DNA from: a virus | Reading direction: 5' to 3' (one strand) | Virus genome (UHGV): UHGV-0312576 | Length of the DNA: 64,000 nucleotides | In this document: in pieces, positions 1 to 64,000 of the stretch | Position numbering within the stretch: the first letter of the stretch is position 1 | Layout of the letters: each line of letters opens with the position of its first letter | Program-made: the position numbers and the translations under genes | Notes under the pieces: model-generated | What the model was told of the DNA's origin: nothing | The model's database searches: none | What the model saw: only the letters and a program-made list of their open reading frames with translations

Positions 1-309
1 CATAGATCCAACTCCTTATTTAGATTTGTAATGGGAACCCAACCTTTACTCATTGCCGATTCTATCTACTGTGGTGTGACACGGACGTACTGGTAACCAG
101 CAGTTCAACCTGCATAAAACGAACGGCTGCGAATGAGAGGCCGGCAGACAGACTAATTTACGGACGAAAAGTCCAGCATTTTGGCCGTCAGCCCATTGCA
201 CTCTCTATTCTAACAGCTTTAGCAACAAGATGGATATAGACACGACTGGCTGTCGTGTACTTTACCCATAAATACATTGTAGTAGGGAGGAAGTATTTCT
301 AATGCAGTC

Positions 310-729
310 GTGGAACCAATATATATTATTGATATTAATATAACAGGACAAAATAAAGAGTGTCATAATATATTGAAACGCATAAAGTTGCCTGGAAAAA
401 AATATTCTTTCAATTACGATAATGTTACCATAAAAACATTAAATTCTTCTTATACAGAGCATTTAATATGTACTCTTGAAAATGAACTATCAAATGATTT
501 TGAAGATTATGATATATACGTAAATGACGATTTGTATTTAAATATTGAATTTCAAGATTTTTTTAAAAAACAGCATGATGAACTATACCAAGTTGGTGAA
601 ACAAGCATTATTGAAGTTGAATATGAGGAAATAACTAATGATATTATAAGTGCAGAATATTTTTCATTAAATAATTATACTGAAGAATTAGTCTTACTTA
701 AAACTGAATTATCACAAATTTGGCAGTAA
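310..729 (+). CDS. hypothetical acidic protein
   Basis: 139-aa ORF, Asp/Glu/Tyr-rich, no recognisable motif; the only plus-strand gene at the left end. Confidence 0.35.
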   Translation: MEPIYIIDINITGQNKECHNILKRIKLPGKKYSFNYDNVTIKTLNSSYTEHLICTLENELSNDFEDYDIYVNDDLYLNIEFQDFFKKQHDELYQVGETSIIEVEYEEITNDIISAEYFSLNNYTEELVLLKTELSQIWQ

Positions 730-801
730 AAAATAGGGCAGAAGAGTGTAAAACTCAACTGCCCTATGCTTCTATTTGTTGTCCTCTGTGTCGTATCACA
801 A

Positions 802-1536
802 TTATTTAATGAGTGAGTCCATAAGACTATCGGTATTTGTATTAGATAAATCACCAGCAATCATAATTAGTTGCATATATGAACCATCCATGCGAACATA
901 TGCTGTTAATGTTCCAGGTGCATTTAAAATTTCGGCAGTGGAATATCCATAACAATTCCATAAACCAGATGAAAGTTGTTTATATGTCTTAGTATTATAT
1001 GCTCCCCCTTCATCAATCATTGCTGTGTCAAGAACAGAATCGATATATTCTTCGCTATAATTATTAGTGCGTGGATCAACGCCTATGTCATTACAGTATA
1101 CTGCGATTGCTCTTTGTTGGTCATATGAAGCAAATAAACAGAAGATGGCATCCGTTTGTTCATAAAGCCAAAATCCATTTGGTGTAGAAAGAGTTAGGTT
1201 TCCTATCGTACAAGTGTCTAATACTTGGGGTTGATTCTGTGTTTGAACTACACCATCAATAACCCATGCTCCATTTTCATCTACCATATATCCATCAGGT
1301 GTTTGTGTATTTTGCAGGCAGTATCCATCTGGAGAAAAATAATAACACTTGCCATCAATCCAATTCCACCCCGTATTGGGGTATGTCCCGTTATCATTCA
1401 CATACCACCAGCCTTGCGCATCTGATTGCCATTGACCAGCGAATGATGTAATACAGGAAAAAATAGAAATAGTAATAGTAGCCAAAAACAAACAAATCCT
1501 TCTCATTATATAATACCCCCTTATAGTTATGAGCAT
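802..1536 (-). CDS. secreted cell-wall-binding repeat protein
   Basis: N-terminal signal peptide (MRRICLFLATITISIFSCITSFA) followed by tandem aromatic repeats (WYVNDNGTY, WNWIDGKCYYFSPDGY, GYMVDENGAW) typical of choline/cell-wall-binding (CW_binding_1) repeats. Confidence 0.55.
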   Translation of the reverse strand: MLITIRGYYIMRRICLFLATITISIFSCITSFAGQWQSDAQGWWYVNDNGTYPNTGWNWIDGKCYYFSPDGYCLQNTQTPDGYMVDENGAWVIDGVVQTQNQPQVLDTCTIGNLTLSTPNGFWLYEQTDAIFCLFASYDQQRAIAVYCNDIGVDPRTNNYSEEYIDSVLDTAMIDEGGAYNTKTYKQLSSGLWNCYGYSTAEILNAPGTLTAYVRMDGSYMQLIMIAGDLSNTNTDSLMDSLIK

Positions 1537-1581
1537 AGTATATCATATCCAAATTAGGAAATATATAAGAAAATAGTTTGG

Positions 1582-2250
1582 CTATAAACTTCCACCATCG
1601 TAAGTGTTTTCTGCTGGGCCACTATCCATTAAATCTCCGCCATCAATGGCATGTGAAGCTGTTATATGATTTACAGCATCCTGCAATTGACTAACTTGCT
1701 CTACTGTGGCAGCGCCAATCTGGGATAATGTGATATTAGTGGTACCATCAAAGTTTGCATTTCCGATTTTTCTTGCTGTAGATAATTTTGTAGCAGAAGT
1801 AGCGGCTCCTCCTGCTGATGAAGAACCAGCGTAATTGTGAGTATGGTCCGAAGGAGGGAATGTGGATGGTTTGCTTCCAATCTCAGACCATACATAAGAT
1901 GGTTTTATAGATGCTTTTGCCCAGGTCGGAACATCTGAAGCTGGCATAGCGGTTGGTTTGTTCTTAATAAAAGAATCTGATCCTGTATCGTTCACAGACC
2001 AGTCAGATTGAACATTGACTTCAGCTCCTGGTGAAATGCTAGCTAACTTATTTTTTTCAGTCGTAGTGTAATCATTTGCAGACAATCCCTTACCTGATAC
2101 TTTATCTACCTTATTTGTGACAGCATTCCAATTCGTTTTTTCTGATGAAGTTGTATGTATTGTGGTATTGCTTGTATGTGTAGCAATTAAAGCTTTTATT
2201 CGTAATACTAATTCCTTGGCATTTTCAAAAGATACAAAATTAAATTTCAT
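1582..2250 (-). CDS. tail fiber-like protein
   Basis: Ser/Thr/Asn-rich 222-aa protein. Its C-terminal motif AIDGGDLMDSGPAENTYDGGSL closely matches the C-terminus (IDGGELTDTTPAENVFDGGSL) of ORF 11227..12213. Confidence 0.5.
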   Translation of the reverse strand: MKFNFVSFENAKELVLRIKALIATHTSNTTIHTTSSEKTNWNAVTNKVDKVSGKGLSANDYTTTEKNKLASISPGAEVNVQSDWSVNDTGSDSFIKNKPTAMPASDVPTWAKASIKPSYVWSEIGSKPSTFPPSDHTHNYAGSSSAGGAATSATKLSTARKIGNANFDGTTNITLSQIGAATVEQVSQLQDAVNHITASHAIDGGDLMDSGPAENTYDGGSL

Positions 2251-2263
2251 AAACTACCTCCAA

Positions 2264-3031
2264 TCAGGTAGCGGCCATAATTTCATCAATTTGAGCATTC
2301 GTTATTGGAACCATGTCAGAATCTTGTATATAACCACTTAAATCAACGGCAGTATCACCGATTTTTTCAAAAGCTCCATTGGCATATATCCACTCCGTAT
2401 AGATATTGGCTGTTTCAGATGAAGTTTTTGGCACAAGATAGATTTTACCAACAGAACCCGTAACTGTTGGAACTCCATTGCTATTGTATTCTCCGGCTTT
2501 AAGAATGACAAATTCCATACTAGTGACATTGCCGATAGCAGTAGAAATAGCTGCACTTACTTGACTTTGTGTTTGAAACTTGCTATCATTTGACAATTCG
2601 CTTACCTTTGTAGGAACAGTAATGTTGACTTTTCGAGTTGTGGAGTCTACAGTTAGGTCAGCTCCATTCTTTTGAATTCCAACTACGGTATTTCTCTCTG
2701 CATTAGTAGGCGCATGAGCTGCTTGGCTATGAGTGTAAGCAGCATCGTATTTTGTCTGTTCCGCATCGGTTACAAAACGATGCTCAGTATCTTCGGTAAT
2801 CATTGATGCTGGATGATTATTTGGATGAGTGTAAATTGTATCTGTGAATTTGGCATTGGCAGGAACATCACTAGCAACAGTATGTCCGCCTACAGTGTCA
2901 GCGTTACCTCCATCAGCGGGTAGGGTAGTAGGAATATCAGTTTTAAGTGCAAATTTAGCGCTTACCCATGCTTGTATCTTTTGTTTCCAATAAAGTAGAC
3001 CATCATAATCTAAATAATTTTTAAGAGCCAT
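2264..3031 (-). CDS. tail fiber protein
   Basis: 255-aa Thr/Ser/Asn-rich protein typical of phage fibers, sitting in the distal tail gene block downstream of the RBP. Confidence 0.45.
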   Translation of the reverse strand: MALKNYLDYDGLLYWKQKIQAWVSAKFALKTDIPTTLPADGGNADTVGGHTVASDVPANAKFTDTIYTHPNNHPASMITEDTEHRFVTDAEQTKYDAAYTHSQAAHAPTNAERNTVVGIQKNGADLTVDSTTRKVNITVPTKVSELSNDSKFQTQSQVSAAISTAIGNVTSMEFVILKAGEYNSNGVPTVTGSVGKIYLVPKTSSETANIYTEWIYANGAFEKIGDTAVDLSGYIQDSDMVPITNAQIDEIMAAT

Positions 3032-3047
3032 TAGCTCCTCCTTTCAA

Positions 3048-3356
3048 TCAAAAATCATCTTGAAACATATTATCTATTTGAGAATTTGTTAATCGTGAAT
3101 ATTCCTCCTGTAGTGTATACCATTTCCCCTTAGACCACATCTTCTGTTCCATGGTGAATGAATTGAGATAGATTATATTTGGTATGGGTGAAACAGGGAA
3201 TTCATCAACTATGAGGATGTCACTTCCAAATTTATTACCTCTCGCAAACATCATTCCGTTTGTAAGTAAATAGATAGCATTGGGAATAATATTGTAAGGA
3301 TGGAGAGCTATGTAATCTTCATACGACATTCCAGTAATAATTTGTAAACCACTCAT
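3048..3356 (-). CDS. hypothetical tail-associated protein
   Basis: 102-aa ORF whose start overlaps (ATGA) the stop of the upstream gene; position only. Confidence 0.3.
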   Translation of the reverse strand: MSGLQIITGMSYEDYIALHPYNIIPNAIYLLTNGMMFARGNKFGSDILIVDEFPVSPIPNIIYLNSFTMEQKMWSKGKWYTLQEEYSRLTNSQIDNMFQDDF

Positions 3357-4063
3357 TCAGTATCCTCCATAGTTGTCCAAACAACATCTTCTGGCAAAAC
3401 CACAGTTCCAAGGCGTTCAGTCTTTTCTGAATTGGAATAAAAATGAACAGTGTGTCCATCAATGTCAATACACGATATTTTTGATTTTTCTAGTGTATCG
3501 AGTTTTTGAGCCATCTCAGTAAAGGGGTTGGTTGTCTCGTCAGGATCAATGAATGAATTAGTTGAAGATGTTTCCAGTACACTTAATGTAATATTGTTTG
3601 TGGGAAGATAATGAAAAAGTTTGTAAGAATCCTCATACGAGAAGATAAGGTTAATAGAAAGTGTACCTGAAAGTTTGGTGAAGGTTTTGGTTACTGGAAT
3701 ATGAGCCACTAAATATCTATCAAAATAGAGTGTATCTTCAAAATCAAGAAATGTAACTTTACCTTCCTGTCCGTTAGGAAGAGTGATGCAGAGCATACAG
3801 TTAAGTGATTTAGTATCAAATTCAAATAAGTCGTCTACAGAGACAAGAAATTTTATTGAATCAGCACGATTTTCATTCTGATAAATAGGAGAGGATAGGG
3901 TGCGTAGTAATACCCTATCTCTATATAGGATTGTATTCAATTTATCCTCCTCTGTTTGTGTTAAAAACGTAACAAATGTGCGCAATACAAAGACATAGCA
4001 CGTAGAAAATGTAAAATAATCCGCGAAGAGCGGACATAAAATCCGATGAAAGGCAGTTTTCAT
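3353..4063 (-). CDS. hypothetical tail-associated protein
   Basis: 236-aa ORF immediately left of the shufflon; its start codon abuts shufflon site F1. Confidence 0.35.
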   Translation of the reverse strand: MKTAFHRILCPLFADYFTFSTCYVFVLRTFVTFLTQTEEDKLNTILYRDRVLLRTLSSPIYQNENRADSIKFLVSVDDLFEFDTKSLNCMLCITLPNGQEGKVTFLDFEDTLYFDRYLVAHIPVTKTFTKLSGTLSINLIFSYEDSYKLFHYLPTNNITLSVLETSSTNSFIDPDETTNPFTEMAQKLDTLEKSKISCIDIDGHTVHFYSNSEKTERLGTVVLPEDVVWTTMEDTE

Positions 4064-4065
4064 TA

Positions 4066-4082
4066 GAAATGTAGCAATTTAG
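4066..4082 (+). repeat. shufflon recombination site F1 (GAAATGTAGCAATTTAG)
   Basis: Direct read; in-frame TAG stop immediately upstream. Confidence 0.75.
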
Positions 4083-4411
4083 ATATTACAAATCAGATAG
4101 CCGAGGTAGAAAATAGCAATGCCTATATACAGCAGTCAGGGAACGGAACCAGGTCAGTATACAAACATGGAAATTTGATACATTTAAGATTAGGAATCGT
4201 TGTAACGACGGGAACTACATCAACAGTAACCATTGCTAGAATTCCATATACATCAACTGACTCAACAAGTGTTTTAGTTCCTACATGGGCAACATATCAA
4301 TCACCCGCTTTCCTTACTGTGTCAGTAGATACCGGAGGAAATATAATAATACGTGGGACTCAGAGTGGAGTTTATGTTGCAGATTTAATATATTTTGCAT
4401 CAAATTTATAG
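4070..4411 (+). CDS. silent RBP C-terminal cassette F1 (CSNLDITNQIAEVEN...)
   Basis: Frame starting at the repeat codons TGT AGC AAT TTA stays open to the TAG at 4409-4411. Track ORF 4175..4411 is the tail of this frame. No start codon; a stop lies just upstream. Confidence 0.65.
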   Translation, partial: CSNLDITNQIAEVENSNAYIQQSGNGTRSVYKHGNLIHLRLGIVVTTGTTSTVTIARIPYTSTDSTSVLVPTWATYQSPAFLTVSVDTGGNIIIRGTQSGVYVADLIYFASNL

Positions 4412-4455
4412 GTAGGGTATGTGCTTACTTAATAGTAGGAACTAAAAAATCATTA

Positions 4456-4758
4456 TTACATGAATATAATTAAACCTCCATATGTACCGGCGTTATTATT
4501 AGCACTGTCCGAAACAAGATTATTCCCGGAAATACTACATTGCATTGCGCTTCCATTATTTCCGATTATGTATCTGCCAGCAGGGTTTTTGGGGGTGACC
4601 GGCAATGTGCAAATAATATCTCCGACAACGTATCCAGAGGAAGCTACAATAAGCACATCAAGTACGTATAACAATCCAAATTTATGCAGTGTTGTATAGC
4701 TGGTAAATTTGGGGCCAGGCGTAACTGCTAATAAAATATTCTTTTCTAAATTGCTAGA
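4456..4758 (-). CDS. silent RBP C-terminal cassette R0 (SSNLEKNILLAVTPGPKF...)
   Basis: Minus frame opens at the inverted repeat copy CTAAATTGCTAGA (4746-4758) and continues into track ORF 4456..4674. Confidence 0.55.
   Translation of the reverse strand, partial: SSNLEKNILLAVTPGPKFTSYTTLHKFGLLYVLDVLIVASSGYVVGDIICTLPVTPKNPAGRYIIGNNGSAMQCSISGNNLVSDSANNNAGTYGGLIIFM
4746..4758 (-). repeat. shufflon site R0 (variant TCTAGCAATTTAG on minus)
   Basis: Direct read; slightly divergent copy (TCT instead of TGT). Confidence 0.55.
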
Positions 4759-4813
4759 TTTTTAAAAGTTAATATATTATCATTTTTATTGTATTTTTAT
4801 TATATAGGAGACT

Positions 4814-4830
4814 ACGATATAGCAATTTAG
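4814..4830 (+). repeat. shufflon site F2 (CGATATAGCAATTTAG)
   Basis: Direct read. Confidence 0.7.
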
Positions 4831-5096
4831 CCGATAAGCTGCTTATAAAAAATGATGGTCTATGGTCAGGTAAAAACAACGCTGACGATTATAGAAACCA
4901 CAACATAATATTTTACTGTAATCCTGCACAGGGTAATCTAACCGCCTATAATTTCCCGGTAAATGAGACCGGTGTTTTTAAAAGCGTTGTGTGTAATCAA
5001 TTTTCCACGCAGACATACGTTACTATCAGTAACGCCCTATATCAGCGCATCGCTGCTGATAACTCATCGGCTTTTAGCGCATGGGAGCTTAAATGA
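4818..5096 (+). CDS. silent RBP C-terminal cassette F2 (YSNLADKLLIKNDGLWSGKNNADDY...)
   Basis: Open frame of 92 codons from TAT AGC AAT TTA to the TGA at 5094-5096. It contains no ATG and is absent from the ORF track. Confidence 0.6.
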   Translation, partial: YSNLADKLLIKNDGLWSGKNNADDYRNHNIIFYCNPAQGNLTAYNFPVNETGVFKSVVCNQFSTQTYVTISNALYQRIAADNSSAFSAWELK

Positions 5097-5099
5097 TTA

Positions 5100-5411
5100 T
5101 TAGCGGTAATAAACGGCAAAGCTGAAAGCTGATTTATTATCTGCTGCGTTTATAAAAACAGAATTTTTTGCAATTGTATTGGTGATGGCTATAACTATTT
5201 TTACATCCCAACCAGTTGCGTCACGACCACAACCAGTCATCCAATTACCAGTGTTTTTACCAATCTCTGCTTTTAATATATTGACACCACATGTATATGC
5301 GTAATCCGAAGTACGGTAAATCTTAATCATCAACTCATTATATTTTTCAGGTAACGGGCAAGTATCTGTGGCCTTGTATGTACCATTTAATTTCCATTCT
5401 AAATTGCTACT
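5100..5411 (-). CDS. silent RBP C-terminal cassette R1 (SSNLEWKLNGTYKATD...)
   Basis: Track ORF 5100..5432 contains SSNL encoded by the inverted repeat at 5399-5411. Confidence 0.65.
   Translation of the reverse strand, partial: SSNLEWKLNGTYKATDTCPLPEKYNELMIKIYRTSDYAYTCGVNILKAEIGKNTGNWMTGCGRDATGWDVKIVIAITNTIAKNSVFINAADNKSAFSFAVYYR
5399..5411 (-). repeat. shufflon site R1
   Basis: CTAAATTGCTACT read on the plus strand. Confidence 0.7.
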
Positions 5412-5453
5412 TCTTAGATTGTATCCGTTCATAAATATTCACTATTATTTTCA

Positions 5454-5470
5454 AAGATGTAGCAATTTAG
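5454..5470 (+). repeat. shufflon site F3 (AAGATGTAGCAATTTAG)
   Basis: Direct read. Confidence 0.75.
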
Positions 5471-5595
5471 CAACTAAAACTGTCGAAAATATGACCTTGA
5501 ATAAGCGCCTACGATTATATTGGGATGAAGAAAATAATCTAATACAGGTATATGTAGATAGTACGTACAAGGGTAATCTTAAATTCACTCCATAA
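5458..5595 (+). CDS. silent RBP C-terminal cassette F3 (CSNLATKTVENMTLNKRLRLYWDEENN...), short 45 aa
   Basis: In frame with track ORF 5368..5595. The portion upstream of the repeat is non-coding overlap. Confidence 0.55.
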   Translation, partial: CSNLATKTVENMTLNKRLRLYWDEENNLIQVYVDSTYKGNLKFTP

Positions 5596-5599
5596 TTAA

Positions 5600-5899
5600 T
5601 CATTTTGTGCTGAAAGCATACAGATTGGTAAGGATTGGAACCTGATTATCATAACCGACAAATTTTATGGCATCTCCCTTCCGCACCGCAAAGCAAACCG
5701 GCGCAAAAGAATTGGTTGCTGCATCATTATTGACCCAAAATATAGTTATGCTATTAACTGATACATAACATCCGTGGGCTGAACTATTAAAGCCTATGGA
5801 ACCACAGACTATACAATTTTCTGTGGCCGTCCAACTGGTTCCGTTAGCAAATCCATCTTTGATTTTTTTGCTGGTATCTATGTATGGTAAATTGCTACA
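5600..5899 (-). CDS. silent RBP C-terminal cassette R2 (CSNLPYIDTSKKIKDGF...)
   Basis: Track ORF 5600..5905, with CSNL encoded by the inverted repeat at 5888-5904. Confidence 0.65.
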   Translation of the reverse strand, partial: CSNLPYIDTSKKIKDGFANGTSWTATENCIVCGSIGFNSSAHGCYVSVNSITIFWVNNDAATNSFAPVCFAVRKGDAIKFVGYDNQVPILTNLYAFSTK

Positions 5900-5904
5900 T
5901 TTCA
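5888..5904 (-). repeat. shufflon site R2
   Basis: GTAAATTGCTACATTTC read on the plus strand. Confidence 0.7.
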
Positions 5905-5957
5905 ATATAGAGCTTCATAAATACACAATGAAGCTCTATATTTATTCATTATAGTCA

Positions 5958-6776
5958 TTATAATTTATTAAAGATTTTAATAGACAGAACTTCATCTTTT
6001 GTTAAAGCAGACATAATTGCTTCTTTAATTGTTTGCATTTCTTCATAGTATGGTTCTGTGTAGGCATAAACTGCAAGGGCAAGCGTTGAAAATTCCAAAA
6101 CAGACATTGGAGTACACTTAGTACCCTTACTATGCCACTTAACAATATCTTCAGCATTTGGATTTATTGCCTTATTAAGCTGATACGCCAGATACTGCTG
6201 AGACATCTCATCTCTATCAATTTTTGAAACTCCATAATATTTTCCATCTGTATATAAGAGCGGTTTCTTCTCTAAAAACGTTTCAAGGGACTCGCTGTTT
6301 TGCTTCTGGATAAATGTTTTTAATTCATCCAATGAACATTTGTCAATTTCAATTGTTGGATTAATCTGCTGATTAAGCTGCTCTACTATAACTTTAGTTG
6401 GATCTTCATATTTAAGAGTGATAGTGATAAGTTCAATCTCCTGTGGTTCATTGGTTGTGATTGTAGTTGTTGTATCTTGTCCGGATTCTCCGATGGAAGG
6501 TATTTCTTCTTGCTTTTCAACTGGAACAGTAATCTTTTCAATAGAACGACTCATTATATCTGTATAATTCTCGTAAGTAGTTACGTGTACAGCAGACGGA
6601 GTGGTTTTAATGATTCTCTTTAAATCGTCTTTTGTAAGATTATCAAATAGGCTGACGATATCAGAAAATAAATAATCGGATGGATTAATTCGTATCACAA
6701 GTGTTTGTGTCGATTTGTTTTCCAGGCTATCATAAATTTTTAAAACGTGATTGTTATTAAAAGTAATATTATACAT
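5958..6776 (-). CDS. hypothetical protein encoded between shufflon segments
   Basis: 272-aa ORF with a real ATG; acidic, Thr-rich internal linker; no repeat-derived SNL motif. Passenger gene in the spacer between sites R2 and F4. Confidence 0.45.
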   Translation of the reverse strand: MYNITFNNNHVLKIYDSLENKSTQTLVIRINPSDYLFSDIVSLFDNLTKDDLKRIIKTTPSAVHVTTYENYTDIMSRSIEKITVPVEKQEEIPSIGESGQDTTTTITTNEPQEIELITITLKYEDPTKVIVEQLNQQINPTIEIDKCSLDELKTFIQKQNSESLETFLEKKPLLYTDGKYYGVSKIDRDEMSQQYLAYQLNKAINPNAEDIVKWHSKGTKCTPMSVLEFSTLALAVYAYTEPYYEEMQTIKEAIMSALTKDEVLSIKIFNKL

Positions 6777-6866
6777 ATTATTTCCTTTCTTTCAAATGAA
6801 TTAATGTTTTAATTTGAAACTGCATGAATTAATGAATATTTATGTAGAGATAATTTCATTTATTTA

Positions 6867-6883
6867 GAAATGTAGCAATTTAG
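6867..6883 (+). repeat. shufflon site F4 (GAAATGTAGCAATTTAG, identical 17-mer to F1)
   Basis: Direct read; in-frame TAG immediately upstream. Confidence 0.75.
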
Positions 6884-7149
6884 GCGTACAAATCAGAAAA
6901 ATATCATCAAAGCTTTTTTCATGTGATGCTACCGTTGGTACGAAGGATAGTGTTAGTCAAACTTACTCCATTTCGGATTTGGGTTTTATTAAAACACCTT
7001 TATGGGCAGTACAGTCGTCAAATTGGTTGAATGCTCAGATAACCAATATAACAAAAGATTCCATATCTATAACCTTCTATAATCCATCAGAGCGTGGAAT
7101 TGCCGGGACTGCCGCATGGATACAGCTCATATTTTTGGAGCCCAAATGA
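6871..7149 (+). CDS. silent RBP C-terminal cassette F4 (CSNLGVQIRKISSKLFSCDATVGTKDS...)
   Basis: 92-codon open frame from the repeat to the TGA at 7147-7149; no ATG; not in the ORF track. Confidence 0.6.
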   Translation, partial: CSNLGVQIRKISSKLFSCDATVGTKDSVSQTYSISDLGFIKTPLWAVQSSNWLNAQITNITKDSISITFYNPSERGIAGTAAWIQLIFLEPK

Positions 7150-7365
7150 TTACTTGGTCCATATTGTTGAATCAGTTCCAGTTTTTCTGTTTCTCGATGT
7201 GTATGTAATGCTATCGTTAGAGAATGTAAGTAAACGTGACCATTCATCGCCAAAAACAAATTCCAATGTTATTCCCTGTAGGTCTTCATGTACAAAAAAT
7301 ATTATTTTTTGACACCTAGTGAATGAGAATGACCCAGTACCTAGTTTACTAACTAAATTGCTACA
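7150..7365 (-). CDS. silent RBP C-terminal cassette R3 (CSNLVSKLGTGSFSFTRCQKIIFFVHEDLQGITLEF...)
   Basis: Minus frame from the inverted repeat (7353-7369) to the stop at 7150-7152, directly abutting the F4 stop (TGATTA). Its 71-aa product is a near-identical paralogue of cassette F6. Track ORF 7077..7259 is a different, spurious frame. Confidence 0.6.
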   Translation of the reverse strand, partial: CSNLVSKLGTGSFSFTRCQKIIFFVHEDLQGITLEFVFGDEWSRLLTFSNDSITYTSRNRKTGTDSTIWTK

Positions 7366-7369
7366 CTGT
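7353..7369 (-). repeat. shufflon site R3
   Basis: CTAAATTGCTACACTGT read on the plus strand. Confidence 0.7.
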
Positions 7370-7416
7370 CTAATGCGATAAATTATATTTATACTTTACT
7401 ATGTATAAAGAATTGT

Positions 7417-7433
7417 ATGATATAGCAATTTAA
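7417..7433 (+). repeat. shufflon site F5 (ATGATATAGCAATTTAA)
   Basis: Direct read; slightly divergent last base. Confidence 0.65.
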
Positions 7434-7720
7434 TGAAATCGTATGATTTATTAATTAGTTCAACATCAACTACCGGAATCAATCAAGTGGTGGATGTGGA
7501 CAATTATCGTGAAATATTGCTATGTGCTACTCACAGTAGTAATGGTACAATATATAATGCAGCCATGATACCAATAGGATTATTTAAATCCACATCAGCA
7601 GGAAGCATGTTCAGATGCTCAGGAGGCTCGTTTTTCGCCCAATGTTATACTGCTAATGGTTCAATAACAGCTAGTGTTAGTGTGGACGGATATTGTGCAA
7701 AAATCTATGGTATCAAATGA
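7421..7720 (+). CDS. silent RBP C-terminal cassette F5 (YSNLMKSYDLLISSTSTTGINQ...)
   Basis: Track ORF 7433..7720 extended upstream in frame through TAT AGC AAT TTA. Confidence 0.6.
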   Translation, partial: YSNLMKSYDLLISSTSTTGINQVVDVDNYREILLCATHSSNGTIYNAAMIPIGLFKSTSAGSMFRCSGGSFFAQCYTANGSITASVSVDGYCAKIYGIK

Positions 7721-7980
7721 TTATTTTTAATAAGACATACTCTGCATGGACAATTTAAATTATTAGTATCAGCAGTATACATATAAACACCATCAATCTT
7801 CAGATATGTGTTGATATTAGAATTTTGATACTTATATGAGTCTCCTTGTTTAATCGCTGCAATTAAAGTACTATTGTTCCAAGTATACCCAGATGGAAAA
7901 CTACAGACCTTGACAGTTTGATTTGTTGTCGCTGGAGAGGTCGCATCTATAACAGTTATTAATCCAGCTAAATTGCTACA
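7705..7980 (-). CDS. silent RBP C-terminal cassette R4 (CSNLAGLITVIDATSPATTNQ...)
   Basis: Track ORF 7705..8004 with the CSNL junction at the inverted repeat 7968-7984. Its 3' end overlaps the 3' end of F5 convergently. Confidence 0.65.
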   Translation of the reverse strand, partial: CSNLAGLITVIDATSPATTNQTVKVCSFPSGYTWNNSTLIAAIKQGDSYKYQNSNINTYLKIDGVYMYTADTNNLNCPCRVCLIKNNHLIP

Positions 7981-7984
7981 TTTC
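7968..7984 (-). repeat. shufflon site R4
   Basis: CTAAATTGCTACATTTC read on the plus strand. Confidence 0.7.
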
Positions 7985-8033
7985 AGAATGTAATATACGA
8001 ACATATGAATATCTATAAATACTTATCGATTTT

Positions 8034-8050
8034 ACAATGTAGCAATTTAG
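8034..8050 (+). repeat. shufflon site F6 (ACAATGTAGCAATTTAG)
   Basis: Direct read. Confidence 0.75.
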
Positions 8051-8253
8051 TTAGTAAATTAGGTACTGGGTCATTTACGTTCACCCGGTGTCAGAAAATG
8101 ATAATCTTTGTAAACGAAAACCTCCAAGGGATAACACTGGAATTTATTTTTAACGAAGAATGGTCACGTTTACTTACATTCTCTAACGATAGAATAACAT
8201 ATGAATCCAGAGACAGAAAAACCGGAACAGATTCCGTAATATGGACAAAATGA
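8038..8253 (+). CDS. silent RBP C-terminal cassette F6 (CSNLVSKLGTGSFTFTRCQKMIIFVNENLQGITLEF...)
   Basis: Track ORF 8005..8253; 71-aa product paralogous to R3 (about 85 percent amino-acid identity by eye). Confidence 0.65.
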   Translation, partial: CSNLVSKLGTGSFTFTRCQKMIIFVNENLQGITLEFIFNEEWSRLLTFSNDRITYESRDRKTGTDSVIWTK

Positions 8254-8260
8254 TTATTTA

Positions 8261-8623
8261 TCAAAACACGATACTTCCCCTTACTTTAACCGCAGATTCC
8301 GGTATTGATGTCCCTTCCAACGTCAGTAGTTTTATTGTCCCATTTGACGATATTAATATCATAAGAAAGCGTTTTCCTGCAAAATCATATACATAGGCGC
8401 TGATATCCTGCTTTGGGGCATATTGACTGGATATGGTTCCAATGACGGAGTTAGAGATAGCCGATGTATAGACATATACCAGGGCAGAATACATACATTG
8501 TCCATTACTATATTTCGCCACATTATGATATCCGCCTGCGATATTTTCAGGTGCCGTTGAAACACCTGTAATATTGGGAATATTATAGGTCCCGATAATA
8601 TTCTTGTTCGATAAATTGCTACA
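8261..8623 (-). CDS. silent RBP C-terminal cassette R5 (CSNLSNKNIIGTYNIPNITGVS...)
   Basis: Track ORF 8261..8659 with the CSNL junction at the inverted repeat 8611-8627. Confidence 0.65.
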   Translation of the reverse strand, partial: CSNLSNKNIIGTYNIPNITGVSTAPENIAGGYHNVAKYSNGQCMYSALVYVYTSAISNSVIGTISSQYAPKQDISAYVYDFAGKRFLMILISSNGTIKLLTLEGTSIPESAVKVRGSIVF

Positions 8624-8627
8624 TCTA
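8611..8627 (-). repeat. shufflon site R5
   Basis: ATAAATTGCTACATCTA read on the plus strand. Confidence 0.65.
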
Positions 8628-8739
8628 ATAAAAATTTGCGACAAAAATAAATCTGTCATGCTATAAATTTTATAATTATTCTTGATTTATACATTATTTT
8701 AGGTATTACATTATGTTGTTTTATATGAAGTTTGGGATT

Positions 8740-9735
8740 TTATAAAGATGCTTTTCTGAATCCGGATTTGATTCTTTCTGAAGATGTCTTTGCATAGATA
8801 CGCGTAGTTTCGATTTTTGTATGACCCAATAAGTCCTGCACAACATCGATATCTGTATGTTCTAATAGATGGCTGGCAGTAGTATGTCTAATTATATGGG
8901 GTGTTACAGGCCTTCCTATTCCAGCACGTATGCCAAGCTCCTTTATTCTATTTTCAAGAGAGCACTTACCCAATGATTTATGACTCTTATTTTCACTTAC
9001 AAATACGCCGGGACTATCATCCTCTCTTTTATCGAGATATAACTTTAAACTTAAATGCGCTCGCGGTGTAAGTAGAACAAATCGTTCCTTATCCCCCTTT
9101 CCACATACTTTGATTTGTTCCCTATCGAAATCAATATCATCTATTCTCATATTTGCAACTTCGCTAACTCGACAGCCTGTACTATAAAATATTTCAAATA
9201 AAGCCTCATCAAAGTCTGTTTTACACGCTCGCCGCATTAATTCAACTTCCATATGCGACAATGGTTCTCGAACTTTTTGTTTATATTTAATTGGCTCAAC
9301 AGCAGCGGCGGGATTTTCTTTAATATAACCATTTTGATGAAGAAATTGATAGAAACTACAGATTATAAGGCGCTTTGAATCTTTGGTACGATCTGAAATA
9401 TTATTGATTTTTGCGTATTCGTTGAGAAATATACGTATATCATCCGAAACGACATCTTTAACGTCTTTATCCAGCCACGCTACAAATGCGTTTAGTAGAT
9501 ATCTATATTGGCGTATTGTATCTTCAGATAAGCCCCGGAATTCTTTCCTTAGTATAAAAGCGTCTAATTCAGGACATCGTTTGATCGTTTGTATCGCTAT
9601 TTCGGTACACATTCGCTGAATTTGATAACTTCGCATTACGTAGCTTATTGCCTGGTCTACCATCATCAGCATCTCACTATTAAATGTTTCATTGTTTTGT
9701 AACTGCATAATAACTTCGTTCTTAAATTCTTCCAT
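8740..9735 (-). CDS. tyrosine site-specific recombinase (XerC/XerD-like), candidate shufflon invertase
   Basis: 331 aa; N-terminal SAM-like core-binding region; catalytic-domain residues visible (GCRVSEV Arg, HIIRHTTASHLL His-x-x-Arg, LLGHTKIETTRIYAKT His and Tyr). Encoded inside the site array. Confidence 0.85.
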   Translation of the reverse strand: MEEFKNEVIMQLQNNETFNSEMLMMVDQAISYVMRSYQIQRMCTEIAIQTIKRCPELDAFILRKEFRGLSEDTIRQYRYLLNAFVAWLDKDVKDVVSDDIRIFLNEYAKINNISDRTKDSKRLIICSFYQFLHQNGYIKENPAAAVEPIKYKQKVREPLSHMEVELMRRACKTDFDEALFEIFYSTGCRVSEVANMRIDDIDFDREQIKVCGKGDKERFVLLTPRAHLSLKLYLDKREDDSPGVFVSENKSHKSLGKCSLENRIKELGIRAGIGRPVTPHIIRHTTASHLLEHTDIDVVQDLLGHTKIETTRIYAKTSSERIKSGFRKASL

Positions 9736-10018
9736 ATAATTCCATCCTCCTGATTTTTGTTGCGCAAAAGGAGGCTGTCTAGTATAATAATTATAGACAG
9801 CGCTTTTGCGTTGTGGTGAGAGAGTAGATCTATGCTTTGCGAGGGCGGTGATTTACTCTCTTTTCTGTTACTATATCATAATAACAGAACACATGTTCTT
9901 TTGCAAGGGATAGAGGGGGTGCGAAAAAAGTCTTTATATATAGCAAGATGTGCTTGAACAATAAACTATTAGAATAATTAGCTGAAAATATTTTGGGAGT
10001 ATTGACATCTATTTTTAT

Positions 10019-10035
10019 ACTAAATAGCAATTTAG
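10019..10035 (+). repeat. shufflon site F7 (ACTAAATAGCAATTTAG)
   Basis: Direct read; exact inverted copy of site R6. Confidence 0.75.
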
Positions 10036-10367
10036 CATCTATTGGGACAGGAACCCAGCTTGCTACTTTATCCATGAATAATAAGTCAATAACAGGGATT
10101 TCGTTTAATGGTTATAAAACTGTCGAAATCATGGTAATTATACAGCAAGCGAGTAATGGTAATATGTTTTTTAATTTTACCCTTGTGCCATTAGTAAGTC
10201 ATATTTTAGACGGAGCACGGTACATAACAATACCAGGTAAATCATACGGATATTGCGCAAACGTTTTGCTATCCATAAATTACTCAGCTGGCACAGTAAC
10301 ATTGATAGAAGCTGATGTCAATGAGGGATTTGGGCTTAATTCAATCTACATTTTGGGACTTAAATAA
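10023..10367 (+). CDS. silent RBP C-terminal cassette F7 (NSNLASIGTGTQLATLSMNNKS...)
   Basis: Track ORF 9993..10367; NSNL encoded by the repeat. Confidence 0.65.
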   Translation, partial: NSNLASIGTGTQLATLSMNNKSITGISFNGYKTVEIMVIIQQASNGNMFFNFTLVPLVSHILDGARYITIPGKSYGYCANVLLSINYSAGTVTLIEADVNEGFGLNSIYILGLK

Positions 10368-10380
10368 TCATCTTAACTGC

Positions 10381-11205
10381 TTAACTGCTAGGAGAACCTA
10401 TTGTTGTCCATCCGCTCCAAACGCCCTCTCTCTGATGCCTGGTAAATAGGTGCGAATCTCCTACAGCCATTGCCAACTGACATAGCCATTGCTCACCGCT
10501 ACTGTATGTGATACAAAAGCCATTACCATAAACAGTATTACCTGTTTTAAACGGGGTATCCGCTGTGTTGACGTCCCACAACACTAGGTTAACCTTATTT
10601 AATACATTTACATTTATATGGCTAACGTAGTTGGACTTAAGTGGGTTAATATCATCACTGATATTACCTAAATTGCTATTTAGTTCACGAATGCTGGTAG
10701 AATTATTATCTGTCTTTTCATTGACTTTTCTGACAGCATTAGCTGTGGCCCATAACTCTGTCGAAGTTGAATCGACGCCATCGTATTTATCTGTTTTACT
10801 TAATTTTGTATTGACAAGTATTTGAAGTCCTTGAGCTACTGTTTTTGCATCTGTATTACCGAATAGGTTTGTAACTGATTTTACATTTCCAACTAAGTTC
10901 TCAAGATATGTAAACTTTTTTTTGATTTTTCCGAAAAACACCTTAACTGTTTCACCAGCGGATAAAACCGGGTTTTCATCGGAATCGGTTGGGATGGTAG
11001 ACACCTTCATCTCATCAGCATTTTCACCATCTATGGCAATGGGTAGGCTTTTGGCAGCAGTGATACCATCACCGAATTTTAATTGGCATTTCCCCTTTCC
11101 GCTTCCAGAATCTGGTGTCACTACTAATACTTCATCTTTTTCGAGTACTTTGGTTGACGCATTAGCAACAGATTTAGTTGCTCGTTTTAATTTTATTGTA
11201 TCCAT
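10381..11205 (-). CDS. receptor-binding protein (RBP) with shufflon-switchable C-terminal head domain; currently expressed form
   Basis: 274 aa with a strong RBS (GGAGGA). The constant N-terminal part is 10685..11205 (about 174 aa). The junction ELNSNLG is encoded by the inverted repeat at 10668-10684. The variable head (about 96 aa) runs 10381..10667. Confidence 0.75.
   Translation of the reverse strand: MDTIKLKRATKSVANASTKVLEKDEVLVVTPDSGSGKGKCQLKFGDGITAAKSLPIAIDGENADEMKVSTIPTDSDENPVLSAGETVKVFFGKIKKKFTYLENLVGNVKSVTNLFGNTDAKTVAQGLQILVNTKLSKTDKYDGVDSTSTELWATANAVRKVNEKTDNNSTSIRELNSNLGNISDDINPLKSNYVSHINVNVLNKVNLVLWDVNTADTPFKTGNTVYGNGFCITYSSGEQWLCQLAMAVGDSHLFTRHQREGVWSGWTTIGSPSS
10668..10684 (-). 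repeat. shufflon site R6 (active junction inside the RBP gene)
   Basis: CTAAATTGCTATTTAGT on the plus strand. Its reverse complement, ACTAAATAGCAATTTAG, is identical to F7. Confidence 0.75.
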
Positions 11206-11226
11206 TAACTTCCTCCTTCCATATAA

Positions 11227-12213
11227 TTACAATGAACCACCATCAAATACATTTTCAGCAGGTGTGGTATCAGTAAGCTCACCTCCATCAATAGTCCTAA
11301 GCCTGAATTCAAAATCCTTAAGTGCCATATCAACGCGGTCACCTTGGTTCTGTGCATATGCCCCCTTAGATTGTGCTTCAGTAGCCGCAGTATTGGCATT
11401 GTCACGGGCAGTATTAGCTTCAGCAGTGGCCACGTTTGTATCAGCAGTTGCTTTCTCACAGTTGGCGATTGCTTTAGCCGTATCGGTTTGCCGTTTATTC
11501 TCATTGGTGATTCTGGTGTTCTCTGCAACCTGGGCAGATGTGTACCAAGTGGTTATGGAGCTTTTGAGATTTGAGATTTCAATTTTTAAAGAGTTGAATT
11601 CAGATTTATAAGTTGTGATATCATTGTTGATTTGCTGTATAAGCGCATTGAAGTCATTTGTATATTTAGTTTTCATAGTTGAAAACTGATTTGTATAATC
11701 TGATATGTCAGTTTGAATTTGTTCAATTAAAGCGTTTATCTGTTCCTGAGATAAATTAAATTGCTTAATTAAATCAGGAATTACATTGGCCTGTAAAATT
11801 AAATCATTCAAAATATTAAATTCGGATGACGCAACTAATCTATCTTGATTGAGTAGAGATTTGCTTACAGTCATTTGGAATGTGAATGTAGTTGAAACAG
11901 TGATACCATCAGAATCATATATTCTAATCTCACAACTTACATCACCTTCACGAGACAGCATAGATTCATCAAATACAACATATGGAAAACCATCTTCTCT
12001 AAAATTACAGGTGGTATTAGAATAGTTGTCTCCGTTAATATAAAGAGATAAAGCAATAAGTTCTTTTCCTGAATAAGACAATGGGATATTATTATCAGTG
12101 ATAATCAGTCGTCTTACTCGCGAATTATGATCATACTGTTTAGCTTGTAAGTATCTAAATGACTGTTCGTGGGATATATCTATCCTAAAATCCTCTGGCT
12201 GAGTTTGTGCCAT
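11227..12213 (-). CDS. baseplate upper protein (BppU)-like tail protein
   Basis: 328 aa; N-terminal globular region, central Asn/Gln-rich coiled coil; C-terminal IDGGELTDTTPAENVFDGGSL motif shared with ORF 1582..2250. Sits immediately upstream of the RBP. Confidence 0.45.
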   Translation of the reverse strand: MAQTQPEDFRIDISHEQSFRYLQAKQYDHNSRVRRLIITDNNIPLSYSGKELIALSLYINGDNYSNTTCNFREDGFPYVVFDESMLSREGDVSCEIRIYDSDGITVSTTFTFQMTVSKSLLNQDRLVASSEFNILNDLILQANVIPDLIKQFNLSQEQINALIEQIQTDISDYTNQFSTMKTKYTNDFNALIQQINNDITTYKSEFNSLKIEISNLKSSITTWYTSAQVAENTRITNENKRQTDTAKAIANCEKATADTNVATAEANTARDNANTAATEAQSKGAYAQNQGDRVDMALKDFEFRLRTIDGGELTDTTPAENVFDGGSL

Positions 12214-12245
12214 TTAGCCCTCCTTTCACAAAATTAAAAAACTAC

Positions 12246-12668
12246 CTACTCAGAGAGTAGATAGTCAATTGCAAAAATATCATCTTCGTTGTCAAGATTG
12301 AAGTTTCCTGAATTATTGATAACATCTAGCGATAATTTATATGGAGCGATATCATCACATGGCATCTTCATCAACTCATCCATGTCTTTCTGAAAATCCT
12401 CGTTACATATACCAGGTTTAAGATTGAATTGAATCGTGCCATTTTTATCAAGTATATAGTAACTACCTTCCGGGGCAACTTCATTTTTTACCTTGTTGCA
12501 ATACTTTTCAAAAATTTCTTCTCGTTTCTGAATGAAAAAATTATATGAATCAGCATATAATTTTATATTTCTCATAACCCAATAATCAATTTTAAAACTT
12601 GGCTTTTTGTTTTTGATTTGCTGTAAAACCGGAATTGCTCCAGCTACTTTACCTAATGTAATATCCAA
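12246..12668 (-). CDS. hypothetical tail module protein
   Basis: 140-aa ORF; position only. Confidence 0.3.
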   Translation of the reverse strand: MDITLGKVAGAIPVLQQIKNKKPSFKIDYWVMRNIKLYADSYNFFIQKREEIFEKYCNKVKNEVAPEGSYYILDKNGTIQFNLKPGICNEDFQKDMDELMKMPCDDIAPYKLSLDVINNSGNFNLDNEDDIFAIDYLLSE

Positions 12669-12681
12669 ATATGTACCTCCT

Positions 12682-15498
12682 TTAAGTGTTTGGTAAGCGA
12701 TTAAATAGATAATCTAAAGCACTAAATATCGTATATCCACTCCACCAGTTACTTCCTATAAGTGTGGCGTCGCCATTTATTTTATTTGTTATAATTGTTT
12801 GAGCGTGTGTTTCTCCGGAACCATTAACTACTAAAACACCTCCAAAACTACACCAAGCTTGTCCTGAGCCTGAAGCAGATGCATTCCAATAATTGTTATT
12901 ACTGGTCCCAATCCAACCGCGGTCTGCTGTGGTTATCATCCATCTGCCTAGATATAGAGTGTCGGAATCTGCATCCAACGCACCAACACTAATAGCACCA
13001 CCCGTAATGATAGTACCTGATATTTGAGAACCAGTTATCTTAGATGCATTTATGTTTCCTGTAAAATTAGCTGATTTTGCTGTCAATACTCCTTGTGAAT
13101 TTACCTCAAAGTTGTTTCCTATTTTTAAACTACCGCCTGTTATAATGGCATTAGAACAGGTCAGGGCTCCCGTATTTGTTACTCTAAATGGAGCATTATT
13201 CCTGTCAGTATTACCCGCCCAGTATGCAATAGCACCAGATGTCTTATCAGAACATAAACCGATATTGCCTGATATCAATGTATTTGTAGATATGGTAAAG
13301 TCTGCGATTTGCCCAGATTTAGAGATAAGTTTACCTTCAAATGTTAATGCTTTGGCAGTGGTATCAACGTATAGGAGTTTCTTGTGGTCAATAGAAATCG
13401 AGAAGATGTTATCTGGCGTATCCGGATTGATTTTTACTTCATAGGAGCCTTTCTTTGCAATGAAGCCATCTTTGTCTATGGTATAGGAACCGGATACATT
13501 AGAGACTATGAGTTTTTCAGACATTAAAAGTTTACCAACAATTGATGGGGCGCACAATCCAAAAAAGTAGTCATTGCCCATTTTTACATATCCAAGAGCA
13601 ATACCAACAGAGTTGAAGCTGTCTTGGGAAATAGCTATTTGGTTATTGGTTATCCATATTTGCCCTGGGTCGTATATTTGTTGTTCTGACAACCACCTTC
13701 GGCATAGAATACCCGTAGAATCAATAAGAATCTCATTATTGTCATTACTAACAAGCTGCTGTTTGCTGGCGTTCAGAATGTCATTCATATATTTATTGAC
13801 ATCCACAGAAACAATAGCAGCATTTTTCCATGCGCCAACGGCATATTCGGTTTTAGATGAAACATCTTCAACTTGTTTTCTCACCTTTTCAATGAGTGCC
13901 CAGGTTTCTTTAAGCGAGTTACGATTACTGAACGTCACCTTAAAATCAGATGGATCATCCCAATTAATATGAAGTTTTAGAAGCCTTGCTGATATTATGG
14001 AATCGTGATCCTCGAAATTTATATGGATGATGTTGAACATCTCAAGTGCATTGGTAAAACGTTTATAATCGTAATCAACGGTGAAATTAATCAAATCAAC
14101 ATCTAAGGTAAACTGAGGATAACATACTCTTGACAATTCAGAACGGCCATGTTCTAGTAATGCTTGTTGCATTTCAAGAATTTCGCTATCTGTCATTGAG
14201 TTTGTAACGATAAAAGAATCATCAGTTAAGGTGTCTTCGCGGATATATGGCCCGAGTTCCTTATATAATTCTTCTCCGAGTACATTTGGCAGACTTACAA
14301 CCAAAGTGCCAATTTCACTGATCAAATTATTGATCTCAACTTCTTTATTGTTTATTTGTTGTTCTCGAACTTTTATTTCGGCTTCAATAGCAGCATGGAT
14401 AGCAGCATTTTTCTGATATTGTTCAGATTCATCTTCCCCGAGATATAAAGACATGTTTGTTTTATAGATTATTTCTTTTTCCTGAAGCTCTCGTAAACCA
14501 AATAAAGTCCAATCGGTAGAAGATTCTCCTTCATCAGGAACCTTATTTTTTAATGTATTCAGTTCATCGTAGTGGGAGAGGAGTGTTGACATTTTCTCTT
14601 GATACGCAGATTCGTTTTCCTTACATAATTCGTCATAATGAGCCAATCCAGCTTGCAGCTCCGGACTCATCATGTGAAGAAAATAGCTGAAATCATATAT
14701 CTGATTTGTGCCTGAAATATTTACGTCAAGAATTCCAAGTGGTGTATTGGTCCGCTCATCATTACCGCCGACTACTGTCAGCACAGTTTTGATATCATCT
14801 TCTGTGCTATTCATCGTTATGCTTTTTATCACATTGCGATAATTTAAGATAATGCCTGTATCTTTTCCAAGGTTTTCGAGTTTATAAGCTGAAATACTGC
14901 GCTCATAAGAATCAAATAAAAATACACACTCATATGTTTCAGAAACTTTTCCAGTAAGAAACGAGTATGTATCTACACTGTCCTCTTGAAAACTCCTATA
15001 TTCAGTTGAAATTTGGGGATCTATATATCGGATTGACCATCCAGGATTCTTTTCTAGAACAATATGCATAATCGAATGTGATGCGTCTAAAGGATTATAT
15101 AAGCAATACCGATCCAGGCCACCTTGCTCATCCTCATCAATTCCTAGAGAACCAAAGGAAGTAAGGTCCGTTTGCCCTAGTTCACATTCAATAGATAAAT
15201 ATGTTATTTCTTTGTACTCGTTGATTCCTTCATCCACTACAGATACATCACCAACTCTGAACCACCCAACGCCATAGAGATGAATATATTTTCCGTTCTC
15301 AATTTGCTCATAGAATCTTGTTTCTTCCCCATCTTCATATCGGTACACTGTAAAGGTACCTTTGTTGGCTGAGTTTGCCATTATATCCGTTTGGAGATCG
15401 TAAGTATGAAGAGCACCAATCGTTCGTTTATCAGGATAAGCCAAGTATACCTCTGGCCGATTGAGATTTTTGTAATAATTATATGTAAAAATCCCCAT
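12682..15498 (-). CDS. tail-associated protein (Tal-like / phage minor structural protein)
   Basis: 938 aa; sits after the Dit-like gene; C-terminal Gly/Ser/Thr-rich beta-helix-like repeats (TGSQISGTIITGGAISVG...). Confidence 0.5.
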   Translation of the reverse strand: MGIFTYNYYKNLNRPEVYLAYPDKRTIGALHTYDLQTDIMANSANKGTFTVYRYEDGEETRFYEQIENGKYIHLYGVGWFRVGDVSVVDEGINEYKEITYLSIECELGQTDLTSFGSLGIDEDEQGGLDRYCLYNPLDASHSIMHIVLEKNPGWSIRYIDPQISTEYRSFQEDSVDTYSFLTGKVSETYECVFLFDSYERSISAYKLENLGKDTGIILNYRNVIKSITMNSTEDDIKTVLTVVGGNDERTNTPLGILDVNISGTNQIYDFSYFLHMMSPELQAGLAHYDELCKENESAYQEKMSTLLSHYDELNTLKNKVPDEGESSTDWTLFGLRELQEKEIIYKTNMSLYLGEDESEQYQKNAAIHAAIEAEIKVREQQINNKEVEINNLISEIGTLVVSLPNVLGEELYKELGPYIREDTLTDDSFIVTNSMTDSEILEMQQALLEHGRSELSRVCYPQFTLDVDLINFTVDYDYKRFTNALEMFNIIHINFEDHDSIISARLLKLHINWDDPSDFKVTFSNRNSLKETWALIEKVRKQVEDVSSKTEYAVGAWKNAAIVSVDVNKYMNDILNASKQQLVSNDNNEILIDSTGILCRRWLSEQQIYDPGQIWITNNQIAISQDSFNSVGIALGYVKMGNDYFFGLCAPSIVGKLLMSEKLIVSNVSGSYTIDKDGFIAKKGSYEVKINPDTPDNIFSISIDHKKLLYVDTTAKALTFEGKLISKSGQIADFTISTNTLISGNIGLCSDKTSGAIAYWAGNTDRNNAPFRVTNTGALTCSNAIITGGSLKIGNNFEVNSQGVLTAKSANFTGNINASKITGSQISGTIITGGAISVGALDADSDTLYLGRWMITTADRGWIGTSNNNYWNASASGSGQAWCSFGGVLVVNGSGETHAQTIITNKINGDATLIGSNWWSGYTIFSALDYLFNRLPNT

Positions 15499-16283
15499 TA
15501 TACAATGCCTACCTTTCTATACTCACGGTATTGCAGTTCAATTGTGCAAGGGATGCTTACAGCAATTCTATTATATCCATCAACCAAGTACAGCCAGAAT
15601 TTATTGAAATCATCAAAAACTTTATGAGATGGAATAGAAGAGGAGATGTGCGGGTATCCACATTCTAATGTAAGAACTTCATCAGCGACACAATTATCTA
15701 TAGTAAGCGTATTTGGAACATCAACTAATGATTGATTTGTTAGATTGAGTGTTCCAGGCGCACTTGTTGTTATGGTTAAAGTAGGATAGATAGGTAACTC
15801 CTCATCATTGTCTACGTATAAATCTTTAATAGTGTCATTTCCTTCTAATATCCATCTCTTATCTCGTATGTCGGAAAAACCAAATGGAGCATTAGTCGTT
15901 ACAGTAAACTCCAATCCAACAGTGTCACAAATGTAAATAGATTTAGGATTATTAATATTGGCGAAGAACCATGTATCCGCATATCGTTTATCATAAATAC
16001 AAAATGGCTTGTATTTTCCTCTTTGACACATCCACTTTTTTAACGCTCGTTCTTGGATGGATGAAATTGGAGAGAAGTCTTTATTTACAATTTGTATGGT
16101 AAACGTTAATGGTTTTGTATATTCATGGGATGTAATATGAAATATATCCCCTCTGATAGATTTTTCTGTTTCTAATTCAGATTCTTGAGCTGATATGGTT
16201 TCCATTCCAGGCGATGAGAAAGAAACACATGTTACCCCGTATTCATTACAGGGGATATTGTCAAAAATAAATCGGTCAAACAT
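15498..16283 (-). CDS. distal tail protein (Dit)-like
   Basis: 261 aa; follows the TMP region and precedes the Tal-like gene; start overlaps the neighbouring stop. Confidence 0.45.
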   Translation of the reverse strand: MFDRFIFDNIPCNEYGVTCVSFSSPGMETISAQESELETEKSIRGDIFHITSHEYTKPLTFTIQIVNKDFSPISSIQERALKKWMCQRGKYKPFCIYDKRYADTWFFANINNPKSIYICDTVGLEFTVTTNAPFGFSDIRDKRWILEGNDTIKDLYVDNDEELPIYPTLTITTSAPGTLNLTNQSLVDVPNTLTIDNCVADEVLTLECGYPHISSSIPSHKVFDDFNKFWLYLVDGYNRIAVSIPCTIELQYREYRKVGIV

Positions 16284-16361
16284 TTTATCACATCCTTTCT
16301 GAAAATTTTATTATAATAAAATAGACTACCAAGGTTATATGGCAGTCTATTGATTCTAAAA

Positions 16362-16577
16362 TTACTTTTCTGGGTTAGAAATGTTTTTAAAAAGTTTTTC
16401 ATCTTTTTTTTGTATCTCTATGTAGGCTGAGAAAGTATTATCTTTTTTATCTTTATCTATTGAATTAGATAATATTTTTAGTATGCTATTAGCCGTTTTT
16501 AAATCGCCAATATCAATAGCAACGGCAGCAGCGGAAAAAGCATCGATTTTTGAAATTTTCATATATTTACACCTCAA
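16362..16577 (-). CDS. small hypothetical protein (moron)
   Basis: 71 aa; Lys-rich; translationally coupled (ATGA overlap) with ORF 16574..17695. Confidence 0.3.
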   Translation of the reverse strand: MRCKYMKISKIDAFSAAAVAIDIGDLKTANSILKILSNSIDKDKKDNTFSAYIEIQKKDEKLFKNISNPEK

Positions 16578-17695
16578 TTATATAATACATTTTCAATATT
16601 AAACTTCTCATCAATAAGCTCTACATACTCTTCGAGATATTGTTCTATTTTAAAATAATTTAAAAAATAGAATAACGTTTTAAAGCGAACCTCATTTTTG
16701 ACAGATATGCCAAAAGTTAAATAAGGTACATCGTTTCTCTTTAAGTTATAAAAGGTGTATGTCATATAATCTTTCCATACAGTATAGTTATTGCTTTGAT
16801 AATCAAAATCTGAATTTATGCTTTTAATTAGTGCCCTTTTACATTCAAACGACCTTTGTATCATAGAGTTTCCGAATGGAATGGGAGTCATATCCTTTGA
16901 TAATATTTCTGATCCCACGATAGCAATTAGTTTTTCATAATATTGAGACTGTTCATTATATAATCTAAAATGTATCCTAACCTCTCTCGATTTACCACCA
17001 AATAAGTCTTGTGCAATAAATAATGCAACTGATAAAAAGTAAGAAGTCAAATCATTTTTACTAATAATGTTCTTTTCACTAAACATATAAGTATGGTCTT
17101 TTATATCACTAATACATTTGGATAAATCTGAAATATATGAAGGCAGTGAATCAACAAATTCCTTATTTAGATAAATACTTTTTTTATCTGGTAATACAAA
17201 TTTGAGTTTTTTTGTTCCTAATTGAGATAGTTTATCTAACTCGGTATCTAAATATTTTCTTTCATTTTCTAAAGCTTTTTCAGCTTGTTCTATTTTTCTT
17301 TCGCGTTCTTCCAAGAGTGGGAGCTTATTCTCAATTTCACTTTTTCTTTTTTTATAATATGTTTTGATGTAAGATTTTTCTCCTAATAAAATATCTCGTA
17401 TTCGAAGAATATCATTGTCATCCTTATCTTTTATAAGGCGGCACATGACCATCAAAGATACAATAGTCGAAATAAAAAAACCAAATATATAACTTGTTGT
17501 TGTAATGAATTTTAGTTTTTGATCATAAATCATAAAAAAATCACATAGTGTATATATACTTAAACCAGAACCTCCGATTCCGAATAAAGTCTCTAATAAC
17601 AACTTCCATTTACCATCAAAATTTATTAGAAATAAAGTAAACATAAATCCAATGATAGCACCTATTGATATAAAACAGATGGTTGCATATAACAT
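16574..17695 (-). CDS. membrane-anchored protein (moron; candidate abortive-infection or exclusion factor)
   Basis: 373 aa; 3 predicted N-terminal TM helices, then a Lys/Glu coiled coil (EERERKIEQAEKALENERKYLDTELDKL) and a globular C-terminal domain. Codon usage is extremely AT-rich compared with the flanking tail genes. Inserted between TMP and Dit. Confidence 0.45.
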   Translation of the reverse strand: MLYATICFISIGAIIGFMFTLFLINFDGKWKLLLETLFGIGGSGLSIYTLCDFFMIYDQKLKFITTTSYIFGFFISTIVSLMVMCRLIKDKDDNDILRIRDILLGEKSYIKTYYKKRKSEIENKLPLLEERERKIEQAEKALENERKYLDTELDKLSQLGTKKLKFVLPDKKSIYLNKEFVDSLPSYISDLSKCISDIKDHTYMFSEKNIISKNDLTSYFLSVALFIAQDLFGGKSREVRIHFRLYNEQSQYYEKLIAIVGSEILSKDMTPIPFGNSMIQRSFECKRALIKSINSDFDYQSNNYTVWKDYMTYTFYNLKRNDVPYLTFGISVKNEVRFKTLFYFLNYFKIEQYLEEYVELIDEKFNIENVLYN

Positions 17696-17829
17696 TATAT
17701 AGTCCCCTTAGATATATTATAATGTTATTATATAGCAATAATCGACAATATTCTACCAGAACATTTGTTATGGTCGTTATGGTAACTATATTAGAGCATA
17801 AGGCACCCATTTCTGGGTGCCTTAAACTT

Positions 17830-20800
17830 TTATTTACCCATTAATTCATATCCAATACTTTTGGCAACCCGTTTATCAATATCTCGGGTTTCGTTCTTTA
17901 TGATTGCGGCTACTTCAGTAGCGGACAGTCCAGTACCGTCAATCTGTACAAGTGGGGAGTTAATCGCCACGGGTTGATTTCTAATTATATCAAATTCTGG
18001 TATCTTATAATTAGGCATCGACCGTGCGACAATATCTTCAACAAATCTATTCGGATTTCCGGCGATATCTAAAAGGTTCTGAGTCAAATCACCATTTATT
18101 ACACCATCACCTAATTTTAGTGGGGTCAATAAAGCGCCGTCACTTGGACGTGTAATTATTTCGGGTTTGTTCTCCTGTGTCCATGCAAGCTGATCATGAG
18201 GGATGCGTTTTCTTCCCTTTTTATACCCAATGGTATATCCGAGCTTTCTAACCTGTTCAGCAGTCAGTGGTTTCCCATCATATTTACCATTTTCGTCGAG
18301 GTAGTAGTATCCATCTCCATCCCTGGCCTTAACGGCCATATCAGTAGCCATGACACCATCCTTATCAAGATAGTACCAATCGCCATCTTTGCTCTTGCGC
18401 CATTGGGAAATGACCATTTCACCATTCTCAGGCTCAAAGTATCTCCAATCACCAAAGTCATCTCGCCAGCCAGTCATCATGTACCCATCGTCATCAAAGC
18501 CATATTGTTTTCCATTAATAGTATAAATATCTCCTGAGACATAATCATCATTGGAGTTTCCATACCACCATTTTCCACCTTTGCCTTTTTGCCAACTTCC
18601 CTGGTCAGTTACATCCTCGTAAGCAGAAGAAGAACCTCCACCATATCCACCCATTCCGATCTGATTGAGTAAATCTACCAGTTCATAAAGCGAACTGAAA
18701 TCAAGACCGTCAATTTCATATTGGATATTTGCAACAGCATCACCTATAGCACCGGCACATAAATCAGCTGCCTCACTTCCGGATTCCCACGGTTTGGTAA
18801 GGTCGTCAATGGCTGCAAGACTGTATTCATCTCCATATTGTGTCAAGATACCATAGACAGTAGAGTAGTTATTCTTTACTTGATCAAGGTATTTATTGAT
18901 AGCTGCATTCTGTGCATCCAGGTTCGTGTCAAGCTCATCGGATTCCTTTTGTTTGGATTCTTCAAACGCATTATACTCATCATCCAGAGCATTTTTGCGT
19001 TGCTCAATTTCATGGTCGTACTGTAGCTCATATAATTCGTCCTTCGCATCAGCCAATTGACTTTGTAACTGCAATCTCTGGGCTATATCATCGCGATTGG
19101 TGGAATTATTTAAGGCTGCAATCTGACGTTCCAACTTTGAAATATTATCCTGTTTCTCAGTGATGGATTTTTGATAATCATGCAGATCTTTTTCAGCATC
19201 AAGAGCAGCCTTGGTTTCATCAATGAGTTTCTTCTTTGCATCAATCTCGGCTTGGATTCCCTCTTTTACTAGGGCAAGGATTGCATCTCTAGCTTCTTTA
19301 CTGGACTTTACGGCATTTTCCTGAGCAGAAGTGTAGTCCTGGAGCATCGAATTGTATTCATCTTGGGTGATTAATCCGCTATCTAATGCACCGTCGAGCG
19401 ATTTAATGGCTTCAGCATATTCAGCTGCTTCCTGCTTTGCGTTGGTCATCTGGTGGGCGTATAAAGCAATCTGAGCCAGTCCACGGTCAGTTAAATTACC
19501 AAAATCGTCAACCAGATTAGTATCTCCGATTAGGTCATTCATTGTACTGATGGTTCCATTTATTGAATCCATTGCACTTGTAAAGTCCCTAAGACCCTTA
19601 TACACCAAATCCGTCATTGCATCTTTATATTGCTCTACGGCATCAGCAGCAGAAATCATACTGTTCTTGTACTCTTGTAATTGGTCGTTATATTTTTTCC
19701 ACTCTTCAGAACCTCTTTCTAAATCCATGCGAGACATCTCAGTGGACAGTTCGTTGTAAGCATCTGCATTCTGGCGCGTTAGCTTTAACTGTTTACCAGC
19801 AAGTGAGATATAATCATCAGCATAAATTTCTTCACCTGATTTTTCACGAAGGTCGAGGAGCTGCTTTTCAGTATCAATCATTTTGGACTGGATATCTGTT
19901 GTCTGCTTGAACTGGTTTATGATATTGTCTAATTTGGATAGGTTGAGATCATGAATGGATTTTTGTGTTTCTAAAATTTTAGCATTCGTATCTTGAGCCT
20001 TATCATATAAGTCTTGATATTCCTTAATAACCTTCGCTAGATTTTCATCACCAACAGATTCGATCTCAATTGTACCATTCTGGACTTTATTAATGTATTC
20101 CTGAGAGAGTCCAAGCTTATTCGCATCTTCCATATACTTATCGTGCATTTGCTGGAGAATATGCATTTTTTCAGTAAGTACATCAATTGTAGTATGGGTC
20201 ATAGAGTTCTTATTCCTGTAGCCAACAAGAGAATCGATGTTGTTTTTGAGCTTATCTACCTGGGAATCGATTACACTAATTTTGCGTTCCATCCAGTCAA
20301 ATTCTGTTGGCTCTTTTTTCGATTTATCCTTTGAGCCAGAACCAGATTTTTTAGATGGACTACCTGATATTTTCGGTGCCTGGATAGTTATATTGGATGT
20401 AGCACGATTCATCTGTGCAATCAAATCTTCCATAACAGATTCATAGGTACCGTGTCCATTTGCTACTCTATCAGCAGCGGCAGCAGCGATAGCAGCTGAA
20501 GCAGTATCACCATAGGCAGATGCAAGTTGTCCTAGTTTATCAATTTTACCCTGTACGCTAAGGTCAGTATTATTGTAGGCTATCTCGGCAGCATTTAATT
20601 GATATAAAGATGCTTTTGTTGTTTCGCTGGCTCCACTTTCGTCAAGCAAGGCCCAATAAGCCGTATTTGTAGCATCGGTAAGAGAATATCCGCTGGCAGC
20701 AAGAATCTCACTTGCCTGCGCCAATTCTTCTGTAACGATGGATGACGCATTAGTTATTCCTTGTAATTCTAGTTGAGATACAATAAGGTCACGGTTGGAA

Positions 20801-22419
20801 GTGTTAAGCCCATCCAGACAACCAGACTGGTATATGAATTGAGAGGACAGTGTATCAAATGCTTTTTGAATATCATCTACGGTAGACTCAGACGATGATA
20901 AGACAGATTCGAATGTATTGAATTGTTCCTCAGAAATGCCTAGCTGTTTGTCTGTTTTAAGTAAAGAACTTCGTAAGTCATCTACATCTGATATATCAAA
21001 TGTTATCGCTGTTTTATCTTTGATTTTGCCCTTAAACTCATCGTAAAGGGAAGTAATCTTAGATAACCTATCTATTGTATCGGAAAAAGAGGATAGGTCA
21101 AATATTATAGGTGAATTTGTTGTTACTGACTTTTCAGCTTCGACTAAGGCATATATGTTCTCGCAGGTTTCTTCAGCTGTTTTCCCCGTTTCTTTTAGCA
21201 ACTGATTATATGTCTCATTATTGGTTAACGTTGCTGGGGAGAGGGTTCCGGCCTGAGCCATTGATTCGAGTTCTTTTCGTGCGTTGGAGAATGTATCGGC
21301 GTTCCAGATATCGTCAAAAGCTTTAGATGCGTCCTTTCCACCACCAAAAATATTACTATATGCATCCTGTAAAGAGTTTATATACTCAATGTACGAAGAA
21401 TCTTGACTTGAATCCAAATTCTCTTTATATGTTGTCAAGTCACCGACTGCTGATGTAAGTGTGTCTTTTAGCGACTCTATTGAATTGTCAAGAGTGGTTG
21501 CCTCTTGTTCCATATTCGCTAAAGCATCTTTGTCCGCAAGTGTATAATCCTCTGGATTGGGTTTTGAAATCTTAAAATCAACTATTTTCTTGTCTAATTC
21601 ATTTTTTCGATTTATATATGATTCATAATCAGAAAGTTGCTGTTGAATAATATCTAATTGATTTCCAGAGAAGATATCATATCGAGCTTGACCATAGTGT
21701 GAATTTCCTACATCAACCTGTGACATATCCCAACCAGTATATCTTTGATAAGAACCTTTTTTATCAAGGTATTCAATAGCAGAATCTCGCGCATTTGCTT
21801 CGGCAACATTTTGCATTGCATTTTTTAATTCAAACTGGCGTTCTAATTCGGCAGTAGTATCCTTAAGATTCTGTAATTCTTCCTGCTCAATAAATGTCAG
21901 ATTGGGTTTGTCATTTAGTTCATCAATTCGCGAAGCTGATGTTTTTAATTCGCTATTTATAGAATCTATTGATGACTCTAGTTCGTCTAATTCGGATGCG
22001 GCGTCTATAGCAGTTTCGCGGGCTTCTTCGACCGATACTGTAAAGTAATCAATTGCTTTGACTGTTGCGTAAATACCTAAAGCGGCTCCAGCGGCCCAGA
22101 ATAGTGGATTAGTTGCAATTGCCACACCTAATCCTTTCATCGCTGCGGTGAGTCCGCCTGTGGTTGCGGTGGCTTCTTTTTGAGCGGCCGAGTATGTAGC
22201 AGTTTTAACTGCGGCATCTAATTCTGCTCCAGATAAGCCTTTTGCTGTGAAAATAGCTTTGAGTTGTACTTTCTCTAATGCCATCTGCGAAGTTGCTGCT
22301 TTAACCGACTCTAAAGAAAAATCAGTTAAATCATCTTTTAATTTAGAAACAATTTTATCAAAATTACTACTTGTTATTTTTTCTATTCCAGAAAACACAC
22401 TGTTTATTGATGTTGTCAC
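17830..22419 (-). CDS. tail tape measure protein (TMP)
   Basis: 1529 aa; N-terminal hydrophobic segment (LGVAIATNPLFWAAGAALGIYATV); long coiled-coil body; C-terminal aromatic cell-wall-binding repeats (GDWYYLDKDGVMATDMAV..., GDGYYYLDENGKYDG). Confidence 0.8.
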   Translation of the reverse strand: MTTSINSVFSGIEKITSSNFDKIVSKLKDDLTDFSLESVKAATSQMALEKVQLKAIFTAKGLSGAELDAAVKTATYSAAQKEATATTGGLTAAMKGLGVAIATNPLFWAAGAALGIYATVKAIDYFTVSVEEARETAIDAASELDELESSIDSINSELKTSASRIDELNDKPNLTFIEQEELQNLKDTTAELERQFELKNAMQNVAEANARDSAIEYLDKKGSYQRYTGWDMSQVDVGNSHYGQARYDIFSGNQLDIIQQQLSDYESYINRKNELDKKIVDFKISKPNPEDYTLADKDALANMEQEATTLDNSIESLKDTLTSAVGDLTTYKENLDSSQDSSYIEYINSLQDAYSNIFGGGKDASKAFDDIWNADTFSNARKELESMAQAGTLSPATLTNNETYNQLLKETGKTAEETCENIYALVEAEKSVTTNSPIIFDLSSFSDTIDRLSKITSLYDEFKGKIKDKTAITFDISDVDDLRSSLLKTDKQLGISEEQFNTFESVLSSSESTVDDIQKAFDTLSSQFIYQSGCLDGLNTSNRDLIVSQLELQGITNASSIVTEELAQASEILAASGYSLTDATNTAYWALLDESGASETTKASLYQLNAAEIAYNNTDLSVQGKIDKLGQLASAYGDTASAAIAAAAADRVANGHGTYESVMEDLIAQMNRATSNITIQAPKISGSPSKKSGSGSKDKSKKEPTEFDWMERKISVIDSQVDKLKNNIDSLVGYRNKNSMTHTTIDVLTEKMHILQQMHDKYMEDANKLGLSQEYINKVQNGTIEIESVGDENLAKVIKEYQDLYDKAQDTNAKILETQKSIHDLNLSKLDNIINQFKQTTDIQSKMIDTEKQLLDLREKSGEEIYADDYISLAGKQLKLTRQNADAYNELSTEMSRMDLERGSEEWKKYNDQLQEYKNSMISAADAVEQYKDAMTDLVYKGLRDFTSAMDSINGTISTMNDLIGDTNLVDDFGNLTDRGLAQIALYAHQMTNAKQEAAEYAEAIKSLDGALDSGLITQDEYNSMLQDYTSAQENAVKSSKEARDAILALVKEGIQAEIDAKKKLIDETKAALDAEKDLHDYQKSITEKQDNISKLERQIAALNNSTNRDDIAQRLQLQSQLADAKDELYELQYDHEIEQRKNALDDEYNAFEESKQKESDELDTNLDAQNAAINKYLDQVKNNYSTVYGILTQYGDEYSLAAIDDLTKPWESGSEAADLCAGAIGDAVANIQYEIDGLDFSSLYELVDLLNQIGMGGYGGGSSSAYEDVTDQGSWQKGKGGKWWYGNSNDDYVSGDIYTINGKQYGFDDDGYMMTGWRDDFGDWRYFEPENGEMVISQWRKSKDGDWYYLDKDGVMATDMAVKARDGDGYYYLDENGKYDGKPLTAEQVRKLGYTIGYKKGRKRIPHDQLAWTQENKPEIITRPSDGALLTPLKLGDGVINGDLTQNLLDIAGNPNRFVEDIVARSMPNYKIPEFDIIRNQPVAINSPLVQIDGTGLSATEVAAIIKNETRDIDKRVAKSIGYELMGK

Positions 22420-22501
22420 ATTTTTTAGATTGCCTAGATCTTTAAGATGCGTTATAATAATTGTAATTGTATTTACAAATATAAATAGGAGTTTGTGGAT
22501 T

Positions 22502-22855
22502 ATGACGAAACAAGAAGCAAATGATATTTTTGACTCTAAGGGTGAGGATGCGTTAGATAAATTATTGGATTATATTTTAGTTGAACAAAACTACAACAAA
22601 GCAACAAAATTCATCATGGAAACAGTAGGGTGCGACGAAACCACAGCAAAAGCAATGGTATTAGAAACAATCCCCACTAACACAGAACAACGGCCAATAC
22701 AGCAACAAAATATCCCTAAATGTCCAACCTGCAACTCAACTAACATAGAGAAAATAGGCGGACTAGAACGAGGAGCATCCATAGTGATGTGGGGATTATT
22801 TAGCAAAAAGATTAATAAAACTTTCAAATGTAAAAATTGTGGACATACGTGGTAA
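22502..22855 (+). CDS. zinc-ribbon protein
   Basis: Start at MTKQEAN, with a good RBS (AGGAG). C-terminal CPTC...CKNC zinc ribbon. The track ORF start at 22247 is a spurious 5' extension overlapping the TMP. Confidence 0.45.
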   Translation: MTKQEANDIFDSKGEDALDKLLDYILVEQNYNKATKFIMETVGCDETTAKAMVLETIPTNTEQRPIQQQNIPKCPTCNSTNIEKIGGLERGASIVMWGLFSKKINKTFKCKNCGHTW

Positions 22856-22985
22856 AGTTATAACCAATTTTTATCCTTTTCAATTTTTCTTTTGCACAAG
22901 AAGATTGTAATAGATATCCATATTTTAATATATAAAGTTTTAAATTTTACAATAATTTTAATCACATCCTTTAGGAGAAAATATT

Positions 22986-23840
22986 ATGTCAGTTAATCCA
23001 TTAGTAAAATATGAAATTGCAATTCAGCAATGTTATTCAAAGTATAAAACATTTGTAAATGACAACTCGTTACCCAAATTAATAGTAAAATTTCATAATG
23101 GTAAAAATGAAAATATAGATTATTTGGCACAAATGGAAGCTGAAGATTTATATAATCAAAGATACATATTGCATTTTGATTATATGCTTTTTGCAATAAT
23201 GGATAATACTGAAATTGCATCCATTCTATTTCATGAATTTACACATCTTACAGATTCTTTGTCTTTAAGAGTTTTGCCTTATGCTAAATTTAAAACAGTT
23301 ATGCAATTATATTCTGAAATACATGCTTATGAGATTGAACTGGGTAGGGCGTTAGATTTGCAGAATTTAAATAATATAAATTTTAATACAGTTTTCAAAC
23401 ATTATGATAAAGAAATAAATTTAGGAGATTTTATTCAAAAAAATTCAACAGTCTGTTCTAAAACCCTATCAAATGCAGTAGCTAATTGCAATCCAGAAAC
23501 AATAATCTCAGACTTAAGAAAAGTGAGTAGATATATTGCGAATATTGCATTTGTTCGAAAATATATAAACCCAGAATATACTGTAAACTACATTGAAATT
23601 ATTCCAGAAATTTTTAGGAAAGATATCATTACAATAGCTGAAAGTTACTTATCAGATTCTTTTCGACCGCAAGTTTTTATTCAATCGTATAATAGCATTG
23701 AAGAGTTATATTATACTATGATGATAAGGAAAAAACTAAGAAATAGTTTTTCTCAGAATCAACTTACCGATGATGATTTAGAAAAATTAGATTATAAAAA
23801 TTATAAAAAAGACTTGGATAAATATTTAAATCTTTACTAA
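22986..23840 (+). CDS. HExxH metallopeptidase-like protein
   Basis: 284 aa with the motif ILFHEFTHL (HExxH). Confidence 0.4.
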   Translation: MSVNPLVKYEIAIQQCYSKYKTFVNDNSLPKLIVKFHNGKNENIDYLAQMEAEDLYNQRYILHFDYMLFAIMDNTEIASILFHEFTHLTDSLSLRVLPYAKFKTVMQLYSEIHAYEIELGRALDLQNLNNINFNTVFKHYDKEINLGDFIQKNSTVCSKTLSNAVANCNPETIISDLRKVSRYIANIAFVRKYINPEYTVNYIEIIPEIFRKDIITIAESYLSDSFRPQVFIQSYNSIEELYYTMMIRKKLRNSFSQNQLTDDDLEKLDYKNYKKDLDKYLNLY

Positions 23841-23911
23841 AACTGTAGGGAGTCTTTGCTGTAGGAAAGATTATATGCAAAGAATAAACTTAAGGTTAAG
23901 GAGATATAAAA

Positions 23912-24610
23912 ATGGCGACATGCAAATGCTGTGATAAGAAATTAGGATTACTTGTTGGCTCAAATAAACTTTCAGATGAATATGATGAGCCAATGTGCGA
24001 TGGTTGTTTCTATAAATTTAAAACACAGTTAAATATAGTAGAACAATCTAAAGACAAATATTGTCTTGAAATTAACTATGAAAACGCAGTCGCTACAATT
24101 AAAAAATGTAACTTTTCAGAAGATTCAACTAATTATATATTATCATTTGCTGAGAGTTTAAAACAAACAGTATTAGATAAGTTGCAGCAAGATATTGTTA
24201 ACAAAACAGAAGAAGCCCTTAGAGTTGAAAAGGAAGCTGAACAAAAATTACAATTCAAAAGACTTATGGATAATCATCTGATGACTACGGGTTATTATTT
24301 TGATGGCTACAGAATCAAGGGGTATAATGGCGTTATAAGTGGAAGCGTCGTATTGGGAACAGGCTTTTTATCTGAATTTGGTGCCAGTATAAGTGATTTA
24401 TTTGGTTCTCAGTCAGAGCTGTTTTCTGATAAATTAGAGACAGCAAGAGAATTAGCTCTTAAAAATCTTGTAAAAAAGTCTGCACAGAATTCGGGAAATG
24501 CAATAATCGGAATAGACTTTGACTATATCACATTCTCCAATAATATGATTGGTGTCGTTGCTAATGGGACATCAGTTGTGGTTGAAAAGATTGAGCAAGG
24601 AGAAGGTTAA
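23912..24610 (+). CDS. zinc-ribbon + YbjQ/UPF0145 (DUF74)-like domain protein
   Basis: N-terminal CKCCDKK...CDGC ribbon. The C-terminal half (YFDGYRIKGYNGVISGSVVLG...GNAIIGIDFDY...VVANGTSVV) resembles the YbjQ fold. Confidence 0.4.
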   Translation: MATCKCCDKKLGLLVGSNKLSDEYDEPMCDGCFYKFKTQLNIVEQSKDKYCLEINYENAVATIKKCNFSEDSTNYILSFAESLKQTVLDKLQQDIVNKTEEALRVEKEAEQKLQFKRLMDNHLMTTGYYFDGYRIKGYNGVISGSVVLGTGFLSEFGASISDLFGSQSELFSDKLETARELALKNLVKKSAQNSGNAIIGIDFDYITFSNNMIGVVANGTSVVVEKIEQGEG

Positions 24611-24923
24611 CAAACAATGGTACTGCAATAATTGTAAAAGTGATTTTTAGAAAGACTAGAAATAGTCTCTTTTTAGTAAAATATTTAGATAGAAAAAAGG
24701 AGTAGGTCATTTCTCTCTACTCCTATCAGTTAAAGCATTCAGTTTGCGGTCTCACCATACAAAATGGCTGACAATATAGTTCATCACTAAGGGGTGTATT
24801 CTTAATCTAATATAGATAAAAAGAGACGTAAAAACGTCTCTTTTTATAATAGTGTAGCTGGTCTTACAACTTAAAGTTTGCCCTTCTACAAAGGTCACAT
24901 AAAATAACAGCTAGTCTTACCGC

Positions 24924-25658
24924 TTACACGTGCTCTTCTGTTAAGTTCATCTTATCATACCATTCGAAGAATGTCAATATGTTATTTTTGTTTCTGGATA
25001 TCTCTAATGATAGTATATGTTCTTTAGGATTATATGATACTTTTAAATCATTTCGTCCAATAATTGACCATATTATCCTCTTAATATCATCAAAGCTCAG
25101 GTGTGAATAATCATCTAGCTGTGAAATGATTGCAATATTTCCATTATTATCTTCTGAAATTTCAAAACTATCCAAAGATTCTGCTTTATTATCTATAAAT
25201 AGATTTGAAAACTTAGAATAAGCGCTAGTGTAATTTTGATAAAATTTTTCATAATCATTTAAGCCTTTGTCTACGGATAATTCTAAATATTCAATTATCC
25301 TACGATGAACAGCCTTGATTTCTGATGGCAGTGGTAGTAAAAAAGTTTCGTTATCGACCCATCTATTAGGAATTTTATCTTTATGGATAATCTGCATCTT
25401 GTCAATCCTAGCTATTGAATTAATCGACACTATTCTACAACATAATAATTTCCTATATTTTTTCCAGCGTTCTTTGGTAAACGAAGTAAGAGGAATGATA
25501 TAATACATATCTTTATTTTTTATGCTTCTTAATATTAAAGAGGGATGTTCTCCAGCAAATTCAGCATTGTTTGTACCGTGTAAATCAACCGAATAAATAC
25601 CAGAATTTATAATTTGTTTCATAGGTAGTTCCCCAATCATTAGTAATAATATATCCAT
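24924..25658 (-). CDS. MazF/PemK-like N-terminal domain protein
   Basis: N-terminal segment (GIYSVDLHGTNNAEFAGEHPSLILRSI) resembles the MazF/PemK fold signature, followed by about 180 aa of unknown C-terminal sequence. Confidence 0.3.
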   Translation of the reverse strand: MDILLLMIGELPMKQIINSGIYSVDLHGTNNAEFAGEHPSLILRSIKNKDMYYIIPLTSFTKERWKKYRKLLCCRIVSINSIARIDKMQIIHKDKIPNRWVDNETFLLPLPSEIKAVHRRIIEYLELSVDKGLNDYEKFYQNYTSAYSKFSNLFIDNKAESLDSFEISEDNNGNIAIISQLDDYSHLSFDDIKRIIWSIIGRNDLKVSYNPKEHILSLEISRNKNNILTFFEWYDKMNLTEEHV

Positions 25659-26258
25659 TATATACCAATAATCTATATAATTCTACGGGAACATATGTAC
25701 TTTGTGAGTGGTTGAATATTAGAACTCTGCTAAAAACGACATCATTTTGAAGCAGAATATAATATAAAGCTTGAAGAAATCATGGTAATATATTAATAGG
25801 AAATAGTAACTTGTGTTATGGCTAAGTAACATGTACGAAAATAAATACCCCTCACCTGATGTACCCTCGTGGTAAAGATATCCGCTAAAGGGGGAAGAAA
25901 GAAGATGTTGCTTAATTCTATATTTGCCAATTCAGACATACATAAACTGCTTACTCAATTAGGAGCAGACCTGCACTATATCGGATACCGTTATGAATAT
26001 GCACTACTACTTATAAAAGAAGATGAGCAGTGTATACATTCTGTTACTAAATGATTATATCCAGAAATCGCCAAAAGGTACCAAACATCGTAGCCAATTT
26101 CTTGCAATACTTTTTGCTTATCTTAGCAGAACAAAGAATCTGGAAGAAAACGTAGTATGAACGTATGAGCGGAGGGTTAACCTTGCTGTTGCATTTGTAT
26201 TCATAATTTATAAAGGGATGTGCCTTAGAAGCATATCCCTTTTATATTTACTCGATTT

Positions 26259-26471
26259 TTATTCAGATAACTTAGCAATCGCATCCTCAACGGTAATGCC
26301 TTTTTCTTCGATTGCAGCTAAAAGTTTACTGAGTTTTTCTTCTTTAATAGCAGCTTCAATGCTTTTCTTTTTGCTTTTTAAATCTTTTAATTGTTCCTCC
26401 GTCGATGTGATTTTAATTTCTACATCCTGGAGCTGTTCTTCAAGTGTCATATTCTTTTTTGATCTTGCCAT
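26259..26471 (-). CDS. small coiled-coil protein
   Basis: 70 aa; Lys/Glu heptad pattern. Confidence 0.3.
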   Translation of the reverse strand: MARSKKNMTLEEQLQDVEIKITSTEEQLKDLKSKKKSIEAAIKEEKLSKLLAAIEEKGITVEDAIAKLSE

Positions 26472-26539
26472 AATGATATTCTCCTGTTCTGTATTTTGTC
26501 TTACGAAATTAGTATATCACTATGAGAAGAACGTGTAAA

Positions 26540-27097
26540 TGAAATTTAAAATCCATTCAGTTATATCAAACAGCATAATGGATAATGCTGCTAACAATAT
26601 AGTATTTATGATAACCATAACTGATTAACGACATAACCTTGCCGTGTGGTTCACCACAATAAACTATGTTAGAACATACATTAACAGAACAACAAATATG
26701 GCTTTGGTGTTCTGTGAGGAATCATGCTCGTTGAACTTTCTCAACTCTTAGTACTTTTATCCCGACATTGCTTTCGCAATTGCTATCTATCGGATTATAT
26801 AGTACGACTATACGTGAATTGAGTTAGCTGCCAGTTAGTTTCTTACCCATTTGATTTAATCACGCACTTAGACCGTATTTTTTAGTCATATGCATCTCAC
26901 TCTCGACCATAGTTGTGCCGATTGATTTTTTTACCTTTCGGTTGCATTCACGCCTACCTTTCGATTACGTTGTAGCATAGTGAGCATTAGGGTTTCAGGC
27001 CAATTCGTCCTCTTTTTATTTTGAAACTTTCGTCCTACGGAGTTGATTTTGTCGCCAATATGACATTTCTTCCCACATAGTAGACCACCTTAAAAAT
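26540..27097 (-). ncRNA. candidate large structured RNA or ORF-less intron (unassigned)
   Basis: About 560 bp with no ORF of 60 aa or more on either strand. GC content is visibly higher than the flanks. It lies immediately 3' of the intron-containing TMP-like gene. Confidence 0.25.
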
Positions 27098-27687
27098 CTA
27101 GGCAATTTTTAAGTAGCTCTTATTACAGAGCCAATCGAAGTTTTTAATAAACGCGGTAATACTACCGCCTGTAATTAAAGTTGGTATTACACCAATTTTG
27201 TCAATAACTGTATCCAATACATTAGTTAATGTGATACCGCTATCTACTAATACTTTTAAAAAATCAGAGTCGAAAACTGTAGAAGATAAGGACTGGAACG
27301 CAGCTTCTAGCTGTTGCGTTTTTGCTTCCAAACTTTCCATCCAACGTTCCTGCTCTTGCATTGCGGAACCAGCAGAATTAACAGATGCTTCATAAGCCTT
27401 TTCGATTTGTCCTGACTGGAAAGCCTGAATTAATGCTGAAATTTGGTTTCCGCGCTGTTTACCGGCTATTGTTTCAAGGAGCGCAGCCTGATCAACCTGG
27501 CTGATATCTGACCAAACTTTCGAAATACCTTTTAATATTTCATAAGTTGATTTGAAATTTCCATTCTTGTCAAATATGTTTACAGCTCCATTAGTTTGGT
27601 TAAGAATTTGAGTTTGAATTTTTGATATGGATTCTACATTCTCATATTCTTCACCTAGAGCCTCCAATTCGCCCTTCATGCCACGTA
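27098..27687 (-). CDS. TP901-type tape-measure-like protein, exon 2
   Basis: The frame upstream of the track ATG reads ...VRGMKGELEALGEEYENV..., continuing the TMP core motif interrupted at the end of exon 1. Inferred exon start UA at 27687-27686. Confidence 0.55.
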
Positions 27688-28977
27688 CATTCTGTTACTT
27701 TCAGCATTAAAAATGCCTACTGACCAAATTTAATAATATGGCGACATGTCATTTCTGGCATGTTCTCACGTTTCATTAAATATTTAGATTATAGCGTGAG
27801 ATCAGACTATATATTATCCTCGTTATTATGTAACAGGGGAGATAACTTCAGTGTAAACATTACTGTATACACCCTGTAGTCGTTACGGTTTCTGTTAAAA
27901 TGTAATCTAATTTATTTTCTTTCAATTTCTTAATTAAAAAAGATTCCATATTGTTCTTTTCCCAATATGGAATCCTAATCATTATAATATCATTGCTTTT
28001 ACAGTATTCATTTTTAATTTTATCTCTGATTTGAGTAATTACAAGATGTGATTCTGCTGTTTGCTTTGATGTATATTGAATTGGCATGTAATGCTGCTCT
28101 CCATCATATTCACAAGCAAAGGTTATATTTTTGTTATTATCATAAATAATAAAATCGAATTCTAGCGGTTTTTTATATCTACATTCCTTAAATCTAACTT
28201 TGCGTTCATAATTCAGATTTAAAGATGTTAGTATTCCTGCAAGTTGATCTTCTGATTTACTACTTGAACAAACAGGACATCTAATATGTTCACTTAAAAT
28301 ATTACTTGCACAACTTGACCATTCGTGTCCACACTTTTTGCAACGACATTTGATTTTATCTTTTGATCTGGTATATGATTCTAACAATAATATATCCGGG
28401 TTATCTTTATACACCTTTTTCTTATAGATCTCTGAATTAGTTCTTCTACTTATTCCTCTTTGTGTTATACTACACTCTGGGCAATAATATTTGCCTTGGA
28501 TTAAAGTCTTTGGCATTGTTTCAAATTCAAATCCGCATGTTTTACATCTGCATTTAATTTTTTTCTCGAATCCAATGTAATCAGATAATATCTCGATTTT
28601 CAACATATCTATCTTGTCATAATAATCAGAGATGTCTTTTCCTTTTCCTGCACAATATTTGCACCCATATTTTGCATTTTTCAGGTGGCTCCAGGTTATG
28701 TCTAAATCTCCCTTATCTTTATGAATTTCACATGAGCAAACGATATGAGTATCATGTTTCATACTGTACCTATATTTATAAATTAGTTTCAAATCATTAC
28801 ATTTTTCTTTTATTTCATAATCGGAGGCTTTTTTGCGAATAATAATTCCTTTCCGATTACATTTTAACAGTCTTACCTCGGTCTCTGATGTCCCCATCCT
28901 TTGACCGATATAGTTATCGTCTATGTTTTAATAAGTACATAGCATATTATTTTCATAATATGGAGGCTGATTAGTTA
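27688..28977 (-). mobile_element. group I intron (about 1290 nt) carrying a homing endonuclease ORF
   Basis: Exon 1 ends in U (AGG U) and the intron ends in G (...AACAGAAUG). Intron positions 11-15, GCCUC, can pair with the exon end GAGGU, giving a P1 helix with a U-G wobble at the splice site. Splicing joins SMRL|RGMKGELEAL in frame and restores a contiguous TP901 TMP core. Confidence 0.6.
27860..28897 (-). CDS. intron-encoded homing endonuclease (Vsr-like / EDxHD-type PD-(D/E)xK nuclease with zinc ribbons)
   Basis: 345 aa; three CxxC...CxxC ribbons. C-terminal FDFIIYDNN...FACEYDGEQHY...IIMIRIPYWE resembles the Vsr/DUF559-type nuclease fold found in phage intron endonucleases. Confidence 0.5.
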   Translation of the reverse strand: MGTSETEVRLLKCNRKGIIIRKKASDYEIKEKCNDLKLIYKYRYSMKHDTHIVCSCEIHKDKGDLDITWSHLKNAKYGCKYCAGKGKDISDYYDKIDMLKIEILSDYIGFEKKIKCRCKTCGFEFETMPKTLIQGKYYCPECSITQRGISRRTNSEIYKKKVYKDNPDILLLESYTRSKDKIKCRCKKCGHEWSSCASNILSEHIRCPVCSSSKSEDQLAGILTSLNLNYERKVRFKECRYKKPLEFDFIIYDNNKNITFACEYDGEQHYMPIQYTSKQTAESHLVITQIRDKIKNEYCKSNDIIMIRIPYWEKNNMESFLIKKLKENKLDYILTETVTTTGCIQ

Positions 28978-30508
28978 ACCTCATACTAAGCACTTTAAGA
29001 GCGTTTCCCATTTCTGAAGCATTTTGTGTGATTTCTGTGCCACCAGTAATCATGGCTAAAGTCTGATTTATGTCATTTCCAGCTAAACTCAACGCAGAAG
29101 CAGATTTCTTAAGACCTTCTCCTAAAGCGGCGGAATCCGTTGCGAATTCATTTCCGAGCTTATTTAACGAATCTACAATGGTAATGCTATCTGACGCTTC
29201 GATATTAAAAGATTTCATTGCAGTAACGAGATCGGAAACAGCGGTAGCATCATCAACCTCACCTACGTTTGAATAAATAGAAGATATTTGTGCTAATTCA
29301 CTGGCCTGATCAATATCGAACCCCAATTTGGCCCAATCAGCTGTTTGTTCAACTAGTCCAGATATAGAACGTCCAAGATCTTGAGCTTTAGAAGATGCGT
29401 TATTTAAAAACTTAGTATATTTTTTCTCTGTTTCATCGGTTACTTTGTAGAGACTAGTCATTGAAGTATCTATGTTATATACTTCTTTTGGCATTCTCCT
29501 GAATAAATTCCACATCTCCATAACTGAGCCTGTGGCAATAGCCCAGCCACCAAACTTCTCAACTGCCTGTTTGAATTTATCGGCCCAGGATAATCCTAAT
29601 TTATTCGCTGCACGTAGTTCTGCATCCAGCCCCTTGAACTGCGCCCTGAGATTATCAAAAGTACCTCTTGTCATGTCATCAGCAGAATTAAGCGTATTAA
29701 TCCATTCAATGATTTGCTGCTTAGACTGTTTAGTCATGGCAGTATTTTTTTGAAGGTAATTGTTTAATTCATTGACAAAGGATATACGCCGATTGTCTCC
29801 ATTAGAAATTAGCTCATTGGACTTTTGACCTTTGACTTGAGTAAGAAGATTTTTTGTTTTTTCAAGAAGCTTTTGGTATTCCTTTTCATGCTCTAATCGT
29901 TCATCTCCATCAGAGAATTTCATATCGTTATAAGCAGCTTCTAATTGTTTAAGTGAGGCACTTGCTTGAAGAAATAGTTCTCCACTATCAATTCCAAATT
30001 TACTTAACTGTTGCTGAAACGAATTAATTTGGGTTGAATATTTCTCTGTATCGATTCCGAGCTGAATTTCTTTTGACTTATCTGCAATTCTTTGACGTAA
30101 GTTATATTCTTCCTCAAGCGCCTTATTTACAGCCTTATCCTGGGCAAGTTGATGGCGTTTTTCTTCTGCTTGGCGTGCTTGTTCTGAAGATTCGCGTCCT
30201 TTCGCCATAGCATTAACTAGCTTTTCCTGCTCTTTAACAGCCTGCTTTGCTCCAGATTCAATTTCTTTATAGTACTGTTTGACCCATTGGGTAGCTTGTT
30301 TATCAGAAACAGTATCTCCAAGTATATCTTTGATGATTCCTGATAGCGCTCGAAACTGCTTTTCGATATCAGCCTTACTCTTTGCAAAATTAGAAAAATC
30401 AATATCAGCTTGGATTTCTAATTTTTTTCTTGCTAGATCTTTTTGAACTTTGGTTAAACTACTATCGTCAATAATAGCTTGAAGAAATATTTTGAAATTA
30501 TCGTTCAT
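28978..30508 (-). CDS. TP901-type tape-measure-like protein, exon 1
   Basis: The track ORF 28928..30508 contains a TP901-family core (…SLNKLGNEFATDSAALGEGLKKSASALSLAGNDINQTLAMITGG…GNALKVLSMRL). Inferred 5' splice site after U at 28978; the remaining codons to the track stop are intronic. Confidence 0.6.
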
Positions 30509-30668
30509 TCATGACTCCTTCCATAATTTATTGCAATAAAAAACACCCTCACGAAAGGAGAGTGCTAATAAAAGAAGTATCAGTTTTGACACTGATACTC
30601 TAATTTGTGTTCTGTTTTTAGATGAATGGTGATATAATTTCTTTATTAAAAAAATGAGGTGAAAACAT

Positions 30669-31073
30669 ATGCTCACAAAAGAACAAGAAAATATTTTAAG
30701 ATTCCTGCTATCATTACCGCGAGACACCAATAATCGAATAACAGTAAGCAGAAAGAATTATAATCTTGATTATTCTGAATCCGACTTTATCAATAAACTG
30801 AGAGATATGGAAACTCTCGGCTATTTTGAGATTAAATATTTAACAGGACATCATGATACTTTAAAAACATATATTGAGGTTGTTCCCAATAGAGATACTT
30901 TATCTTATTTTATGGATAAAAAGAATAAGAAATCTCAAAAAAGAAGAGATTTAATCAAGTGGCTAATACCTGTAATTATTTCCTCATTATCATTATTGTG
31001 GAATATACTTAATACGTTGTACTCAACTCACTTAAAAGAATTAATAGACAATCTGACATCTCAAATAAATTAA
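30669..31073 (+). CDS. hypothetical protein with C-terminal TM helix
   Basis: 134 aa; helix-rich N-terminal region, hydrophobic C-terminus (WLIPVIISSLSLLWNIL). Confidence 0.35.
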   Translation: MLTKEQENILRFLLSLPRDTNNRITVSRKNYNLDYSESDFINKLRDMETLGYFEIKYLTGHHDTLKTYIEVVPNRDTLSYFMDKKNKKSQKRRDLIKWLIPVIISSLSLLWNILNTLYSTHLKELIDNLTSQIN

Positions 31074-31783
31074 TAGTTGTTATGACGGCAGAAATAAGAG
31101 TAAGTGTAGCGATGACTGTTTGTACTACCCATCCATATTTATACATCCAATCAAGAAATTTATCCATTTTTATTTCCTTTCTATGAAAAATTCTCAGTTT
31201 GCATCAGTTACAGACGAAATTGCAGTACAATAATTTTCTGCTGGAGTAATCACATTAATTACTTAATTAATACTTGAAATATGGGGGAGATGCGGATAGT
31301 AAGTAGTGGTAGACAGAAAGGGTGTGCCTTGAGCAAGCATATCCTTTTTGTATTGTCTCTACTAATGCAATTTACTTCATCCCAGGCATTCCGAGTGAGG
31401 TCACACAAAACTGCTTAATATCCTCTACAAACTTACCATCATTACACATATTGAGAACTGCGCCGAGGATTCCTGTAGCTCCGGTTGCATTGGTTACAAC
31501 CTAATTCGATTTGGAGGTAAGGACAATTCAGGCAAGCCATTGGAATTAATCCAACATGTGTCACAATTGGATTTTTTACTAACTGTTGCATAGAAACCTG
31601 TGCCAGAGGCTCCGAAACGTCGGATTGGTTTTGTGGTCGATTGATTTTATAATCATTTTTCATATGTTCCATAATTACACTCCAATTATTCGTTTTAAAC
31701 GGATGTTCCGTCTGTTATATGATTGGATTAAGTGTTATAATATCTCTATCTGTGGCGGTATAGGTAGATAAGGAAATGCTGTA

Positions 31784-31870
31784 ATGGAAACCATTTGCTC
31801 AATAGTTTCTGCCTGTGTTGCAGTCTTAACATTTGTATACACAGTCTACAGAGACAATAAGAAAAAGTAA
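31784..31870 (+). CDS. small hydrophobic peptide (28 aa, METICSIVSACVAVLTFVYTVYRDNKKK)
   Basis: Good RBS (AAGGAAA); single TM segment with a Lys-rich C-terminus, like type I toxins or small membrane peptides. Not in the ORF track (too short). Confidence 0.25.
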   Translation: METICSIVSACVAVLTFVYTVYRDNKKK

Positions 31871-32250
31871 TGTAACATAGCACTACAGATGTGAGTATCC
31901 ATTCATTTAACGAATTAGAAGAACGGTAGAAGACTAGTCACCTTCTGCTACACGTAACAATAATACAAACCCTATATCCGCATAAGTTCTGAGATATAGT
32001 TAAATGAATGGAGAAAACATTTACTTGACACTTAGATAATTAATGTTATAATTATCTATAGAGCAAATGGATAAAGTCAATACAGACTCAAAACCTTATC
32101 TTAGAGATGCAATCTGACTAATTGCAAATGCCTAAGAACTTACAGTGGAGAGAAGTAGAAGATGGCGGAGAAATAGCATCGTAGCAATACGGTGCTATTT
32201 TTCTACATAAAAAGGATGGAAGAGTAGTTAACTCAACCATCCATGATTTA

Positions 32251-33372
32251 TTAGCAATTCTTAGCCATGTTCTTGAATACTTCCCAACGGGCCTGTACAT
32301 TTTCTTTAGCAGCAGATCCGGAACCACAGAGATTCCTGTACTCTTCATTCTGTTCATAGCTATTGAAAAATTCCTTTGAGAGTACCATGTATTTATCTTT
32401 TCCACCCTTGTACTTAATCACCTTGCACATACCAGCAACAAACATCGGGATAGAGGTCTTTTTTAGATTTGGAATCTTTTCTGTAATTCTCCTATTAATA
32501 GAGTCAGCAGCGTTGATAATTAAGTCAATTACTTCCTGTTTGTTTTCTTGCTCATCAAACCATGTAATGAACGCCTGAATATCCTCATTCCTAAATCCAA
32601 ATTCATGCTCTTTACTGTAACCAGATACTAACATCATGATTTCGAGAATGAGATTACGGTCCTCACTGTTCTTAAAAATGCCGGCGCTGAAAATTCTTTC
32701 CCATAGATTTGGCATTTTCTTTTCTTTCATGACTGGCTTTCCGTCTTTCATAATGACTTCACCAGCACGATTTTTCTTTTCAACTTCATAAGTATATCCA
32801 TCAGCGTTTAATATGCTTAAAATCTGACCATACAATTCATCACTAATATTCACAGAGTTTTTCTGTGCGTTAGTGAGAGGTCTACCAGAATTCTTGCGTC
32901 TAAATAGTTCAGTGATTTCTCTATTAGTTGCCTCATGGTAGAAGTCGATGGGCAATTCATAATAACTAAGTTTGCTCTTTATTTCTTCGTCCAGTTCTTC
33001 AAACTTCTTTCCCCATAATGATTCTGATGGATAGAATGTTTTTCCTTCAATAGTAAAGGGGACATCATCTAACCTTTTTGATAAACGATACTCACCATTT
33101 ACAAAATCGGCAAAATTGGTTATACGCTGAACGCCATCAATGACAGCATTATTTAATTTAATAACATCGCCAGTTGTTTCATCAACCATACTAACGACGA
33201 TTGTAACAGGGTCGATTAGGTATTCACGCAACACACTATCAATCAATTCTGTTTTCTGTAGTGCATTCCACTGTCCAGAAGGACGCTGAAGCGGATGCTT
33301 AAAATTATACTTACCGTTCTTAACTTCTTTAGCCAAAGTAGGAAGACCACGACGTTTTGATTCTGACCTCAT
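32251..33372 (-). CDS. DUF262 (ParB-like nuclease superfamily, DGQQR-type) protein
   Basis: The N-terminal region (KHPLQRPSGQW...LIDSVL...IDGVQRITNF) matches the DUF262 signature (QR..W, DS, DGxQR). No HNH/DUF1524 C-terminal domain is recognisable. Confidence 0.6.
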   Translation of the reverse strand: MRSESKRRGLPTLAKEVKNGKYNFKHPLQRPSGQWNALQKTELIDSVLREYLIDPVTIVVSMVDETTGDVIKLNNAVIDGVQRITNFADFVNGEYRLSKRLDDVPFTIEGKTFYPSESLWGKKFEELDEEIKSKLSYYELPIDFYHEATNREITELFRRKNSGRPLTNAQKNSVNISDELYGQILSILNADGYTYEVEKKNRAGEVIMKDGKPVMKEKKMPNLWERIFSAGIFKNSEDRNLILEIMMLVSGYSKEHEFGFRNEDIQAFITWFDEQENKQEVIDLIINAADSINRRITEKIPNLKKTSIPMFVAGMCKVIKYKGGKDKYMVLSKEFFNSYEQNEEYRNLCGSGSAAKENVQARWEVFKNMAKNC

Positions 33373-33457
33373 ATTTATACCTCCATAAAAAATATCGTTA
33401 GTATTTTCTATTTCAGTATAGTCTATATATAAAAATATAGCAAGAAATTCTTGATGT

Positions 33458-33913
33458 TTATTTTATCTTTAGACCGACTTTTCTCAGATTTATTTTTAAC
33501 AACTCAATCAGATTTTCATTACACCATTCAATATATGTAGACCAAAAATCTGGTGTAGATGTTTGATAATAATTAGCTCCATGCTGACTATTTGAGGCCC
33601 AGGTTACAACTTGCATTGCATTAAAATTGTTTTTATAATGCATACCTTCTACATCAATATATATTTCTGCCGAATTATTGGATAACAGTTGACCTGTGGC
33701 TGAATTTAGAAAAGCTTCGGTACGTTCATATACATTTGGATAAAATTCAGGATCTTTGTAATATTGCTCATCAATACATTTGGTAAGTTGCTTTTTTGCT
33801 TCTTCAACAGTGGCTTTTATGGCCTTATCACATAATACCTGCATATAATTCTTTAACTCCACAGGCGTCCTAAATAATTTACTCGCCATCACAATACCTC
33901 TTGGGCATAACAA
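33458..33913 (-). CDS. hypothetical protein
   Basis: 151-aa ORF directly downstream of the DUF262 gene. Confidence 0.35.
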   Translation of the reverse strand: MLCPRGIVMASKLFRTPVELKNYMQVLCDKAIKATVEEAKKQLTKCIDEQYYKDPEFYPNVYERTEAFLNSATGQLLSNNSAEIYIDVEGMHYKNNFNAMQVVTWASNSQHGANYYQTSTPDFWSTYIEWCNENLIELLKINLRKVGLKIK

Positions 33914-34415
33914 AGTAATGGCCTATAATCCAATAATACGGTCGTGGTTCTTCGTGAAATAGATAATAATTATATGCATCGGCTACGAGTATCCCGAGTA
34001 TCGTAATGATAATCCATACTATTGAAAACGGCAAACATATCACACCGTCATAATTAAATGGCATATTGGAGTAGTCCCACATTAGAGGATGATTTAGAAC
34101 TTTCAGCGCTTCACCGACAAACAGCTCAAAGCTAGTTACAATAGCTGACCCAATAAAACCTTGTAGAATTAAGTCAAGATTCCAAGATATTTTGTTGTTA
34201 ATCTGATCAAAGAGCAAGAGGGAGATACCGCCAACGCAACCCATGAGAGGATAACTTACATTTCTATAAGTCACTTCCAATGCAATATATGTACAATATC
34301 CAACCAAAAAAAGTGTAAGTAATTTAGTCAAGATATGTGTCCATTTTCTTTTGTTCATATACTTAATCCCCTTTGATACTGGTCTCACCATTGCGTTCTG
34401 CTTCAGCCTGGTCAT
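33879..34415 (-). CDS. polytopic membrane protein
   Basis: Four or more predicted TM segments. The real start is possibly internal (MNKRKWTHIL). Confidence 0.4.
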   Translation of the reverse strand: MTRLKQNAMVRPVSKGIKYMNKRKWTHILTKLLTLFLVGYCTYIALEVTYRNVSYPLMGCVGGISLLLFDQINNKISWNLDLILQGFIGSAIVTSFELFVGEALKVLNHPLMWDYSNMPFNYDGVICLPFSIVWIIITILGILVADAYNYYLFHEEPRPYYWIIGHYFVMPKRYCDGE

Positions 34416-34623
34416 GAATAATCTCCGCTAATTTCCCAATAAATTCGTCTTTCAATTCGTTAAGCGGGACATCCTTCAGGACCGTAAACAGATTTGATAG
34501 GAGAGTGGTGATATCCTTCTGTTCTGTGATGAATCTTTCGATAACAGTGTATAATTTGACTTTTAAAGTGATTTCCTTCTTCTTCATGACAATCCAATTT
34601 CTAATCATATATTTTTCCTCCAA
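34363..34623 (-). CDS. hypothetical protein
   Basis: 86-aa ORF. Confidence 0.3.
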   Translation of the reverse strand: MEEKYMIRNWIVMKKKEITLKVKLYTVIERFITEQKDITTLLSNLFTVLKDVPLNELKDEFIGKLAEIIHDQAEAERNGETSIKGD

Positions 34624-34625
34624 TA

Positions 34626-34988
34626 TTATTTTTTGCTCTTCTTTTCAAGAGCTTTCATTTTCTTTAATTCATCATATGTTATCCAACCGCCGCGTTTTAG
34701 ATTACGACATATAAACACCAAGTTTATATCAGGATATCGATATCTAAATAATTTCCTTTTAAGTAAACTAACTGAATCTGGTTGCCCCTTGATATCGTAC
34801 ACGATAAAAGTTCCATCAGAGTACCAAACATCGTAATCACTAACATACTTTATAGGTAATATCTTTTCTCCACTTTTCATGGTGAATCCATCTTGAAGTA
34901 CATATGTGACCTGGCGCTCAAATTTAGTAATTTCGCCACTTGCAAGCTTAGGCTCGATAACCTCTTTCATAAATTGCATTTCTGTCAA
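34626..34988 (-). CDS. hypothetical protein
   Basis: 120-aa ORF. Confidence 0.35.
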   Translation of the reverse strand: MTEMQFMKEVIEPKLASGEITKFERQVTYVLQDGFTMKSGEKILPIKYVSDYDVWYSDGTFIVYDIKGQPDSVSLLKRKLFRYRYPDINLVFICRNLKRGGWITYDELKKMKALEKKSKK

Positions 34989-35145
34989 TGAATCATATTT
35001 AATTCCTTTGTAAGTTCTTTTTTGCTGTCCCGCTTTACTTATATCTACGTTGTAAAGAGAGCGTTTTCTTGCTGCTATTGTCTATTCACCCCTTTAACAT
35101 AAAAGGAACTCCACCAGATTACCTGACGGAGTTCTTAATTAATGA

Positions 35146-35991
35146 TTATGCTGCAATTCCAAATTCTTTTTTTAGTTTTTCTACTAGATATACTTGACCC
35201 TTGCCAGTAATAAGAGTCTTTGTATAAATACTTGTGCCATATGCAGTATTTTTGGTTACTTCAACAACTTTGAAATAGCCTGACTCTATGTACTTCTGAT
35301 ATGGGTTATTATTCTGCATTAAATATCCATTAAACCTTAACCACTCAAATAACCTGTTTCGACCAATTTTTATATTTTCCTTTTTTACAAGTTTTGCAAA
35401 TTCTCCAACGTCTACAGTATCACTTGACTCTGTTACATGCTTTGCAAATTCGGTATATGGTTTGTCCTCTTCAATTTTTTCAAGTAAGGGAGTGGTAGCG
35501 GATTCAACTTCCAATTGTACCAGTTCTTTGGAAGCAAGAACACCATCTTGACCACCATTATAAATCATTAATAATAGATGTGCTTTTTTATCAGAGTTTA
35601 TTGCTTTACGCATTGCAAAATATTCTCTCCGTAGTTTCTTGCGGATTTTTTTCGACTGTTCTGTTTTCATGAAACCAACAAGCAACATGTAGCCTTGCTC
35701 AGACAGTAAATATATATTAGTTGAATTAGAAATAGACTGTCTGTTCATGAAATTCAATAAAAACTCGGTACTTTGTAAGTACCCACTTTTTAAATCTAAA
35801 ATATCAACCCCAACTTCAAATTCATCTATATTTTCATTTATTAGCTGATTGATTTTCTTTAGTGGTTGCCCATGAATTTCGGAAATGGTTTTTGCTAATA
35901 TCACTTTTTGATTTTCACCAAAACCGCCTTCGATAATAGGTATCTCAATCCCCATAAATATTTGTGTTCCATTATTTTTTAATTCATTCAT
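35146..35991 (-). CDS. putative antirepressor (Bro-N/ORF6N-like N-terminus, KilA-C-like C-terminus)
   Basis: 281 aa. The N-terminal IEGGFGENQKVILAKTISEIHG and C-terminal FAKLVKKENIKIGRNRLFEWLRFNGYL resemble phage antirepressor domains. Confidence 0.45.
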   Translation of the reverse strand: MNELKNNGTQIFMGIEIPIIEGGFGENQKVILAKTISEIHGQPLKKINQLINENIDEFEVGVDILDLKSGYLQSTEFLLNFMNRQSISNSTNIYLLSEQGYMLLVGFMKTEQSKKIRKKLRREYFAMRKAINSDKKAHLLLMIYNGGQDGVLASKELVQLEVESATTPLLEKIEEDKPYTEFAKHVTESSDTVDVGEFAKLVKKENIKIGRNRLFEWLRFNGYLMQNNNPYQKYIESGYFKVVEVTKNTAYGTSIYTKTLITGKGQVYLVEKLKKEFGIAA

Positions 35992-36468
35992 ACTTTGTAC
36001 CTCAACTTTCTATAATCCCTCTGAATTAGTTAATAGAAGAGTAGTGAGCGCCGTCAGAGGTATTCGGCTTCGACGGGTAATTACTCCGTCTATTCACTAC
36101 TCAAGAAACAGGCTCAATGACTTCCTGCTTTACAGATATAAAAAATACCTGTATCAAACCATTGTCTCTCATACAGATATTCTCTTTTTAAGTTCTGAAA
36201 TATAAAAAGAACCTCAACTGTAGTCAAGGTTCCTTAGAAAATGTGCTTCTAAAGAAGCTTTTAAACAAATGTTCTGAATTGTATAATCTCCCAAGTATAT
36301 TATAATAATCCTGTGGTGGAATGACTATCCAAAAGATAGTTGTAGGAGGGCCAACGAGTAGTCAGTACGGTCGCCAGAAATGGCAGGCGTTAGCCTATAG
36401 ATCTCACTTAAGTACGGTTTTGATAGACTTTTCACATAGATATCAAATAAGTATTGAGGTGAGGTTTT

Positions 36469-36540
36469 ATGGAATTCAGAATAAATTCTGCATTTATGGT
36501 TCTACTAATCGTTTTAGTAGCAATCATCAAGTACGCCTAA
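36469..36540 (+). CDS. small hydrophobic peptide (MEFRINSAFMVLLIVLVAIIKYA)
   Basis: RBS GAGGTGA 6 nt upstream; single TM; not in the ORF track. It overlaps the implausible track ORF 36321..36668. Confidence 0.25.
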   Translation: MEFRINSAFMVLLIVLVAIIKYA

Positions 36541-36546
36541 TATCTG

Positions 36547-36618
36547 ATGAAAGTTGGTGGGATTATTATCATCTTGGTAGTAATGATCATACTATCAGAA
36601 CATGTTCATATATTGTAA
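36547..36618 (+). CDS. small hydrophobic peptide (MKVGGIIIILVVMIILSEHVHIL)
   Basis: Tandem to the previous peptide; weak RBS. Confidence 0.2.
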   Translation: MKVGGIIIILVVMIILSEHVHIL

Positions 36619-36651
36619 AGAGCGGCTTCATAAGAAAACGCTCTTTCATAA

Positions 36652-37161
36652 TTAAAAACCGTTTTTAAGTTTTTCTTTGTACACCTCATTGATTACTTCC
36701 ATTGAGGTTGTAACTTGACCATTGCTTAGATTATGAGCTTCTAATATATTCTCGTATTTCTCATAAATAGATAACACATGGTCAAATTGCTCTTTACTAT
36801 ACTTCCTGCCAGCTGAGATAGCTGAAGCAAAATCAAGGATTTCCCAACGTTGGTCATCTATTTCTTTATCAATAAACATTTTCTTTAAGATTTCCAAATC
36901 TTCTTTAATCGCTTTATCATGACTAATAGATTGTCGTACATCCTCTTCATGCTTGTCCTGTAAGGCATTTAACTTCGTTGAAGTCGCAATCAGTAATTCA
37001 TGGTCTTGATTTTTACGTTGTACCCACTTTAGGGGTCTACCAATAATCTCAGAAAATTTTCCAATGATATTGAACATTGCGATAATACCAGACATTACAA
37101 TAAAAATGCCTATTACTAAAGCTGTTATATCTTGATTAAATAAAGTTTGTATTGCTTCCAT
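36652..37161 (-). CDS. membrane protein downstream of the endolysin (lysis-associated?)
   Basis: 169 aa; one N-terminal TM helix (ITALVIGIFIVMSGIIAMFNIIG); last gene of the lysis block. Confidence 0.35.
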   Translation of the reverse strand: MEAIQTLFNQDITALVIGIFIVMSGIIAMFNIIGKFSEIIGRPLKWVQRKNQDHELLIATSTKLNALQDKHEEDVRQSISHDKAIKEDLEILKKMFIDKEIDDQRWEILDFASAISAGRKYSKEQFDHVLSIYEKYENILEAHNLSNGQVTTSMEVINEVYKEKLKNGF

Positions 37162-37176
37162 TCATAAAAATCCTCC

Positions 37177-38088
37177 TTACTCAACTAAATTATATTTCAT
37201 TAAATCTGGAGAAGGAGTATTCCACTGCGGTTCATAAACGCCACCTTCATTTACCCAATAGTAAATATTCAGATTTGGATCTTTGGATTTTATGTAAGCA
37301 GATTTAGCCATTGAACCATCAGAAGTGAGATAGTATTGATTGCCTTTATACTCAATCCATTGACTGGAATACATATAACAATCTGGTCCGAACCAAAACC
37401 AATTTCCTTCGTATTCATACCAGGCATTTGAGATTGCATGACCAGCCGCATCAAACCAGCTCCAGCGGCCATTAGAGTCCTTATACCAGTCATTCTTTAC
37501 ATAGTCCCCAGTATCTCCAAGATAGAATTTCCATCCTCCATCTTCCTGATACCATCCAGTTTTGTTCTCGCTGCCGTCATCCTGGATGAATCGCTTGACA
37601 CAAACAAGCCCTTTCCTCCAACCACCAGAAGCCCAGGAACTATATCTGCTTTTACAATAAGCATCCATATTCTTATAGGATGGTACGCCGCTGCCATGAC
37701 CACTAATAATCCAGTTTCCGTTAGAATCTTTGTGATGAACCATCTCAACATGACCGATCCGCTTTGGCCTGGATGAGTCAGAACCTGCAAATAGTAACAT
37801 ATCACCAGGTCGCAGAATTTCCGGATTCTGTATAATACCATTCTTTATAATTACTTCTACAAACGTAAACTTGTTAGAATTATACATGCCGGCAGTATTT
37901 AGTACTCCAAAACTGTCACCAGCTTCTTTATAGGAATATGAGATGGAGGAACTACAATCAGAGTAGTAATTTCCATCTTTATATTTTCTGAAGCAGTAAT
38001 CACGTAAATTTTGGTTGTAGAAATTACGACCGATGATAGTAGCATACTTGTCAACTACGTTTTGCCTTCTATGTTTTGATGTTGCCAT
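37177..38088 (-). CDS. endolysin: NlpC/P60-family peptidase with C-terminal cell-wall-binding repeats
   Basis: Cys (YYSDCSSSISYSY) and His (GHVEMVHH) spaced as in NlpC/P60. The C-terminal half consists of aromatic GW/YW repeats (GWYQEDGGWKFYLGDTGDY, DWYKDSNGRWSWFDAAGHA...). Confidence 0.65.
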   Translation of the reverse strand: MATSKHRRQNVVDKYATIIGRNFYNQNLRDYCFRKYKDGNYYSDCSSSISYSYKEAGDSFGVLNTAGMYNSNKFTFVEVIIKNGIIQNPEILRPGDMLLFAGSDSSRPKRIGHVEMVHHKDSNGNWIISGHGSGVPSYKNMDAYCKSRYSSWASGGWRKGLVCVKRFIQDDGSENKTGWYQEDGGWKFYLGDTGDYVKNDWYKDSNGRWSWFDAAGHAISNAWYEYEGNWFWFGPDCYMYSSQWIEYKGNQYYLTSDGSMAKSAYIKSKDPNLNIYYWVNEGGVYEPQWNTPSPDLMKYNLVE

Positions 38089-38091
38089 AAA

Positions 38092-38406
38092 TTACTCCTT
38101 CTTATGTTCTGTATCTACGCCAAGAATTTTACCTAATGAGATGACTGATTTACTTACGTAAATTACAATTGCTGAGTTCATGATAAACTGTGGCGTCACT
38201 CCGATAGAAGATAAGTCAGTTGAGTCGAAGCAATATGCAGTCCCAACAAACATACCACATATGATTAGCGCCTTAATAACACCATTTACCAGTTTCTTCA
38301 TATCAAATGATAAGTCTTTTGTTCCGATATTGTAATATAAGCCTGCGCCTATATTCATAAGGATTGCGACTGCCAATATAGGTAGTGTTCTTATGATTTC
38401 ATCCAT
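38092..38406 (-). CDS. holin
   Basis: 104 aa; 3 predicted TM helices and a charged C-terminus (DTEHKKE); immediately upstream of the endolysin. Confidence 0.55.
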   Translation of the reverse strand: MDEIIRTLPILAVAILMNIGAGLYYNIGTKDLSFDMKKLVNGVIKALIICGMFVGTAYCFDSTDLSSIGVTPQFIMNSAIVIYVSKSVISLGKILGVDTEHKKE

Positions 38407-38734
38407 ATATTATCCTTTCTTTGATCCTGGAGAGTAGGAGACTTGACTGGCTATTGCACATACGCTGAGTGTCATGTACTCACAGTTACGTTATCTACTT
38501 TTACGCTCATTATCTTGAACAACCATAAAAAATCTTATTGATTCTTATAAAAATTTTTCAAAGCATCAAACAGTCTGTAATTTTTGTGATACTTCCAAGT
38601 TGTGATTCCATTTTCAGTCTTTATAAAAGTATAAGGAATCCCACATTCCTTCAAATAAAGATACTCTAGCGACCATTGGGTCGAATACTCTTTGTCAAAT
38701 TTTATCTTATTATTGATACCTACACCTCTATTCT

Positions 38735-38792
38735 ATATGGTAAAAAAATAGGGACATAACGTACTTGTGATGGATTACAAGTGGTTATATCC
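38735..38792 (-). terminator. rho-independent terminator candidate
   Basis: On the minus strand, directly after the stop of ORF 38793..39107, there is a nested hairpin: AATAGGGA ... TCCCTATT, with inner ACTTGT ... ACAAGT. It is followed by TTTTTTT. Confidence 0.45.
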
Positions 38793-39107
38793 CTATTCCT
38801 CATTATCCATCACTAAATTTTCATTATTCTTCTTTTGTATTCGATTTTTAATAGATTCCTTGGCTTTCTCTTTGTCATATTCTTCTTTAGAAACGACGGT
38901 ATAGTTTCCTTTATTAAATTGAATATATGCAAAATGTTTAATTGATTTATTAGTTGGAATCTGAATTTTTTTGTCATCAAATAATACTACAGAAACTTTA
39001 TCGTTTCGAGTAATTACGTTACATTCTTTTATCATATAGACCTCGCAAGAAGAGGGCATGTTACAGCCCTCTTGTATGAATTTATTCGGTTTCGTCTGTA
39101 AGCTCAA
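38793..39107 (-). CDS. hypothetical protein (tail assembly region)
   Basis: 104-aa ORF; position only. Confidence 0.3.
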   Translation of the reverse strand: MSLQTKPNKFIQEGCNMPSSCEVYMIKECNVITRNDKVSVVLFDDKKIQIPTNKSIKHFAYIQFNKGNYTVVSKEEYDKEKAKESIKNRIQKKNNENLVMDNEE

Positions 39108-39849
39108 TCATGTCAAGAACATCACCGTTCTCATCTACCAATGCGTCACAAGTTATTGTGATTTCGGCTGGATCACCGTCAGACGAGAAAGAAAGCTCCA
39201 GATTTCTCTGAGGACTTGCTTTGTAAGCAGTGATTCTCATTGGAACCAATTCGCCGTTTTCGTTCTTATCTAAGGTGGACATCTGAATAAAGAAGTCCTT
39301 TGGAATCTTCTTATTGTTAAAGGATACCTTCTGAACACCAGAAGTCTTTTCCTCTAAATATCCAACAATGTATGAAGTGCCTACAGCAATCTCAGAATCA
39401 GTTGTAGCAGTAAATACTTTATCAGCTAATGTACCTTCAATAGATTTGCCACCAAAATCACCTTCGGCGTAAACGAATACAGTGCCGACAATCGGAGCAT
39501 TGGGAAGTGTTATCTTTCCTGCCTCAGTAGCTGCAATTACTTCCTTTCTTGTCAGAATTGCTTTGGTTTCGATTTCACCATCACTTAACATTGCATACAT
39601 TCTAAATGGATGTACTTGGAATGTCATAGAGATAGTTCCTTCAAGTGGGTTGTCAAATTTAATACATTTTCCACCCTTTTTATTTGCGTATACGGCATCA
39701 CTTGAAAATCCCATAGTAGTAGTGTTACAAAAGTCAGCATACATCCAAGGCTGTTTTGTCTTATAATCTCTAATATCAAGATCACAGCATTGTCTATTCG
39801 CCATATTAATATCTGCCATTAAAATTCCTCCATAAAATAAAAAATCCAC
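39082..39849 (-). CDS. major tail protein-like
   Basis: 255 aa; last large gene of the structural block before the lysis genes; acidic C-terminus; assignment by position and size. Confidence 0.4.
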   Translation of the reverse strand: MDFLFYGGILMADINMANRQCCDLDIRDYKTKQPWMYADFCNTTTMGFSSDAVYANKKGGKCIKFDNPLEGTISMTFQVHPFRMYAMLSDGEIETKAILTRKEVIAATEAGKITLPNAPIVGTVFVYAEGDFGGKSIEGTLADKVFTATTDSEIAVGTSYIVGYLEEKTSGVQKVSFNNKKIPKDFFIQMSTLDKNENGELVPMRITAYKASPQRNLELSFSSDGDPAEITITCDALVDENGDVLDMIELTDETE

Positions 39850-39874
39850 TGTTTGTACAGTGGTTGGTTTATAG

Positions 39875-40678
39875 TTACATATTGAGTTTTTTAATAAACC
39901 CCATAGGGTTATAATCTGAATACTTTTTGTACGAAAAGGTATTAGCAGCCATCATATCATTAAAATCGTGTTGACGTCCGTTTAAATATTCATTAAACAT
40001 GGATATAAACTGGTAGTATGTCATATCCCAAACATTGAGAATATTGATTCCGACTTTATTATGAGTACAGTATTTACGTATCATATTATCAAGAGTATAA
40101 TTCCCATCCATACTCTTTTTCTTTTTACTTTTTAAAGCATTTTCTCGAAAACGATTAAACATTGTTTGCGCAAGCTTTTCTGTCCCTTTTGCGAATTTGG
40201 GTTTTTCTTCCTCAAAGGAATTCATACTCAATAGACATCTCAATTCGCTACGAAAAGTATCGAAATTATCCTCCCCAATATGTCCAATAATTCGCTTTTG
40301 ATTAGACACGCTAGATTCATTTTTTACTTGATAATAATTAAAGACATCTATGCGATTCATGTCTTGATTGAATTCGATTTCATCCAGTATAAAAAAATTT
40401 ATCATTGAAAAGAGGATACTAGGGTTGTCATAAAGAAGTATTCTGAATAAAGAAATGTCCTCTCTTAGTTTGTCATTTGACCCATCAAAAGTGGTTTTAA
40501 AGGATTTTAAATATGATTCGAGTGTCATATCTAAGATATTTTGAAATAAGGCAAATACTTTAAATGTGATGGTGCGGATGTCTCTTAAGGTAGGACACTT
40601 AACAGTACCTATTCCATCAATGTAAAAAGGCTCATTACACAGATAATCAAAATTTGTATATAAACTTATTACTATCAC
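39875..40678 (-). CDS. hypothetical structural protein
   Basis: 267-aa ORF. Confidence 0.35.
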   Translation of the reverse strand: MIVISLYTNFDYLCNEPFYIDGIGTVKCPTLRDIRTITFKVFALFQNILDMTLESYLKSFKTTFDGSNDKLREDISLFRILLYDNPSILFSMINFFILDEIEFNQDMNRIDVFNYYQVKNESSVSNQKRIIGHIGEDNFDTFRSELRCLLSMNSFEEEKPKFAKGTEKLAQTMFNRFRENALKSKKKKSMDGNYTLDNMIRKYCTHNKVGINILNVWDMTYYQFISMFNEYLNGRQHDFNDMMAANTFSYKKYSDYNPMGFIKKLNM

Positions 40679-41205
40679 CTCTTTGATTTGAAATCTGGAA
40701 TGGTAAAAATCATTTGCCTACCATAGAACTGCTTATTTGATGAACTTATATATGTAGCAGAATCCAAATGAAGTTTTCCTATTCCAAATTTTTGTGAATC
40801 AGACAGTGCTCTTTCAACCGCATCAGCCAAAATATCGGCTTTAGTGCCGAGATAACCTTTCTTAGAATATCTCATACTGCTTTTATTACAATAAGCCCAT
40901 ACAATTATCTTCATGTCCTTTATTGTTCCTGTTGGTATTCTGGGTACATCTACCTCGAAACACAAATATGAGAGCACCTCTGTTTGAGTCTCATCTATAT
41001 AAAGAGTAGGGAAGACTTGCTTATAAACTATCCCATAATCATCGTCATCCTCATCGTTTCCCCAGACTTGTTCTTCTGTATATCCTTTACCAAGTAAAAT
41101 CTCCATAATATCATCTGAATTTAATAAAAGGGGTAAAATGCGATTTTTTACAAGTCCAATATCTTTTAATACTGTTTCTGGCATTAGTACCTCCTTATAA
41201 TCCAT
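40675..41205 (-). CDS. hypothetical structural protein
   Basis: 176-aa ORF; overlapping start and stop. Confidence 0.35.
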   Translation of the reverse strand: MDYKEVLMPETVLKDIGLVKNRILPLLLNSDDIMEILLGKGYTEEQVWGNDEDDDDYGIVYKQVFPTLYIDETQTEVLSYLCFEVDVPRIPTGTIKDMKIIVWAYCNKSSMRYSKKGYLGTKADILADAVERALSDSQKFGIGKLHLDSATYISSSNKQFYGRQMIFTIPDFKSKR

Positions 41206-42223
41206 CTATAATCGAAATTTCAACTTTGGTAACAATAATATCATCAACAGACACAGATAATAAAAAAGAACAGTCAATTAACTGTTCATCGTCCACTTTC
41301 AATTGTATTCGCTGGCCATCTATCACTTGTTTAACAGTGTACTCACTATCAACTTTCCACTGAAAGTTCTGGTCTATAATTTCATTGCCATCCTGGTCAA
41401 TAAATATAACATTCCATGACTTAGCCCTTCCGCATCGTAGCGTATTACCGCCCGCGATCACAGCCGATAAATCTGTCGTTTCATCTGGAACTGGCGGTTC
41501 TGGCGATGGGGTAGGAGAGTGGTAGTCACAAATCCTCAGTTCCTGATTATCAGTAATCGGATTTAACTCAGTTTTATCTGCTATAAAACTTAGGATACCA
41601 CCATGCGAATCACCGTAGTCATATAAAATATCATCACTGCGGGTAACTTTATATACTTTTGTTGGGGTGGTTTTATGCTTATCAATAAAAACCCGCTTAC
41701 CATCTAATTCCAATACTAGTTCATCATCAGGAAGTAGTAATGCAAATGTATTAGATGATAATGTTATTGTACTATTCCCATTTTCACCCATATCATATTT
41801 TGATGCTGAAGTTCCATTGCACCATCGTTCAATGATGTCACCAGACGAATTTTGCCATCTAAGTTTATATTGGCATAAAACCATTGTGGCTTTTTCGTAG
41901 ATACCGTTAGTTCCTGGATAGCCTGTGATTAACCAATATCTATCTTCAAAATATATATACATTCCGGCTTTTACCGTGCCACAACTGAACAACCCAACTC
42001 GTTCCATAGACTTAAGCTGAGTATCAGCCGTGTTCCCTTGTATAACGCAACGTATTATACTGGAGCTTGAAAGGTCACTATTATAAAGTATTACATTGGA
42101 CGCAATATCTGTTTGAAGCATTTCATAAAAAGCATCATCTTTATAGTCGATGAATGATTCATTCTCGTACCCTCCTGTTATATTTGGCCTTGTATCAGGC
42201 ATTAAAAGATACCATTCCTGCAT
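41195..42223 (-). CDS. hypothetical structural protein
   Basis: 342-aa ORF. Confidence 0.35.
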   Translation of the reverse strand: MQEWYLLMPDTRPNITGGYENESFIDYKDDAFYEMLQTDIASNVILYNSDLSSSSIIRCVIQGNTADTQLKSMERVGLFSCGTVKAGMYIYFEDRYWLITGYPGTNGIYEKATMVLCQYKLRWQNSSGDIIERWCNGTSASKYDMGENGNSTITLSSNTFALLLPDDELVLELDGKRVFIDKHKTTPTKVYKVTRSDDILYDYGDSHGGILSFIADKTELNPITDNQELRICDYHSPTPSPEPPVPDETTDLSAVIAGGNTLRCGRAKSWNVIFIDQDGNEIIDQNFQWKVDSEYTVKQVIDGQRIQLKVDDEQLIDCSFLLSVSVDDIIVTKVEISIIDGL

Positions 42224-42233
42224 TTGAAGCCTC

Positions 42234-42626
42234 CTATATTAGTGCAGTTGGTAATTGATTACCAACCATTTCTCGTGCCTTTTCTCCAACATATTCTAGG
42301 TGCGATTTTTCGGCAGTCTTGGCACCATTGCTTCCATCTATACTTATATCGTTTCCGACTATACTGATTCGCTTATTTGCCAAAGATACTTGTCTCTCTT
42401 GATAATATTCCTTCATAAAGACAGACAGAGTATCCATAATATAACTATCAAGTTCTGTGTCAAATTCTAATAGTTCTTTATCGAAATTCAATGGGTCAAG
42501 TTCAATAGAATATCTTCCTATCGCTTTTTCTAACCAAACCATCTCAAGAGATTCGGGAATTACGTGCTTATCAACAAAGCTTGATTCAAAAAATCTGATA
42601 ATATCAGAAGCCGTTGTGTTTCCCAT
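42234..42626 (-). CDS. head-tail connector-like protein
   Basis: 130 aa; position after the capsid gene. Confidence 0.3.
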   Translation of the reverse strand: MGNTTASDIIRFFESSFVDKHVIPESLEMVWLEKAIGRYSIELDPLNFDKELLEFDTELDSYIMDTLSVFMKEYYQERQVSLANKRISIVGNDISIDGSNGAKTAEKSHLEYVGEKAREMVGNQLPTALI

Positions 42627-42644
42627 CGAATCACCTCATTTCTA

Positions 42645-43139
42645 TCATGGCTTTATTCCTGTGTATTCAATGCAGAAGGCAATCTTGTTATAGTCATTAA
42701 TACCCATATCTTTAACTTCACTCATAAGAAAAGCCATTTCTGCTCTAGTGACAATACTTTTCTTAATATTATCTTCGAAAGCCTTTTGCGTTTTCAAATC
42801 AAAAATTCGCTTGATTTCTTCATTTGTCAGGACATTCTGCTTACTGTTTTCCTGGTCAAAACTTAATTCATTTCTAGTATAATTATCATCAATATACCAT
42901 GTTGCATGACTGCCTAATCCATCAAGTCCAGTTAGTAACTTATTTCCATTCTGTGCCTGCGCAATAATTTCCTCACGAGTTAATAGCACGGTCCCTTTGG
43001 GCGGAATACTAATATCACCTATTGTAGTTTTCCTTTGTGCTCCGGTAGCCCATGTAGCGATGCTTTTCACTGTCACTTTCTTATCTAATCGGATTTCTTC
43101 TTTTTCAGTTGTAACTCCAGCCAAAATACATACCTCCAT
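42645..43139 (-). CDS. hypothetical head-tail protein
   Basis: 164-aa ORF. Confidence 0.3.
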   Translation of the reverse strand: MEVCILAGVTTEKEEIRLDKKVTVKSIATWATGAQRKTTIGDISIPPKGTVLLTREEIIAQAQNGNKLLTGLDGLGSHATWYIDDNYTRNELSFDQENSKQNVLTNEEIKRIFDLKTQKAFEDNIKKSIVTRAEMAFLMSEVKDMGINDYNKIAFCIEYTGIKP

Positions 43140-43393
43140 ATCAACTATTTTAAATATTTATCAATTAATCGAATGTTTTACTTGCTTATATAATGCAATT
43201 ACTTTATCTAATTTTTTTGATTTTTCGAACACATAATACCTACATTTTGTATTGCTGTTAACACCAATGTTTAAGTATTTGATATCAAAAGCAGCAATAA
43301 AGTGATACATTTTCTTTGAATAGCAATAAAAGTAATTACTCATTTTTCACCATGATTTATAGTAGGAGAGTGCAAAAGCACCCTCCTATAAAA

Positions 43394-44488
43394 TTATATA
43401 GTAGTTAAATTTGTATCTCCGAGCAGTCCGATCATATACTCTCTATTGGGAGCTACTAAGGCACCTACTTCTAAATCGAACCTGGAGATAAGCTGACCAG
43501 TAGTGACCTCTTTACCACTCATGGAAGTAAGTCCACCACGAGTAACAGTGTAAATAGGAGACTGGCCGCCAGTAGGAATTACATAACCAATACCAGTAGG
43601 AAGCATTGTGGAAAAGTTAGTACCATCTGCGTTCAGATGATACAAATCATATTCATTGGGAATTTCAGATAAAACAGAGCCATTATACATACCCATAAGC
43701 CCAGTAGTATGAATCTCATTCATAACTGCTTCAGAAATGCCATTAACAGAAGGGGTGACACCAGTATATCCAGCAAAACCATTAAACTGAGAAATCAGTG
43801 CATAATCACCAGAAATAGTTGGCTTACCAAAACGCCTTACATTGCTGATTACCCCGTCAACACCAGTCTTGGTAAGACCAGCGCCTTCAAAGAAATACTT
43901 CACTCCATCTGCATTCTTAATGGCATTATAGATTGTTTCAATAACGTACTTTGCAGCCTTATTCCTAATCTGCACACGGACCTGATCCTGTAATTCATTT
44001 TCGTCAGACATATCACCAAGTGCTGCTTTTCTATAATCAACAGCATAACCGCCAGAAATAGTAGTAGTAGCGATTGGCTTTCTTTCCTTTCTGATTACAG
44101 GGAAAGTAACATCCTGCCCTAACGCCTGCATGTTGGCGTTGATATTGGCAAATACAGGAATCTCAATTTCGCAAGATTCGTTATATCCGATAGCTTTATA
44201 ATTTCCGTAAATACCCAGAAGCTTGATTTCTTTCATCAGAACAGGCTCCATAGCGAATCTACGAAGTTCATTCAATTCAGAAATGGCCGTGCTGTCACCA
44301 CTGGATGCCTTGGAATTCAGTTCCATAATATACTTCGCAGCAACATCTGCCTTTTTCCCATAAGGAGCTAACTCCTTACCATCCCTCATCGCAGAAAAAA
44401 TCTCAACAACTGCTGATTTGCCATTAATCTTGCCGCTCACAAAATCAGCATCTTTACGTGCATTATTAAGTTCAATAATATAAGACAT
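43394..44488 (-). CDS. major capsid protein
   Basis: 364 aa; position (TerL, portal, scaffold, MCP order); Gly/Ala/Thr-rich composition typical of HK97-fold capsid proteins. Confidence 0.55.
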   Translation of the reverse strand: MSYIIELNNARKDADFVSGKINGKSAVVEIFSAMRDGKELAPYGKKADVAAKYIMELNSKASSGDSTAISELNELRRFAMEPVLMKEIKLLGIYGNYKAIGYNESCEIEIPVFANINANMQALGQDVTFPVIRKERKPIATTTISGGYAVDYRKAALGDMSDENELQDQVRVQIRNKAAKYVIETIYNAIKNADGVKYFFEGAGLTKTGVDGVISNVRRFGKPTISGDYALISQFNGFAGYTGVTPSVNGISEAVMNEIHTTGLMGMYNGSVLSEIPNEYDLYHLNADGTNFSTMLPTGIGYVIPTGGQSPIYTVTRGGLTSMSGKEVTTGQLISRFDLEVGALVAPNREYMIGLLGDTNLTTI

Positions 44489-44507
44489 ACTCTTTATCCT
44501 CCTTCAA

Positions 44508-44936
44508 TTAAGCGTTGGTTGTGGTGTATTCAACAAGAGCACCAACCTTTTTACCACAAGCAACAATGACATCGTTTATTTCGAAATAAGTACCAGTAGC
44601 GTCCGCCTTCACCTCAAGAGTTCCGTCTGCTTTTGAAACGAGCTTATCGCCCTTTGCATATGTAGAAGGTAATGGATATCCATAGATTTCAAATTTCTTA
44701 ATCTTAGTTAAATCACCTACCCTAACATGGGAACCCTTGGAAATTACATACTCAGGCATGTCTGCATCATCACCAACTTCAATATTCATAATTGCTTTAG
44801 TTGCAGTTGCCGCAGGTGTAAATTTTTCTGCATCAACGCTGCCGAATGTACCATTATTCATCGCTGTATCAATAACTGCATCCTCAAACGGATATTCACC
44901 GTGCTCAATCTGGCCAATACTGTTAAATTTAATCAT
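44508..44936 (-). CDS. head decoration-like protein
   Basis: 142 aa, between the scaffold and the MCP. Confidence 0.3.
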   Translation of the reverse strand: MIKFNSIGQIEHGEYPFEDAVIDTAMNNGTFGSVDAEKFTPAATATKAIMNIEVGDDADMPEYVISKGSHVRVGDLTKIKKFEIYGYPLPSTYAKGDKLVSKADGTLEVKADATGTYFEINDVIVACGKKVGALVEYTTTNA

Positions 44937-44955
44937 TCCAATAATCCTCCCTTAA

Positions 44956-46173
44956 TTAAAAAATGTTGATGTCTTCATCTGATACAGAATCTTCTATACT
45001 CATTTCCGAAAAGATATCTTCAACATCAACTTTGTTATTCTTGTTACTATTCTGTTCTGCAATTCTAAGCTCTTCTGCCTTTGAAGCCTGTCCGATTCCG
45101 GCGTAGATTTTAGATAAAATATTTTCTACATTTCCTTCAATCGGGTTTTCATTAAAGGAATTAATTTCAACCTCGGCATATTTGCGTTCATCATCGGTAA
45201 AACCGGAAATAGCAGTGTTTAGTTCTCCTAGTCTAGCTTTAGCCTTTAGTTCACCCAATTCCTTTTCAAGCGCCTCACGTTCTGCCCAATAAGATTCACA
45301 CTCTTTCTTTAAATCATCCAATGCTTTCTGTACCTGTTCAACAGTTGCATTTAACTCAACTATTTTTGCATCCTTATCAGTAATTAAAGACTCCTTTTCT
45401 GAAAGCTGCTCATTGAGTTCTGAAATCTGGGTTGTAAATTCCTTTTCTTTGCTATTAAGCTCTGAAATAGTAGTCTGAATTGCAGACTTGACTTCATTCA
45501 TATCAAATTCCATATTTGATTTTTCCTCCTTATTTCCTTTTGAATTATTTAGTTCTAATAGTGTAGAAGATGGGTCTGCCGGATTAATAACCATATCCCA
45601 GCCAGAATGGATGTATTCTGTTGGAATCCTACCTTTCTCTATCCATCCCTTTTTATAGATGATTTCCTTATTGTTTTTTGTCCTGAAAATTTCAATACTT
45701 CCATCTATAGAACCGCCATTTTGTAATTGTTCATGTAAAGAACTTACAAACGCAGGGTAGCACATCTCATCAAGAGTTCCTTTAGCGCAAACACAGCGCT
45801 TGACCTCTCCATTTATTACAACATCATCTATATATCCTTCCGTGCAATGTCCAACAACAGTGGCATTTTCAAATACTGGTAATCCATCAGATATACCAGT
45901 GTCCCCATGTCCGGATATCATTGTTCTGTCCTCATCAATAAACTCAACACGAACGCTCATATCTTTGATACTGTCAAGCGTATTAGCGGCATATTCCTCA
46001 AGAAATGTAATTCCATTCTTGTTATATTTAGTTCCGACATCATCTACTACACAATCAGGAGGTTGTAACTCGTATAATGTAGCTACAAACGGCCTTCGAC
46101 CATTTTTATATTGTTCAGACGATAATTCAAAAACAGCCATTTCGACCTCCTTCCTATAATAAAAAAGAACCAA
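44956..46173 (-). CDS. scaffold protein with N-terminal protease-like domain
   Basis: 405 aa. The C-terminal 150 aa form a strong coiled coil (ELNEQLSEKESLITDKDAKIVELNATVEQVQKALDDLKKE...). The N-terminal globular domain carries His/Ser candidates (HGDTGISDG). Confidence 0.45.
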   Translation of the reverse strand: MVLFYYRKEVEMAVFELSSEQYKNGRRPFVATLYELQPPDCVVDDVGTKYNKNGITFLEEYAANTLDSIKDMSVRVEFIDEDRTMISGHGDTGISDGLPVFENATVVGHCTEGYIDDVVINGEVKRCVCAKGTLDEMCYPAFVSSLHEQLQNGGSIDGSIEIFRTKNNKEIIYKKGWIEKGRIPTEYIHSGWDMVINPADPSSTLLELNNSKGNKEEKSNMEFDMNEVKSAIQTTISELNSKEKEFTTQISELNEQLSEKESLITDKDAKIVELNATVEQVQKALDDLKKECESYWAEREALEKELGELKAKARLGELNTAISGFTDDERKYAEVEINSFNENPIEGNVENILSKIYAGIGQASKAEELRIAEQNSNKNNKVDVEDIFSEMSIEDSVSDEDINIF

Positions 46174-46201
46174 TTAAATTTTGGCTCCCTAATATATATC
46201 A

Positions 46202-47869
46202 TTATTTTGTTGATGGTTTTGGCTGCGCATTGCTGCCATTTGCTTTTGTTTGAAGCGTTGATGGGTTGCTGGAGTCCGGATTTTCTGGACGCCCGCCATC
46301 CTTATCATCTTTAGATAAAGTATGACTTGTTAGATGTGGTTTATATTTATCAAATATCTTATTTTCAACCTCTTCGTCAAGTATGTTAAAATAAACATCT
46401 GGATTCACTCCAGTTGCAGCAATAAGGAATGTATATGAGCCGCCAGCTTCCAAATAGAGATTTTTCATCATATCAAAGAACTTCTGCCTATTTACTAATG
46501 ATGTTGGTAAATAGTATACTTCTACCTTATTACGCTTATCCTGAATAATATTTTCATTTATTACATAATTCAATTCATTCTGAAGTTCTTGTATCCATGT
46601 GTATATTTGTGCATTAATAAGCTCCAGATTGTTTTCTTGCGATGAATAGTTGCCTGATCCTGAACCATTAAGGAGAGAACTAGCCATACCCAAATCCAAA
46701 GCAATTTTGTCTGTTAGATTAGCTTCGTTTTTTTCGTCAAAGATATCAGTTGTACCCACATCGAGTGCATCAATTTTTGTGCCAGCTGATACTGTAAAGA
46801 AAGAAGTACCACCACGGTTATTTTTATTTAAAACTGCGCTTTTTACTTTATCATGCTGATCCTGCTGTTGAGTTTTAGTAAGAGCACAACTTCCTTTATC
46901 TTTACCTTCAGGCAATGTTTGATAGATTATTTTGTTATTAAGTTCTCTTAGTACATTCCTTTTTGTATCGACAAATTCATCCTGATACAATATGTCGGCG
47001 ATAGCCGCTATTGCAAGTGGGCGCCCCCAAGGTTCACTTGTCTTGCATTTTATCTTATGTGCGATAGTATGTTTGTTGTCTAACACAATCCAATTGCTGG
47101 ATGATTTATTGCCTTTCTCCCAGGAAGTGTAAGCGTTTCTGATTTCAGTAGGATACTTTTTGAGTTTTCTTTTTTTATCTTCATGAGTAGTACATTGCTC
47201 ATCAAAATATCGTAAATTGAAAGCTAAGACATATCTGCTGTTTTTCCTTCCTACGATTTTACAATAATCATATGGCAGCGGAACCAGTGATGCGTTTAGT
47301 CCTAAATCGCATATCTCTACAATGTTTTCTACATCGTAATCAGTCATGGCCCGTGTAAAATCATTTACTGAATTTGTTGTTTCAAAGTAATAAAAGCAAA
47401 TTCCTTCATTCATATCAGTAAATAAAGCATCTCTGATAAACTGCTTATCATTAATTCGTTCAAGTGTTGATAACATCAAATCCTTATTCTTATTTAATCT
47501 TGATTTACCAAATAGACGTTTTTTCCCATATACAACCCGATCTAAACACGGCATGGATACCATATAGTCAATCGCATTTGTAACAACACCTTCACTGTTA
47601 TATACAAACATTGCCAACTTTCGTGTTATGGCATGATTTGTTATTGGGTCCTTTACGATACTTCTGATTTCTTCTGGAGTAAATGTAGAGTAGATATTGC
47701 AACCGAAAAAAGAATCTAAATCATTAATTGGAACAGTACCAAAATAACTATTGAATTCATAATCTTTACTGGGAATACTGGAAGAATTGTTTTCAGATAT
47801 GTTACTCGAATTTGTATCAGTTTTATTCTTGGGAGGGCGACCCCTCTTGCGTTTTATTTCCTCTGGCAT
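46202..47869 (-). CDS. portal protein
   Basis: 555 aa, sitting between TerL and the scaffold; basic AT-hook-like N-terminus (KRKRGRPPKNK). Confidence 0.5.
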   Translation of the reverse strand: MPEEIKRKRGRPPKNKTDTNSSNISENNSSSIPSKDYEFNSYFGTVPINDLDSFFGCNIYSTFTPEEIRSIVKDPITNHAITRKLAMFVYNSEGVVTNAIDYMVSMPCLDRVVYGKKRLFGKSRLNKNKDLMLSTLERINDKQFIRDALFTDMNEGICFYYFETTNSVNDFTRAMTDYDVENIVEICDLGLNASLVPLPYDYCKIVGRKNSRYVLAFNLRYFDEQCTTHEDKKRKLKKYPTEIRNAYTSWEKGNKSSSNWIVLDNKHTIAHKIKCKTSEPWGRPLAIAAIADILYQDEFVDTKRNVLRELNNKIIYQTLPEGKDKGSCALTKTQQQDQHDKVKSAVLNKNNRGGTSFFTVSAGTKIDALDVGTTDIFDEKNEANLTDKIALDLGMASSLLNGSGSGNYSSQENNLELINAQIYTWIQELQNELNYVINENIIQDKRNKVEVYYLPTSLVNRQKFFDMMKNLYLEAGGSYTFLIAATGVNPDVYFNILDEEVENKIFDKYKPHLTSHTLSKDDKDGGRPENPDSSNPSTLQTKANGSNAQPKPSTK

Positions 47870-47884
47870 GTGTCGCCTCCTTTG

Positions 47885-49693
47885 TTAGTTTATTAAAGTT
47901 GTGTAATCATAATCATTAGAAGAACCAAGTAAATCCAATTCTAACTGATCAATAAAATACGAACCATAAGAAAAACTGGTATATCTATCTTTACGGTTAC
48001 TGCCTTGTTCAAAAATTTTAATAATATTAGTTTGGGGAAGCTTTTCATATTGTAAGTCAGCGCATTCGCTAATCATCGCTTGTGTTTCTAAGAATGGTTT
48101 TTCCAATTCTATCTGAGTGTTCTCATCAAAGGCTTCTATATAATCTCTGTTATTATTTAAAATATCTTCTTTTGCAACATTATAATTGATTAAAAAGTCG
48201 ATGCGATTCTCAACAAGAGCTTTTCTGAAATTAATTGCAATGTCGCTATTAAGTGTTTGCGTTGCATTGATTAGATATATACAAGCTTTGGCATTAGGAT
48301 CCTGGCAAGCATTAGCGTATTTATCATCATTCATACATTTTAGTGGAGGGTATTCAACACCACGCTCTTCGTCGTATAATACCTTTTGCAAAGAAAATAC
48401 TATTTGCCCTCCGCCATTTCTAGCATCAACTACAATATAATCACCATCAAAATCCTCATAAAGCTGTCGAATTCTAATTGCCTGCTTTGTCGTATCACCA
48501 ATTTGATTTGATTCAATATATGGGTATAGTCTGCGATAACCTTTCTTTATTTCTATAACATTATTATCATTTTCGTAAGTGATGGATTCTGGAATGGCAC
48601 GGATACAACTATAAACAGAGTTATCATTTTGACTTCCAGGAACAAAAGCTATATCATTTGATATTACTCTAATTTCATTATCTTGTTTGGTAATAAAGTA
48701 CTTATTTTTTTTATTACTCTTAAAATCAATGGCTGTTCTTGGATAAAATACCTGTTTTAATCTTTGACAATTCATTAACATTGAATATGTGAAATATGAG
48801 GATATAGAATCTTTTACTCTCAAATTTAAAAACTCAATTTTCCATGTCGTAGGATCTTGTTTTTTCTTTTCTCTTATCATGTACTTCATGGTTTTTAAAT
48901 TGTGTTTTAAGGTTATACTTTCATCAAATGCTAAGAATATAGAACCATCTCTTTTTATCATTCCATTAAAAGCCTGATCTACAATTTTCCACATCCAATG
49001 TCCATTATCTAACCAACTTGAACTTATATATATATCTATAGGCTCTTCTTGCAAAACTTTATTTTCGGTATAATAACTATTGAGCATATATTGTGGGTTG
49101 CGTGGCGTTTGGAATGGTGAAATAATAGAGCCATCAACCTTTTCTTTGATTTGTCTAAATTCTTCCCTAGCAGTTGCATTACTTCTAAGTCCGCGGGCGT
49201 TCTCGTTAGCTACAAAAACACTTATTTTAGAACCGTTTTTAAACTTCACATATATGTCGTTGTCACTTGTACTCCAGGTTAATATCTCATTCCTTAGCGG
49301 CTTACTCCATTCACATAACTCATCAATTATCTTTTCTGAAACAATTAATTTTGCTTGCTTTTTTGTGGAACTACCTATTCTAAACTTAGTTCCTGGGTAT
49401 AAAATACATCTGCAACAAGCATATAATGCTACAATAAAAGATTTCGCATCATTTCGACTTGCAACTATACAGATAAAATTTGAAATACCCATTAAATATA
49501 TTGATATTAATTGATACTCATGGAGTTTCAACCTCAAATAATCTAGTACAAATCGATGCATATTTTTACGCCAAAATGTACACCAAGCAATTACATATAA
49601 AACATTCTGTTGATTGCTAAGAAAATGAGTTGAAGGAAATTTTTTGTATAGACTTAATTGGTTTTTATCTGCTGAATCTGAAATCCTATTCAT
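47885..49693 (-). CDS. terminase large subunit
   Basis: 602 aa; Walker A-like IVASRNDAKS; C-terminal acidic nuclease-like segment (YIVVDARNGGGQ); position upstream of the portal. Confidence 0.65.
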   Translation of the reverse strand: MNRISDSADKNQLSLYKKFPSTHFLSNQQNVLYVIAWCTFWRKNMHRFVLDYLRLKLHEYQLISIYLMGISNFICIVASRNDAKSFIVALYACCRCILYPGTKFRIGSSTKKQAKLIVSEKIIDELCEWSKPLRNEILTWSTSDNDIYVKFKNGSKISVFVANENARGLRSNATAREEFRQIKEKVDGSIISPFQTPRNPQYMLNSYYTENKVLQEEPIDIYISSSWLDNGHWMWKIVDQAFNGMIKRDGSIFLAFDESITLKHNLKTMKYMIREKKKQDPTTWKIEFLNLRVKDSISSYFTYSMLMNCQRLKQVFYPRTAIDFKSNKKNKYFITKQDNEIRVISNDIAFVPGSQNDNSVYSCIRAIPESITYENDNNVIEIKKGYRRLYPYIESNQIGDTTKQAIRIRQLYEDFDGDYIVVDARNGGGQIVFSLQKVLYDEERGVEYPPLKCMNDDKYANACQDPNAKACIYLINATQTLNSDIAINFRKALVENRIDFLINYNVAKEDILNNNRDYIEAFDENTQIELEKPFLETQAMISECADLQYEKLPQTNIIKIFEQGSNRKDRYTSFSYGSYFIDQLELDLLGSSNDYDYTTLIN

Positions 49694-50711
49694 CTAAGTC
49701 ACCCAACTCATCATCTATATCTTCATTTTCAATATCAGGAACATAATATTCCTTGTCTCTGGTTGTGCTTCCGGTAATGATATTTTCAATTGGTCTTGTA
49801 ATATGACGATCAATATAATCACCCAACTTGTCCCAATCATCATATAGTTTTTTGTCCATATAGAATTCTTCAGGTGTGAACTGTGAGATGATTCCTAATG
49901 TAACACCAATAGCTTCATCATTACTAGAATCCTTTTCTTCTACAGTTTTTAAACCAGCGTTAGTAAAGGTCTTAGAGTATTGTCCAACCAAACTACTATA
50001 TTCTTTAGAGTCACCAGCTTGCAATGCACGTATCATTAGCATATTTAGACTACAAAGAGATTTAATAAAAATTTCTTGGTTATTGTCAGCGTTAGGATTA
50101 TTCTTTTTAAGCATTCTGTAATGCTCGTCCAAATTTTTATAATCTAATTCAGTAAATCCCACACCCCATCTGTCAACGGCAGAGGCAGTAATTGATAGCT
50201 CTTTGACCTTTACATCATCTTTTGATTGGACAGTTTCGTGTTGCCTGTTTTCATAATCATATTTCATGGAATCAAAATATGTTTTTCTTCCACCAACATT
50301 AAGATTCTTCTTTGCAGCATAATTAGAAATTCTTGATCTATCAGATGATATTTCCCTCGCGCATTTTAATGGCTCAATATCGTAAACCCAGTCCACTTGT
50401 TGACAAAAATGTTCTATAGCGTGTTCTTCATTGTTAGAATAGAAAGCAGTAAGTAATATCATATATTTATCAGTACATTCTTTGCACCATGGAAGAAATC
50501 CGTCATTCGCTTGAAACAATGGACTATTTGACTTCTGAAAATTAGTCTTCTGTTGAGAGTTGAACCCCTTTCCACAACAGTAACATTTATATTTATGCTT
50601 TGTTGGGTCAAACTGCTCAGCTGACCGTGGAATCTTAAATTTTACTGAAGGGTCTATTATTTTGGGTGAGTTCATGGACTCACGTATTAATTCTTCTTTT
50701 GTTTGAGCCAA
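49686..50711 (-). CDS. zinc-finger protein in the terminase small subunit position
   Basis: 341 aa; CYCCGKG...CKEC motif; acidic C-terminus; overlaps the TerL start by 8 nt. Confidence 0.3.
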   Translation of the reverse strand: MAQTKEELIRESMNSPKIIDPSVKFKIPRSAEQFDPTKHKYKCYCCGKGFNSQQKTNFQKSNSPLFQANDGFLPWCKECTDKYMILLTAFYSNNEEHAIEHFCQQVDWVYDIEPLKCAREISSDRSRISNYAAKKNLNVGGRKTYFDSMKYDYENRQHETVQSKDDVKVKELSITASAVDRWGVGFTELDYKNLDEHYRMLKKNNPNADNNQEIFIKSLCSLNMLMIRALQAGDSKEYSSLVGQYSKTFTNAGLKTVEEKDSSNDEAIGVTLGIISQFTPEEFYMDKKLYDDWDKLGDYIDRHITRPIENIITGSTTRDKEYYVPDIENEDIDDELGDLDE

Positions 50712-50774
50712 ATGCTCACCACCTTTCTGATTTATATTAACAAGACACTCGCTATTGGAGCAGCAGTATCATAA

Positions 50775-50850
50775 ACACGCCCCGCAGGATTCGAACCTGC
50801 ATAAACTCGATTAAAAGTCTAGTGCCATACCATTAGGCGACAGACCCATG
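50775..50850 (-). other. tRNA-Lys(UUU)-like element with non-pairing acceptor stem (candidate attP core or tRNA remnant)
   Basis: On the minus strand: D-arm with GG; anticodon stem CUAGA/UCGAG with loop CUUUUAA; perfect T-arm GCAGG-UUCGAAU-CCUGC. The 5' end GGGUCUG cannot pair with the 3' end GGGGCGU. Confidence 0.35.
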
Positions 50851-51026
50851 AAAAATAGGAGAGTAGTAGCCCTCCATAATTACTGGTTCGCACTAACGTA
50901 GCGAGGCACGAACATCCCCACACTTACAATGGCAGTGGTCAGCCTACAATCCGGGATGTCGGTGGGATTGAATTTTCTTAAATGTCTATGAATATTTGTT
51001 ATTCTGTGTTATATTTATGAAAAGAC

Positions 51027-51653
51027 ATGGAGGATGATATGGAAGGAATCTATGAGATTATTAAAGTAATCATTCCTGTAATAATCACAGGATTTGTAAC
51101 TTATTGGGTAACTAAATATAACAGATGTCCCACTGATAAAATAGAAATAGCGTATAATAGAATTTACTACCCTTTATTACAAGTGATAAAAAACTCTGAA
51201 GGGAAAAATTATGAACTAATTCTTGAGGAAACTAAAAAACGACTGCAAAAATATAATAAATATGCCAGCAGAACAACAATAGCAGCATGTAAACTGTTAG
51301 AAGATAATATTGACAGCAAAAATGCAAAAAATTGGTTACGGTTGTTAGAAGATGATATCTACAAATATAACAGTAAGTTTAGAAGAATGTTAGGATATCC
51401 CGAACCAATGTTTATTTTTATGTATAAGTATTTGTCTAACTATAATAAGGCACTGTTTACTTTTTACGTATCGATTAGTATATGTGTTTTAGCAATATAT
51501 GCATACGGAATATTAGAAGCATTTCCTGCCTTTACGAAGGTACTATTATATATCATTATTATAGGATTCATTATATTGTGTATAAGTGTTTATATGATAG
51601 CATATTACAATATTAAATATACATTACAAAAGTTAATAAAACCTAAAAAGTAA
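51027..51653 (+). CDS. membrane protein (moron between the att-like site and int)
   Basis: 208 aa; N-terminal TM helix and 2-3 C-terminal TM helices; opposite strand to almost all other genes. Confidence 0.4.
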   Translation: MEDDMEGIYEIIKVIIPVIITGFVTYWVTKYNRCPTDKIEIAYNRIYYPLLQVIKNSEGKNYELILEETKKRLQKYNKYASRTTIAACKLLEDNIDSKNAKNWLRLLEDDIYKYNSKFRRMLGYPEPMFIFMYKYLSNYNKALFTFYVSISICVLAIYAYGILEAFPAFTKVLLYIIIIGFIILCISVYMIAYYNIKYTLQKLIKPKK

Positions 51654-51722
51654 GGCAAATGATTTTTTGTTAAAGAGGTATAAATTGATCAATATGAGCT
51701 TTAAATGGGGGAATCTAACTGA

Positions 51723-52757
51723 TTAGACAAACGCTTCATCGGACTCATCATCAGCATCATTTTTGATAATGTAGTGATTCTTGGTGGTACTAACATCTTC
51801 ATGGCCCAAAAGCTTTTGAGCAACTTCCGCTGATTTATGTTCATATACAACGAGATTGGTAGCTCTGCTTTCACGGAATAAATGCGGATGGCAACGCCTA
51901 TTTACAATTTCTGTAAACAAACCACTACACCAGTCATTGAAAATACCTTCTCCGACCTGACGCGTATTACCATCCTTTGTTTTAACAACAAACATATAGG
52001 GACAATCATCTTCACCACGGATTTCAAGCCATTTTTTTAACCAGCTCATAGCGTCTTCACCAAATTTAAGCTTTCTAGGCTTACCAACAACAGATTTTCC
52101 TTTGCAACGAATAGTATGAGTTAGATACTGTTTTGAGATGGCTGAAGTCTCCTTGCCATTTTCATCAATAATTTTGATTGCTTTTTCTTTCGCAGGATAA
52201 TCAACAACCTCTTTTAAAAGTTGTCTTGCTTCGGCACGTCGGCAACCTGTACTATAAGAGAATACTAAATAAGCCAGTTTTTGCCACTCTTCACGATGCT
52301 CTAATTCCTGGCATAAATTTAAGTACTCATCAGGAGTAAGAGGTACTTTTTCATGAACGTATCCAGTTTGAACGACTTTTAATCCAACAGTGAAATTTCG
52401 AAACGTAGGGTACTCTTCTTCATACATCATCATTACATAATTACAGAACGTGCTTACACATGATTTTTTAAACCGAATTGCAGAGTCGGATAATCCACGA
52501 TTTGTAAGCCAGTTCAAATATTTCTGAAATTCTTTCTTCTTGATTTGGGTAAAATCCTTATCTTTTAAGTTTTCTTTTACCCAAACAAAAAATACACGTA
52601 ATCCGGAGCGGTAAGCTGGCCGAGTTTTCGCAGAAAGGTCGGCTTGATTATCAAGATAGTCTTGCACCATATCTCTGTTAAATTTGTTGACTGTTTTCCA
52701 TAACTCATCTGTGATTTCTTCTGATCTATCTGCTATTTTTCCATCCAATAATCCCAC
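51723..52757 (-). CDS. int: tyrosine integrase
   Basis: 344 aa. Catalytic motifs: GCRRAEARQL (Arg), HPHLFRESRATNL (His-x-x-Arg), LLGHEDVSTTKNHY (His and Tyr). Confidence 0.8.
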   Translation of the reverse strand: MGLLDGKIADRSEEITDELWKTVNKFNRDMVQDYLDNQADLSAKTRPAYRSGLRVFFVWVKENLKDKDFTQIKKKEFQKYLNWLTNRGLSDSAIRFKKSCVSTFCNYVMMMYEEEYPTFRNFTVGLKVVQTGYVHEKVPLTPDEYLNLCQELEHREEWQKLAYLVFSYSTGCRRAEARQLLKEVVDYPAKEKAIKIIDENGKETSAISKQYLTHTIRCKGKSVVGKPRKLKFGEDAMSWLKKWLEIRGEDDCPYMFVVKTKDGNTRQVGEGIFNDWCSGLFTEIVNRRCHPHLFRESRATNLVVYEHKSAEVAQKLLGHEDVSTTKNHYIIKNDADDESDEAFV

Positions 52758-52984
52758 TTCCTTTCATAATAGAATGATAAAGAGCACCATGAGATTTGAC
52801 CCTCACGGTGCCTATAATATTTACTGAATTTTCTCCAGCAATTCTCGTACTGTAATCTCTTCACCGATAGACACACATTGCGCCAGTCGATAGGAGAGTA
52901 CATCAATCAATATTTCTACCTCATCAGAGGTTAGATCTATGGTCTTAACTACTTCGTCGTACAAATAAATCACCACCAGTCAAG

Positions 52985-53266
52985 TTAACTCAGCTCTTTT
53001 ACGCTTTTAGTAATTTTAAAGCAAATTTCTCTATGTGCAGGTTTTACCCATTCCTTTTTATCTCCGAGAGCTGATACGCCCTTTCGCTCTGGAACATCCT
53101 TAACTTTGAAACTTCCCAGGCCAGGGAGAATAACCTTATCGGCATTATTACTTTCAAGTTTTTCAATAACAACATCTGCATAAGCAGCTAATACCGTTTC
53201 AACATCCTTTGCCTTTAATGTTTCTAATTTTTCAACAATTGCCGCAACAACTTCATTTCTGTTCAT
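52985..53266 (-). CDS. hup: HU-family DNA-binding protein
   Basis: 93 aa. The arm region LPGLGSFKVKDVPERKGVSALGDKKEWVKPA matches the HU/IHF beta-arm pattern (GFGxF...R.GRNP). Confidence 0.7.
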   Translation of the reverse strand: MNRNEVVAAIVEKLETLKAKDVETVLAAYADVVIEKLESNNADKVILPGLGSFKVKDVPERKGVSALGDKKEWVKPAHREICFKITKSVKELS

Positions 53267-53587
53267 GTATTACAAATCTCCTTATATTTTCTGTTTTTGC
53301 AGTAGGAGAGCAGTGGGCTCCCAAACATATTGATCATTTATCTTAATGGTGCTATTATAATAGTCGTGGATTTCTCCACATTCTAGGTCATCAGTTTTTC
53401 CAAAGATGTAGTTTTATTCTAGGAAAGGCAGGTGATGCGCATGTTTAGCCCAAATAAACCTGTGCACGTTAATGCCTACAAACGTTACCGTTTGAATAGA
53501 TGGGAAAAAGTTTGTGAGCATTGGCGTAGTCTTCCTACTCGTTAGGAGATAAAACTTGTTCATCTTGAAGTCAGGATCAAACTCTCA

Positions 53588-53830
53588 TTATTTCTGCATT
53601 TCTTGATGGCTGATGACCTTTTTATTCAGAACTTTAATAATTCCCAATTCAATCATATATTGCGTTTCCGCATCAAGTACAGATTGTATAATTTCTTCGG
53701 ATAGACCAGTTTTATCCATGATATACTGAACAGTCTTTTCAAAATCCATCACTATATTAGTATCCATGTATTCTCCTTTGATATAAATATCCGACCCCAT
53801 AGGCAAAGGACTTCTAAGCCTTACGACCAA
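53588..53830 (-). CDS. hypothetical protein
   Basis: 80-aa ORF. Confidence 0.25.
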   Translation of the reverse strand: MVVRLRSPLPMGSDIYIKGEYMDTNIVMDFEKTVQYIMDKTGLSEEIIQSVLDAETQYMIELGIIKVLNKKVISHQEMQK

Positions 53831-53886
53831 CTCCCATTCAGGAACCCAGCCTTATCCTTCACGAGTCGGATAAATAAAAAATTGCG

Positions 53887-55134
53887 TTAATTCAAAATAA
53901 TCTTATGTGTTTCGTCATGTCCATAAAGTTCATGAAATCCATATATCTTGACAGAAGGTTTACTTCCCTTCATCAATGAATCAGAATAAGGATCGCTTCC
54001 GACGAATGATGGAGCAACAAGTATCTCTGCATCATTACAACAGCCTTCACAGCTTGTAAGTTCTTTTCCAGAGTGATAATGCCCCAAAATTACATAGTCA
54101 GCAAATGAGCGCCTAAGCATTGATAGATCCTTCAATGATGATTCAATATTCTTGATCTGATGTCCATGTATTGCGATGATTTCAAAGCCTAAAATCGGTA
54201 TTTCGATATATTGTTTACCTTCTTCAGCTAAGTAAATATTAATTCTCGTATTATCCCTGCATAAATCCTTGATGTAATTGCCGATAAGGTATTCAAGGTC
54301 TTCATCCATCATCTCATTGGCCTTGCTGCCAAGAACACGTAACTGTGTATGATTTGCCATAGGCGTATGATAATACTCAATAGTTGTGTATGCTGACAAC
54401 GTATTAAGGAACATTGCAAACAACCTGCTAATATCCACAGTCGCTTTAACTATGGTGCTATCATTTATCCGCAAATCGTTAAGGCGGAGGACTCCCTGGA
54501 TCATGTCCCCTAATGAAACAATATGTAATTTGGAAATATGCTTATCCTCAATGAAAGTAATACACTTATTCGTAAGACACTCAAATCGCTCTTTTGCAAT
54601 TTCTGGGGAATATTCATTGTTTTCACTTACAAATTTTGCTCCATAATGTACGTCGGCTATAGATAAAAGGTATTCATGCTCGTAATCATCTGACACATAC
54701 TCTAATAGTGGATTAAATTCAGGTAATGGAAGTGATTCGCACAAACTACCTACATATTCGAAATACATCTGGTGCCGCGATTCGTTCCTATCAACACGGT
54801 TCCGCTCTACATTTGCAGTCTGTAATTTAATGCGCTCTTTACGCATCTCAGAAAGCTTTTTATCTAATTCGTTTTCTTGGGAATATTTTACAGGATTTGA
54901 ATAGATTTTATTTTTCAGATATGCAGTTCTGAATGGTCCACCAAAAATAGTACCACTGGCTTTTCGAACACTATCACTTGAAAGTGGAATATTGTATTTA
55001 TCTTTAATTTCTGACCAGTCTAAATCTTTAACACCATCTGATTTTAAATCAATATCTTCACAGGCTGCTTCGTAAGATTCTGGCGTTAGACCAACCTTTT
55101 TAAGTTCTTCCTCAAAATTAATCAGTATGCCCAC
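53887..55134 (-). CDS. calcineurin-like metallophosphoesterase (SbcD/Mre11-like)
   Basis: Motifs IADVHYG, LGDMIQG, IIAIHGHQ and VILGHYH, spaced as in SbcD/Mre11 phosphoesterases. Confidence 0.6.
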   Translation of the reverse strand: MGILINFEEELKKVGLTPESYEAACEDIDLKSDGVKDLDWSEIKDKYNIPLSSDSVRKASGTIFGGPFRTAYLKNKIYSNPVKYSQENELDKKLSEMRKERIKLQTANVERNRVDRNESRHQMYFEYVGSLCESLPLPEFNPLLEYVSDDYEHEYLLSIADVHYGAKFVSENNEYSPEIAKERFECLTNKCITFIEDKHISKLHIVSLGDMIQGVLRLNDLRINDSTIVKATVDISRLFAMFLNTLSAYTTIEYYHTPMANHTQLRVLGSKANEMMDEDLEYLIGNYIKDLCRDNTRINIYLAEEGKQYIEIPILGFEIIAIHGHQIKNIESSLKDLSMLRRSFADYVILGHYHSGKELTSCEGCCNDAEILVAPSFVGSDPYSDSLMKGSKPSVKIYGFHELYGHDETHKIILN

Positions 55135-55140
55135 CGCCTT

Positions 55141-55413
55141 TTAATCTTCATCAGTTGGAATTACGTCAAGATCTTCGGCGCTCTTTAACTGTACTCCAAA
55201 TTCAATAGGCTGATTTTTGAAAACATTCAGTAAATCAGATACTTTTACATCCTGCTCAATATCATTTTCGTCAGTATAGGTAATAGTGGCTCCATCTTCA
55301 GAGAGAACCCCCTTTACACTCAATTTATCAGTAATACTTCTTTTGAAATTCAACTTTGATTTCATTATTGTCTCCTTATTCATTATTAAGATACTTAGAT
55401 AAAATATTATCAA
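55141..55413 (-). CDS. hypothetical protein
   Basis: 90-aa ORF. Confidence 0.3.
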   Translation of the reverse strand: MIIFYLSILIMNKETIMKSKLNFKRSITDKLSVKGVLSEDGATITYTDENDIEQDVKVSDLLNVFKNQPIEFGVQLKSAEDLDVIPTDED

Positions 55414-55513
55414 TATTATTGAAATTCCAATATTTATTTTGAATTTCTAATCTATATTCATCGTGTGTTTTTCTTCTTGGCATTCACAAACAAAATCATC
55501 CTTTCGTTCTTCT

Positions 55514-55771
55514 CTATTTACGAAATCCTATTTTATGTTTGCAATCCTCAAAATCGTCATAAGTCTCATTGGGAACTTCAAATCCTATACAACTAGTATT
55601 TATTGGCTCATTTTCGTTCTGCAAATCCTGCAATTCAGAATTTATTTTAATTACATGACAACTCAAGAGCCCTTTTGGAATTTCCAGTGCTACTTGGATA
55701 ATCTCAGTCAATGATTCCAATATTGGGATAGCACAAATGACTGTTAGAATTCCTAAAATGTATTTTTTCAT
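55514..55771 (-). CDS. small secreted protein
   Basis: 85 aa; signal-peptide-like N-terminus (MKKYILGILTVICAIPILES); Cys-containing. Confidence 0.3.
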   Translation of the reverse strand: MKKYILGILTVICAIPILESLTEIIQVALEIPKGLLSCHVIKINSELQDLQNENEPINTSCIGFEVPNETYDDFEDCKHKIGFRK

Positions 55772-55786
55772 AGATTTTCCTTTTCT

Positions 55787-57235
55787 TTATAATGGAATAA
55801 TCATATCCCGTTCTGAACACGTCACTTTATATGTTTTATTATTTTTTGATATTTCTTCTTTCAAATATTTTCTTAGACAATTCTTGGACTCAATAGAACC
55901 ATGGACCAGAATTAATTGATTCGTCCTCAAATTGCTTCCGTATTTTAGCAAATCATTAAAATTGGCATGAGATGAAAACGACTGCATTACAAAGCAGTCT
56001 GCTTTATTTGGTACAGGCTTTTTATTTATATTTATTGTTTTGTGGGATTTTCCATTCTTGATTCTATAACTAAGATAAGATTCATCATCTCCGACATATC
56101 CAGAAAAGCAAATCATAGAATTAATGTCTCGTAGGTATTTATCTAAATAGGAGAGTACCCTACCATTAGTACAAAATCCAGATGATGAAATACAGATTTT
56201 TGGAGTTGAATCTAAAACGCATGTTTGTGAATCCGACTTTTCTCTGATATATTTAACATTTTTCCAATTGTAAACTCTATTCCAGAGGTCTAAATAATCA
56301 TTCTGTAATACCTGACCATAATCAAAGCATATATCACATGTAAGCATAGAATCTACAATAATTGGAGTCGTGAAATTTTCATCGTCGCCAAACAGAAGGA
56401 ATAGTGTGGTTAACAGTTCTTGAGAACGGCTAAAACTGAATGCCGGTAGTACAAGTGTGCCATGTCGTTCTAATACTGTATCTATAGCAACTCGTAAATG
56501 CTCTACATCGAATTCACGAGTTTTCTTTGATATTCTTGTGTTTAGTCCGTAAGTGGACTCCATGATAATTAAATCGTTATAAAATGTTGGCACTTCCGTA
56601 TTCTCAACATAATGATTTTTTGTTTCCAGAGCACCAATGTCAGAAGTATATAGTAATTTTCTCTTTTTAATTCCATCATTCAAAATAAGCTGTAATTGAG
56701 CAGCCCCAACGCAATGAGAGTTTTTTAACCACTGAAAGCTTACTACATCATCCAATTGAAACAAAGTATCGTACTGATTATATACCGTATAGAATTTGAA
56801 GGTATTATAGACATCATCTTCACTGTATATTGGTGAGTAATCCCTACCATACCGTTTGGATAACACTCTGGCTTCATCTGCTAGAATGAAGACACAATTT
56901 AGCAGTAGGTGTTTTGAGATGATTGATGTGGGATATGTCATTATGATTTTTCCAGTAAACCCTTCTTTTACAAGGCGAGGCAATAAGCCTATATGGTCGA
57001 TATGACAATGCCCAACGAATACATAATCAATTTCTTCTGGTTTAAATTTAAACTTTTCTGTATTTACTTTATAAGATTCAAGATAATCATTGTTCTGGTA
57101 CAATCCAGCTTCAAGTAAAATCTGCTTGTTGGCAAATTTTATAAGTGTCATGCTGCCAGTGACATCTTCAGCATTGTTTCCGACAAACATAATTCCGTCA
57201 GATTTTAATTTTAATCTTCCGATGGCCATAACCAC
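55787..57235 (-). CDS. metallo-beta-lactamase fold nuclease (beta-CASP-like)
   Basis: HxHxDH motif (VGHCHIDHIG); downstream D and H motifs, including FSSHANFNDL resembling beta-CASP motif B/C. Confidence 0.6.
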   Translation of the reverse strand: MVMAIGRLKLKSDGIMFVGNNAEDVTGSMTLIKFANKQILLEAGLYQNNDYLESYKVNTEKFKFKPEEIDYVFVGHCHIDHIGLLPRLVKEGFTGKIIMTYPTSIISKHLLLNCVFILADEARVLSKRYGRDYSPIYSEDDVYNTFKFYTVYNQYDTLFQLDDVVSFQWLKNSHCVGAAQLQLILNDGIKKRKLLYTSDIGALETKNHYVENTEVPTFYNDLIIMESTYGLNTRISKKTREFDVEHLRVAIDTVLERHGTLVLPAFSFSRSQELLTTLFLLFGDDENFTTPIIVDSMLTCDICFDYGQVLQNDYLDLWNRVYNWKNVKYIREKSDSQTCVLDSTPKICISSSGFCTNGRVLSYLDKYLRDINSMICFSGYVGDDESYLSYRIKNGKSHKTININKKPVPNKADCFVMQSFSSHANFNDLLKYGSNLRTNQLILVHGSIESKNCLRKYLKEEISKNNKTYKVTCSERDMIIPL

Positions 57236-57476
57236 CTTCCACGTTTATTTCGTCACTTGACGATAGTATTCTTTCGATATGTATTTAAACACCATAATAC
57301 CTTGCGATCTTCAACAGCCCAATACTTTTTGCATCTTGACTTGTGGGTTTTAGATGATATTTTTACAAATTCATCTAAACCTCTGGATCTCAACATATCC
57401 GCTTCATTTCTTGTAATTTGAAAAATAGTTAGTTCACTTCTTTCATTTTTTATTTCCCCTTTACGGAGATAGTAGT

Positions 57477-57551
57477 TGCGGGAATGGGATTTGAACCCAC
57501 CTGATTACTGGTTATGAGCCAGCCGACTGTCCACTGGTACGAGCATCCCGC
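57477..57551 (-). tRNA. tRNA with CAU anticodon (Met or Ile2-type); 75 nt
   Basis: Hand fold: acceptor GCGGGAU/UCCCGCA (one imperfect pair); anticodon stem GCUGG/CCAGU with loop CUCAUAA; T-arm GUGGG-UUCAAAU-CCCAU. The D-stem is not cleanly resolved by eye. Confidence 0.5.
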
Positions 57552-57569
57552 TTTAACTGCATAGTAAAG

Positions 57570-57644
57570 TACAGGAAATGGAATTCGAACCCATAGATCA
57601 CAGAGATTTTGAAACTCCGGCATATGCCATTCTGCTATTCCTGT
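57570..57644 (-). tRNA. tRNA, type I, anticodon loop UUCAAAA (CAA as read); identity uncertain
   Basis: Perfect acceptor ACAGGAA/UUCCUGU; T-arm AUGGG-UUCGAAU-UCCAU; the anticodon stem has a U-U mismatch next to the loop. Confidence 0.5.
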
Positions 57645-57648
57645 ATAA

Positions 57649-57732
57649 TACCTCTGGTGGGAGTCGAACCCACATGTGTCATTGACCCCCAGATCCTTAG
57701 TCTGGTGCATAATCCATTTCTGCTACAGAGGC
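57649..57732 (-). tRNA. tRNA, type II (long variable arm), anticodon AAG as read (Leu-like)
   Basis: Acceptor GCCUCUG/CAGAGGU; D-stem GCA/UGC; anticodon stem CCAGA/UCUGG with loop CUAAGGA; 15-nt variable arm; T-arm GUGGG-UUCGACU-CCCAC. Confidence 0.55.
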
Positions 57733-57736
57733 TTAG

Positions 57737-57818
57737 TGTGCCTAAAGGGATTAGAACCCTTATTCCATATGGAAGCGGGGCTTAAACCCGCTGCGTATAC
57801 CATTTTCGCCATAGGCAC
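57737..57818 (-). tRNA. tRNA-Leu(UAA), type II
   Basis: Perfect acceptor GUGCCUA/UAGGCAC plus discriminator A; anticodon stem GCGGG/CCCGC with loop UUUAAGC; variable arm UUCCAUAUGGAA; T-loop UUCUAAU. Confidence 0.65.
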
Positions 57819-58196
57819 ATAAAAAATACAACACTAATAGCGATGCCATTCTAAAAATAGCACCGCCACCAGTTTAAACTTGACAATATGATAAAGTATC
57901 ACCTGGTTCCTAGTTTATCATTTGACAAATGCCTCTCGGCCAAGCCCTCATATTTCAGAGGGCTAAATTTAAAATAATACACGTGTTGCGTACTTATATT
58001 CCGCATATGCAATCATAGCGGAGAGGGTATTCATGTTGATATTGTGACGAAACACACGCAAATTTACTTCTTTACACTAACGCAAAGTTCTCATTGCTCA
58101 CTTTCCCCTCATTAGTTCACATTAGTAAAACTCAAAAAACAGCGTAAAATCAACGTTTGTAGGATGTTAAAAAAATTAAGTCTGCACGAAAATTGG

Positions 58197-60812
58197 CTAT
58201 TTTTCACAATTTTTGCTAAAACACTTTAGCAAATTTGATGAATTTACATCATATAAAACTTTAATTAATATGGACTTATTTTTATTTAAAGTTGAAGATA
58301 TATTATTTTTGTTTCGTTTCGTTCCAGGTAAGATTTTAAAACTTCTATCAATTATCCATGAAAACAGTCCTAAATAATTACGAGATACATTTATCTGCTT
58401 TATGTCATTTACAAGATTATCAAAATCTTTTCTAAGAAGAAAATGCTCGTCTACATCAGTTGATGTGTTGTAGTTGAATAATTGAATTGAGTATTTAGCA
58501 ATCCATTCTTCTACCTTGCGGCAAGTACGGATGTTATTTTTAAGCTCAAACTTGTGAAAGAAATAACTCATTGGAAGGGTGGTAGTAGTATTGTGAAACT
58601 CAGACAAATCGAGAGAAGATAGATAATTCATTGGACAACATAATTCCTTGTTAATACGAGATTTGTTAAAATCTTTCCGTATTATCCCCCAAAATTCAGG
58701 ATAACCGTTTTCATTAATGTTCATGTCACGTCTAATTCTTTGTATTTCGTTCGTTAAATCGATATCAAAACGTCTCTTCGCATTATCTATTGCAACCTGA
58801 GCGAGCACAGATAGTATACATACATAGTTAATATATTTTTGATCAGAGAAATTACAAGCGTAAGTCTGAGCTATTTGCGCGAGGTTACTAGACTCTCCAA
58901 TATCAAGTTGAGAATTCGCCAATCCAGAATCAATTTTTGCGTAATCGTCCATTGTTCTTCTATAGCAATTCTTGTCTTTTGGAATATTATTAACGATAGT
59001 AGGGTAATTAAGATAACACAAACGGGCGTGCTCAACAATATCTGTTTGATTTGTAGTGTAGCCGCTATCAGAATCCTGATCCGCACCATTGTTTCTGTCT
59101 TGAAAATCTGTTCCGATCATATTAACGGCAATACACTGTCTGCCAAGAGAAAAGTATTTATTCAAATTTTTGTGGTACACATTGTGCATATATGTAAGAT
59201 TATTCTTGCTATTAAACGGACTTCGAAAGAAAGCAAGATATTCTCCACTATTGAACCGTTCTGTATAACATTGAATTGTCCCATTCTCTACGAAAAACGT
59301 ATCATCCTCATCTACCGATTCTGATTTTCCAGTTGCAGCATACAACAACATTGCATATGGAGAACCGACAATTACTAGATTTTCTGCGTTTTGAAGAAGC
59401 TTTCCGCTTTTCATGTTTAAAACATAGACCTTTATTATATCTATCTTTCTTCTTCTAAAATAAGAACTACGCAAAAAATCACGATTCTGCTCACATAGCG
59501 CTATTAATACCTCGTAATCATTTGAGAAATTCTTGTTTTTTTCGAGATATTCAAGAAATGCGTCATCATCTTGCTTCAGCTTATTGATATATTCAACACT
59601 TTCTTTAACAACGTTCTCCATAATGTCTTTATCAAGAGAGTTCACCATCTGATAACTCATTCGTTGTACATCCCCGAGCTTGCTTTCATGAGCGGTTTTA
59701 ACAATCCCAAACATACAGTTGTTTTCATAAACCTTTTCGCACCAGTAATCGTAAGATATGTTAAATTTTAACCACTTCATTGAATTATCAGTTGTAATTA
59801 CTTCAATGTCTTTTACATAATGTATATTTCCAAACATATCCTCTACAGTAGCAGATAAATAATCATCCCCAAAGTAATCTTTGAAGAACTTCTGAATATT
59901 CGTATTAAACGCTGCCATTTTGCAAAAATGATGACGTAATAAAATATATCCATTCCCCCATTCAGGGAAAATGCTACTATCAATCAATGCCTGGCCGTCA
60001 AAAAGAGTGTTCTTCAGGGTGTAGTCCTCAAGATACTTTGCAACGCAATGACGATTCTCATCAGTTTCAACACTAATCACATTCGTCTTGAAAGTTCTGT
60101 CTACGTCTTTTAATATTAAAATGTTCTTGGGATTAATTTTAATTTTACCGACAATAGCACTAGATATGAGAGGAGTATATGCACTGATTTCAACAATGGG
60201 AGCATTATTCTTTGGTATCTTTATTCCCATGTATAAAAATTTAATTGCTTTTTTATATAAACGATCACAGATGAACATACAAGAACCCTTTTTGGCCTTG
60301 CCAGTACTACGATATAACATTTTGTAATTTATATGCTCTGTTTTAACAATATCTCCATTCTTCTTACGAGATATGTATTCAACAGTAACACCATCATTGT
60401 AAAATATTCTCCTGATATCATCTTTACTATATTTTTGATATTTTTCTTTGTTCTTTATCGCTTCTTGATGCAGCATTGCTAGTCTACGACGTTTATTTCG
60501 TTTTTTCTTAATAACGGTTGGATATCCGTAACTTTTAGCAATCTTATATTCTAGTCTGGCTTTCATACTGATTTTTTTTAAATGTTCCATTTCATCGTCA
60601 AATGACCTAGAACCAAAATTGAATTCCAAACAAATAATATCTCTAGTAGATTCCTCATTCCATACTTTTAGCCCATTCTCCAACAGATAATCACTAAATA
60701 GACTATTTGTGAACAGTGCTTCCTTGTACTCGTAATGGTCACGTACTCCATTGTTATATTCAAAGAGAGTGCTGGCCTCGATGTTTTTAATTTTAATTCC
60801 AAAGTCGCTCAT
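58197..60812 (-). CDS. large hypothetical protein (replication module)
   Basis: 871 aa; no motif confidently recognised by eye; sits between the tRNA cluster and the dCMP deaminase. Confidence 0.45.
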   Translation of the reverse strand: MSDFGIKIKNIEASTLFEYNNGVRDHYEYKEALFTNSLFSDYLLENGLKVWNEESTRDIICLEFNFGSRSFDDEMEHLKKISMKARLEYKIAKSYGYPTVIKKKRNKRRRLAMLHQEAIKNKEKYQKYSKDDIRRIFYNDGVTVEYISRKKNGDIVKTEHINYKMLYRSTGKAKKGSCMFICDRLYKKAIKFLYMGIKIPKNNAPIVEISAYTPLISSAIVGKIKINPKNILILKDVDRTFKTNVISVETDENRHCVAKYLEDYTLKNTLFDGQALIDSSIFPEWGNGYILLRHHFCKMAAFNTNIQKFFKDYFGDDYLSATVEDMFGNIHYVKDIEVITTDNSMKWLKFNISYDYWCEKVYENNCMFGIVKTAHESKLGDVQRMSYQMVNSLDKDIMENVVKESVEYINKLKQDDDAFLEYLEKNKNFSNDYEVLIALCEQNRDFLRSSYFRRRKIDIIKVYVLNMKSGKLLQNAENLVIVGSPYAMLLYAATGKSESVDEDDTFFVENGTIQCYTERFNSGEYLAFFRSPFNSKNNLTYMHNVYHKNLNKYFSLGRQCIAVNMIGTDFQDRNNGADQDSDSGYTTNQTDIVEHARLCYLNYPTIVNNIPKDKNCYRRTMDDYAKIDSGLANSQLDIGESSNLAQIAQTYACNFSDQKYINYVCILSVLAQVAIDNAKRRFDIDLTNEIQRIRRDMNINENGYPEFWGIIRKDFNKSRINKELCCPMNYLSSLDLSEFHNTTTTLPMSYFFHKFELKNNIRTCRKVEEWIAKYSIQLFNYNTSTDVDEHFLLRKDFDNLVNDIKQINVSRNYLGLFSWIIDRSFKILPGTKRNKNNISSTLNKNKSILIKVLYDVNSSNLLKCFSKNCEK

Positions 60813-60990
60813 TATGTATTCACATCACATCCTTTATAAGTATTAATTATTACTACAAGTTTTCGTTTCATTTTTATCAGGCGAACAAGTTATCACTTAT
60901 TCTCAAATTGGGTCTAATTTTGAAACGTAAATATTGAGTTTTAACTTTGCCGAGATTGTTCTTCTCTATATTTCTTTAATTTCACAGACT

Positions 60991-61419
60991 CTAATTTTTG
61001 ATCTCTATTTTCTCAAAAACATATCCTTCATTAGTTGTGTAGTATATCTGCCTAATGCCTAAATCCCTAATAGCAGCTATGCAAGACGCACACGGCCTGG
61101 ATAACCCAAAGTCCTGATCCTTACGAGTCCGATAAACATATAGCTTTACCTTGGCAAAATTTATATCAAGGTTACGGATCACGTTGAGACAATGTATTTC
61201 GGCGTGCATTTTAGGAAGATACTTACTATCGCTATAGCGTATCGTCCGGAACTGATTATAGTATTGTTGTCTGGGATGTGTCTTGTGGGTGTTACACCCG
61301 ATGGCGATGATATTACCTTGATAGACTGCAATGCAGCCGACGTGGGTTTTATTGAAATCAGAGATGAGAGCGGCCTGATGTGCCTTTTCAAAGTACCTAT
61401 AGTCTGACTTACTGAGCAT
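60991..61419 (-). CDS. dCMP/cytidine deaminase-family zinc enzyme
   Basis: HAEIHCL (H-A-E zinc/catalytic motif) and PCASC (PCxxC), spaced as in CMP/dCMP deaminases. Confidence 0.7.
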   Translation of the reverse strand: MLSKSDYRYFEKAHQAALISDFNKTHVGCIAVYQGNIIAIGCNTHKTHPRQQYYNQFRTIRYSDSKYLPKMHAEIHCLNVIRNLDINFAKVKLYVYRTRKDQDFGLSRPCASCIAAIRDLGIRQIYYTTNEGYVFEKIEIKN

Positions 61420-61744
61420 TCAGACATTCCCTCTCGTATAAATCGTTGCCCTTATCAAAACACTTCATCTGATACACATAGCGGTCTATGTAATACTGAA
61501 AGAATCCCTCAATAAGTAACTTGGTAAAGTATTTAGCGATATCAGTCTTTATGGTTTCATATGTGGAATCGAATACAATATCAGTAGCCTTGTGGATTTG
61601 GTCCCACATGCCGACATTAACCTGTCTTAAATAGAATGACACTAAATATTTCCCAGAATCCTTATTGAAAATATACTCGGCTTTTACTTTGTAATCATTT
61701 TCTAAATCGAATTCTATAGATGGTACATTTTTATATCTGATCAT
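61409..61744 (-). CDS. hypothetical protein
   Basis: 111-aa ORF overlapping the downstream gene start. Confidence 0.3.
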   Translation of the reverse strand: MIRYKNVPSIEFDLENDYKVKAEYIFNKDSGKYLVSFYLRQVNVGMWDQIHKATDIVFDSTYETIKTDIAKYFTKLLIEGFFQYYIDRYVYQMKCFDKGNDLYERECLNAQ

Positions 61745-61994
61745 TTTATTACCTCTTTCTGTTTTCTGCTAATTCTCTATTCCTTTTACATTGATGGTCG
61801 AATCGTATGTCCTTTGCAATTTTATCTGCGATTTCTACTAATGTTGAGTGTCCGTCAAAACTCCAGGTTGTAATTTCTCCTCCATATGTACTATGGTCGA
61901 TTGGGGTATATATGCTTTTCATCTAATAATCGTGTTCTCCTTACTGTTAAATTATTTGTGATCATAATCCTCACTCCTTTTGTGGTGTGATTGG

Positions 61995-62792
61995 TTAGTT
62001 ACTAAAAGTAATATTCTCTTTTTTCATATGTTCTATCTGTTTGCTAATTTCAGTATTGTAATCATACTTAGTATCAATAATAGAAACTCCATTAGTATCC
62101 TTGATATAATGCCTATAATCGACAAATATTTTTGGTGTAGTATTGAATTTGACATCATTATTTGTGTCTTTAAACCTGGCGCGCTTCATTTTGTGGAATT
62201 TAATAATATTCATAGCATCCAGTATTTCTACGATCCGGCCAATATATCTTTCTGATAAACCAGTGTCTTCAGCAATCTTTTGATAATGTCGAAAGCAGCA
62301 TAGAGGTTTATTCGGATTACGGTTCATGTTCACACGGAGATAGGAGAGGAGCAACAATATGTATGCCGACGACATCCTGACAAAGTCAATGCCACTATCC
62401 TTTAATTCTCCTTTGAAATCTAAAATTCTTTGTAGTTCATCAAAGTAGATGATTCCGAAATTGTCCGGGATATCAAACTTTTCTATATTCAGTTTTACTT
62501 GCTGGTATTTTACTGAATTGATAGACTCATGAAGGCAACTCTCAAAATCCGGACATTCTACAAAATATCTATAGTGGGAGAGATGTAATAAAACTTCATA
62601 GTATTTTTGATTTATCTTTCCATCCCTATAGTTAGGCTTGAGTTTTGACCAGTGGCACAGCTCCGTGATAGAGAAGGCCACTGTATCGTCCAAGGCGCGT
62701 CTTGCGCATAAGTATGAAAAGATAATCACCCGTTTATCTCCAAGGTTTTTGTCATATATTATTTCTCGTGGTATCTTTACATAAATAGGCAA
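61995..62792 (-). CDS. hypothetical protein
   Basis: 265-aa ORF. Confidence 0.35.
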   Translation of the reverse strand: MPIYVKIPREIIYDKNLGDKRVIIFSYLCARRALDDTVAFSITELCHWSKLKPNYRDGKINQKYYEVLLHLSHYRYFVECPDFESCLHESINSVKYQQVKLNIEKFDIPDNFGIIYFDELQRILDFKGELKDSGIDFVRMSSAYILLLLSYLRVNMNRNPNKPLCCFRHYQKIAEDTGLSERYIGRIVEILDAMNIIKFHKMKRARFKDTNNDVKFNTTPKIFVDYRHYIKDTNGVSIIDTKYDYNTEISKQIEHMKKENITFSN

Positions 62793-62807
62793 GGCGGCTC
62801 ACCTCGC

Positions 62808-63635
62808 CTATTTGTCAAGGGAATCAAATGCGCCAAAAGATAATCTGTTTTTCTTAGAACAGTATTCGTTATAAAGCATTAATATCCCAAAAGCAGTTTT
62901 TACTCCGACATTCTTAGTCTGTGTATATGTTTTTGCCTTTTCAGATACATTAATAAAGGCCTTTTTGATAATTTTCTTGGTACTTTTATCAATGAACATT
63001 TTTTTGAATTCTTTATCAATAATGGAAGTTTTGTAAATAGAGTAGAACTTCGCAAATCCTTTAAAGAATGTGGCTTGTAAAGAGAATTTTGTTCCTTCGC
63101 ATACATTCGCTAACAGTTTAATCATTTCAATAAAATCAATATCTCCCATGCCATCATAAATTTCTTCTAATGTAGCAGCACAACCAAAAGTTTTTTCTCT
63201 TGCACCACCAGAATAAACAATCGAAAAGCCAGCCTGAGCCACACATTCAATGACATACTTCCATTTAGGATCAAATTTTGAACGTGCTTCGTAGTCTTCG
63301 TTTGACCCATATGTACGCTTACCATTATTTAGTTGAGAAAATAACTGGTATTCTTCTTCTTGGGTAAGACCTCTGTAAATGTGGCATACAAGAGTTCCGT
63401 CAGAATCAATCATCATCTTAGCAAGTTTTCTTTTTTGTCCTTCAACAATTCCATATTGCCCATCTCTATAACTAACATGAATTGGATCGCATAACTTATC
63501 CTCCCAGTTTGATGCGAGTTCTCTTACATCCGTCTCTTTTGGTGTTTTCTGGCAATCTAACTTTGCGTGTAAAATTTTGCATGGCAATGCCTCTGTGCTA
63601 TCTGGTACAATTAATCCATTCTTATTTTTCTTCAT
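62808..63635 (-). CDS. ParB-like nuclease domain protein
   Basis: N-terminal IHVSYRDGQYGIVEGQKRKLA resembles the ParB/Srx fold signature (y.lv.G.hR..A). Confidence 0.35.
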   Translation of the reverse strand: MKKNKNGLIVPDSTEALPCKILHAKLDCQKTPKETDVRELASNWEDKLCDPIHVSYRDGQYGIVEGQKRKLAKMMIDSDGTLVCHIYRGLTQEEEYQLFSQLNNGKRTYGSNEDYEARSKFDPKWKYVIECVAQAGFSIVYSGGAREKTFGCAATLEEIYDGMGDIDFIEMIKLLANVCEGTKFSLQATFFKGFAKFYSIYKTSIIDKEFKKMFIDKSTKKIIKKAFINVSEKAKTYTQTKNVGVKTAFGILMLYNEYCSKKNRLSFGAFDSLDK

Positions 63636-63636
63636 A

Positions 63637-63975
63637 TTATTTTGTCTCCTTTACAAATTCTTTGATCTTTTCTTCTAACTTCATGATGGCTTCAATTACA
63701 CTATCAAATTTTGTAATAGCATAATCTATATCTTCATTCTCCATTTTTTTATAGACTTCATGTAAATCAAAAATACGGTAATCACATGAAGCAACATTTT
63801 CTAATAGAGTGCTAGTCATAATATCAAACTCCTGTTGTGGAACAATGGAGTCTAATACATTAACAGGTGTTTTGCTGGAGATGAGCGCATTTAATAATTG
63901 TTCATCGGTAAAATTATCGTTTGTCTCTGCATTTTTCCTATTTGGAAGATGACCCTGTTGTAACCCGCCAAACAA
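63637..63975 (-). CDS. hypothetical protein
   Basis: 112-aa ORF. Confidence 0.3.
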   Translation of the reverse strand: MFGGLQQGHLPNRKNAETNDNFTDEQLLNALISSKTPVNVLDSIVPQQEFDIMTSTLLENVASCDYRIFDLHEVYKKMENEDIDYAITKFDSVIEAIMKLEEKIKEFVKETK

Positions 63976-64000
63976 CTGGGCAGCTTCTTGATATGTCTTT

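What the first reader, a model, noticed from the sequence alone, without database searches (positions are those of the whole stretch)
4066..11205. Fourteen-site tyrosine-recombinase shufflon that can swap the C-terminal head domain of the phage receptor-binding protein among 14 alternatives
A 13-17 bp motif with core GTAGCAATTTA (consensus about GAAATGTAGCAATTTAG) occurs 14 times between 4066 and 10684, in strictly alternating orientation. The plus-orientation copies are at 4066, 4814, 5454, 6867, 7417, 8034 and 10019. The inverted copies are at 4746, 5399, 5888, 7353, 7968, 8611 and 10668. Every copy is in frame with an open reading frame that runs away from it (45-120 codons), so the repeat encodes a conserved C/S/Y/N-S-N-L peptide junction. 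Cassettes are arranged as seven tail-to-tail pairs, several with abutting or overlapping stop codons (for example TGA|TTA at 7147-7152). Only the last inverted copy (10668-10684) is fused to an upstream coding sequence with a start codon and RBS. That sequence is the constant about 174-aa N-terminal part of ORF 10381..11205, which sits where the RBP is expected (after TMP, Dit-like, Tal-like and BppU-like genes). All other cassettes lack starts, and F1 and F4 are preceded by an in-frame TAG. An XerC/D-like tyrosine recombinase gene (8740..9735) lies inside the array. The geometry matches the R64 Rci shufflon and Min/Gin/Cin tail-fibre switches, but with many more segments. It implies combinatorial host-range variation through DNA inversion.
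Basis: partly seen in the sequence, partly recalled or inferred. Interest (0 to 1): 0.95.

Follow-up and report, generated by a model that had tools for sequence, protein, structure and literature searches.

The report
Phage tail-tip gene shuffling switch
A prophage of the gut bacterium Enterocloster bolteae carries a DNA-shuffling cassette system that can put any of 14 alternative tips on its receptor-binding tail protein; public genomes show it has rearranged in nature, but this kind of system is already known from other gut phages.

Summary
A 10-bp core, TAGCAATTTA, occurs 14 times between 4071 and 10679 in strictly alternating orientation. Each copy encodes S-N-L in frame with a 45-120 aa cassette. 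Only the copy at 10669-10679 is joined to a started gene (10381..11205).

Public E. bolteae genomes and metagenomes hold the same DNA, with 0 mismatches in flanks and inner segments, but with cassette-pair modules flipped or moved between slots. Every breakpoint lies inside the core. The identical 176-aa N-terminus is found fused to at least 10 of the 14 cassettes. Three contigs end exactly one k-mer past a core, which suggests mixed populations within samples.

The embedded recombinase (8740..9735) is Xer-like with a complete catalytic set. Its sequence lineages co-vary with the core sequence.

The spacer 'scaffold' almost never inverts. An unrelated second prophage shares the same modules at 98-100% identity.

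The kind is known: the R64 shufflon and the Rin shufflon of Bifidobacterium and Eggerthella prophages. This is a large, apparently undescribed member in Lachnospiraceae phages. No inversion assay or read-level data were available.

The parts
10681..11205 (-). Constant N-terminal part (aa 1-175) of the receptor-binding protein gene 10381..11205. It has an ATG and an AGGAGG ribosome-binding site.
   Evidence: ORF list and sequence. The same 176-aa N-terminus, 98-100% identical, is fused to many different C-termini in public proteins.
10381..10680 (-). Cassette C14 (NSNL + 95 aa + stop), the head expressed in this window. Its site core is at 10669-10679.
   Evidence: AF2 head model pLDDT 87, with a tail-fibre tip fold.
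10023..10367 (+). Cassette C13 (silent, 114 aa), convergent partner of C14. Site core at 10024-10034.
   Evidence: Found fused to the phage-2 RBP in P0308.
8740..9735 (-). Xer-like tyrosine recombinase (331 aa), the proposed shufflon invertase. It lies in the 1.4-kb spacer 8623-10023 between slots 1 and 2.
   Evidence: Pfam Phage_integrase 1.4e-34. NCBIfam XerA-type 6.5e-67, above cut-off. Catalytic R, K, H, R, H and Y all aligned to XerD 1a0p. Its lineages co-vary with the core sequence.
8261..8623 (-). Cassette C12 (silent, 120 aa). Site core at 8612-8622.
   Evidence: A 95% relative is fused to the constant part in P0029.
8038..8253 (+). Cassette C11 (silent, 71 aa), paralogue of C8. Site core at 8039-8049.
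   Evidence: (231-nt inverted repeat, 83%). Expressed form P0056.
7705..7980 (-). Cassette C10 (silent, 91 aa). Site core at 7969-7979.
   Evidence: Expressed form P0015, 100% identical.
7421..7720 (+). Cassette C9 (silent, 99 aa). Site core at 7422-7432.
   Evidence: Expressed form P0018, 100% identical, in 49 contigs including E. bolteae isolates.
7150..7365 (-). Cassette C8 (silent, 71 aa). Site core at 7354-7364.
   Evidence: 100% identical head on the phage-2 RBP (P0311).
6871..7149 (+). Cassette C7 (silent, 92 aa). Site core at 6872-6882.
   Evidence: Expressed form P0036.
5958..6776 (-). ORF of 272 aa, function unknown, in the 973-bp spacer 5899-6871. It is a fixed part of the scaffold in the related arrays examined.
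   Evidence: Weak DUF4376 match only (E = 0.0018, below cut-off). No PHROG, NCBIfam or PDB match. Same position and orientation in every related locus that covers this region.
5600..5899 (-). Cassette C6 (silent, 99 aa). Site core at 5888-5898.
   Evidence: A 77% relative is expressed in P0068.
5458..5595 (+). Cassette C5 (silent, 45 aa, the shortest). Site core at 5459-5469.
   Evidence: In the expressed slot in metagenome locus L023.
5100..5411 (-). Cassette C4 (silent, 103 aa). Site core at 5400-5410.
   Evidence: Expressed form P0022 (98%) and on the phage-2 RBP in P0307.
4818..5096 (+). Cassette C3 (silent, 92 aa). Site core at 4819-4829.
   Evidence: Expressed form P0014, 99% identical.
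4456..4758 (-). Cassette C2 (silent, 100 aa). Site core at 4747-4757.
   Evidence: Moves together with C1 as one module. Not seen in the expressed slot among the hits listed.
4070..4411 (+). Cassette C1 (silent, 113 aa), at the outer end of the array. Site core at 4071-4081.
   Evidence: Expressed form P0020, 100% identical, in 26 contigs including E. bolteae isolates.
4758..4818 (.). Short scaffold spacer between back-to-back sites. The others are 5411-5458, 7365-7421 and 7980-8038. These spacers carry the non-conserved left flanks of the sites.
   Evidence: The left flanks keep the same order and orientation in nearly all isomers.
9753..9800 (-). Stable hairpin about 25 nt upstream of the recombinase ribosome-binding site. 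It may limit read-through from the RBP gene or regulate the recombinase.
   Evidence: RNA fold of 9725-9835(-): -27.4 kcal/mol, z = -3.5. Function not tested.

Best explanation
This is an active multiple-inversion system (a shufflon) in the tail module of an Enterocloster bolteae prophage.

Layout. The receptor-binding protein gene has a fixed 176-aa N-terminal part. It ends at a recombination site whose 10-bp core, TAGCAATTTA, is read as Ser-Asn-Leu. Downstream lie seven modules. Each module is a pair of convergent, promoterless head cassettes bounded by two inverted copies of the site. The modules are separated by spacers. One spacer carries the Xer-like tyrosine recombinase and another carries a 272-aa ORF.

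Mechanism. The recombinase pairs any two inverted sites, exchanges strands inside the shared core and inverts what lies between them. This can flip a module in place, which expresses its other cassette. Through two crossovers it can also move a module into the slot next to the constant region. Any of the 14 heads can therefore become the C-terminal tip of the protein, presumably changing which host surface structure the phage binds.

Shown:
- the sites and the reading frames;
- the natural isomers, with breakpoints inside the core;
- the recombinase family and its catalytic residues;
- the tail-fibre-tip fold of one head.

Inferred:
- that this recombinase is the enzyme responsible;
- that switching occurs within clonal populations;
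- that the heads differ in receptor specificity.
For: 1. Site statistics and frames.

2. Isomers of identical DNA.
- Window: CONST|C14 C13|REC|C12 C11|C10 C9|...
- L001-L004 and L024: CONST|C9 C10|REC|C12 C11|C13 C14|...
- L010 and L011: CONST|C1 C2|...|C10.
- L019: C10 expressed. L023: C5 expressed.
- L001 and L010 have 0 mismatches outside the swapped modules.

3. Crossover position. The base before TAGCAATTTA always stays with the left flank, and the base after it stays with the cassette. The crossover is therefore inside the core.

4. Inversion intermediate. L017 carries the recombinase spacer block inverted. It is exactly one inversion between two sites away from a canonical arrangement.

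5. Simple flips. L131 versus L132, and L047 versus L143 with 0 mismatches in 6.6 kb.

6. Fusion proteins. Ten or more of the 14 heads are found fused to the constant part in public proteins.

7. Contig ends. MEGAHIT k141 contigs L004 and L010, and metaSPAdes scaffold L011 (k = 55), end exactly k bases after the first core base. L020 ends at the core. This is the signature of an assembly-graph branch at the sites.

8. Recombinase. Xer-like with a complete catalytic set. Its lineages co-vary with the core:
- 95-100% identity: TAGCAATTTA;
- 81%: TAGCAAT(AT);
- 78%: TAGTAATTTA, in arrays of 13-16 sites.

9. Head fold. The C14 head model (pLDDT 87) matches tail-fibre tip domains. The gene follows Dit-like, Tal-like and BppU-like genes.
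Against: - No read-level data or experiment was available, so switching within one clone is inferred from contig ends and from comparisons between samples.
- The recombinase assignment rests on position and co-variation. A second tyrosine recombinase exists in the window (51723..52757).
- A related phage shows flips with no recombinase gene within 10 kb. Action in trans, or a different enzyme, is therefore possible.
- The spacer scaffold is almost always in one orientation. Unbiased random inversion predicts this in at most about 2.5% of states in which a module has moved. The simple model is therefore incomplete.
- C2 and C13 were not seen on this phage's constant part among the 120 proteins listed.
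- Only one head was modelled. The full-length model was poor (pLDDT 41).
Confidence: 0.88

Rival explanations
1. The array is real and shuffles by site-specific recombination, but the enzyme is not the embedded gene 8740..9735. It could be the other tyrosine recombinase of the prophage (51723..52757), a host invertase, or a recombinase of a co-resident prophage acting in trans.
For: A second tyrosine recombinase lies in the window. Phage 2 (L047, L143) flips its module, and shares modules with this phage, without any recombinase gene within 10 kb on either side. L009 keeps an ordered array although it lacks the embedded recombinase.
Against: - The embedded gene keeps the same place in the array in every related phage that has one.
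- Its sequence lineages change together with the core sequence.
- It is of the armless Xer-like type, as described for Rin.
- L009 is equally well explained as a frozen array after a deletion between two direct sites.
Confidence: 0.07
2. The cassettes are a static store of paralogous gene fragments. The differences between genomes come from rare homologous recombination or horizontal replacement over evolutionary time, not from programmed switching.
For: Many long contigs span the whole array in one arrangement (L001-L003, L007-L009, L013), so the array is not in constant flux in lysogens. Module sets differ between strains.
Against: - Every breakpoint falls inside a 10-bp core, which is too short for homologous recombination.
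- Genomes with 0 mismatches elsewhere differ in arrangement.
- The cassette set is conserved while its order changes.
- Contig ends sit exactly one k-mer from the cores.
- An inversion intermediate exists (L017).
Confidence: 0.03
3. The different arrangements are assembly artefacts caused by the repeated motif.
For: Many contigs break inside the array.
Against: - A shared 10-17 bp repeat is shorter than any k used by the assemblers (31-141), so it cannot by itself mis-join or break contigs.
- The same arrangements recur in independent samples, assemblers and an isolate genome (GCA_000371645.1).
- Full-length fusion proteins are each seen on up to 49 and 26 contigs.
Confidence: 0.01

Closest known systems
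Rin shufflon of Bifidobacterium breve/longum prophages (Mavrich et al. 2018, PMC6109161); also reported in Eggerthella lenta clade-1 prophages (PMC8778435)
   Same: - Phage-encoded.
- A constant RBP N-terminus (168 aa in Rin, 176 aa here) joined to alternative heads of about 95-100 aa.
- A short asymmetric crossover site (11 bp in Rin) at the 5' end of each promoterless cassette.
- An armless, XerD-like tyrosine recombinase separate from the phage integrase.
- Inversions seen between related genomes, always at the sites.
   Different: - Rin has about five RBP forms; this array has 14, and a sister lineage has up to 16 sites.
- The site sequence is unrelated (TTCCCTAACCC versus TAGCAATTTA).
- The host phylum differs (Actinomycetota versus Bacillota).
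- Here the cassettes are convergent pairs in seven slots and the recombinase lies inside the array. In Rin the recombinase flanks it.
- Sequence relationship between the two recombinases was not tested.
R64 / IncI plasmid shufflon (Rci recombinase, sfx sites, pilV)
   Same: - A tyrosine recombinase.
- Many inverted sites inside a coding frame.
- Segments carrying convergent alternative C-termini.
- One constant N-terminus.
- Sites conserved in the core and on one side only, with variable left flanks.
- Inversions of single segments or of groups of segments (for the R64 description; here).
   Different: - The target is a conjugative-pilus adhesin on a plasmid, not a phage tail protein.
- R64 has 7 sites and 4 segments; this array has 14 sites and 7 modules.
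- An sfx site has a 7-bp core plus a 12-bp conserved right arm. Here only about 14 bp are conserved.
- This recombinase scores as XerA/C/D-like. Whether it has the Rci-specific C-terminal domain was not examined.
BV01-like Phocaeicola vulgatus phage tail-fibre shufflon (2026 preprint, PMC13596623)
   Same: A recombinase-flanked multi-cassette shufflon overlapping the distal end of a tail-fibre gene in a gut temperate phage. All configurations were seen in reads.
   Different: Three cassettes, six isoforms and a 1.7-kb region, with a different 10-bp motif (TGGGAGAACT) in a Bacteroidota host. Its isoforms differ by stop position.
Gin (Mu), Cin (P1), Pin (e14) and Min (p15B) tail-fibre inversion switches
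   Same: DNA inversion swaps the C-terminal, receptor-binding part of a tail fibre and changes host range. Min has several crossover sites. The Mu fibre tip (8ju3) is among the structural neighbours of the C14 head.
   Different: These use serine invertases, with sites and an enhancer (recalled from the literature, not checked here). The enzyme here belongs to the tyrosine family.

Membership tests
Phage RBP shufflon of the Rin type | One RBP gene with a constant N-terminal part that ends at a crossover site | tested here: met
   ORF 10381..11205 has the core at codons 177-179. The same N-terminus carries many different C-termini.
Phage RBP shufflon of the Rin type | Several promoterless, mutually dissimilar C-terminal cassettes, each preceded by the same short site | tested here: met
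   There are 14 cassettes. Only C8 and C11 are related to each other.
Phage RBP shufflon of the Rin type | An adjacent armless (Xer-like) tyrosine recombinase, distinct from the phage integrase | tested here: met
   8740..9735 is XerA/C/D-like. A separate tyrosine recombinase lies at 51723..52757. Absence of an arm-binding domain was judged only from Pfam and PDB coverage (residues 57-331 align to XerD).
Phage RBP shufflon of the Rin type | Rearrangements between related genomes, or within read sets, that occur at the sites | tested here: met
   Heterogeneity within samples is inferred from contig ends only.
Phage RBP shufflon of the Rin type | Recombinase homologous to Rin of Bb423phi1 | not tested
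   No Rin sequence was at hand. Among the 25 records listed from the tblastn search of the phage collection (400 records matched), all were below 37% identity and none was a Bifidobacterium phage.
R64-type shufflon (Rci/sfx) | Multiple inverted crossover sites allowing inversion of single segments and of groups of segments | tested here: met
   Single-module flips, module swaps and a block inversion (L017).
R64-type shufflon (Rci/sfx) | Asymmetric sites: core and one arm conserved, the other arm variable | tested here: inconclusive
   The core and one base on the cassette side (+11, G in 83%) are conserved, with weak conservation at -3 to -1. There are 36 different left flanks and 64 different right flanks, so neither arm is conserved over 12 bp.
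R64-type shufflon (Rci/sfx) | Rci-family recombinase with its extra C-terminal domain; target gene pilV | tested here: not met
   The target is a phage tail protein. The recombinase ends with the catalytic domain (Tyr near residue 315 of 331) and scores best as XerA/C/D.
Serine-invertase tail-fibre switches (Gin/Cin/Pin/Min) | A serine recombinase (resolvase/invertase family) next to the invertible segment | tested here: not met
   The only recombinase in or next to the array belongs to the Phage_integrase (tyrosine) family.

The most novel reading that the evidence does not exclude
The sites and modules may form a shared, exchangeable library of receptor-binding heads for a community of unrelated Enterocloster prophages. 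At least 53 unrelated head families sit at the same S-N-L junction. The C14 head occurs on at least six different shafts. A second phage has a 'split' two-slot array 7 kb apart, no recombinase gene nearby, and modules 98-100% identical to this phage's, with identity starting and stopping at the cores.

On this reading the embedded recombinase acts in trans on other prophages. Modules would then move as units by coupled double crossovers (cassette exchange), which would also explain why the spacer scaffold is almost never found inverted.
Probability: 0.4. Interest if true: 0.8.

Novelty: new member of a known kind. Interest (0 to 1): 0.6.

Why it matters
- Scale. With 14 heads it has nearly three times as many as the Rin shufflon (five RBP forms), and a sister lineage reaches 16 sites. 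It lies in a common gut Lachnospiraceae host for which no such system turned up in the searchable literature.
- A natural panel. It gives 14 interchangeable receptor-binding heads on one constant shaft, and more than 50 across strains. That is a ready-made set for mapping phage receptors on Enterocloster and for engineering host range.
- Possible tools. The related recombinase lineages with one-base-different cores (TAGCAAT versus TAGTAAT) look like naturally orthogonal invertase and site pairs for synthetic shufflons.
- Open questions. The fixed scaffold and the sharing of modules between unrelated prophages suggest selection or a coupling mechanism, and possibly action in trans. Neither has been described for shufflons.
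- Practical consequences. Such loci break short-read assemblies, and automatic annotation leaves the silent cassettes as unexplained small ORFs.

Tried and rejected
- Close phage record. megablast of 3500-12500 against INPHARED phages found nothing. tblastn with the recombinase gave hits of at most 37% identity among the records listed.
- Species distribution. A scan of genome contigs for back-to-back sites (TAAATTGCTA N40-70 TAGCAATTTA) returned 81 stretches that look like chance matches in AT-rich genomes, plus an unrelated repeat in a Peribacteria MAG.
- Full-length RBP model. pLDDT was 41, so it was not used for fold search. Only its secondary structure is mentioned.
- Sequence searches for the RBP and the 272-aa ORF. 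PDB, PHROGs and NCBIfam gave nothing usable.
- Shared family among heads. Pfam on 52 head representatives matched only four, all to H_lectin.
- Two isoforms in one sample. No sample accession was shared among the places shown by the look-up of encoding contigs.
- More distant recombinase relatives. The 55% relative (L137) and the 40% relatives (L138, L139) showed no clear site array, although L138 and L139 sit between tail and lysis genes.
- Alternatives rejected. A diversity-generating retroelement does not fit, because the heads are unrelated sequences rather than point variants of a template. A serine-invertase switch does not fit, because the enzyme is a tyrosine recombinase. Assembly artefact is dealt with under the rival explanations.

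Full report
**Observation.** The motif is real and far from chance. GTAGCAATTTA with up to one mismatch gives 15 matches in the window against 2.4 expected, and 0 of 100 shuffles reach 15. Fourteen matches lie between 4071 and 10679 and alternate strictly between + and -. All 14 contain the exact 10-mer TAGCAATTTA. Reading away from each copy, in the frame of the expressed ORF 10381..11205, gives x-S-N-L followed by 45-120 codons and a stop. I numbered the cassettes C1 (4071, +) to C14 (10679, -). They form seven convergent pairs. Only C14 is joined to a coding sequence with an ATG and an AGGAGG ribosome-binding site. That sequence is the 176-aa constant part of a 274-aa protein. The gene follows a Dit-like gene (DUF6558), a Prophage_tail gene and a BppU_N gene, which is where a siphovirus receptor-binding protein (RBP) is expected.

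**Layout.** In the direction of the RBP gene the array reads: CONST | C14> <C13 | 1.4-kb spacer with the recombinase | C12> <C11 | 59 bp | C10> <C9 | 57 bp | C8> <C7 | 973-bp spacer with a 272-aa ORF | C6> <C5 | 48 bp | C4> <C3 | 61 bp | C2> <C1 | downstream tail and lysis genes. Each pair of cassettes is a module bounded by two inverted sites. Each spacer is bounded by two sites pointing outwards.

**Natural isomers.** A search with the RBP found 455 relatives. Many are 98-100% identical over residues 1-176 and then diverge completely. BLAST against the 14 cassettes shows the constant part fused, exactly at S-N-L, to:
- C1 (P0020, 100%), C9 (P0018, 100%), C10 (P0015, 100%) and C14;
- C3 (99%), C4 (98%), C7 (99%), C11 (97%) and C12 (95%);
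- a C6-like head (77%).

The sources name Enterocloster bolteae and E. clostridioformis.

I fetched the contigs that encode these proteins and mapped every cassette and site flank.
- L001-L004 and L024 read CONST|C9 C10|REC|C12 C11|C13 C14|C8 C7|ORF272|C6 C5|C4 C3|C2 C1, with every piece 100% identical to the window.
- L010 and L011 read CONST|C1 C2|REC|C12 C11|C13 C14|...|C4 C3|C10...
- L019 has C10 expressed and C7 in slot 2. L023 has the 45-aa C5 expressed.
- L001 and L010 have 0 mismatches in 10,526 nt upstream and 0 in 5,363 nt of the inner array. They differ only in that the modules of slots 1 and 7 are exchanged and flipped.

**Crossover position.** In every isomer the base before TAGCAATTTA (G, A or C) stays with the left flank, and the base after it stays with the cassette. 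Strand exchange therefore takes place inside the 10-bp core.

**Inversion as the elementary step.** L017 (a 4.8-kb contig) reads F1+C14, F5-C13, F4+C3, F3-C4, F2+C7, with the recombinase on the opposite strand. Here F1-F14 are the site left flanks, numbered in array order. That arrangement is exactly what one inversion between the sites flanking the block 'recombinase spacer, module, short spacer' produces from a canonical arrangement. Simple flips of one module are seen in two pairs: L131 versus L132, and L047 versus L143 with 0 mismatches in 6.6 kb. L009 lacks the recombinase spacer and one module, which is the product of a deletion between two direct sites. L013 has an extra slot.

**Hint of mixtures within samples.** Three contigs end exactly one k-mer past the first core base. 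These are the two MEGAHIT 'k141' contigs (L004, L010) and a metaSPAdes scaffold (L011, k = 55). L020 ends exactly at a core. A 10-17 bp repeat cannot break assemblies at these k values. A graph node where one cassette is joined to two different left flanks would. This is indirect evidence. It could also reflect two co-existing strains.

**Recombinase and site.** The protein from 8740..9735 matches Phage_integrase (E = 1.4e-34) and two SAM-like N-terminal domains. It scores above the NCBIfam cut-off for the XerA type. It aligns to XerD (1a0p) over residues 57-323 with all six catalytic residues conserved: R in STGCRVSE, K in GKGDKER, H and R in PHIIRH, H in LLGHT and Y in TRIYAK. A different tyrosine recombinase at 51723..52757 is the likely integrase.

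Across 120 distinct sites from related loci, only A(T/A)(G/A)-TAGCAATTTA-G is conserved. There are 36 different left flanks and 64 different cassette starts.

Recombinase lineages co-vary with the core.

| Recombinase identity to the window's | Core | Array size seen |
|---|---|---|
| 95-100% | TAGCAATTTA | 5-16 sites |
| 81% | TAGCAAT followed mostly by AT | contigs too short to count |
| 78% | TAGTAATTTA | 13 and 16 sites, same gene order |

This co-variation is the best available argument that the embedded gene is the cognate enzyme. It also places the crossover region in (T)AG(C/T)AAT.

**Unexpected: a fixed scaffold.** In about ten distinct arrangements of this phage, and again in the 78% sister lineage, the spacers keep the same order and orientation while the modules move. 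L017 is the only exception. Moving a module while keeping the scaffold needs two crossovers: an outer inversion and then a re-inversion of everything between. In a simulation of unbiased random inversions, the scaffold is canonical in at most about 2.5% of states in which a module has changed slot. Two explanations seem possible; neither was tested.
- Selection. The recombinase, the 272-aa ORF and read-through to the downstream genes may need to stay co-oriented with the late operon.
- Kinetic coupling. After the outer sites have synapsed, the inner pair lies within about 0.6 kb of the synapse.

**Heads.** Clustering 351 heads from the protein hits and loci gives at least 53 families with no mutual similarity above 30%. 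Only S-N-L is invariant. Four of 52 representatives match the H-type lectin domain. The C14 head has 73 representative relatives, nearly all at the C-terminal ends of proteins of many different lengths. With that alignment AlphaFold2 gives a confident beta-sandwich model (pLDDT 87). Its nearest structures are tail-fibre tips:
- R-type pyocin fibres (6cl6);
- phi812 baseplate receptor-binding proteins (9euf);
- phage K gp144 (5m9f);
- the Mu fibre (8ju3);
- many predicted phage tail fibres, with TM-scores of 0.6-0.68.

The full-length model was poor (pLDDT 41). It suggests only a long helix running into the junction and a beta-rich head.

**Modules shared with another phage.** The C14 head, at 98-100% identity, sits on at least six unrelated N-terminal shafts, always at x-S-N-L. 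One of these belongs to a different prophage (L047-L049, L140-L143), which has DUF6711 and Peptidase_S74 tail genes. That prophage carries two modules. One is fused to its own RBP and one is silent, 7 kb upstream. Their DNA is 99% identical to window modules C14/C13 and C9/C10, and the identity starts and stops exactly at the cores. Its constant part is also found with heads C13, C4, C8 and a C3-like head. It flips its module (L047 versus L143) although no recombinase gene lies within 10 kb on either side. Modules therefore move between phages as units. The enzyme may act in trans, but this is a hypothesis.

**Comparison with known systems.** The closest precedent is the Rin shufflon of Bifidobacterium prophages. 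It has a 168-aa constant part, heads of 95-100 aa, 11-bp sites, an armless XerD-like recombinase and five RBP forms. It has also been reported in Eggerthella lenta prophages. A 2026 preprint describes a three-cassette shufflon in BV01-like Phocaeicola phages. The geometry of convergent pairs and one-sided site conservation recalls the R64 Rci/sfx shufflon. Gin, Cin and Min are functional analogues that use serine invertases. Searches for Enterocloster, bolteae or Lachnospiraceae together with shufflon or inversion found no description of this locus. Only open-access papers and bioRxiv preprints are covered by those searches.

**Verdict.** This is a large, apparently undescribed member of a known kind of system. 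The recombinase assignment, switching within clones and the effect on host range remain inferred.

Noticed in passing
L047:3359-3931 and 10611-11271 (also L048, L049, L140-L143): An unrelated Enterocloster prophage has a two-slot 'split' array. One module is on its own RBP and one is silent, 7 kb upstream among the tail genes. Both are 99% identical to window modules, and no recombinase gene lies within 10 kb. L047 and L143 differ only by a flip of the module.
   Followed up: partly
window 4758-4818, 5411-5458, 5899-6871, 7365-7421, 7980-8038, 8623-10023: The spacers between modules keep the same order and orientation in nearly all isomers, although random inversion should scramble them. Only L017 shows an inverted block. 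The cause (selection or coupled crossovers) is unknown.
   Followed up: partly
window 5958-6776 (-): A 272-aa ORF of unknown function sits in a fixed spacer inside the array in the related arrays examined. It has only a weak DUF4376 match. It might be a fibre assembly factor.
   Followed up: partly
window 9753-9800 (-): A stable hairpin (-27.4 kcal/mol over the 111-nt fold, z = -3.5) lies just upstream of the recombinase ribosome-binding site, with no U-run after it. It could attenuate read-through from the RBP gene.
   Followed up: partly
window 7144-7374 and 8029-8259: A 231-nt inverted repeat at 83% identity. Cassettes C8 and C11 are paralogues, the only related pair among the 14.
   Followed up: yes
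window 51723-52757 (-): A second tyrosine recombinase (344 aa) lies far from the array. It is probably the prophage integrase.
   Followed up: no
window 57569-57818 (-): Three adjacent tRNA-Leu genes (anticodons CAA, AAG and TAA).
   Followed up: no
window 32251-33372 (-): A protein with a GmrSD_N restriction-endonuclease domain lies inside the phage region.
   Followed up: no
window 16574-17695 (-) and 17830-22419 (-): A 373-aa ORF with no called Pfam family lies between the tape-measure-like gene and the Dit-like gene, in a 2-kb window of only 29% G+C. L135 has an Abi_alpha gene at the same spot. The 1529-aa tape-measure-like protein carries a choline-binding repeat.
   Followed up: no
L009 and L013: L009 has lost the recombinase spacer and one module, as a deletion between two direct sites would produce, and may be a frozen array. 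L013 has an extra slot with a duplicated short spacer.
   Followed up: partly
L135:9221-16503, L136, L029, L030: Sister phages have recombinases 78% and 81% identical to the window's and use cores differing by one or two bases (TAGTAATTTA and TAGCAATAT). The 78% lineage has up to 16 sites. These look like naturally orthogonal recombinase and site pairs.
   Followed up: partly

What the first reader, a model, noticed from the sequence alone, without database searches (positions are those of the whole stretch)
10019..10684. Active junction: perfect 17-bp inverted repeats with dyad-symmetric arms flank the expressed head and its nearest silent partner
Sites F7 (10019-10035) and R6 (10668-10684) are exact inverted copies of ACTAAATAGCAATTTAG. 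The core has symmetric arms, CTAAAT and ATTTAG, around an asymmetric AGCA centre. That is the architecture of a tyrosine-recombinase crossover site. The asymmetric centre would enforce inversion rather than deletion between oppositely oriented sites. A single inversion of 10036..10667 would replace the current head (NISDDINPLKSNYVSHINVNVLNKV...) with cassette F7 (ASIGTGTQLATLSMNNKS...).
Basis: seen in the sequence. Interest (0 to 1): 0.6.

Follow-up and report, generated by a model that had tools for sequence, protein, structure and literature searches.

The report
Phage receptor-binding head shufflon crossover sites
The two 17-base inverted repeats are real recombination sites of a 14-site DNA-inversion system ("shufflon") in an Enterocloster gut phage. 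The system swaps the tip of the phage's receptor-binding protein. This kind of system is already known from other gut phages, but this one is unusually large and shares its site with many unrelated phages.

Summary
Observation confirmed. ACTAAATAGCAATTTAG lies at 10019-10035 (+) and 10668-10684 (-) as exact inverted copies. They bound a 632-bp segment that carries the expressed head of a 274-aa receptor-binding protein (RBP, 10381-11205, -) and a convergent silent head.

The pair is slot 1 of a 14-site shufflon (4072-10684). All sites share the invariant 10-mer TAGCAATTTA, which encodes xSNL. A Xer-like tyrosine recombinase (8740-9735, -) sits inside the array.

Natural isomers show activity. 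One gut-metagenome contig (L024) is 100% identical to the window except that segments 1 and 3 are exchanged. That takes two nested inversions, and they use both reader sites. Nine silent heads of the window occur in public assemblies fused exactly to this constant region.

Exchange maps inside TAGCAATTT. The dyad arms (AAAT/ATTT) are conserved at slot-1 pairs across several phage lineages. The 12 reservoir sites lack the left arm yet still recombine. The centre co-varies with recombinase clade (AGCA to AGTA).

Closest known system: the Rin shufflon of Bifidobacterium prophages. Verdict: new member of a known kind. It has notable extras: 14 heads, two site classes, and head modules exchanged between unrelated phages exactly at the sites.

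The parts
10668..10684 (-). It is the 17-mer ACTAAATAGCAATTTAG inside the RBP gene and encodes (E)LNSNL. The constant region is joined to whichever head is present here.
   Evidence: In related loci the left flank GTGAACTAAA is joined to 7 different heads. It was a crossover partner in the window/L024 and window/L008 rearrangements.
10019..10035 (+). Partner site ('F7'): an exact inverted copy of the 17-mer. Its left flank is non-coding and is followed by the recombinase leader.
   Evidence: I21. The flank TTATACTAAA stays in place while its cassette changes (R1c, R5c, R3c, n5 and others). In L015 it lies on the opposite strand, together with the recombinase.
10036..10667 (.). Invertible segment 1, which carries two convergent head cassettes.
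   Evidence: It is found at 100% identity, inverted, in slot 3 of L024, L008 and L007. It is 99.55% identical (3 mismatches in 671 bp) in an unrelated phage (L020/L021), and the homology ends at the sites.
10381..10667 (-). Expressed head cassette R7c: 95 aa after NSNL (GNISDDINPLKSNY...) plus the stop codon.
   Evidence: The same head occurs fused at xSNL to six unrelated N-termini (P0104, P0105, P0110, P0112, P0114, P0117).
10036..10367 (+). Silent head cassette F7c: 110 aa after NSNL (ASIGTGTQLATLSMNNKS...) plus the stop codon.
   Evidence: Other phages use it in frame as an expressed head (203-aa proteins P0157, P0160, P0162; also P0168). It was not found fused to this window's constant region.
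10669..11205 (-). Constant N-terminal part of the receptor-binding protein, residues 1-179, ending in ...IRELNSNL.
   Evidence: It is 100% identical in many public proteins that carry different C-termini. It lies downstream of a BppU_N protein, Tal and TMP.
8740..9735 (-). Xer-like ('armless') tyrosine recombinase of 331 aa, the presumed invertase, located inside the shufflon between sites R6 and F7.
   Evidence: PF00589 at 1.4e-34 plus SAM-like N-terminal domains. NCBIfam XerA_Arch scores 225.9 bits against a cutoff of 220. Best PDB matches are 4a8e XerA and 1a0p XerD. Motifs GCRVSE, GKGDKER, HIIRHT, GH and RIYAK are present. It sits at the same position in L001-L003, L005-L016, L022-L027 and L046-L047.
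9736..9906 (-). Recombinase leader. It has a promoter-like TTGCAA-17-TGxTATTAT (9906..9878) and a stable hairpin just upstream of the Shine-Dalgarno sequence. It moves with the recombinase when that unit inverts.
   Evidence: z = -3.9. It is almost invariant between the window and L001, while the DNA upstream of it diverges. No Rfam family matches.
4072..4082 (+). Reservoir site F1 (GAAATG|TAGCAATTTAG), followed by head F1c (4083-4411).
   Evidence: The product constant region + F1c is P0020, seen in 26 contigs including NCBI Enterocloster bolteae.
4746..4756 (-). Reservoir site R1, with head R1c (4456-4745).
   Evidence: R1c is seen in the partner position of slot 1 in L006 and L008-L010.
4820..4830 (+). 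Reservoir site F2, with head F2c (4831-5096).
   Evidence: The exact chimera with the constant region is in public data (P0121).
5399..5409 (-). Reservoir site R2, with head R2c (5100-5398).
   Evidence: A chimera differing by one residue is P0022.
5460..5470 (+). Reservoir site F3, with the short head F3c (5471-5595; 41 aa).
   Evidence: The exact chimera is P0122, in 13 contigs. F3c is expressed in L023 and L027.
5887..5897 (-). Reservoir site R3 (position +11 is C), with head R3c (5600-5886).
   Evidence: The exact chimera is P0128, in 15 contigs. The C at +11 travels with the cassette.
6873..6883 (+). Reservoir site F4, with head F4c (6884-7149).
   Evidence: The exact chimera is P0143, in 24 contigs.
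7353..7363 (-). Reservoir site R4, with head R4c (7150-7352).
   Evidence: The exact chimera is P0147.
7423..7433 (+). Reservoir site F5 (position +11 is A), with head F5c (7434-7720).
   Evidence: The chimera is P0018, in 49 contigs including NCBI E. bolteae. F5c is expressed in L024.
7968..7978 (-). Reservoir site R5, with head R5c (7705-7967).
   Evidence: The chimera is P0015. This site was a crossover partner of site F7 in the window/L024 difference.
8040..8050 (+). Reservoir site F6, with head F6c (8051-8253). F6c is a near-duplicate of R4c.
   Evidence: pair I1.
8611..8621 (-). Reservoir site R6 (position +11 is T), with head R6c (8261-8610).
   Evidence: The exact chimera is P0123. The T at +11 travels with the cassette.
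5958..6776 (-). A 272-aa ORF of unknown function inside the scaffold unit between sites F4 and R3. It is conserved at that position in all related shufflons examined.
   Evidence: It has only a weak DUF4376 hit (E = 0.0018, below the cutoff) and no PHROG or NCBIfam hit.
11227..12213 (-). BppU_N-domain baseplate protein immediately upstream of the RBP gene. It gives context for reading the 274-aa protein as an RBP.
   Evidence: PF10651 at 3.1e-08, above the cutoff. PHROG tail and tail-fibre hits.

Best explanation
The two 17-mers bound the first invertible segment (slot 1) of a 14-site multiple-inversion system (shufflon) in the tail module of an Enterocloster siphophage or prophage.

The array. 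The Xer-like tyrosine recombinase encoded at 8740-9735 recombines any two oppositely oriented copies of the core TAGCAATTTA. The core lies in frame at the junction (xSNL) between a constant 179-residue N-terminal part of the RBP and a C-terminal head of about 41-116 residues. The array alternates cassette units, each with two convergent heads, and scaffold units. One scaffold unit holds the recombinase with its own promoter; another holds a 272-aa ORF. An inversion between sites that face each other flips cassettes. An inversion between sites that face away from each other flips scaffold units, including the recombinase gene. One or two inversions can bring any of the 14 heads to the expression site at 10668-10684 and so change the receptor specificity of the virion.

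Where exchange occurs. Both strand exchanges occur within positions +1..+9 of the core (shown). They most likely flank a 6-bp overlap TAGCAA centred on the dyad axis (inferred).

Two site classes. The two reader sites are 'full' sites, with symmetric arms CTAAA / TTTAG. The 12 reservoir sites are half-sites that keep only the core and the right arm. This resembles the asymmetric sfx sites of the R64 shufflon. Full and half sites recombine with each other (shown). Whether full sites flip faster is not known.
For: Shown:
- 14 cores, 7 on each strand, in one cluster only.
- A tyrosine recombinase with a complete catalytic set lies inside the array.
- L024 equals the window at 100% identity with segments 1 and 3 exchanged and inverted, which is two nested inversions, R7xF5 and F7xR5.
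- L008/L009 hold 100%-identical blocks in another permutation. In L015 the recombinase unit is inverted.
- L001/L003 and L002 are 100% identical over about 16.8 kb except for one inverted 573-bp segment.
- L043 and L044 are flip isomers of a two-site switch.
- Exact chimeras of this constant region with silent heads F1c, F2c, F3c, R3c, F4c, R4c, F5c, R5c and R6c exist in public assemblies, some of them from NCBI E. bolteae genomes.
- Position -1 always stays with the scaffold. Position +11 (G/A/T/C) and a +10 variant (TAGCAATTTT) travel with the cassette.
- Core and recombinase co-vary. Recombinases of 95% identity or more (L001-L003) go with TAGCAATTTA. Those of 69-78% identity go with TAGTAATTTA, in all 14 sites of L046. 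One of 40% identity goes with an unrelated repeat, ACTAACGGTCTG, in the same gene order.
- Slot-1 pairs keep AAA at -3..-1 in 7 of 8 partner-flank families, against 2 of 20 reservoir flanks.

Basis for reading the protein as an RBP: the gene order TMP - Tal - BppU_N protein - this gene, and some alternative heads in the family are H-type lectin domains (PF09458).
Against: - There are no reads or experiments. Activity is inferred from isomers in independent assemblies, and metagenome assemblies can be chimeric over long range. Each junction is nevertheless longer than the repeat, so spanning sequence must support it.
- The recombinase is assigned by position and co-variation, not by assay. Simple two-site switches with the same core (L017-L019) have no recombinase next to them, so action in trans is possible.
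- The RBP structure prediction failed (pLDDT 41.5), and the window's heads have no Pfam match. 'Receptor-binding' therefore rests on context.
- The length of the overlap and the role of the left arm are inferred.
Confidence: 0.9

Rival explanations
1. Dedicated two-site switch. The perfect 17-bp dyad pair would be a self-contained flip-flop that recombines only with itself, and the other 12 shorter sites would be a separate or inactive reservoir.
For: Only this pair has the full 17-bp identity and the symmetric left arm. Many other phages carry simple two-site switches with AAA|TAGCAATTTA sites, and one such switch is seen in both orientations.
Against: In L024, L008/L009, L007 and L015, segment 1 or the F7 flank is recombined with reservoir sites, in DNA that is 99-100% identical to the window. 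Nine reservoir heads occur fused exactly to the constant region. No assembly shows the simple flip of segment 1 in this lineage.
Confidence: 0.04
2. The rearrangements arise by homologous recombination or gene conversion between similar cassettes, not by site-specific recombination.
For: One pair of cassettes (R4c/F6c) shares a 231-nt inverted repeat at 83% identity (I1), which could support RecA-dependent inversion.
Against: All other heads are unrelated in sequence. Every breakpoint falls within the same 10-bp core, which is too short for RecA. The flanks at -1 and +10/+11 segregate cleanly. Core and recombinase co-vary.
Confidence: 0.02
3. A different recombinase acts in trans, for example a host or co-resident prophage enzyme or a serine invertase, and the embedded Xer-like gene has another role.
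For: Two-site switches with the same core have no recombinase nearby in L017-L019. L007 keeps a shuffled array although the recombinase unit is deleted.
Against: Recombinase homologues occupy the same position across the family. A one-base change in the core accompanies recombinase divergence. None of 10 candidate ORFs elsewhere in the window is a serine recombinase. L007 is most simply read as a locked derivative left by a site-specific deletion.
Confidence: 0.05
4. The repeats are only a conserved coding motif (xSNL) inherited by paralogous head domains, with no recombination.
For: The core is in frame and encodes S-N-L in every cassette.
Against: The DNA 10-mer is invariant, with no synonymous variation, in 14 of 14 sites. 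The non-coding partner flanks also conserve it. Isomers exist.
Confidence: 0.01

Closest known systems
Rin shufflon of Bifidobacterium breve/longum prophages (Mavrich et al. 2018, PMC6109161); also reported in Eggerthella lenta prophages (PMC8778435)
   Same: It is phage-encoded and uses a Xer-like tyrosine recombinase without an arm-binding domain. It has a short asymmetric repeat of about 11 bp (rix) at the start of each variable cassette. A constant RBP N-terminus (168 aa there, 179 aa here) is joined to C-termini of about 95-100 aa. Activity was inferred from inversions between related genomes, all at the repeats.
   Different: - The core sequence differs (TTCCCTAACCC there, TAGCAATTTA here).
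- The host phylum differs (Actinobacteria there, Lachnospiraceae here).
- There are 5 heads there and 14 here, with at least 43 across the lineage.
- There the recombinase flanks the array; here it sits inside an invertible unit.
- Two site classes and sharing of the core by many unrelated phages are not described for Rin.
- Homology of the two recombinases was not tested.
R64 / IncI1 plasmid shufflon (Rci recombinase, sfx sites, pilV). Cited from my own knowledge of Komano and colleagues' work; not re-read here.
   Same: It makes multiple inversions with a tyrosine recombinase. Cassette pairs are arranged tail to tail. The C-terminus of an adhesin is exchanged at an in-frame repeat. The sites are asymmetric: the core plus one arm is conserved and the other arm is variable.
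   Different: - The target is a conjugative pilus adhesin, not a phage RBP.
- The sfx repeat is 19 bp (7-bp spacer plus 12-bp arm), against 10-11 bp conserved here.
- Rci is a longer enzyme with a C-terminal extension. The enzyme here is 331 aa and Xer-like, with an N-terminal extension of about 58 aa.
- In R64 the rci gene lies outside the invertible DNA.
Gin (Mu), Cin (P1), Pin (e14) and Min (p15B) tail-fibre inversion systems
   Same: These are phage tail-fibre C-termini switched by site-specific inversion to change host range. Min is a multi-segment shufflon (as summarised in PMC6109161).
   Different: They use serine invertases with 26-bp sites, a 2-bp crossover and a Fis-dependent enhancer. 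Here the only recombinase is a tyrosine enzyme.
Tail-fibre shufflon of BV01-like Phocaeicola vulgatus phages (2026 preprint, PMC13596623)
   Same: It has a directional 10-bp motif, an adjacent recombinase, and multiple cassettes overlapping the 3' end of a tail-fibre gene. All of its configurations were seen in reads.
   Different: It has three cassettes and six variants. Its motif is TGGGAGAACT with 14-18-bp extensions. Its host is a member of the Bacteroidota.

Membership tests
Rin-type phage RBP shufflon (tyrosine recombinase) | A tyrosine-family recombinase without an arm-type DNA-binding domain is encoded at the locus. | tested here: met
   PF00589 plus SAM-like core-binding domains only. 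NCBIfam XerA_Arch scores above its cutoff. The PDB XerA and XerD alignments cover residues 57-331.
Rin-type phage RBP shufflon (tyrosine recombinase) | A short, asymmetric repeat of about 11 bp lies at the 5' end of every variable cassette, in both orientations. | tested here: met
   14 copies of TAGCAATTTA(G), 7 on each strand, each followed by an open head cassette in the xSNL frame.
Rin-type phage RBP shufflon (tyrosine recombinase) | A constant RBP N-terminus is joined in frame to alternative C-termini of about 100 aa. | tested here: met
   All 13 in-silico fusions are open. Nine are found exactly in public proteins.
Rin-type phage RBP shufflon (tyrosine recombinase) | Inversions between related genomes have their breakpoints at the repeats. 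| tested here: met
   Window compared with L024, L008 and L015; L001 compared with L002; L043 compared with L044.
Rin-type phage RBP shufflon (tyrosine recombinase) | The recombinase is homologous to Rin, that is, in the same clade. | not tested
The organism summary of the 400 phage-record hits did not list Bifidobacterium.
R64-type shufflon (Rci/sfx) | An Rci-family recombinase with the C-terminal extension. | tested here: not met
   The protein has 331 aa and the alignments to XerA/XerD run to its C-terminus (residue 331). The extra length is N-terminal. No Rci-specific model matched, although I did not confirm that NCBIfam holds such a model.
R64-type shufflon (Rci/sfx) | Asymmetric sites: spacer plus one arm conserved, the other arm variable. 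| tested here: met
   This holds for the 12 reservoir sites, which keep the core and +11 G while the left flank has low information. The conserved part is 10-11 bp, not 19 bp.
R64-type shufflon (Rci/sfx) | The target is the pilV adhesin of a conjugative thin pilus. | tested here: not met
   The target gene lies in a phage tail module (TMP, Tal, BppU_N).
Gin/Cin/Pin/Min serine-invertase tail-fibre switches | A serine recombinase (resolvase/invertase family) at the locus. | tested here: not met
   The locus recombinase is PF00589. None of 10 candidate ORFs elsewhere in the window hit a serine recombinase family.
Gin/Cin/Pin/Min serine-invertase tail-fibre switches | A 26-bp dyad site with a 2-bp crossover, plus a recombinational enhancer. 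| not tested
   No enhancer search was made. The conserved site here is a 10-bp asymmetric core.
Tyrosine-recombinase core site (general) | Two inverted binding arms flank a 6-8-bp asymmetric overlap, within which both strand exchanges occur. | tested here: inconclusive
   Arms are present at slot-1 sites and conserved across lineages. Exchange is confined to +1..+9. Position +4 changes in concert in all 14 sites of L046. The exact cleavage points, and hence an overlap of 4, 6 or 7 bp, cannot be derived from sequence.

The most novel reading that the evidence does not exclude
The 10-bp core may serve as more than an internal switch site. It may be a docking site shared by many unrelated Enterocloster/Lachnospiraceae phages, through which whole head modules move between phages by recombinase-mediated cassette exchange. 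That would make a community-wide, integron-like pool of receptor-binding heads.

Evidence in favour:
- The window's segment 1 is 99.55% identical in a phage with an unrelated fibre gene, and the homology stops at the sites.
- The same heads are fused at xSNL to at least 6 unrelated N-termini.
- Several other lineages carry the identical core.
- The lineage-wide pool holds at least 43 heads.
- A precise deletion between direct sites (L007) shows that excised circles can form.

A related possibility is that full (dyad) sites and half sites set two different switching rates.
Probability: 0.4. Interest if true: 0.75.

Novelty: new member of a known kind. Interest (0 to 1): 0.55.

Why it matters
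RBP heads decide which bacteria a phage can infect. A single prophage that carries 14 interchangeable heads, and draws on a population pool of more than 40, is a compact system for changing host range in an abundant gut genus. If the core really mediates exchange of heads between unrelated phages, it would explain the mosaic RBPs of gut Firmicute phages. It would also offer a natural, minimal 10-bp recombination system for engineering phage host range. The two site classes (full dyad and half-site), together with the natural one-base variant of the core and its matching recombinase, form a ready-made series for studying how armless Xer-like enzymes choose sites and control directionality. The Rin paper left that question open.

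Tried and rejected
- Megablast of 3000-13000 against GenBank phages gave no match.
- L004, a 34%-identical recombinase hit in a high-GC phage, has no such repeats and was dropped.
- The AlphaFold2 model of the RBP, built from an 18-row alignment, had mean pLDDT 41.5 and pTM 0.23. It was too poor for a fold search and was not used. At most it hints at long helices before the junction and a beta-rich head.
- Pfam on 10 heads gave only sub-threshold noise.
- The genome-contig scan with the constant region found no relatives. The scan with the recombinase found only hits of about 30% identity in unrelated MAGs. The host was therefore taken from the names that sources give to P0018, P0020 and P0067.
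- The metagenome-contig scan for the predicted junction of the R7 flank with F7c gave 0 hits. The control scan for the R7 flank plus core gave 6 loci carrying 5 other heads.
- The exact look-up of the predicted 289-aa product found nothing. A homology search with the junction plus the F7 head found the head only as silent ORFs or on other phages' N-termini.
- Rfam at gathering threshold found only tRNAs and nothing in the recombinase leader.
N{470,500} worked.
- I considered and rejected homologous recombination, a static coding motif and a serine invertase (see the rival explanations).
Full report
1. THE OBSERVATION

ACTAAATAGCAATTTAG is present at 10019-10035 (+) and, as an exact reverse complement, at 10668-10684 (-). 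The arms are 632 nt apart (pair I21). Allowing 3 mismatches, the window has 7 matches against 0.72 expected, and none of 100 shuffles reaches 7.

The pair belongs to a larger family. The 10-mer TAGCAATTTA occurs 14 times, 7 on each strand, all between 4072 and 10678, against 0.48 expected.

2. ANATOMY

The - strand site lies in frame in a 274-aa ORF (10381-11205, -) and encodes ...R-E-L-N-S-N-L.

Upstream on the same strand lie:
- a BppU_N-domain baseplate protein (11227-12213);
- a 140-aa protein;
- a 938-aa Prophage_tail/Tal protein (12682-15498);
- a 1529-aa tape-measure-sized ORF.

This is the gene order of a Gram-positive siphophage baseplate, with the 274-aa protein in the position of the receptor-binding protein (RBP).

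Every one of the 14 cores is followed, in the same xSNL frame, by an open cassette of 41-116 codons that ends in a stop. Cassettes sit in convergent pairs, which makes seven cassette units. Between them are scaffold units, whose ends are the 5' flanks of the sites. One scaffold unit (between 8621 and 10025) holds a 331-aa tyrosine recombinase (8740-9735, -). Another holds a 272-aa ORF of unknown function (5958-6776, -).

The recombinase has the Phage_integrase catalytic domain and SAM-like core-binding domains, and no arm-binding domain. It scores above the NCBIfam cutoff for XerA-type recombinases. It aligns from residue 57 to its C-terminus with the XerA (4a8e) and XerD (1a0p) structures. 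The catalytic motifs are in place: R in GCRVSE, K in GKGDKER, HxxR in HIIRHT, H in LLGH and Y in RIYAK. None of ten other recombinase-sized ORFs in the window matched a serine recombinase family.

3. IS IT ACTIVE?

There are no reads, so I looked for natural isomers.

(a) IMG/VR relatives. Three contigs have a 95%-identical recombinase and about 85% nucleotide identity to the window, and they carry a six-site version. L001/L003 and L002 are 100% identical over about 16.8 kb, except that the 573 bp between two sites are inverted.

(b) Proteins with the same constant region. A protein search with the RBP returned many proteins whose first 179 residues are 100% identical to the window's and whose C-termini differ. 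The exact fusions of this constant region with the window's silent heads F1c, F5c and R5c are among them. So are the fusions with F2c, F3c, R3c, F4c, R4c and R6c. Several come from NCBI genomes named Enterocloster bolteae.

(c) Contigs that encode these proteins. I mapped every site by its left flank and its cassette. The left flanks keep a fixed scaffold order, while the cassettes are permuted among them.

The cleanest case is L024, a human-gut metagenome contig. All of its blocks match the window at 99.8-100% identity, but segment 1 (window 10025-10679) and segment 3 (7422-7978) have changed places, and each is inverted. This is the product of two nested inversions, R7xF5 and F7xR5.

Other arrangements:
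- L008/L009 are another 100%-identical permutation.
- L015 has the recombinase unit on the opposite strand.
- L007 lacks exactly the unit between the direct repeats F7 and F6, recombinase included. This is a precise deletion that would lock the array.
- L011 has one scaffold unit duplicated, giving 16 sites.

Junctions in assembled contigs are longer than the 10-17-bp repeat, so sequence spanning each junction must support it. Long-range arrangements in metagenome assemblies could still be chimeric.

4. WHERE DOES EXCHANGE HAPPEN, AND WHAT IS THE SITE?

Across all isomers, position -1 (A, G or C) stays with the scaffold flank. Position +11 (G in most sites; A, T or C in cassettes F5c, R6c and R3c) travels with the cassette. 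A cassette whose core reads TAGCAATTTT keeps that T at +10 in two different slots. Both exchanges therefore lie within +1..+9 (TAGCAATTT).

Outside the 10-mer and the +11 G there is little information. Among 29 distinct left flanks, only -3 A (26 of 29), -1 (G or A in 27 of 29, never T) and -9 T stand out. Among 43 distinct cassette starts, nothing beyond +11 does. The site shared by all copies is thus a 10-11-bp asymmetric core, much like the 11-bp rix site of the Rin shufflon.

I scanned IMG/VR for convergent core pairs and added the loci already in hand. I then classed left flanks as:
- expression (long upstream ORF);
- native partner of an expression site;
- reservoir.

Expression flanks (11) match ACTAAA at 4.5 of 6 positions on average. 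Native partner flanks (9) match at about 4.3 of 6, and reservoir flanks (20) at 2.15 of 6. AAA at -3..-1 is present in 7 of 8 partner-flank families but in only 2 of 20 reservoir flanks, where xATG prevails. The partner flank is non-coding, so this conservation acts on the DNA.

Recombinase homologues that are 78% and 69% identical sit in the same gene order. The 78% locus (L046) has a 14-site shufflon in which every core reads TAGTAATTTA. The 69% locus (L047) uses the same core, and its slot-1 pair keeps the arms: CTACACTAAA|TAGTAATTTA and GCGAAA|TAGTAATTT. A 40%-identical homologue in the same gene order is associated with a different repeat, ACTAACGG(T/C)CTG.

Arms that are conserved while the centre drifts in concert are what one expects of a tyrosine-recombinase site, where the protein reads the arms and the overlap need only match between partners.

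A 4-bp overlap (AGCA) would be unusually short for this enzyme family. A 6-bp overlap TAGCAA (+1..+6), centred on the same dyad axis with arms CTAAA/TTTAG, fits all the data equally well. An 8-bp overlap is unlikely, because -1 differs between the site classes that recombine. The choice among these lengths is inference.

The 12 reservoir sites are half-sites: core plus right arm. This is reminiscent of the sfx sites of R64, as I recall them rather than as re-read here. Recombination between full and half sites clearly occurs (L024, L015). Whether full x full inversion is faster is unknown.

In this lineage the simple flip of segment 1 was not seen. The predicted 289-aa product is absent from the 15-billion-protein collection, and a search with the junction and the F7 head did not find it. 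Its junction is absent from the JGI metagenome contigs, while the same left flank occurs there with five other heads. With only about 7 contigs carrying the window's own configuration, this absence is weak evidence. F7c is a working head elsewhere: 203-aa RBPs of another phage carry it after ...ANSNL.

5. BEYOND THE WINDOW

The same core is used by many unrelated phages. The window's whole segment 1, sites included, is 99.55% identical (3 mismatches in 671 bp) to a segment in a phage whose upstream fibre genes are unrelated (it has a Peptidase_S74 fibre). The homology ends at the sites. The window's expressed head is fused at xSNL to at least six unrelated N-termini.

Nineteen loci of the window's lineage hold 43 distinct cassette starts. 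This points to exchange of head modules between phages at the recombination sites. That exchange is the most novel reading. It is not proven.

6. MECHANISM, WITH SHOWN AND INFERRED STEPS

Shown:
- the site family and the in-frame cassettes;
- the embedded tyrosine recombinase;
- natural inversions with breakpoints in the core, including ones at both reader sites;
- a deletion and a duplication between direct sites;
- co-variation of core and recombinase.

Inferred:
- that the 331-aa enzyme is the invertase;
- the 6-bp overlap;
- that the arms are the binding sites;
- that the heads determine the receptor, which rests on gene order and on H-type lectin heads in some family members.

The AlphaFold model was too poor to help.

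7. COMPARISON WITH KNOWN SYSTEMS

The closest known system is the Rin shufflon of Bifidobacterium prophages. It shares an armless tyrosine invertase, an 11-bp asymmetric rix site, a 168-aa constant part and heads of about 100 aa. A Rin shufflon is also reported in Eggerthella prophages. A 2026 preprint describes a three-cassette tail-fibre shufflon with a 10-bp motif in BV01-like Phocaeicola phages.

The present system meets every architectural criterion of the Rin type. Recombinase homology to Rin was not tested. It is not an Rci/sfx system, because both the enzyme organisation and the target differ. It is not a Gin/Cin/Min system, because it has no serine recombinase.

I found no paper describing such a system in Enterocloster or other Lachnospiraceae in the searched library. 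That library is incomplete.

8. VERDICT

- The system is a new member of a known kind.
- Features of interest are its size, the recombinase inside invertible DNA, the two site classes, a natural core variant with its matching recombinase, and likely exchange of heads between phages.
- Interest: 0.55.

Noticed in passing
window 9736-9906 (- strand): The 5' leader of the recombinase is almost invariant between the window and the 85%-identical relative L001, while the DNA just upstream of it diverges. It holds a promoter-like TTGCAA-17-TGxTATTAT and a stable hairpin (z = -3.9). The 3' arm of the hairpin (CCUCCUUUUGC) is complementary to the downstream Shine-Dalgarno AGGAGG, so it may control recombinase expression. 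No Rfam family matches it.
   Followed up: partly
window 5958-6776 (- strand): A 272-aa ORF lies inside a scaffold unit of the shufflon and is conserved at the same place in all related arrays examined (L001-L003, L005-L011, L046). It has only a sub-threshold DUF4376 hit, and its function is unknown. It could be a chaperone or an accessory baseplate protein.
   Followed up: partly
L007 (10528-15377) and L011 (12585-14451): L007 lacks exactly the DNA between the direct repeats F7 and F6: the recombinase unit plus one cassette pair. That is a precise site-specific deletion that would lock the array. L011 has the 71-bp F6/R5 scaffold unit and a cassette pair duplicated, giving 16 sites. Recombination between direct sites therefore does occur.
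   Followed up: partly
L046 (8221-14937): A second 14-site shufflon, in a related phage whose recombinase is 78% identical, uses the core TAGTAATTTA at all 14 sites. One lone TAGCAATTTA (8852, +) lies between slot 1 and the recombinase; it may be a relic.
   Followed up: partly
L049 (7964, 8218, 8640 on +; 10610 on -): A recombinase homologue of 40% identity, in the same position after an RBP-like gene, is associated with a different repeat, ACTAACGG(T/C)CTG. This suggests a wider family of RBP shufflons, each with its own core.
   Followed up: no
L017-L019 (sites at 10270 and 10883 in L017): Another prophage has a simple two-site switch with the same core and an F7-like head expressed. No recombinase lies next to it: a holin/endolysin module follows, then host genes. 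Only the prophage integrase is seen, in L019. The switch may depend on an invertase supplied in trans.
   Followed up: no
window 7144-7374 and 8029-8259: Heads R4c and F6c are near-duplicates, forming a 231-nt inverted repeat at 83% identity. They are the only two cassettes similar enough for homologous recombination.
   Followed up: no
window 5471-5595 (+): Head F3c is only 41 aa after the junction. Even so, its exact fusion to the constant region is found in 13 contigs (P0122), and it sits in the expression slot of L023 and L027. It may be a minimal or 'headless' RBP variant.
   Followed up: no
window 7705-7720: The convergent cassettes F5c and R5c overlap by 16 nt at their 3' ends. Other cassette pairs are separated by only 0-13 nt. 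No terminator-like hairpin was found between the heads of segment 1.
   Followed up: no
window 50784-50838 and 57570-57818 (- strand): There are four tRNA genes, three of them in a tight cluster, in what looks like the replication/early region of a large phage genome.
   Followed up: no
window 22247-24610 (+ strand): A small island of genes lies on the opposite strand just beyond the tape-measure gene. It includes a YbjQ_1 (putative heavy-metal-binding) domain protein at 23912-24610. It looks like a moron.
   Followed up: no
L005 (20828-20867), L007 (18893-19660), L046 (1363-2154): An Abi_alpha (abortive-infection) gene lies on the opposite strand in several relatives: next to the choline-binding lysis-module protein in L005 and L007, and between a choline-binding protein and the tail genes in L046.
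   Followed up: no

What the first reader, a model, noticed from the sequence alone, without database searches (positions are those of the whole stretch)
27098..30508. TP901-type tape-measure-like gene split by a group I intron that carries a homing endonuclease
ORF 28928..30508 ends in the middle of a recognisable TP901-family TMP core (...GNALKVLSMRL). The continuation of that core (RGMKGELEALGEEYENV...GKQRGNQISALIQ) is found in the frame just upstream of ORF 27098..27679. Splice sites are proposed after the U at 28978 and after the G at 27688 (minus strand). They obey group I rules: exon 1 ends in U and the intron ends in G. Intron nucleotides 11-15 (GCCUC) can pair with the exon end GAGGU to form P1 with a U-G wobble at the cleavage site. 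Splicing yields the in-frame junction SMRL|RGMKG and a 707-aa protein. The 1290-nt intervening sequence contains a free-standing 345-aa endonuclease ORF.
Basis: partly seen in the sequence, partly recalled or inferred. Interest (0 to 1): 0.7.

Follow-up and report, generated by a model that had tools for sequence, protein, structure and literature searches.

The report
Group I intron in tape-measure gene

Summary
A 99.8%-identical sequence from another sample (L001) lacks exactly the 1290 nt at 28977..27688. Uninterrupted homologues read SMR[LIV]RGMKGEL without a gap.

The insert belongs to a family with at least 118 members in phage contigs. 37 of the 96 recovered in full have no ORF. On 36 sequences the P1-P9 structure, including the P3/P7 pseudoknot, is 95% paired, against 31-38% in slid controls. 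52 of 62 pairs show compensatory changes. The 345-aa endonuclease ORF sits in the P6 loop, closed by a perfect 16-bp helix. Rfam RF00028 misses the family (14.8 bits against a threshold of 50).

Group I introns in prophage tape-measure genes are already published (Tourasse & Kolstø 2008). This is therefore a new member of a known kind.

One correction: the product is not 707 aa. The exon 2 tail runs into a second intervening sequence, 27133..22450 (4684 nt). It has a conserved 5' core, and its guide sequence covaries with both flanking exons. It carries variable cargo genes on both strands. Removing both inserts gives one 2234-aa protein. Splicing of either insert is inferred, not shown.

The parts
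28978..30508 (-). Tape-measure (TMP) exon 1; its last 5 nt, GAGGU (28982..28978), form the 5' strand of P1
   Evidence: ORF and Pfam PF10145 positions 2-148. The boundary is fixed by the empty-site allele L001.
27688..28977 (-). Intron 1: a 1290-nt group I intron ending in the terminal G (omega-G) at 27688
   Evidence: Absent exactly in L001 and L002. Member of a family of at least 118 loci. Structure covariation.
28963..28967 (-). Internal guide sequence GCCUC (3' strand of P1)
   Evidence: Covaries with the exon end: window GAGGU/GCCUC; L043 GAGAU/GUCUC; L046 and L047 AAGGU/GCCUU; many more in the family.
28921..28962 (-). P2 (CAUAUUAU-GAAA-AUAAUAUG) and P2.1 hairpins
   Evidence: Read from the sequence. 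Hairpins at the same place in L043, L046 and L047 have different sequences.
28912..28918 (-). P3 5' strand GAUAACU; it pairs with AGUUAUC at 27847..27841
   Evidence: 5 of 7 pairs change on both sides; those 5 and the invariant C-G pair have no unpaired cell; the remaining pair is unpaired in 11 of 36 sequences (95.6% paired overall). The helix is pseudoknotted with P7 (helix 1).
28879..28907 (-). P4 (CGGUC/GACCG) enclosing P5 (GAUG-GGGA-CAUC). The endonuclease start codon at 28897..28895 lies inside P5
   Evidence: P4 is 100% paired with 3 covarying pairs; all 5 P5 pairs covary (helices 2 and 3).
28855..28870 (-). P6 5' strand CUGUUAAAAUGUAAUC, inside ORF codons 10-15
   Evidence: Perfect 16-bp complement of 27907..27892. 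About 39 ORF-containing relatives have a 9-20 bp helix of different sequence in this part of the intron, most at exactly this position.
27860..28897 (-). 345-aa homing-endonuclease-like ORF in the P6 loop
   Evidence: Pfam DUF4379 passes its cut-off; DUF2726 is below its cut-off (21 bits against 24.7). phrog_559, 9084 and 7140 (endonuclease annotations) match. PF05265 (DUF723) is precomputed for its homologues. Weak fold hits to Vsr-like and DUF559-like nucleases.
27892..27907 (-). P6 3' strand GAUUACAUUUUAACAG, at the 3' end of the ORF coding sequence
   Evidence: coordinates read.
27805..27881 (-). Catalytic core: P7 5' strand GACUA (27881..27877), P7.1 (27873..27850, spanning the ORF stop codon), P3 3' strand (27847..27841), P8 (27840..27817), J8/7 UAAUAUA, P7 3' strand UAGUC (27809..27805)
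   Evidence: P7 is 100% paired with 3 covarying pairs; 8 of 9 P7.1 pairs covary. The blocks match the classic R and S consensus in RF00028.
27689..27800 (-). P9, P9.1 (loop CCAGAAAUGA), P9.2, GUCAGUA, P9.3, and the tail GAAAGUAACAGAAU that precedes the terminal G
   Evidence: Helices 8-11 are 97.7-100% paired, each with 4-5 covarying pairs.
27134..27687 (-). TMP exon 2 (RGMKGEL...AFIKNFD)
   Evidence: Amino-acid conservation among homologues stops at KN(F/Y/V)(D/G).
22450..27133 (-). Intron 2: a 4684-nt putative group I intron with cargo genes. Exon 2 ends in U (27134) and the intron ends in G (22450)
   Evidence: Seven loci with both ends known all end in G just before CA(A/U)CUUAAAG.
26672..27133 (-). 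Conserved ribozyme-like core of intron 2: guide GUC (27085..27083); P10 guide AAGGUG (27091..27086); P3 GAGGA/UCCUC; P4; P5; P6; P7 GAGCA/UGUUC; P8
   Evidence: The 12-sequence alignment A3 is 94.9% paired, against 38-47% in slid controls. The last exon codon covaries with the guide: GAU/GUC, GGU/GCC, GCU/GGC. No Rfam hit.
22502..22855 (+). Antisense zinc-ribbon gene next to the 3' splice site of intron 2. A promoter-like site at 22430..22458 overlaps the splice junction
   Evidence: Conserved next to the 3' end in L213, L222, L171, L168, L166, L176 and L180. Promoter scan.
22986..26471 (.). Variable cargo of intron 2: 70-aa ORF (26471..26259, minus); PemK-like 244 aa (25658..24924, minus); YbjQ-domain 232 aa (23912..24610, plus); 284 aa (22986..23840, plus). 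Minus-strand terminator-like hairpins lie near 26243-26212, 24843-24815 and 24722-24690
   Evidence: The cargo differs in L041, L166, L168, L171 and L222.
17830..22449 (-). TMP exon 3. It begins CAU CUU AAA GAU (HLKDLGNL), 10 codons upstream of the GTG that the ORF caller reports
   Evidence: No start codon lies upstream. LKDLGNL is conserved with synonymous changes in L171 and five other loci. phrog_4211 positions 955-1101 match here.

Best explanation
The 1290-nt insert at 28977..27688 (minus strand) is a mobile group I intron, subgroup IA-like, in the conserved core of a TP901-type tape-measure gene of an SPbeta-like phage or prophage of gut Clostridia.

Inferred mechanism:
- The exon end GAGGU pairs with the guide GCCUC, with a U-G wobble at the cleavage site.
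- The 16-bp P6 helix closes off the 1-kb endonuclease ORF, so the two ribozyme halves can assemble P3-P9.
- A free guanosine attacks after U28978.
- The freed exon 1 then attacks after the terminal G at 27688, giving ...SMRL-RGMKG....
- The 345-aa protein (tandem treble-clef zinc fingers plus a probable Vsr-like PD-(D/E)xK nuclease domain) presumably cuts intron-less alleles. Repair copies the intron in.

The 4 nt before the insertion site differ from the empty allele at 3 positions (CGTG to AGGT). This creates the required U and the match to the guide sequence.

The gene carries a second, larger intervening sequence (27133..22450), most likely also a group I intron. Its ribozyme core is at the 5' end and cargo genes lie between the core and the 3' splice site. 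Both inserts must be removed to give the 2234-aa tape-measure protein.

Shown by sequence: the precise boundaries, the empty site for intron 1, and the structure covariation. Inferred: splicing itself, homing, and the nuclease activity.
For: Intron 1:
- Exact empty-site alleles exist: L001 at 99.8% identity and L002 at 89%.
- Ten uninterrupted homologues align across the junction without a gap.
- Closer endonuclease relatives sit in the same arrangement in other TMP genes, with homologous flanks and P1 covariation.
- A 29-specified-base motif from the 3' region finds at least 118 viral loci. 96 have both halves; 37 of those lack an ORF.
- About 39 ORF-containing members have a different 9-20 bp P6 clamp helix in this part of the intron, most at exactly this position.
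- The proposed P3-P9 structure is 95.0% paired on 36 sequences, against 30.8-37.5% when partners are slid. 52 of 62 pairs change on both sides. 0 of 500 shuffles reach the observed values.
- The R and S core motifs line up with RF00028 in a sub-threshold alignment.
- 76 of 90 distinct downstream flanks in the family are TMP core sequence.
- Published precedent exists: Tourasse & Kolstø 2008, PMC2504315.

Intron 2:
- The middle base of the last exon codon covaries in three states with the guide sequence, with an invariant U-G.
- Exon 3 pairs with the P10 guide, 5-6 of 6 bp, in all 7 loci where both ends are known. All 7 end in G.
- Exon 3 coding extends 10 codons upstream of any start codon.
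- The doubly spliced protein matches phrog_4211 positions 575-1101 as a single stretch of 325.7 bits.
Against: - No RNA data, so splicing is not shown for either insert.
- RF00028 gives no hit in the window.
- Distant relatives of the endonuclease are often free-standing.
- The nuclease fold assignment is weak. No Foldseek E-value reaches 0.001.

Specific to intron 2:
- P1 is only 3 bp.
- P3 and P7 are invariant, so they offer no covariation test.
- Only two clades are sampled.
- No intron-less allele was found.
- Three terminator-like hairpins lie on the sense strand inside it.
- No helix above chance brings the distant 3' splice site to the core.
Confidence: 0.9

Rival explanations
1. A free-standing homing endonuclease gene has split the TMP gene. 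No splicing occurs, and the two halves are made as separate polypeptides. The second would start at the conserved Met of RGMKG (ATG at 27679).
For: - An in-frame ATG lies 8 nt after the insert.
- Distant relatives of this endonuclease are often intergenic, for example next to tRNA genes, with no RF00028 hit nearby.
- RF00028 is negative in the window.
Against: - 252 nt of non-coding flank, plus both ends of the ORF, form a covarying P1-P9 structure shared with ORF-less relatives.
- The exon end covaries with the guide sequence.
- No Shine-Dalgarno sequence precedes ATG 27679.
- PF10145 would be cut in mid-domain.
Confidence: 0.04
2. The phage or prophage is defective. The insertions have inactivated the TMP gene, and the intron-like RNA is a decaying relic that no longer splices.
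For: - There are no expression data.
- The window copy has single mismatches in P5, P7.1, P8 and P9.2.
- L001 carries a 116-nt deletion in exon 2 relative to the window.
Against: - All three exons are open and in frame.
- P3, P4, P6, P7 and P9 are fully paired in the window copy.
- The endonuclease is full length and 98% identical to another copy.
- Flanking DNA is 99.8% identical to the empty allele, so the insertion is recent.
Confidence: 0.05
3. This rival concerns the second interruption only. The TMP of this phage lineage is naturally encoded as two genes separated by a hotspot for accessory genes. The conserved 460-nt RNA after the first gene is some other non-coding element, and the C-terminal protein is translated on its own.
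For: - No homologue spans the junction uninterrupted.
- In 5 of 7 loci the last three intron bases are AUG or UUG, in frame with exon 3.
- Sense-strand terminator-like hairpins and antisense genes lie inside the region.
- Rfam finds nothing.
Against: - Three-state covariation links the last exon 2 codon to the GUC/GCC/GGC block, with an invariant U-G.
- The adjacent 6 nt pair with the first 6 nt of exon 3 in all 7 loci, including one compensated change.
- The window and L168 have ACG and UCG rather than a start codon, and no locus has a Shine-Dalgarno sequence.
- The P, Q, R and S blocks occur in group I order (compared).
- phrog_4211 runs straight across the junction.
Confidence: 0.2

Closest known systems
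Group I introns (IA1/IA2) in tape-measure genes of Bacillus cereus-group prophages: TMP-IVS1, IVS2 and IVS3 (Tourasse & Kolstø 2008, NAR 36:4529, PMC2504315)
   Same: - Same host gene type (prophage TMP).
- Several insertion sites within the same gene.
- Related introns retarget by changing P1 and the guide sequence.
- Some copies carry endonuclease genes and some do not.
- IA-type core with a P7.1 region and an extended P9.
   Different: - Different hosts: gut Lachnospiraceae and other Clostridia.
- No nucleotide similarity to anything in the GenBank phage collection, by megablast on the whole region or blastn on the intron's 3' part.
- Rfam RF00028 does not reach threshold.
- The endonuclease is of the DUF723/DUF4379 type.
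- Direct sequence relatedness to the Bacillus introns was not tested.
Phage T4 td intron (group IA2, endonuclease ORF looped out of P6)
   Same: The ORF is looped out of a peripheral helix of the P4-P6 domain. The intron lies in a protein-coding phage gene, and an in-frame stop follows soon after the 5' splice site. This comparison rests on my own knowledge of td and was not tested here.
   Different: The endonuclease family differs (T4 I-TevI is GIY-YIG), and so do the host gene and the host organisms.
IStrons: a group I ribozyme fused to an IS200/IS605 or IS607 element (Tourasse et al. 2014, PMC4227781). Relevant to intron 2
   Same: The ribozyme core is at the 5' end. Kilobases of unrelated genes lie after P9, before a distant 3' splice site.
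   Different: No transposase or TnpB is present; Pfam, NCBIfam and PADLOC found none. The cargo varies among relatives, lies on both strands, and includes a conserved antisense zinc-ribbon gene. The element sits at one fixed site in one gene rather than in dispersed copies.
Free-standing homing endonuclease genes that split phage genes (e.g. mobE in Aeh1 nrdA)
   Same: An endonuclease gene lies between two halves of an essential phage gene. This comparison is from my own knowledge.
   Different: Here a covarying ribozyme surrounds the ORF, and the exon end pairs with a guide sequence.

Membership tests
Group I intron (intron 1) | 5' exon ends in U, which forms a U-G wobble with an internal guide sequence (P1) | tested here: met
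   GAGGU/GCCUC in the window. Compensatory variants occur in L043, L046, L047 and many family members.
Group I intron (intron 1) | Intron ends in G (the terminal omega-G), and its removal restores the reading frame | tested here: met
   G27688; the junction is in frame. The empty-site allele L001 defines the same boundaries to within a 2-nt TA repeat. Most family members have G in third place after AACAGA.
Group I intron (intron 1) | Conserved core of P3-P9, with the P3/P7 pseudoknot and the P4-P6 domain | tested here: met
   62 pairs in 11 helices are 95% paired, and 52 have changes on both sides. Slid controls give 31-38%.
Group I intron (intron 1) | Match to the curated covariance model Rfam RF00028 at its gathering score (50 bits) | tested here: not met
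   No hit in the window, even at E up to 10. The ORF-less relative L146 scores 14.8 bits, E 0.25. The same model does find other introns in L089 and L076. I read this as a sensitivity limit of the model, because the structure test is met.
Group I intron (intron 1) | Guanosine-dependent self-splicing | not testable with these tools
   Needs in vitro transcription with GTP and Mg2+, or RNA-seq.
Subgroup IA (IA1/IA2) | Extra P7.1/P7.2 hairpins between P7 and the P3 3' strand, and an extended P9 domain | tested here: inconclusive
   One covarying hairpin (P7.1) lies between P7 and the P3 3' strand, and four hairpins follow P7. A separate P7.2 was not identified.
Homing endonuclease, PD-(D/E)xK / Vsr-like type | Restriction-endonuclease-like catalytic fold with conserved acidic and His residues | tested here: inconclusive
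   - Invariant D248, E263, E267 and H269 in 28 homologues.
- Model pLDDT 83.7.
- Best fold hits are 3hrl (TM-score 0.67) and Vsr 1cw0 (0.57), but no E-value reaches 0.001.
- No PDB match by sequence.
- Some databases label the family 'HNH'; that was not supported here.
TP901-family tape measure protein | PF10145 core, followed by hydrophobic segments and a long helical region | tested here: met
   PF10145 scores 69.8 bits on exon 1. The spliced protein matches phrog_4211 positions 575-1101 in one stretch.
Group I intron (intron 2, 27133..22450) | U-G at the 5' splice site, P1 and P10 formed by one contiguous guide, and a terminal G | tested here: met
   Invariant U-G; the middle P1 pair is AU in 6, CG in 3 and GC in 3 sequences. 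P10 forms 5-6 of 6 bp, and G ends the intron, in all 7 loci.
Group I intron (intron 2, 27133..22450) | Covarying P3-P9 core, or a match to RF00028 | tested here: inconclusive
   P2, P4, P5, P6 and P8 covary, but P3 and P7 are invariant and only two clades are sampled. RF00028 gives no hit even on 551 nt at E up to 10.
IStron | IS200/IS605 or IS607 transposase and/or TnpB genes downstream of P9 | tested here: not met
   No transposase families among the cargo proteins. Only a faint IS1-type zinc-finger similarity, below cut-off.

The most novel reading that the evidence does not exclude
The second interruption (27133..22450) is a group I intron fixed in the tape-measure gene of a lineage of SPbeta-like gut phages. 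The stretch between its ribozyme core and its 3' splice site acts as a landing pad for accessory genes.

- Intron length is about 1.1 kb in L222, 1.8 kb in L168 and L171, 3.5 kb in L166, 4.7 kb in the window, and about 6.7 kb in L041.
- The cargo lies on both strands and has its own promoter-like and terminator-like signals.
- A conserved antisense zinc-ribbon gene lies at the 3' end, and its promoter-like site overlaps the splice junction.

An essential virion protein would then depend on transcribing through, and splicing across, a variable gene island. Alternatively it would depend on trans-splicing of two transcripts.
Probability: 0.55. Interest if true: 0.65.

Novelty: new member of a known kind. 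Interest (0 to 1): 0.4.

Why it matters
For the finding as given, the value is practical.

- It documents a large family of group I introns, with at least 118 copies in one viral collection and 28 prophage hits. The family targets a handful of conserved sites in tape-measure genes of gut phages.
- The standard Rfam model does not detect this family.
- As a result, TMP genes in these phages are routinely annotated as fragments. Many 195-201-aa 'exon 2 only' proteins and ~660-690-aa 'TMP' entries are in the databases.
- A dedicated covariance model would repair these annotations and allow correct tail-length predictions.

The second interruption is more interesting. If it splices, it shows that a group I intron can carry kilobases of exchangeable non-mobility genes inside an essential structural gene. 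That would link intron biology with phage accessory-gene hotspots.

Tried and rejected
- **Rfam.** I scanned the whole window at gathering threshold, then 27400-29300, 22200-27300 and 26600-27150 at E up to 10. No intron family was found.
- **BLAST against GenBank phages.** Megablast of 26000-31000 and blastn of the intron 3' part both found nothing.
- **Context of distant endonuclease relatives.** 33 viral loci were fetched; the 15 I scanned (plus L007) gave no RF00028 hits, and several sit next to tRNA genes. Family membership of the ORF is therefore not evidence for an intron.
- **PDB sequence search for the endonuclease.** No real match.
- **An early wrong pairing.** I first paired ACUAUAU with AUAUAGU as P3. 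I dropped this once GACUR/YAGUC (P7) and GAUAACU/AGUUAUC (P3) were seen to covary.
- **P10 for intron 1.** No convincing pairing between exon 2 and the nucleotides 5' of the guide sequence (by reading the sequence).
- **Automated P1 finder.** It picks spurious helices in some loci, including the window, so I used it only for the clear cases.
- **Clamp helix for intron 2.** I looked for a long-range helix bringing the 3' splice site to the core. Nothing exceeded shuffled controls.
- **Uninterrupted exon 2/exon 3 homologue.** The protein search gave at most 64% coverage. A DNA pattern for the predicted junction hit two unrelated genes only.
- **Cargo proteins against PADLOC.** No hits passing a meaningful threshold.
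- **Group II intron, intein, DNA rearrangement.** There is no reverse transcriptase, no GUGYG start or domain V, stop codons lie in all frames, and the cargo holds no recombinase.


Full report
**1. The observation**

On the minus strand, ORF 30508..28928 ends ...GNALKVLSMRL and then reads TNQPPYYENNMLCTY before a stop. The frame upstream of ORF 27679..27098 reads RGMKGELEALGEEY. Pfam PF10145 (phage minor tail / TP901 TMP core) matches profile positions 2-148 in the first ORF and 158-201 in the second. phrog_4211 matches 556-784 and 788-950. One domain has therefore been cut in two by the 1290 nt at 28977..27688, which contain a 345-aa ORF (28897..27860).

**2. Intron 1 is a discrete, recently inserted element**

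A search with the fused core found 633 homologues. The best cover 97-100% of the query. Ten of them align over SMR[LIV]RGMKGEL with no gap.

Two contigs lack exactly the 1290 nt. L001 (NCBI GCA_002924505.1) is 99.8% identical to the window, and L002 is 89% identical.

L001 reads ...AGTATGCGTG|TACGTGG. The window reads ...AGTATGAGGT|(intron)...AACAGAATG|TACGTGG. Three of the four bases before the insert differ. The change creates the U at -1 and the complement of the intron's GCCUC. A TA repeat leaves three formally possible boundary pairs.

**3. It is a group I intron**

Rfam did not help. There is no RF00028 hit in the window. Distant relatives of the endonuclease are often intergenic.

Closer relatives of the endonuclease (59%, 47% and 46% identity) sit in the same arrangement inside other TMP genes (L043, L046, L047). 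Their non-coding flanks are homologous to the window's. P1 covaries with the exon:

| Locus | Exon end | Guide sequence |
|---|---|---|
| window | GAGGU | GCCUC |
| L043 | GAGAU | GUCUC |
| L046, L047 | AAGGU | GCCUU |

In L046 and L047 the insertion site lies 15 nt upstream of the window's.

96 members have both halves. 37 of these are ORF-less introns, with the two halves 183-275 nt apart. 59 carry inserts, with the halves 0.8-2.1 kb apart.

In about 39 distinct ORF-containing members, a perfect 9-20 bp helix of unrelated sequence closes the insert, in most of them at exactly the same position. In the window this helix is CUGUUAAAAUGUAAUC / GAUUACAUUUUAACAG, both strands lying within the ORF's coding sequence. 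This is P6.

The remaining structure follows the group I order:

- P3: GAUAACU/AGUUAUC
- J3/4: AUAU
- P4: CGGUC/GACCG
- P5: a GNRA-capped hairpin that holds the ORF's AUG
- P6
- J6/7
- P7: GACUA/UAGUC
- P7.1
- P8
- J8/7: UAAUAUA
- four P9-type hairpins
- tail: GAAAGUAACAGAAUG

On 36 sequences (alignment A2) the 62 pairs are 95.0% paired, against 30.8-37.5% when the partners are slid. 52 pairs have changes on both sides. 0 of 500 shuffles reach the observed values. The P3/P7 pseudoknot is included in this test.

The P7 strands with their flanks match the classic R and S consensus seen in RF00028 (GUUCAaAGACUA and AAGAUAUAGUC). RF00028 scores only 14.8 bits (E 0.25) on the ORF-less member L146. 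In the same run it finds unrelated group I introns in L089 and L076. The family is real but lies outside the model's reach.

**4. Distribution and precedent**

76 of 90 distinct downstream flanks in the family hit the window's TMP core. The insertion sites cluster at positions equivalent to window residues ~453, ~502, 511-514 and 562. Prophage copies are mostly in Lachnospiraceae and other Clostridia. Related phages encode YomU, YomV, YomW, YomN and YonB homologues, which marks them as SPbeta-like.

Group I introns of subgroups IA1 and IA2 at three sites of prophage TMP genes have already been described. That work also showed P1 retargeting between sites (PMC2504315). The finding is therefore a new member of a known kind.

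**5. The endonuclease**

Pfam gives DUF4379 (treble-clef zinc finger) above its cut-off and DUF2726 below it. The PHROG matches carry annotations such as 'homing endonuclease' and 'intron encoded nuclease'. PF05265 (DUF723) is precomputed for its homologues.

An AlphaFold model (pLDDT 83.7) gives weak but mutually consistent fold hits to Vsr (1cw0), a DUF559-like protein (3hrl) and TnsA. None reaches E of 0.001. A PD-(D/E)xK-type nuclease is likely but not shown.

**6. The product is not 707 aa**

Homologous 'TMPs' all stop at KN(F/Y/V)(D/G), with divergent tails after it. P0001 reads the same downstream DNA in a different frame. ORF 22419..17830 (1529 aa) matches phrog_4211 positions 955-1101, directly after the end of exon 2 at position 950.

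Upstream of its GTG the frame stays open, with no start codon, and encodes HLKDLGNL. The segment LKDLGNL is conserved in L171 and five other loci with synonymous changes.

The ~460 nt after exon 2 are conserved as RNA in 12 loci from two clades.

| Last exon 2 codon | Guide block |
|---|---|
| GAU | GUC |
| GGU | GCC |
| GCU | GGC |

The U-G at the splice site is invariant. The six bases just 5' of that block (AAGGUG or AAGUUG) pair with the first six bases of exon 3 (CAUCUU or CAACUU). All seven introns with both ends known end in G.

P2, P4, P5, P6 and P8 covary. The alignment is 94.9% paired, against 38-47% in slid controls. Blocks resembling the P, Q, R and S elements of a bona fide intron occur in the canonical order. 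Removing 27133..22450 as well gives a single 2234-aa ORF. That protein matches phrog_4211 positions 575-1101 in one stretch.

**7. Caveats on intron 2**

- P1 is only 3 bp.
- P3 and P7 never vary, so they cannot be tested by covariation.
- Rfam is silent even on a 551-nt search.
- No intron-less allele was found.
- No helix above chance brings the 3' splice site to the core.
- Three terminator-like hairpins lie on the sense strand inside the intron.

Read-through of those hairpins is conceivable. In SPbeta the late genes are transcribed as one operon by the YonO polymerase (PMC5467207). The link between the window's 871-aa ORF and YonO is weak.

The cargo differs between relatives, and intron length ranges from about 1.1 to about 6.7 kb. 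An antisense zinc-ribbon gene next to the 3' splice site is conserved. The closest known layout is the IStron, but no transposase is present.

**8. Verdict**

Two results go beyond the original finding. The family is invisible to Rfam, and there is a probable second, cargo-bearing intron in the same gene. Splicing of either element remains an inference from sequence.

Noticed in passing
window 22450..27133 (minus strand): A second, 4684-nt intervening sequence in the same TMP gene. Its 5' ribozyme-like core is conserved, its guide sequence covaries with both flanking exons, and it carries five cargo ORFs on both strands.
   Followed up: yes
window 22502..22855 (+); L222 1391..1720; L171 1628..1936: A small zinc-ribbon protein gene lies antisense to the TMP gene. 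It is conserved next to the 3' splice site of intron 2 in every locus where that end is known. A sigma-70-like promoter site (22430..22458) overlaps the splice junction.
   Followed up: partly
L041 11776..13350 and L042 (TMP 84% identical to the window): A different insert sits at ETIAGK|QRGNQ of the same TMP core. It has about 450 nt of structured 5' RNA and a 312-aa DUF723-type ORF. It also fits the group I rules: GCAGGU|AAAUUUUGCCUGU ... CAUAGCG|AAACAGCGC.
   Followed up: partly
L167 5384..7476: A 2.1-kb insertion splits the exon 2 homologue between positions equivalent to exon 2 residues 121 and 122. Probably yet another intron site in this gene.
   Followed up: no
L089 4194-4537; L076 5441-5791: RF00028-positive group I introns (71.9 and 65.9 bits) lie a few kb from the TMP-family introns in the same phage contigs. 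These phages therefore carry several unrelated introns.
   Followed up: no
protein hits P0252-P0259 and many others: Public databases hold many 195-201-aa proteins that are 'exon 2 only', and ~660-690-aa 'tape measure proteins' truncated at KNxG. These are annotation artefacts caused by unrecognised introns.
   Followed up: partly
window 58197..60812 (minus): An 871-aa ORF with no Pfam match. Its only annotated relative is an 'RNA-dependent RNA polymerase' of Enterocloster phage PMBT24. It may be a YonO-like single-chain RNA polymerase.
   Followed up: partly
window 32251..33372 (minus) and 30669..31073 (+): A GmrSD_N / NsnA-like (DUF262) gene and a small opposite-strand ORF lie just upstream of the TMP gene. 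L005 has a GmrSD_N gene inside its post-TMP cargo region.
   Followed up: no
window 57570..57818 and 50784..50838 (minus): A cluster of three tRNA genes, plus one partial tRNA match.
   Followed up: no
L001 2013/2014, compared with window 27375..27260: The otherwise 99%-identical empty-site contig lacks 116 nt of exon 2, which truncates its called protein at ...EASVN. This is either a deletion or an assembly artefact.
   Followed up: no
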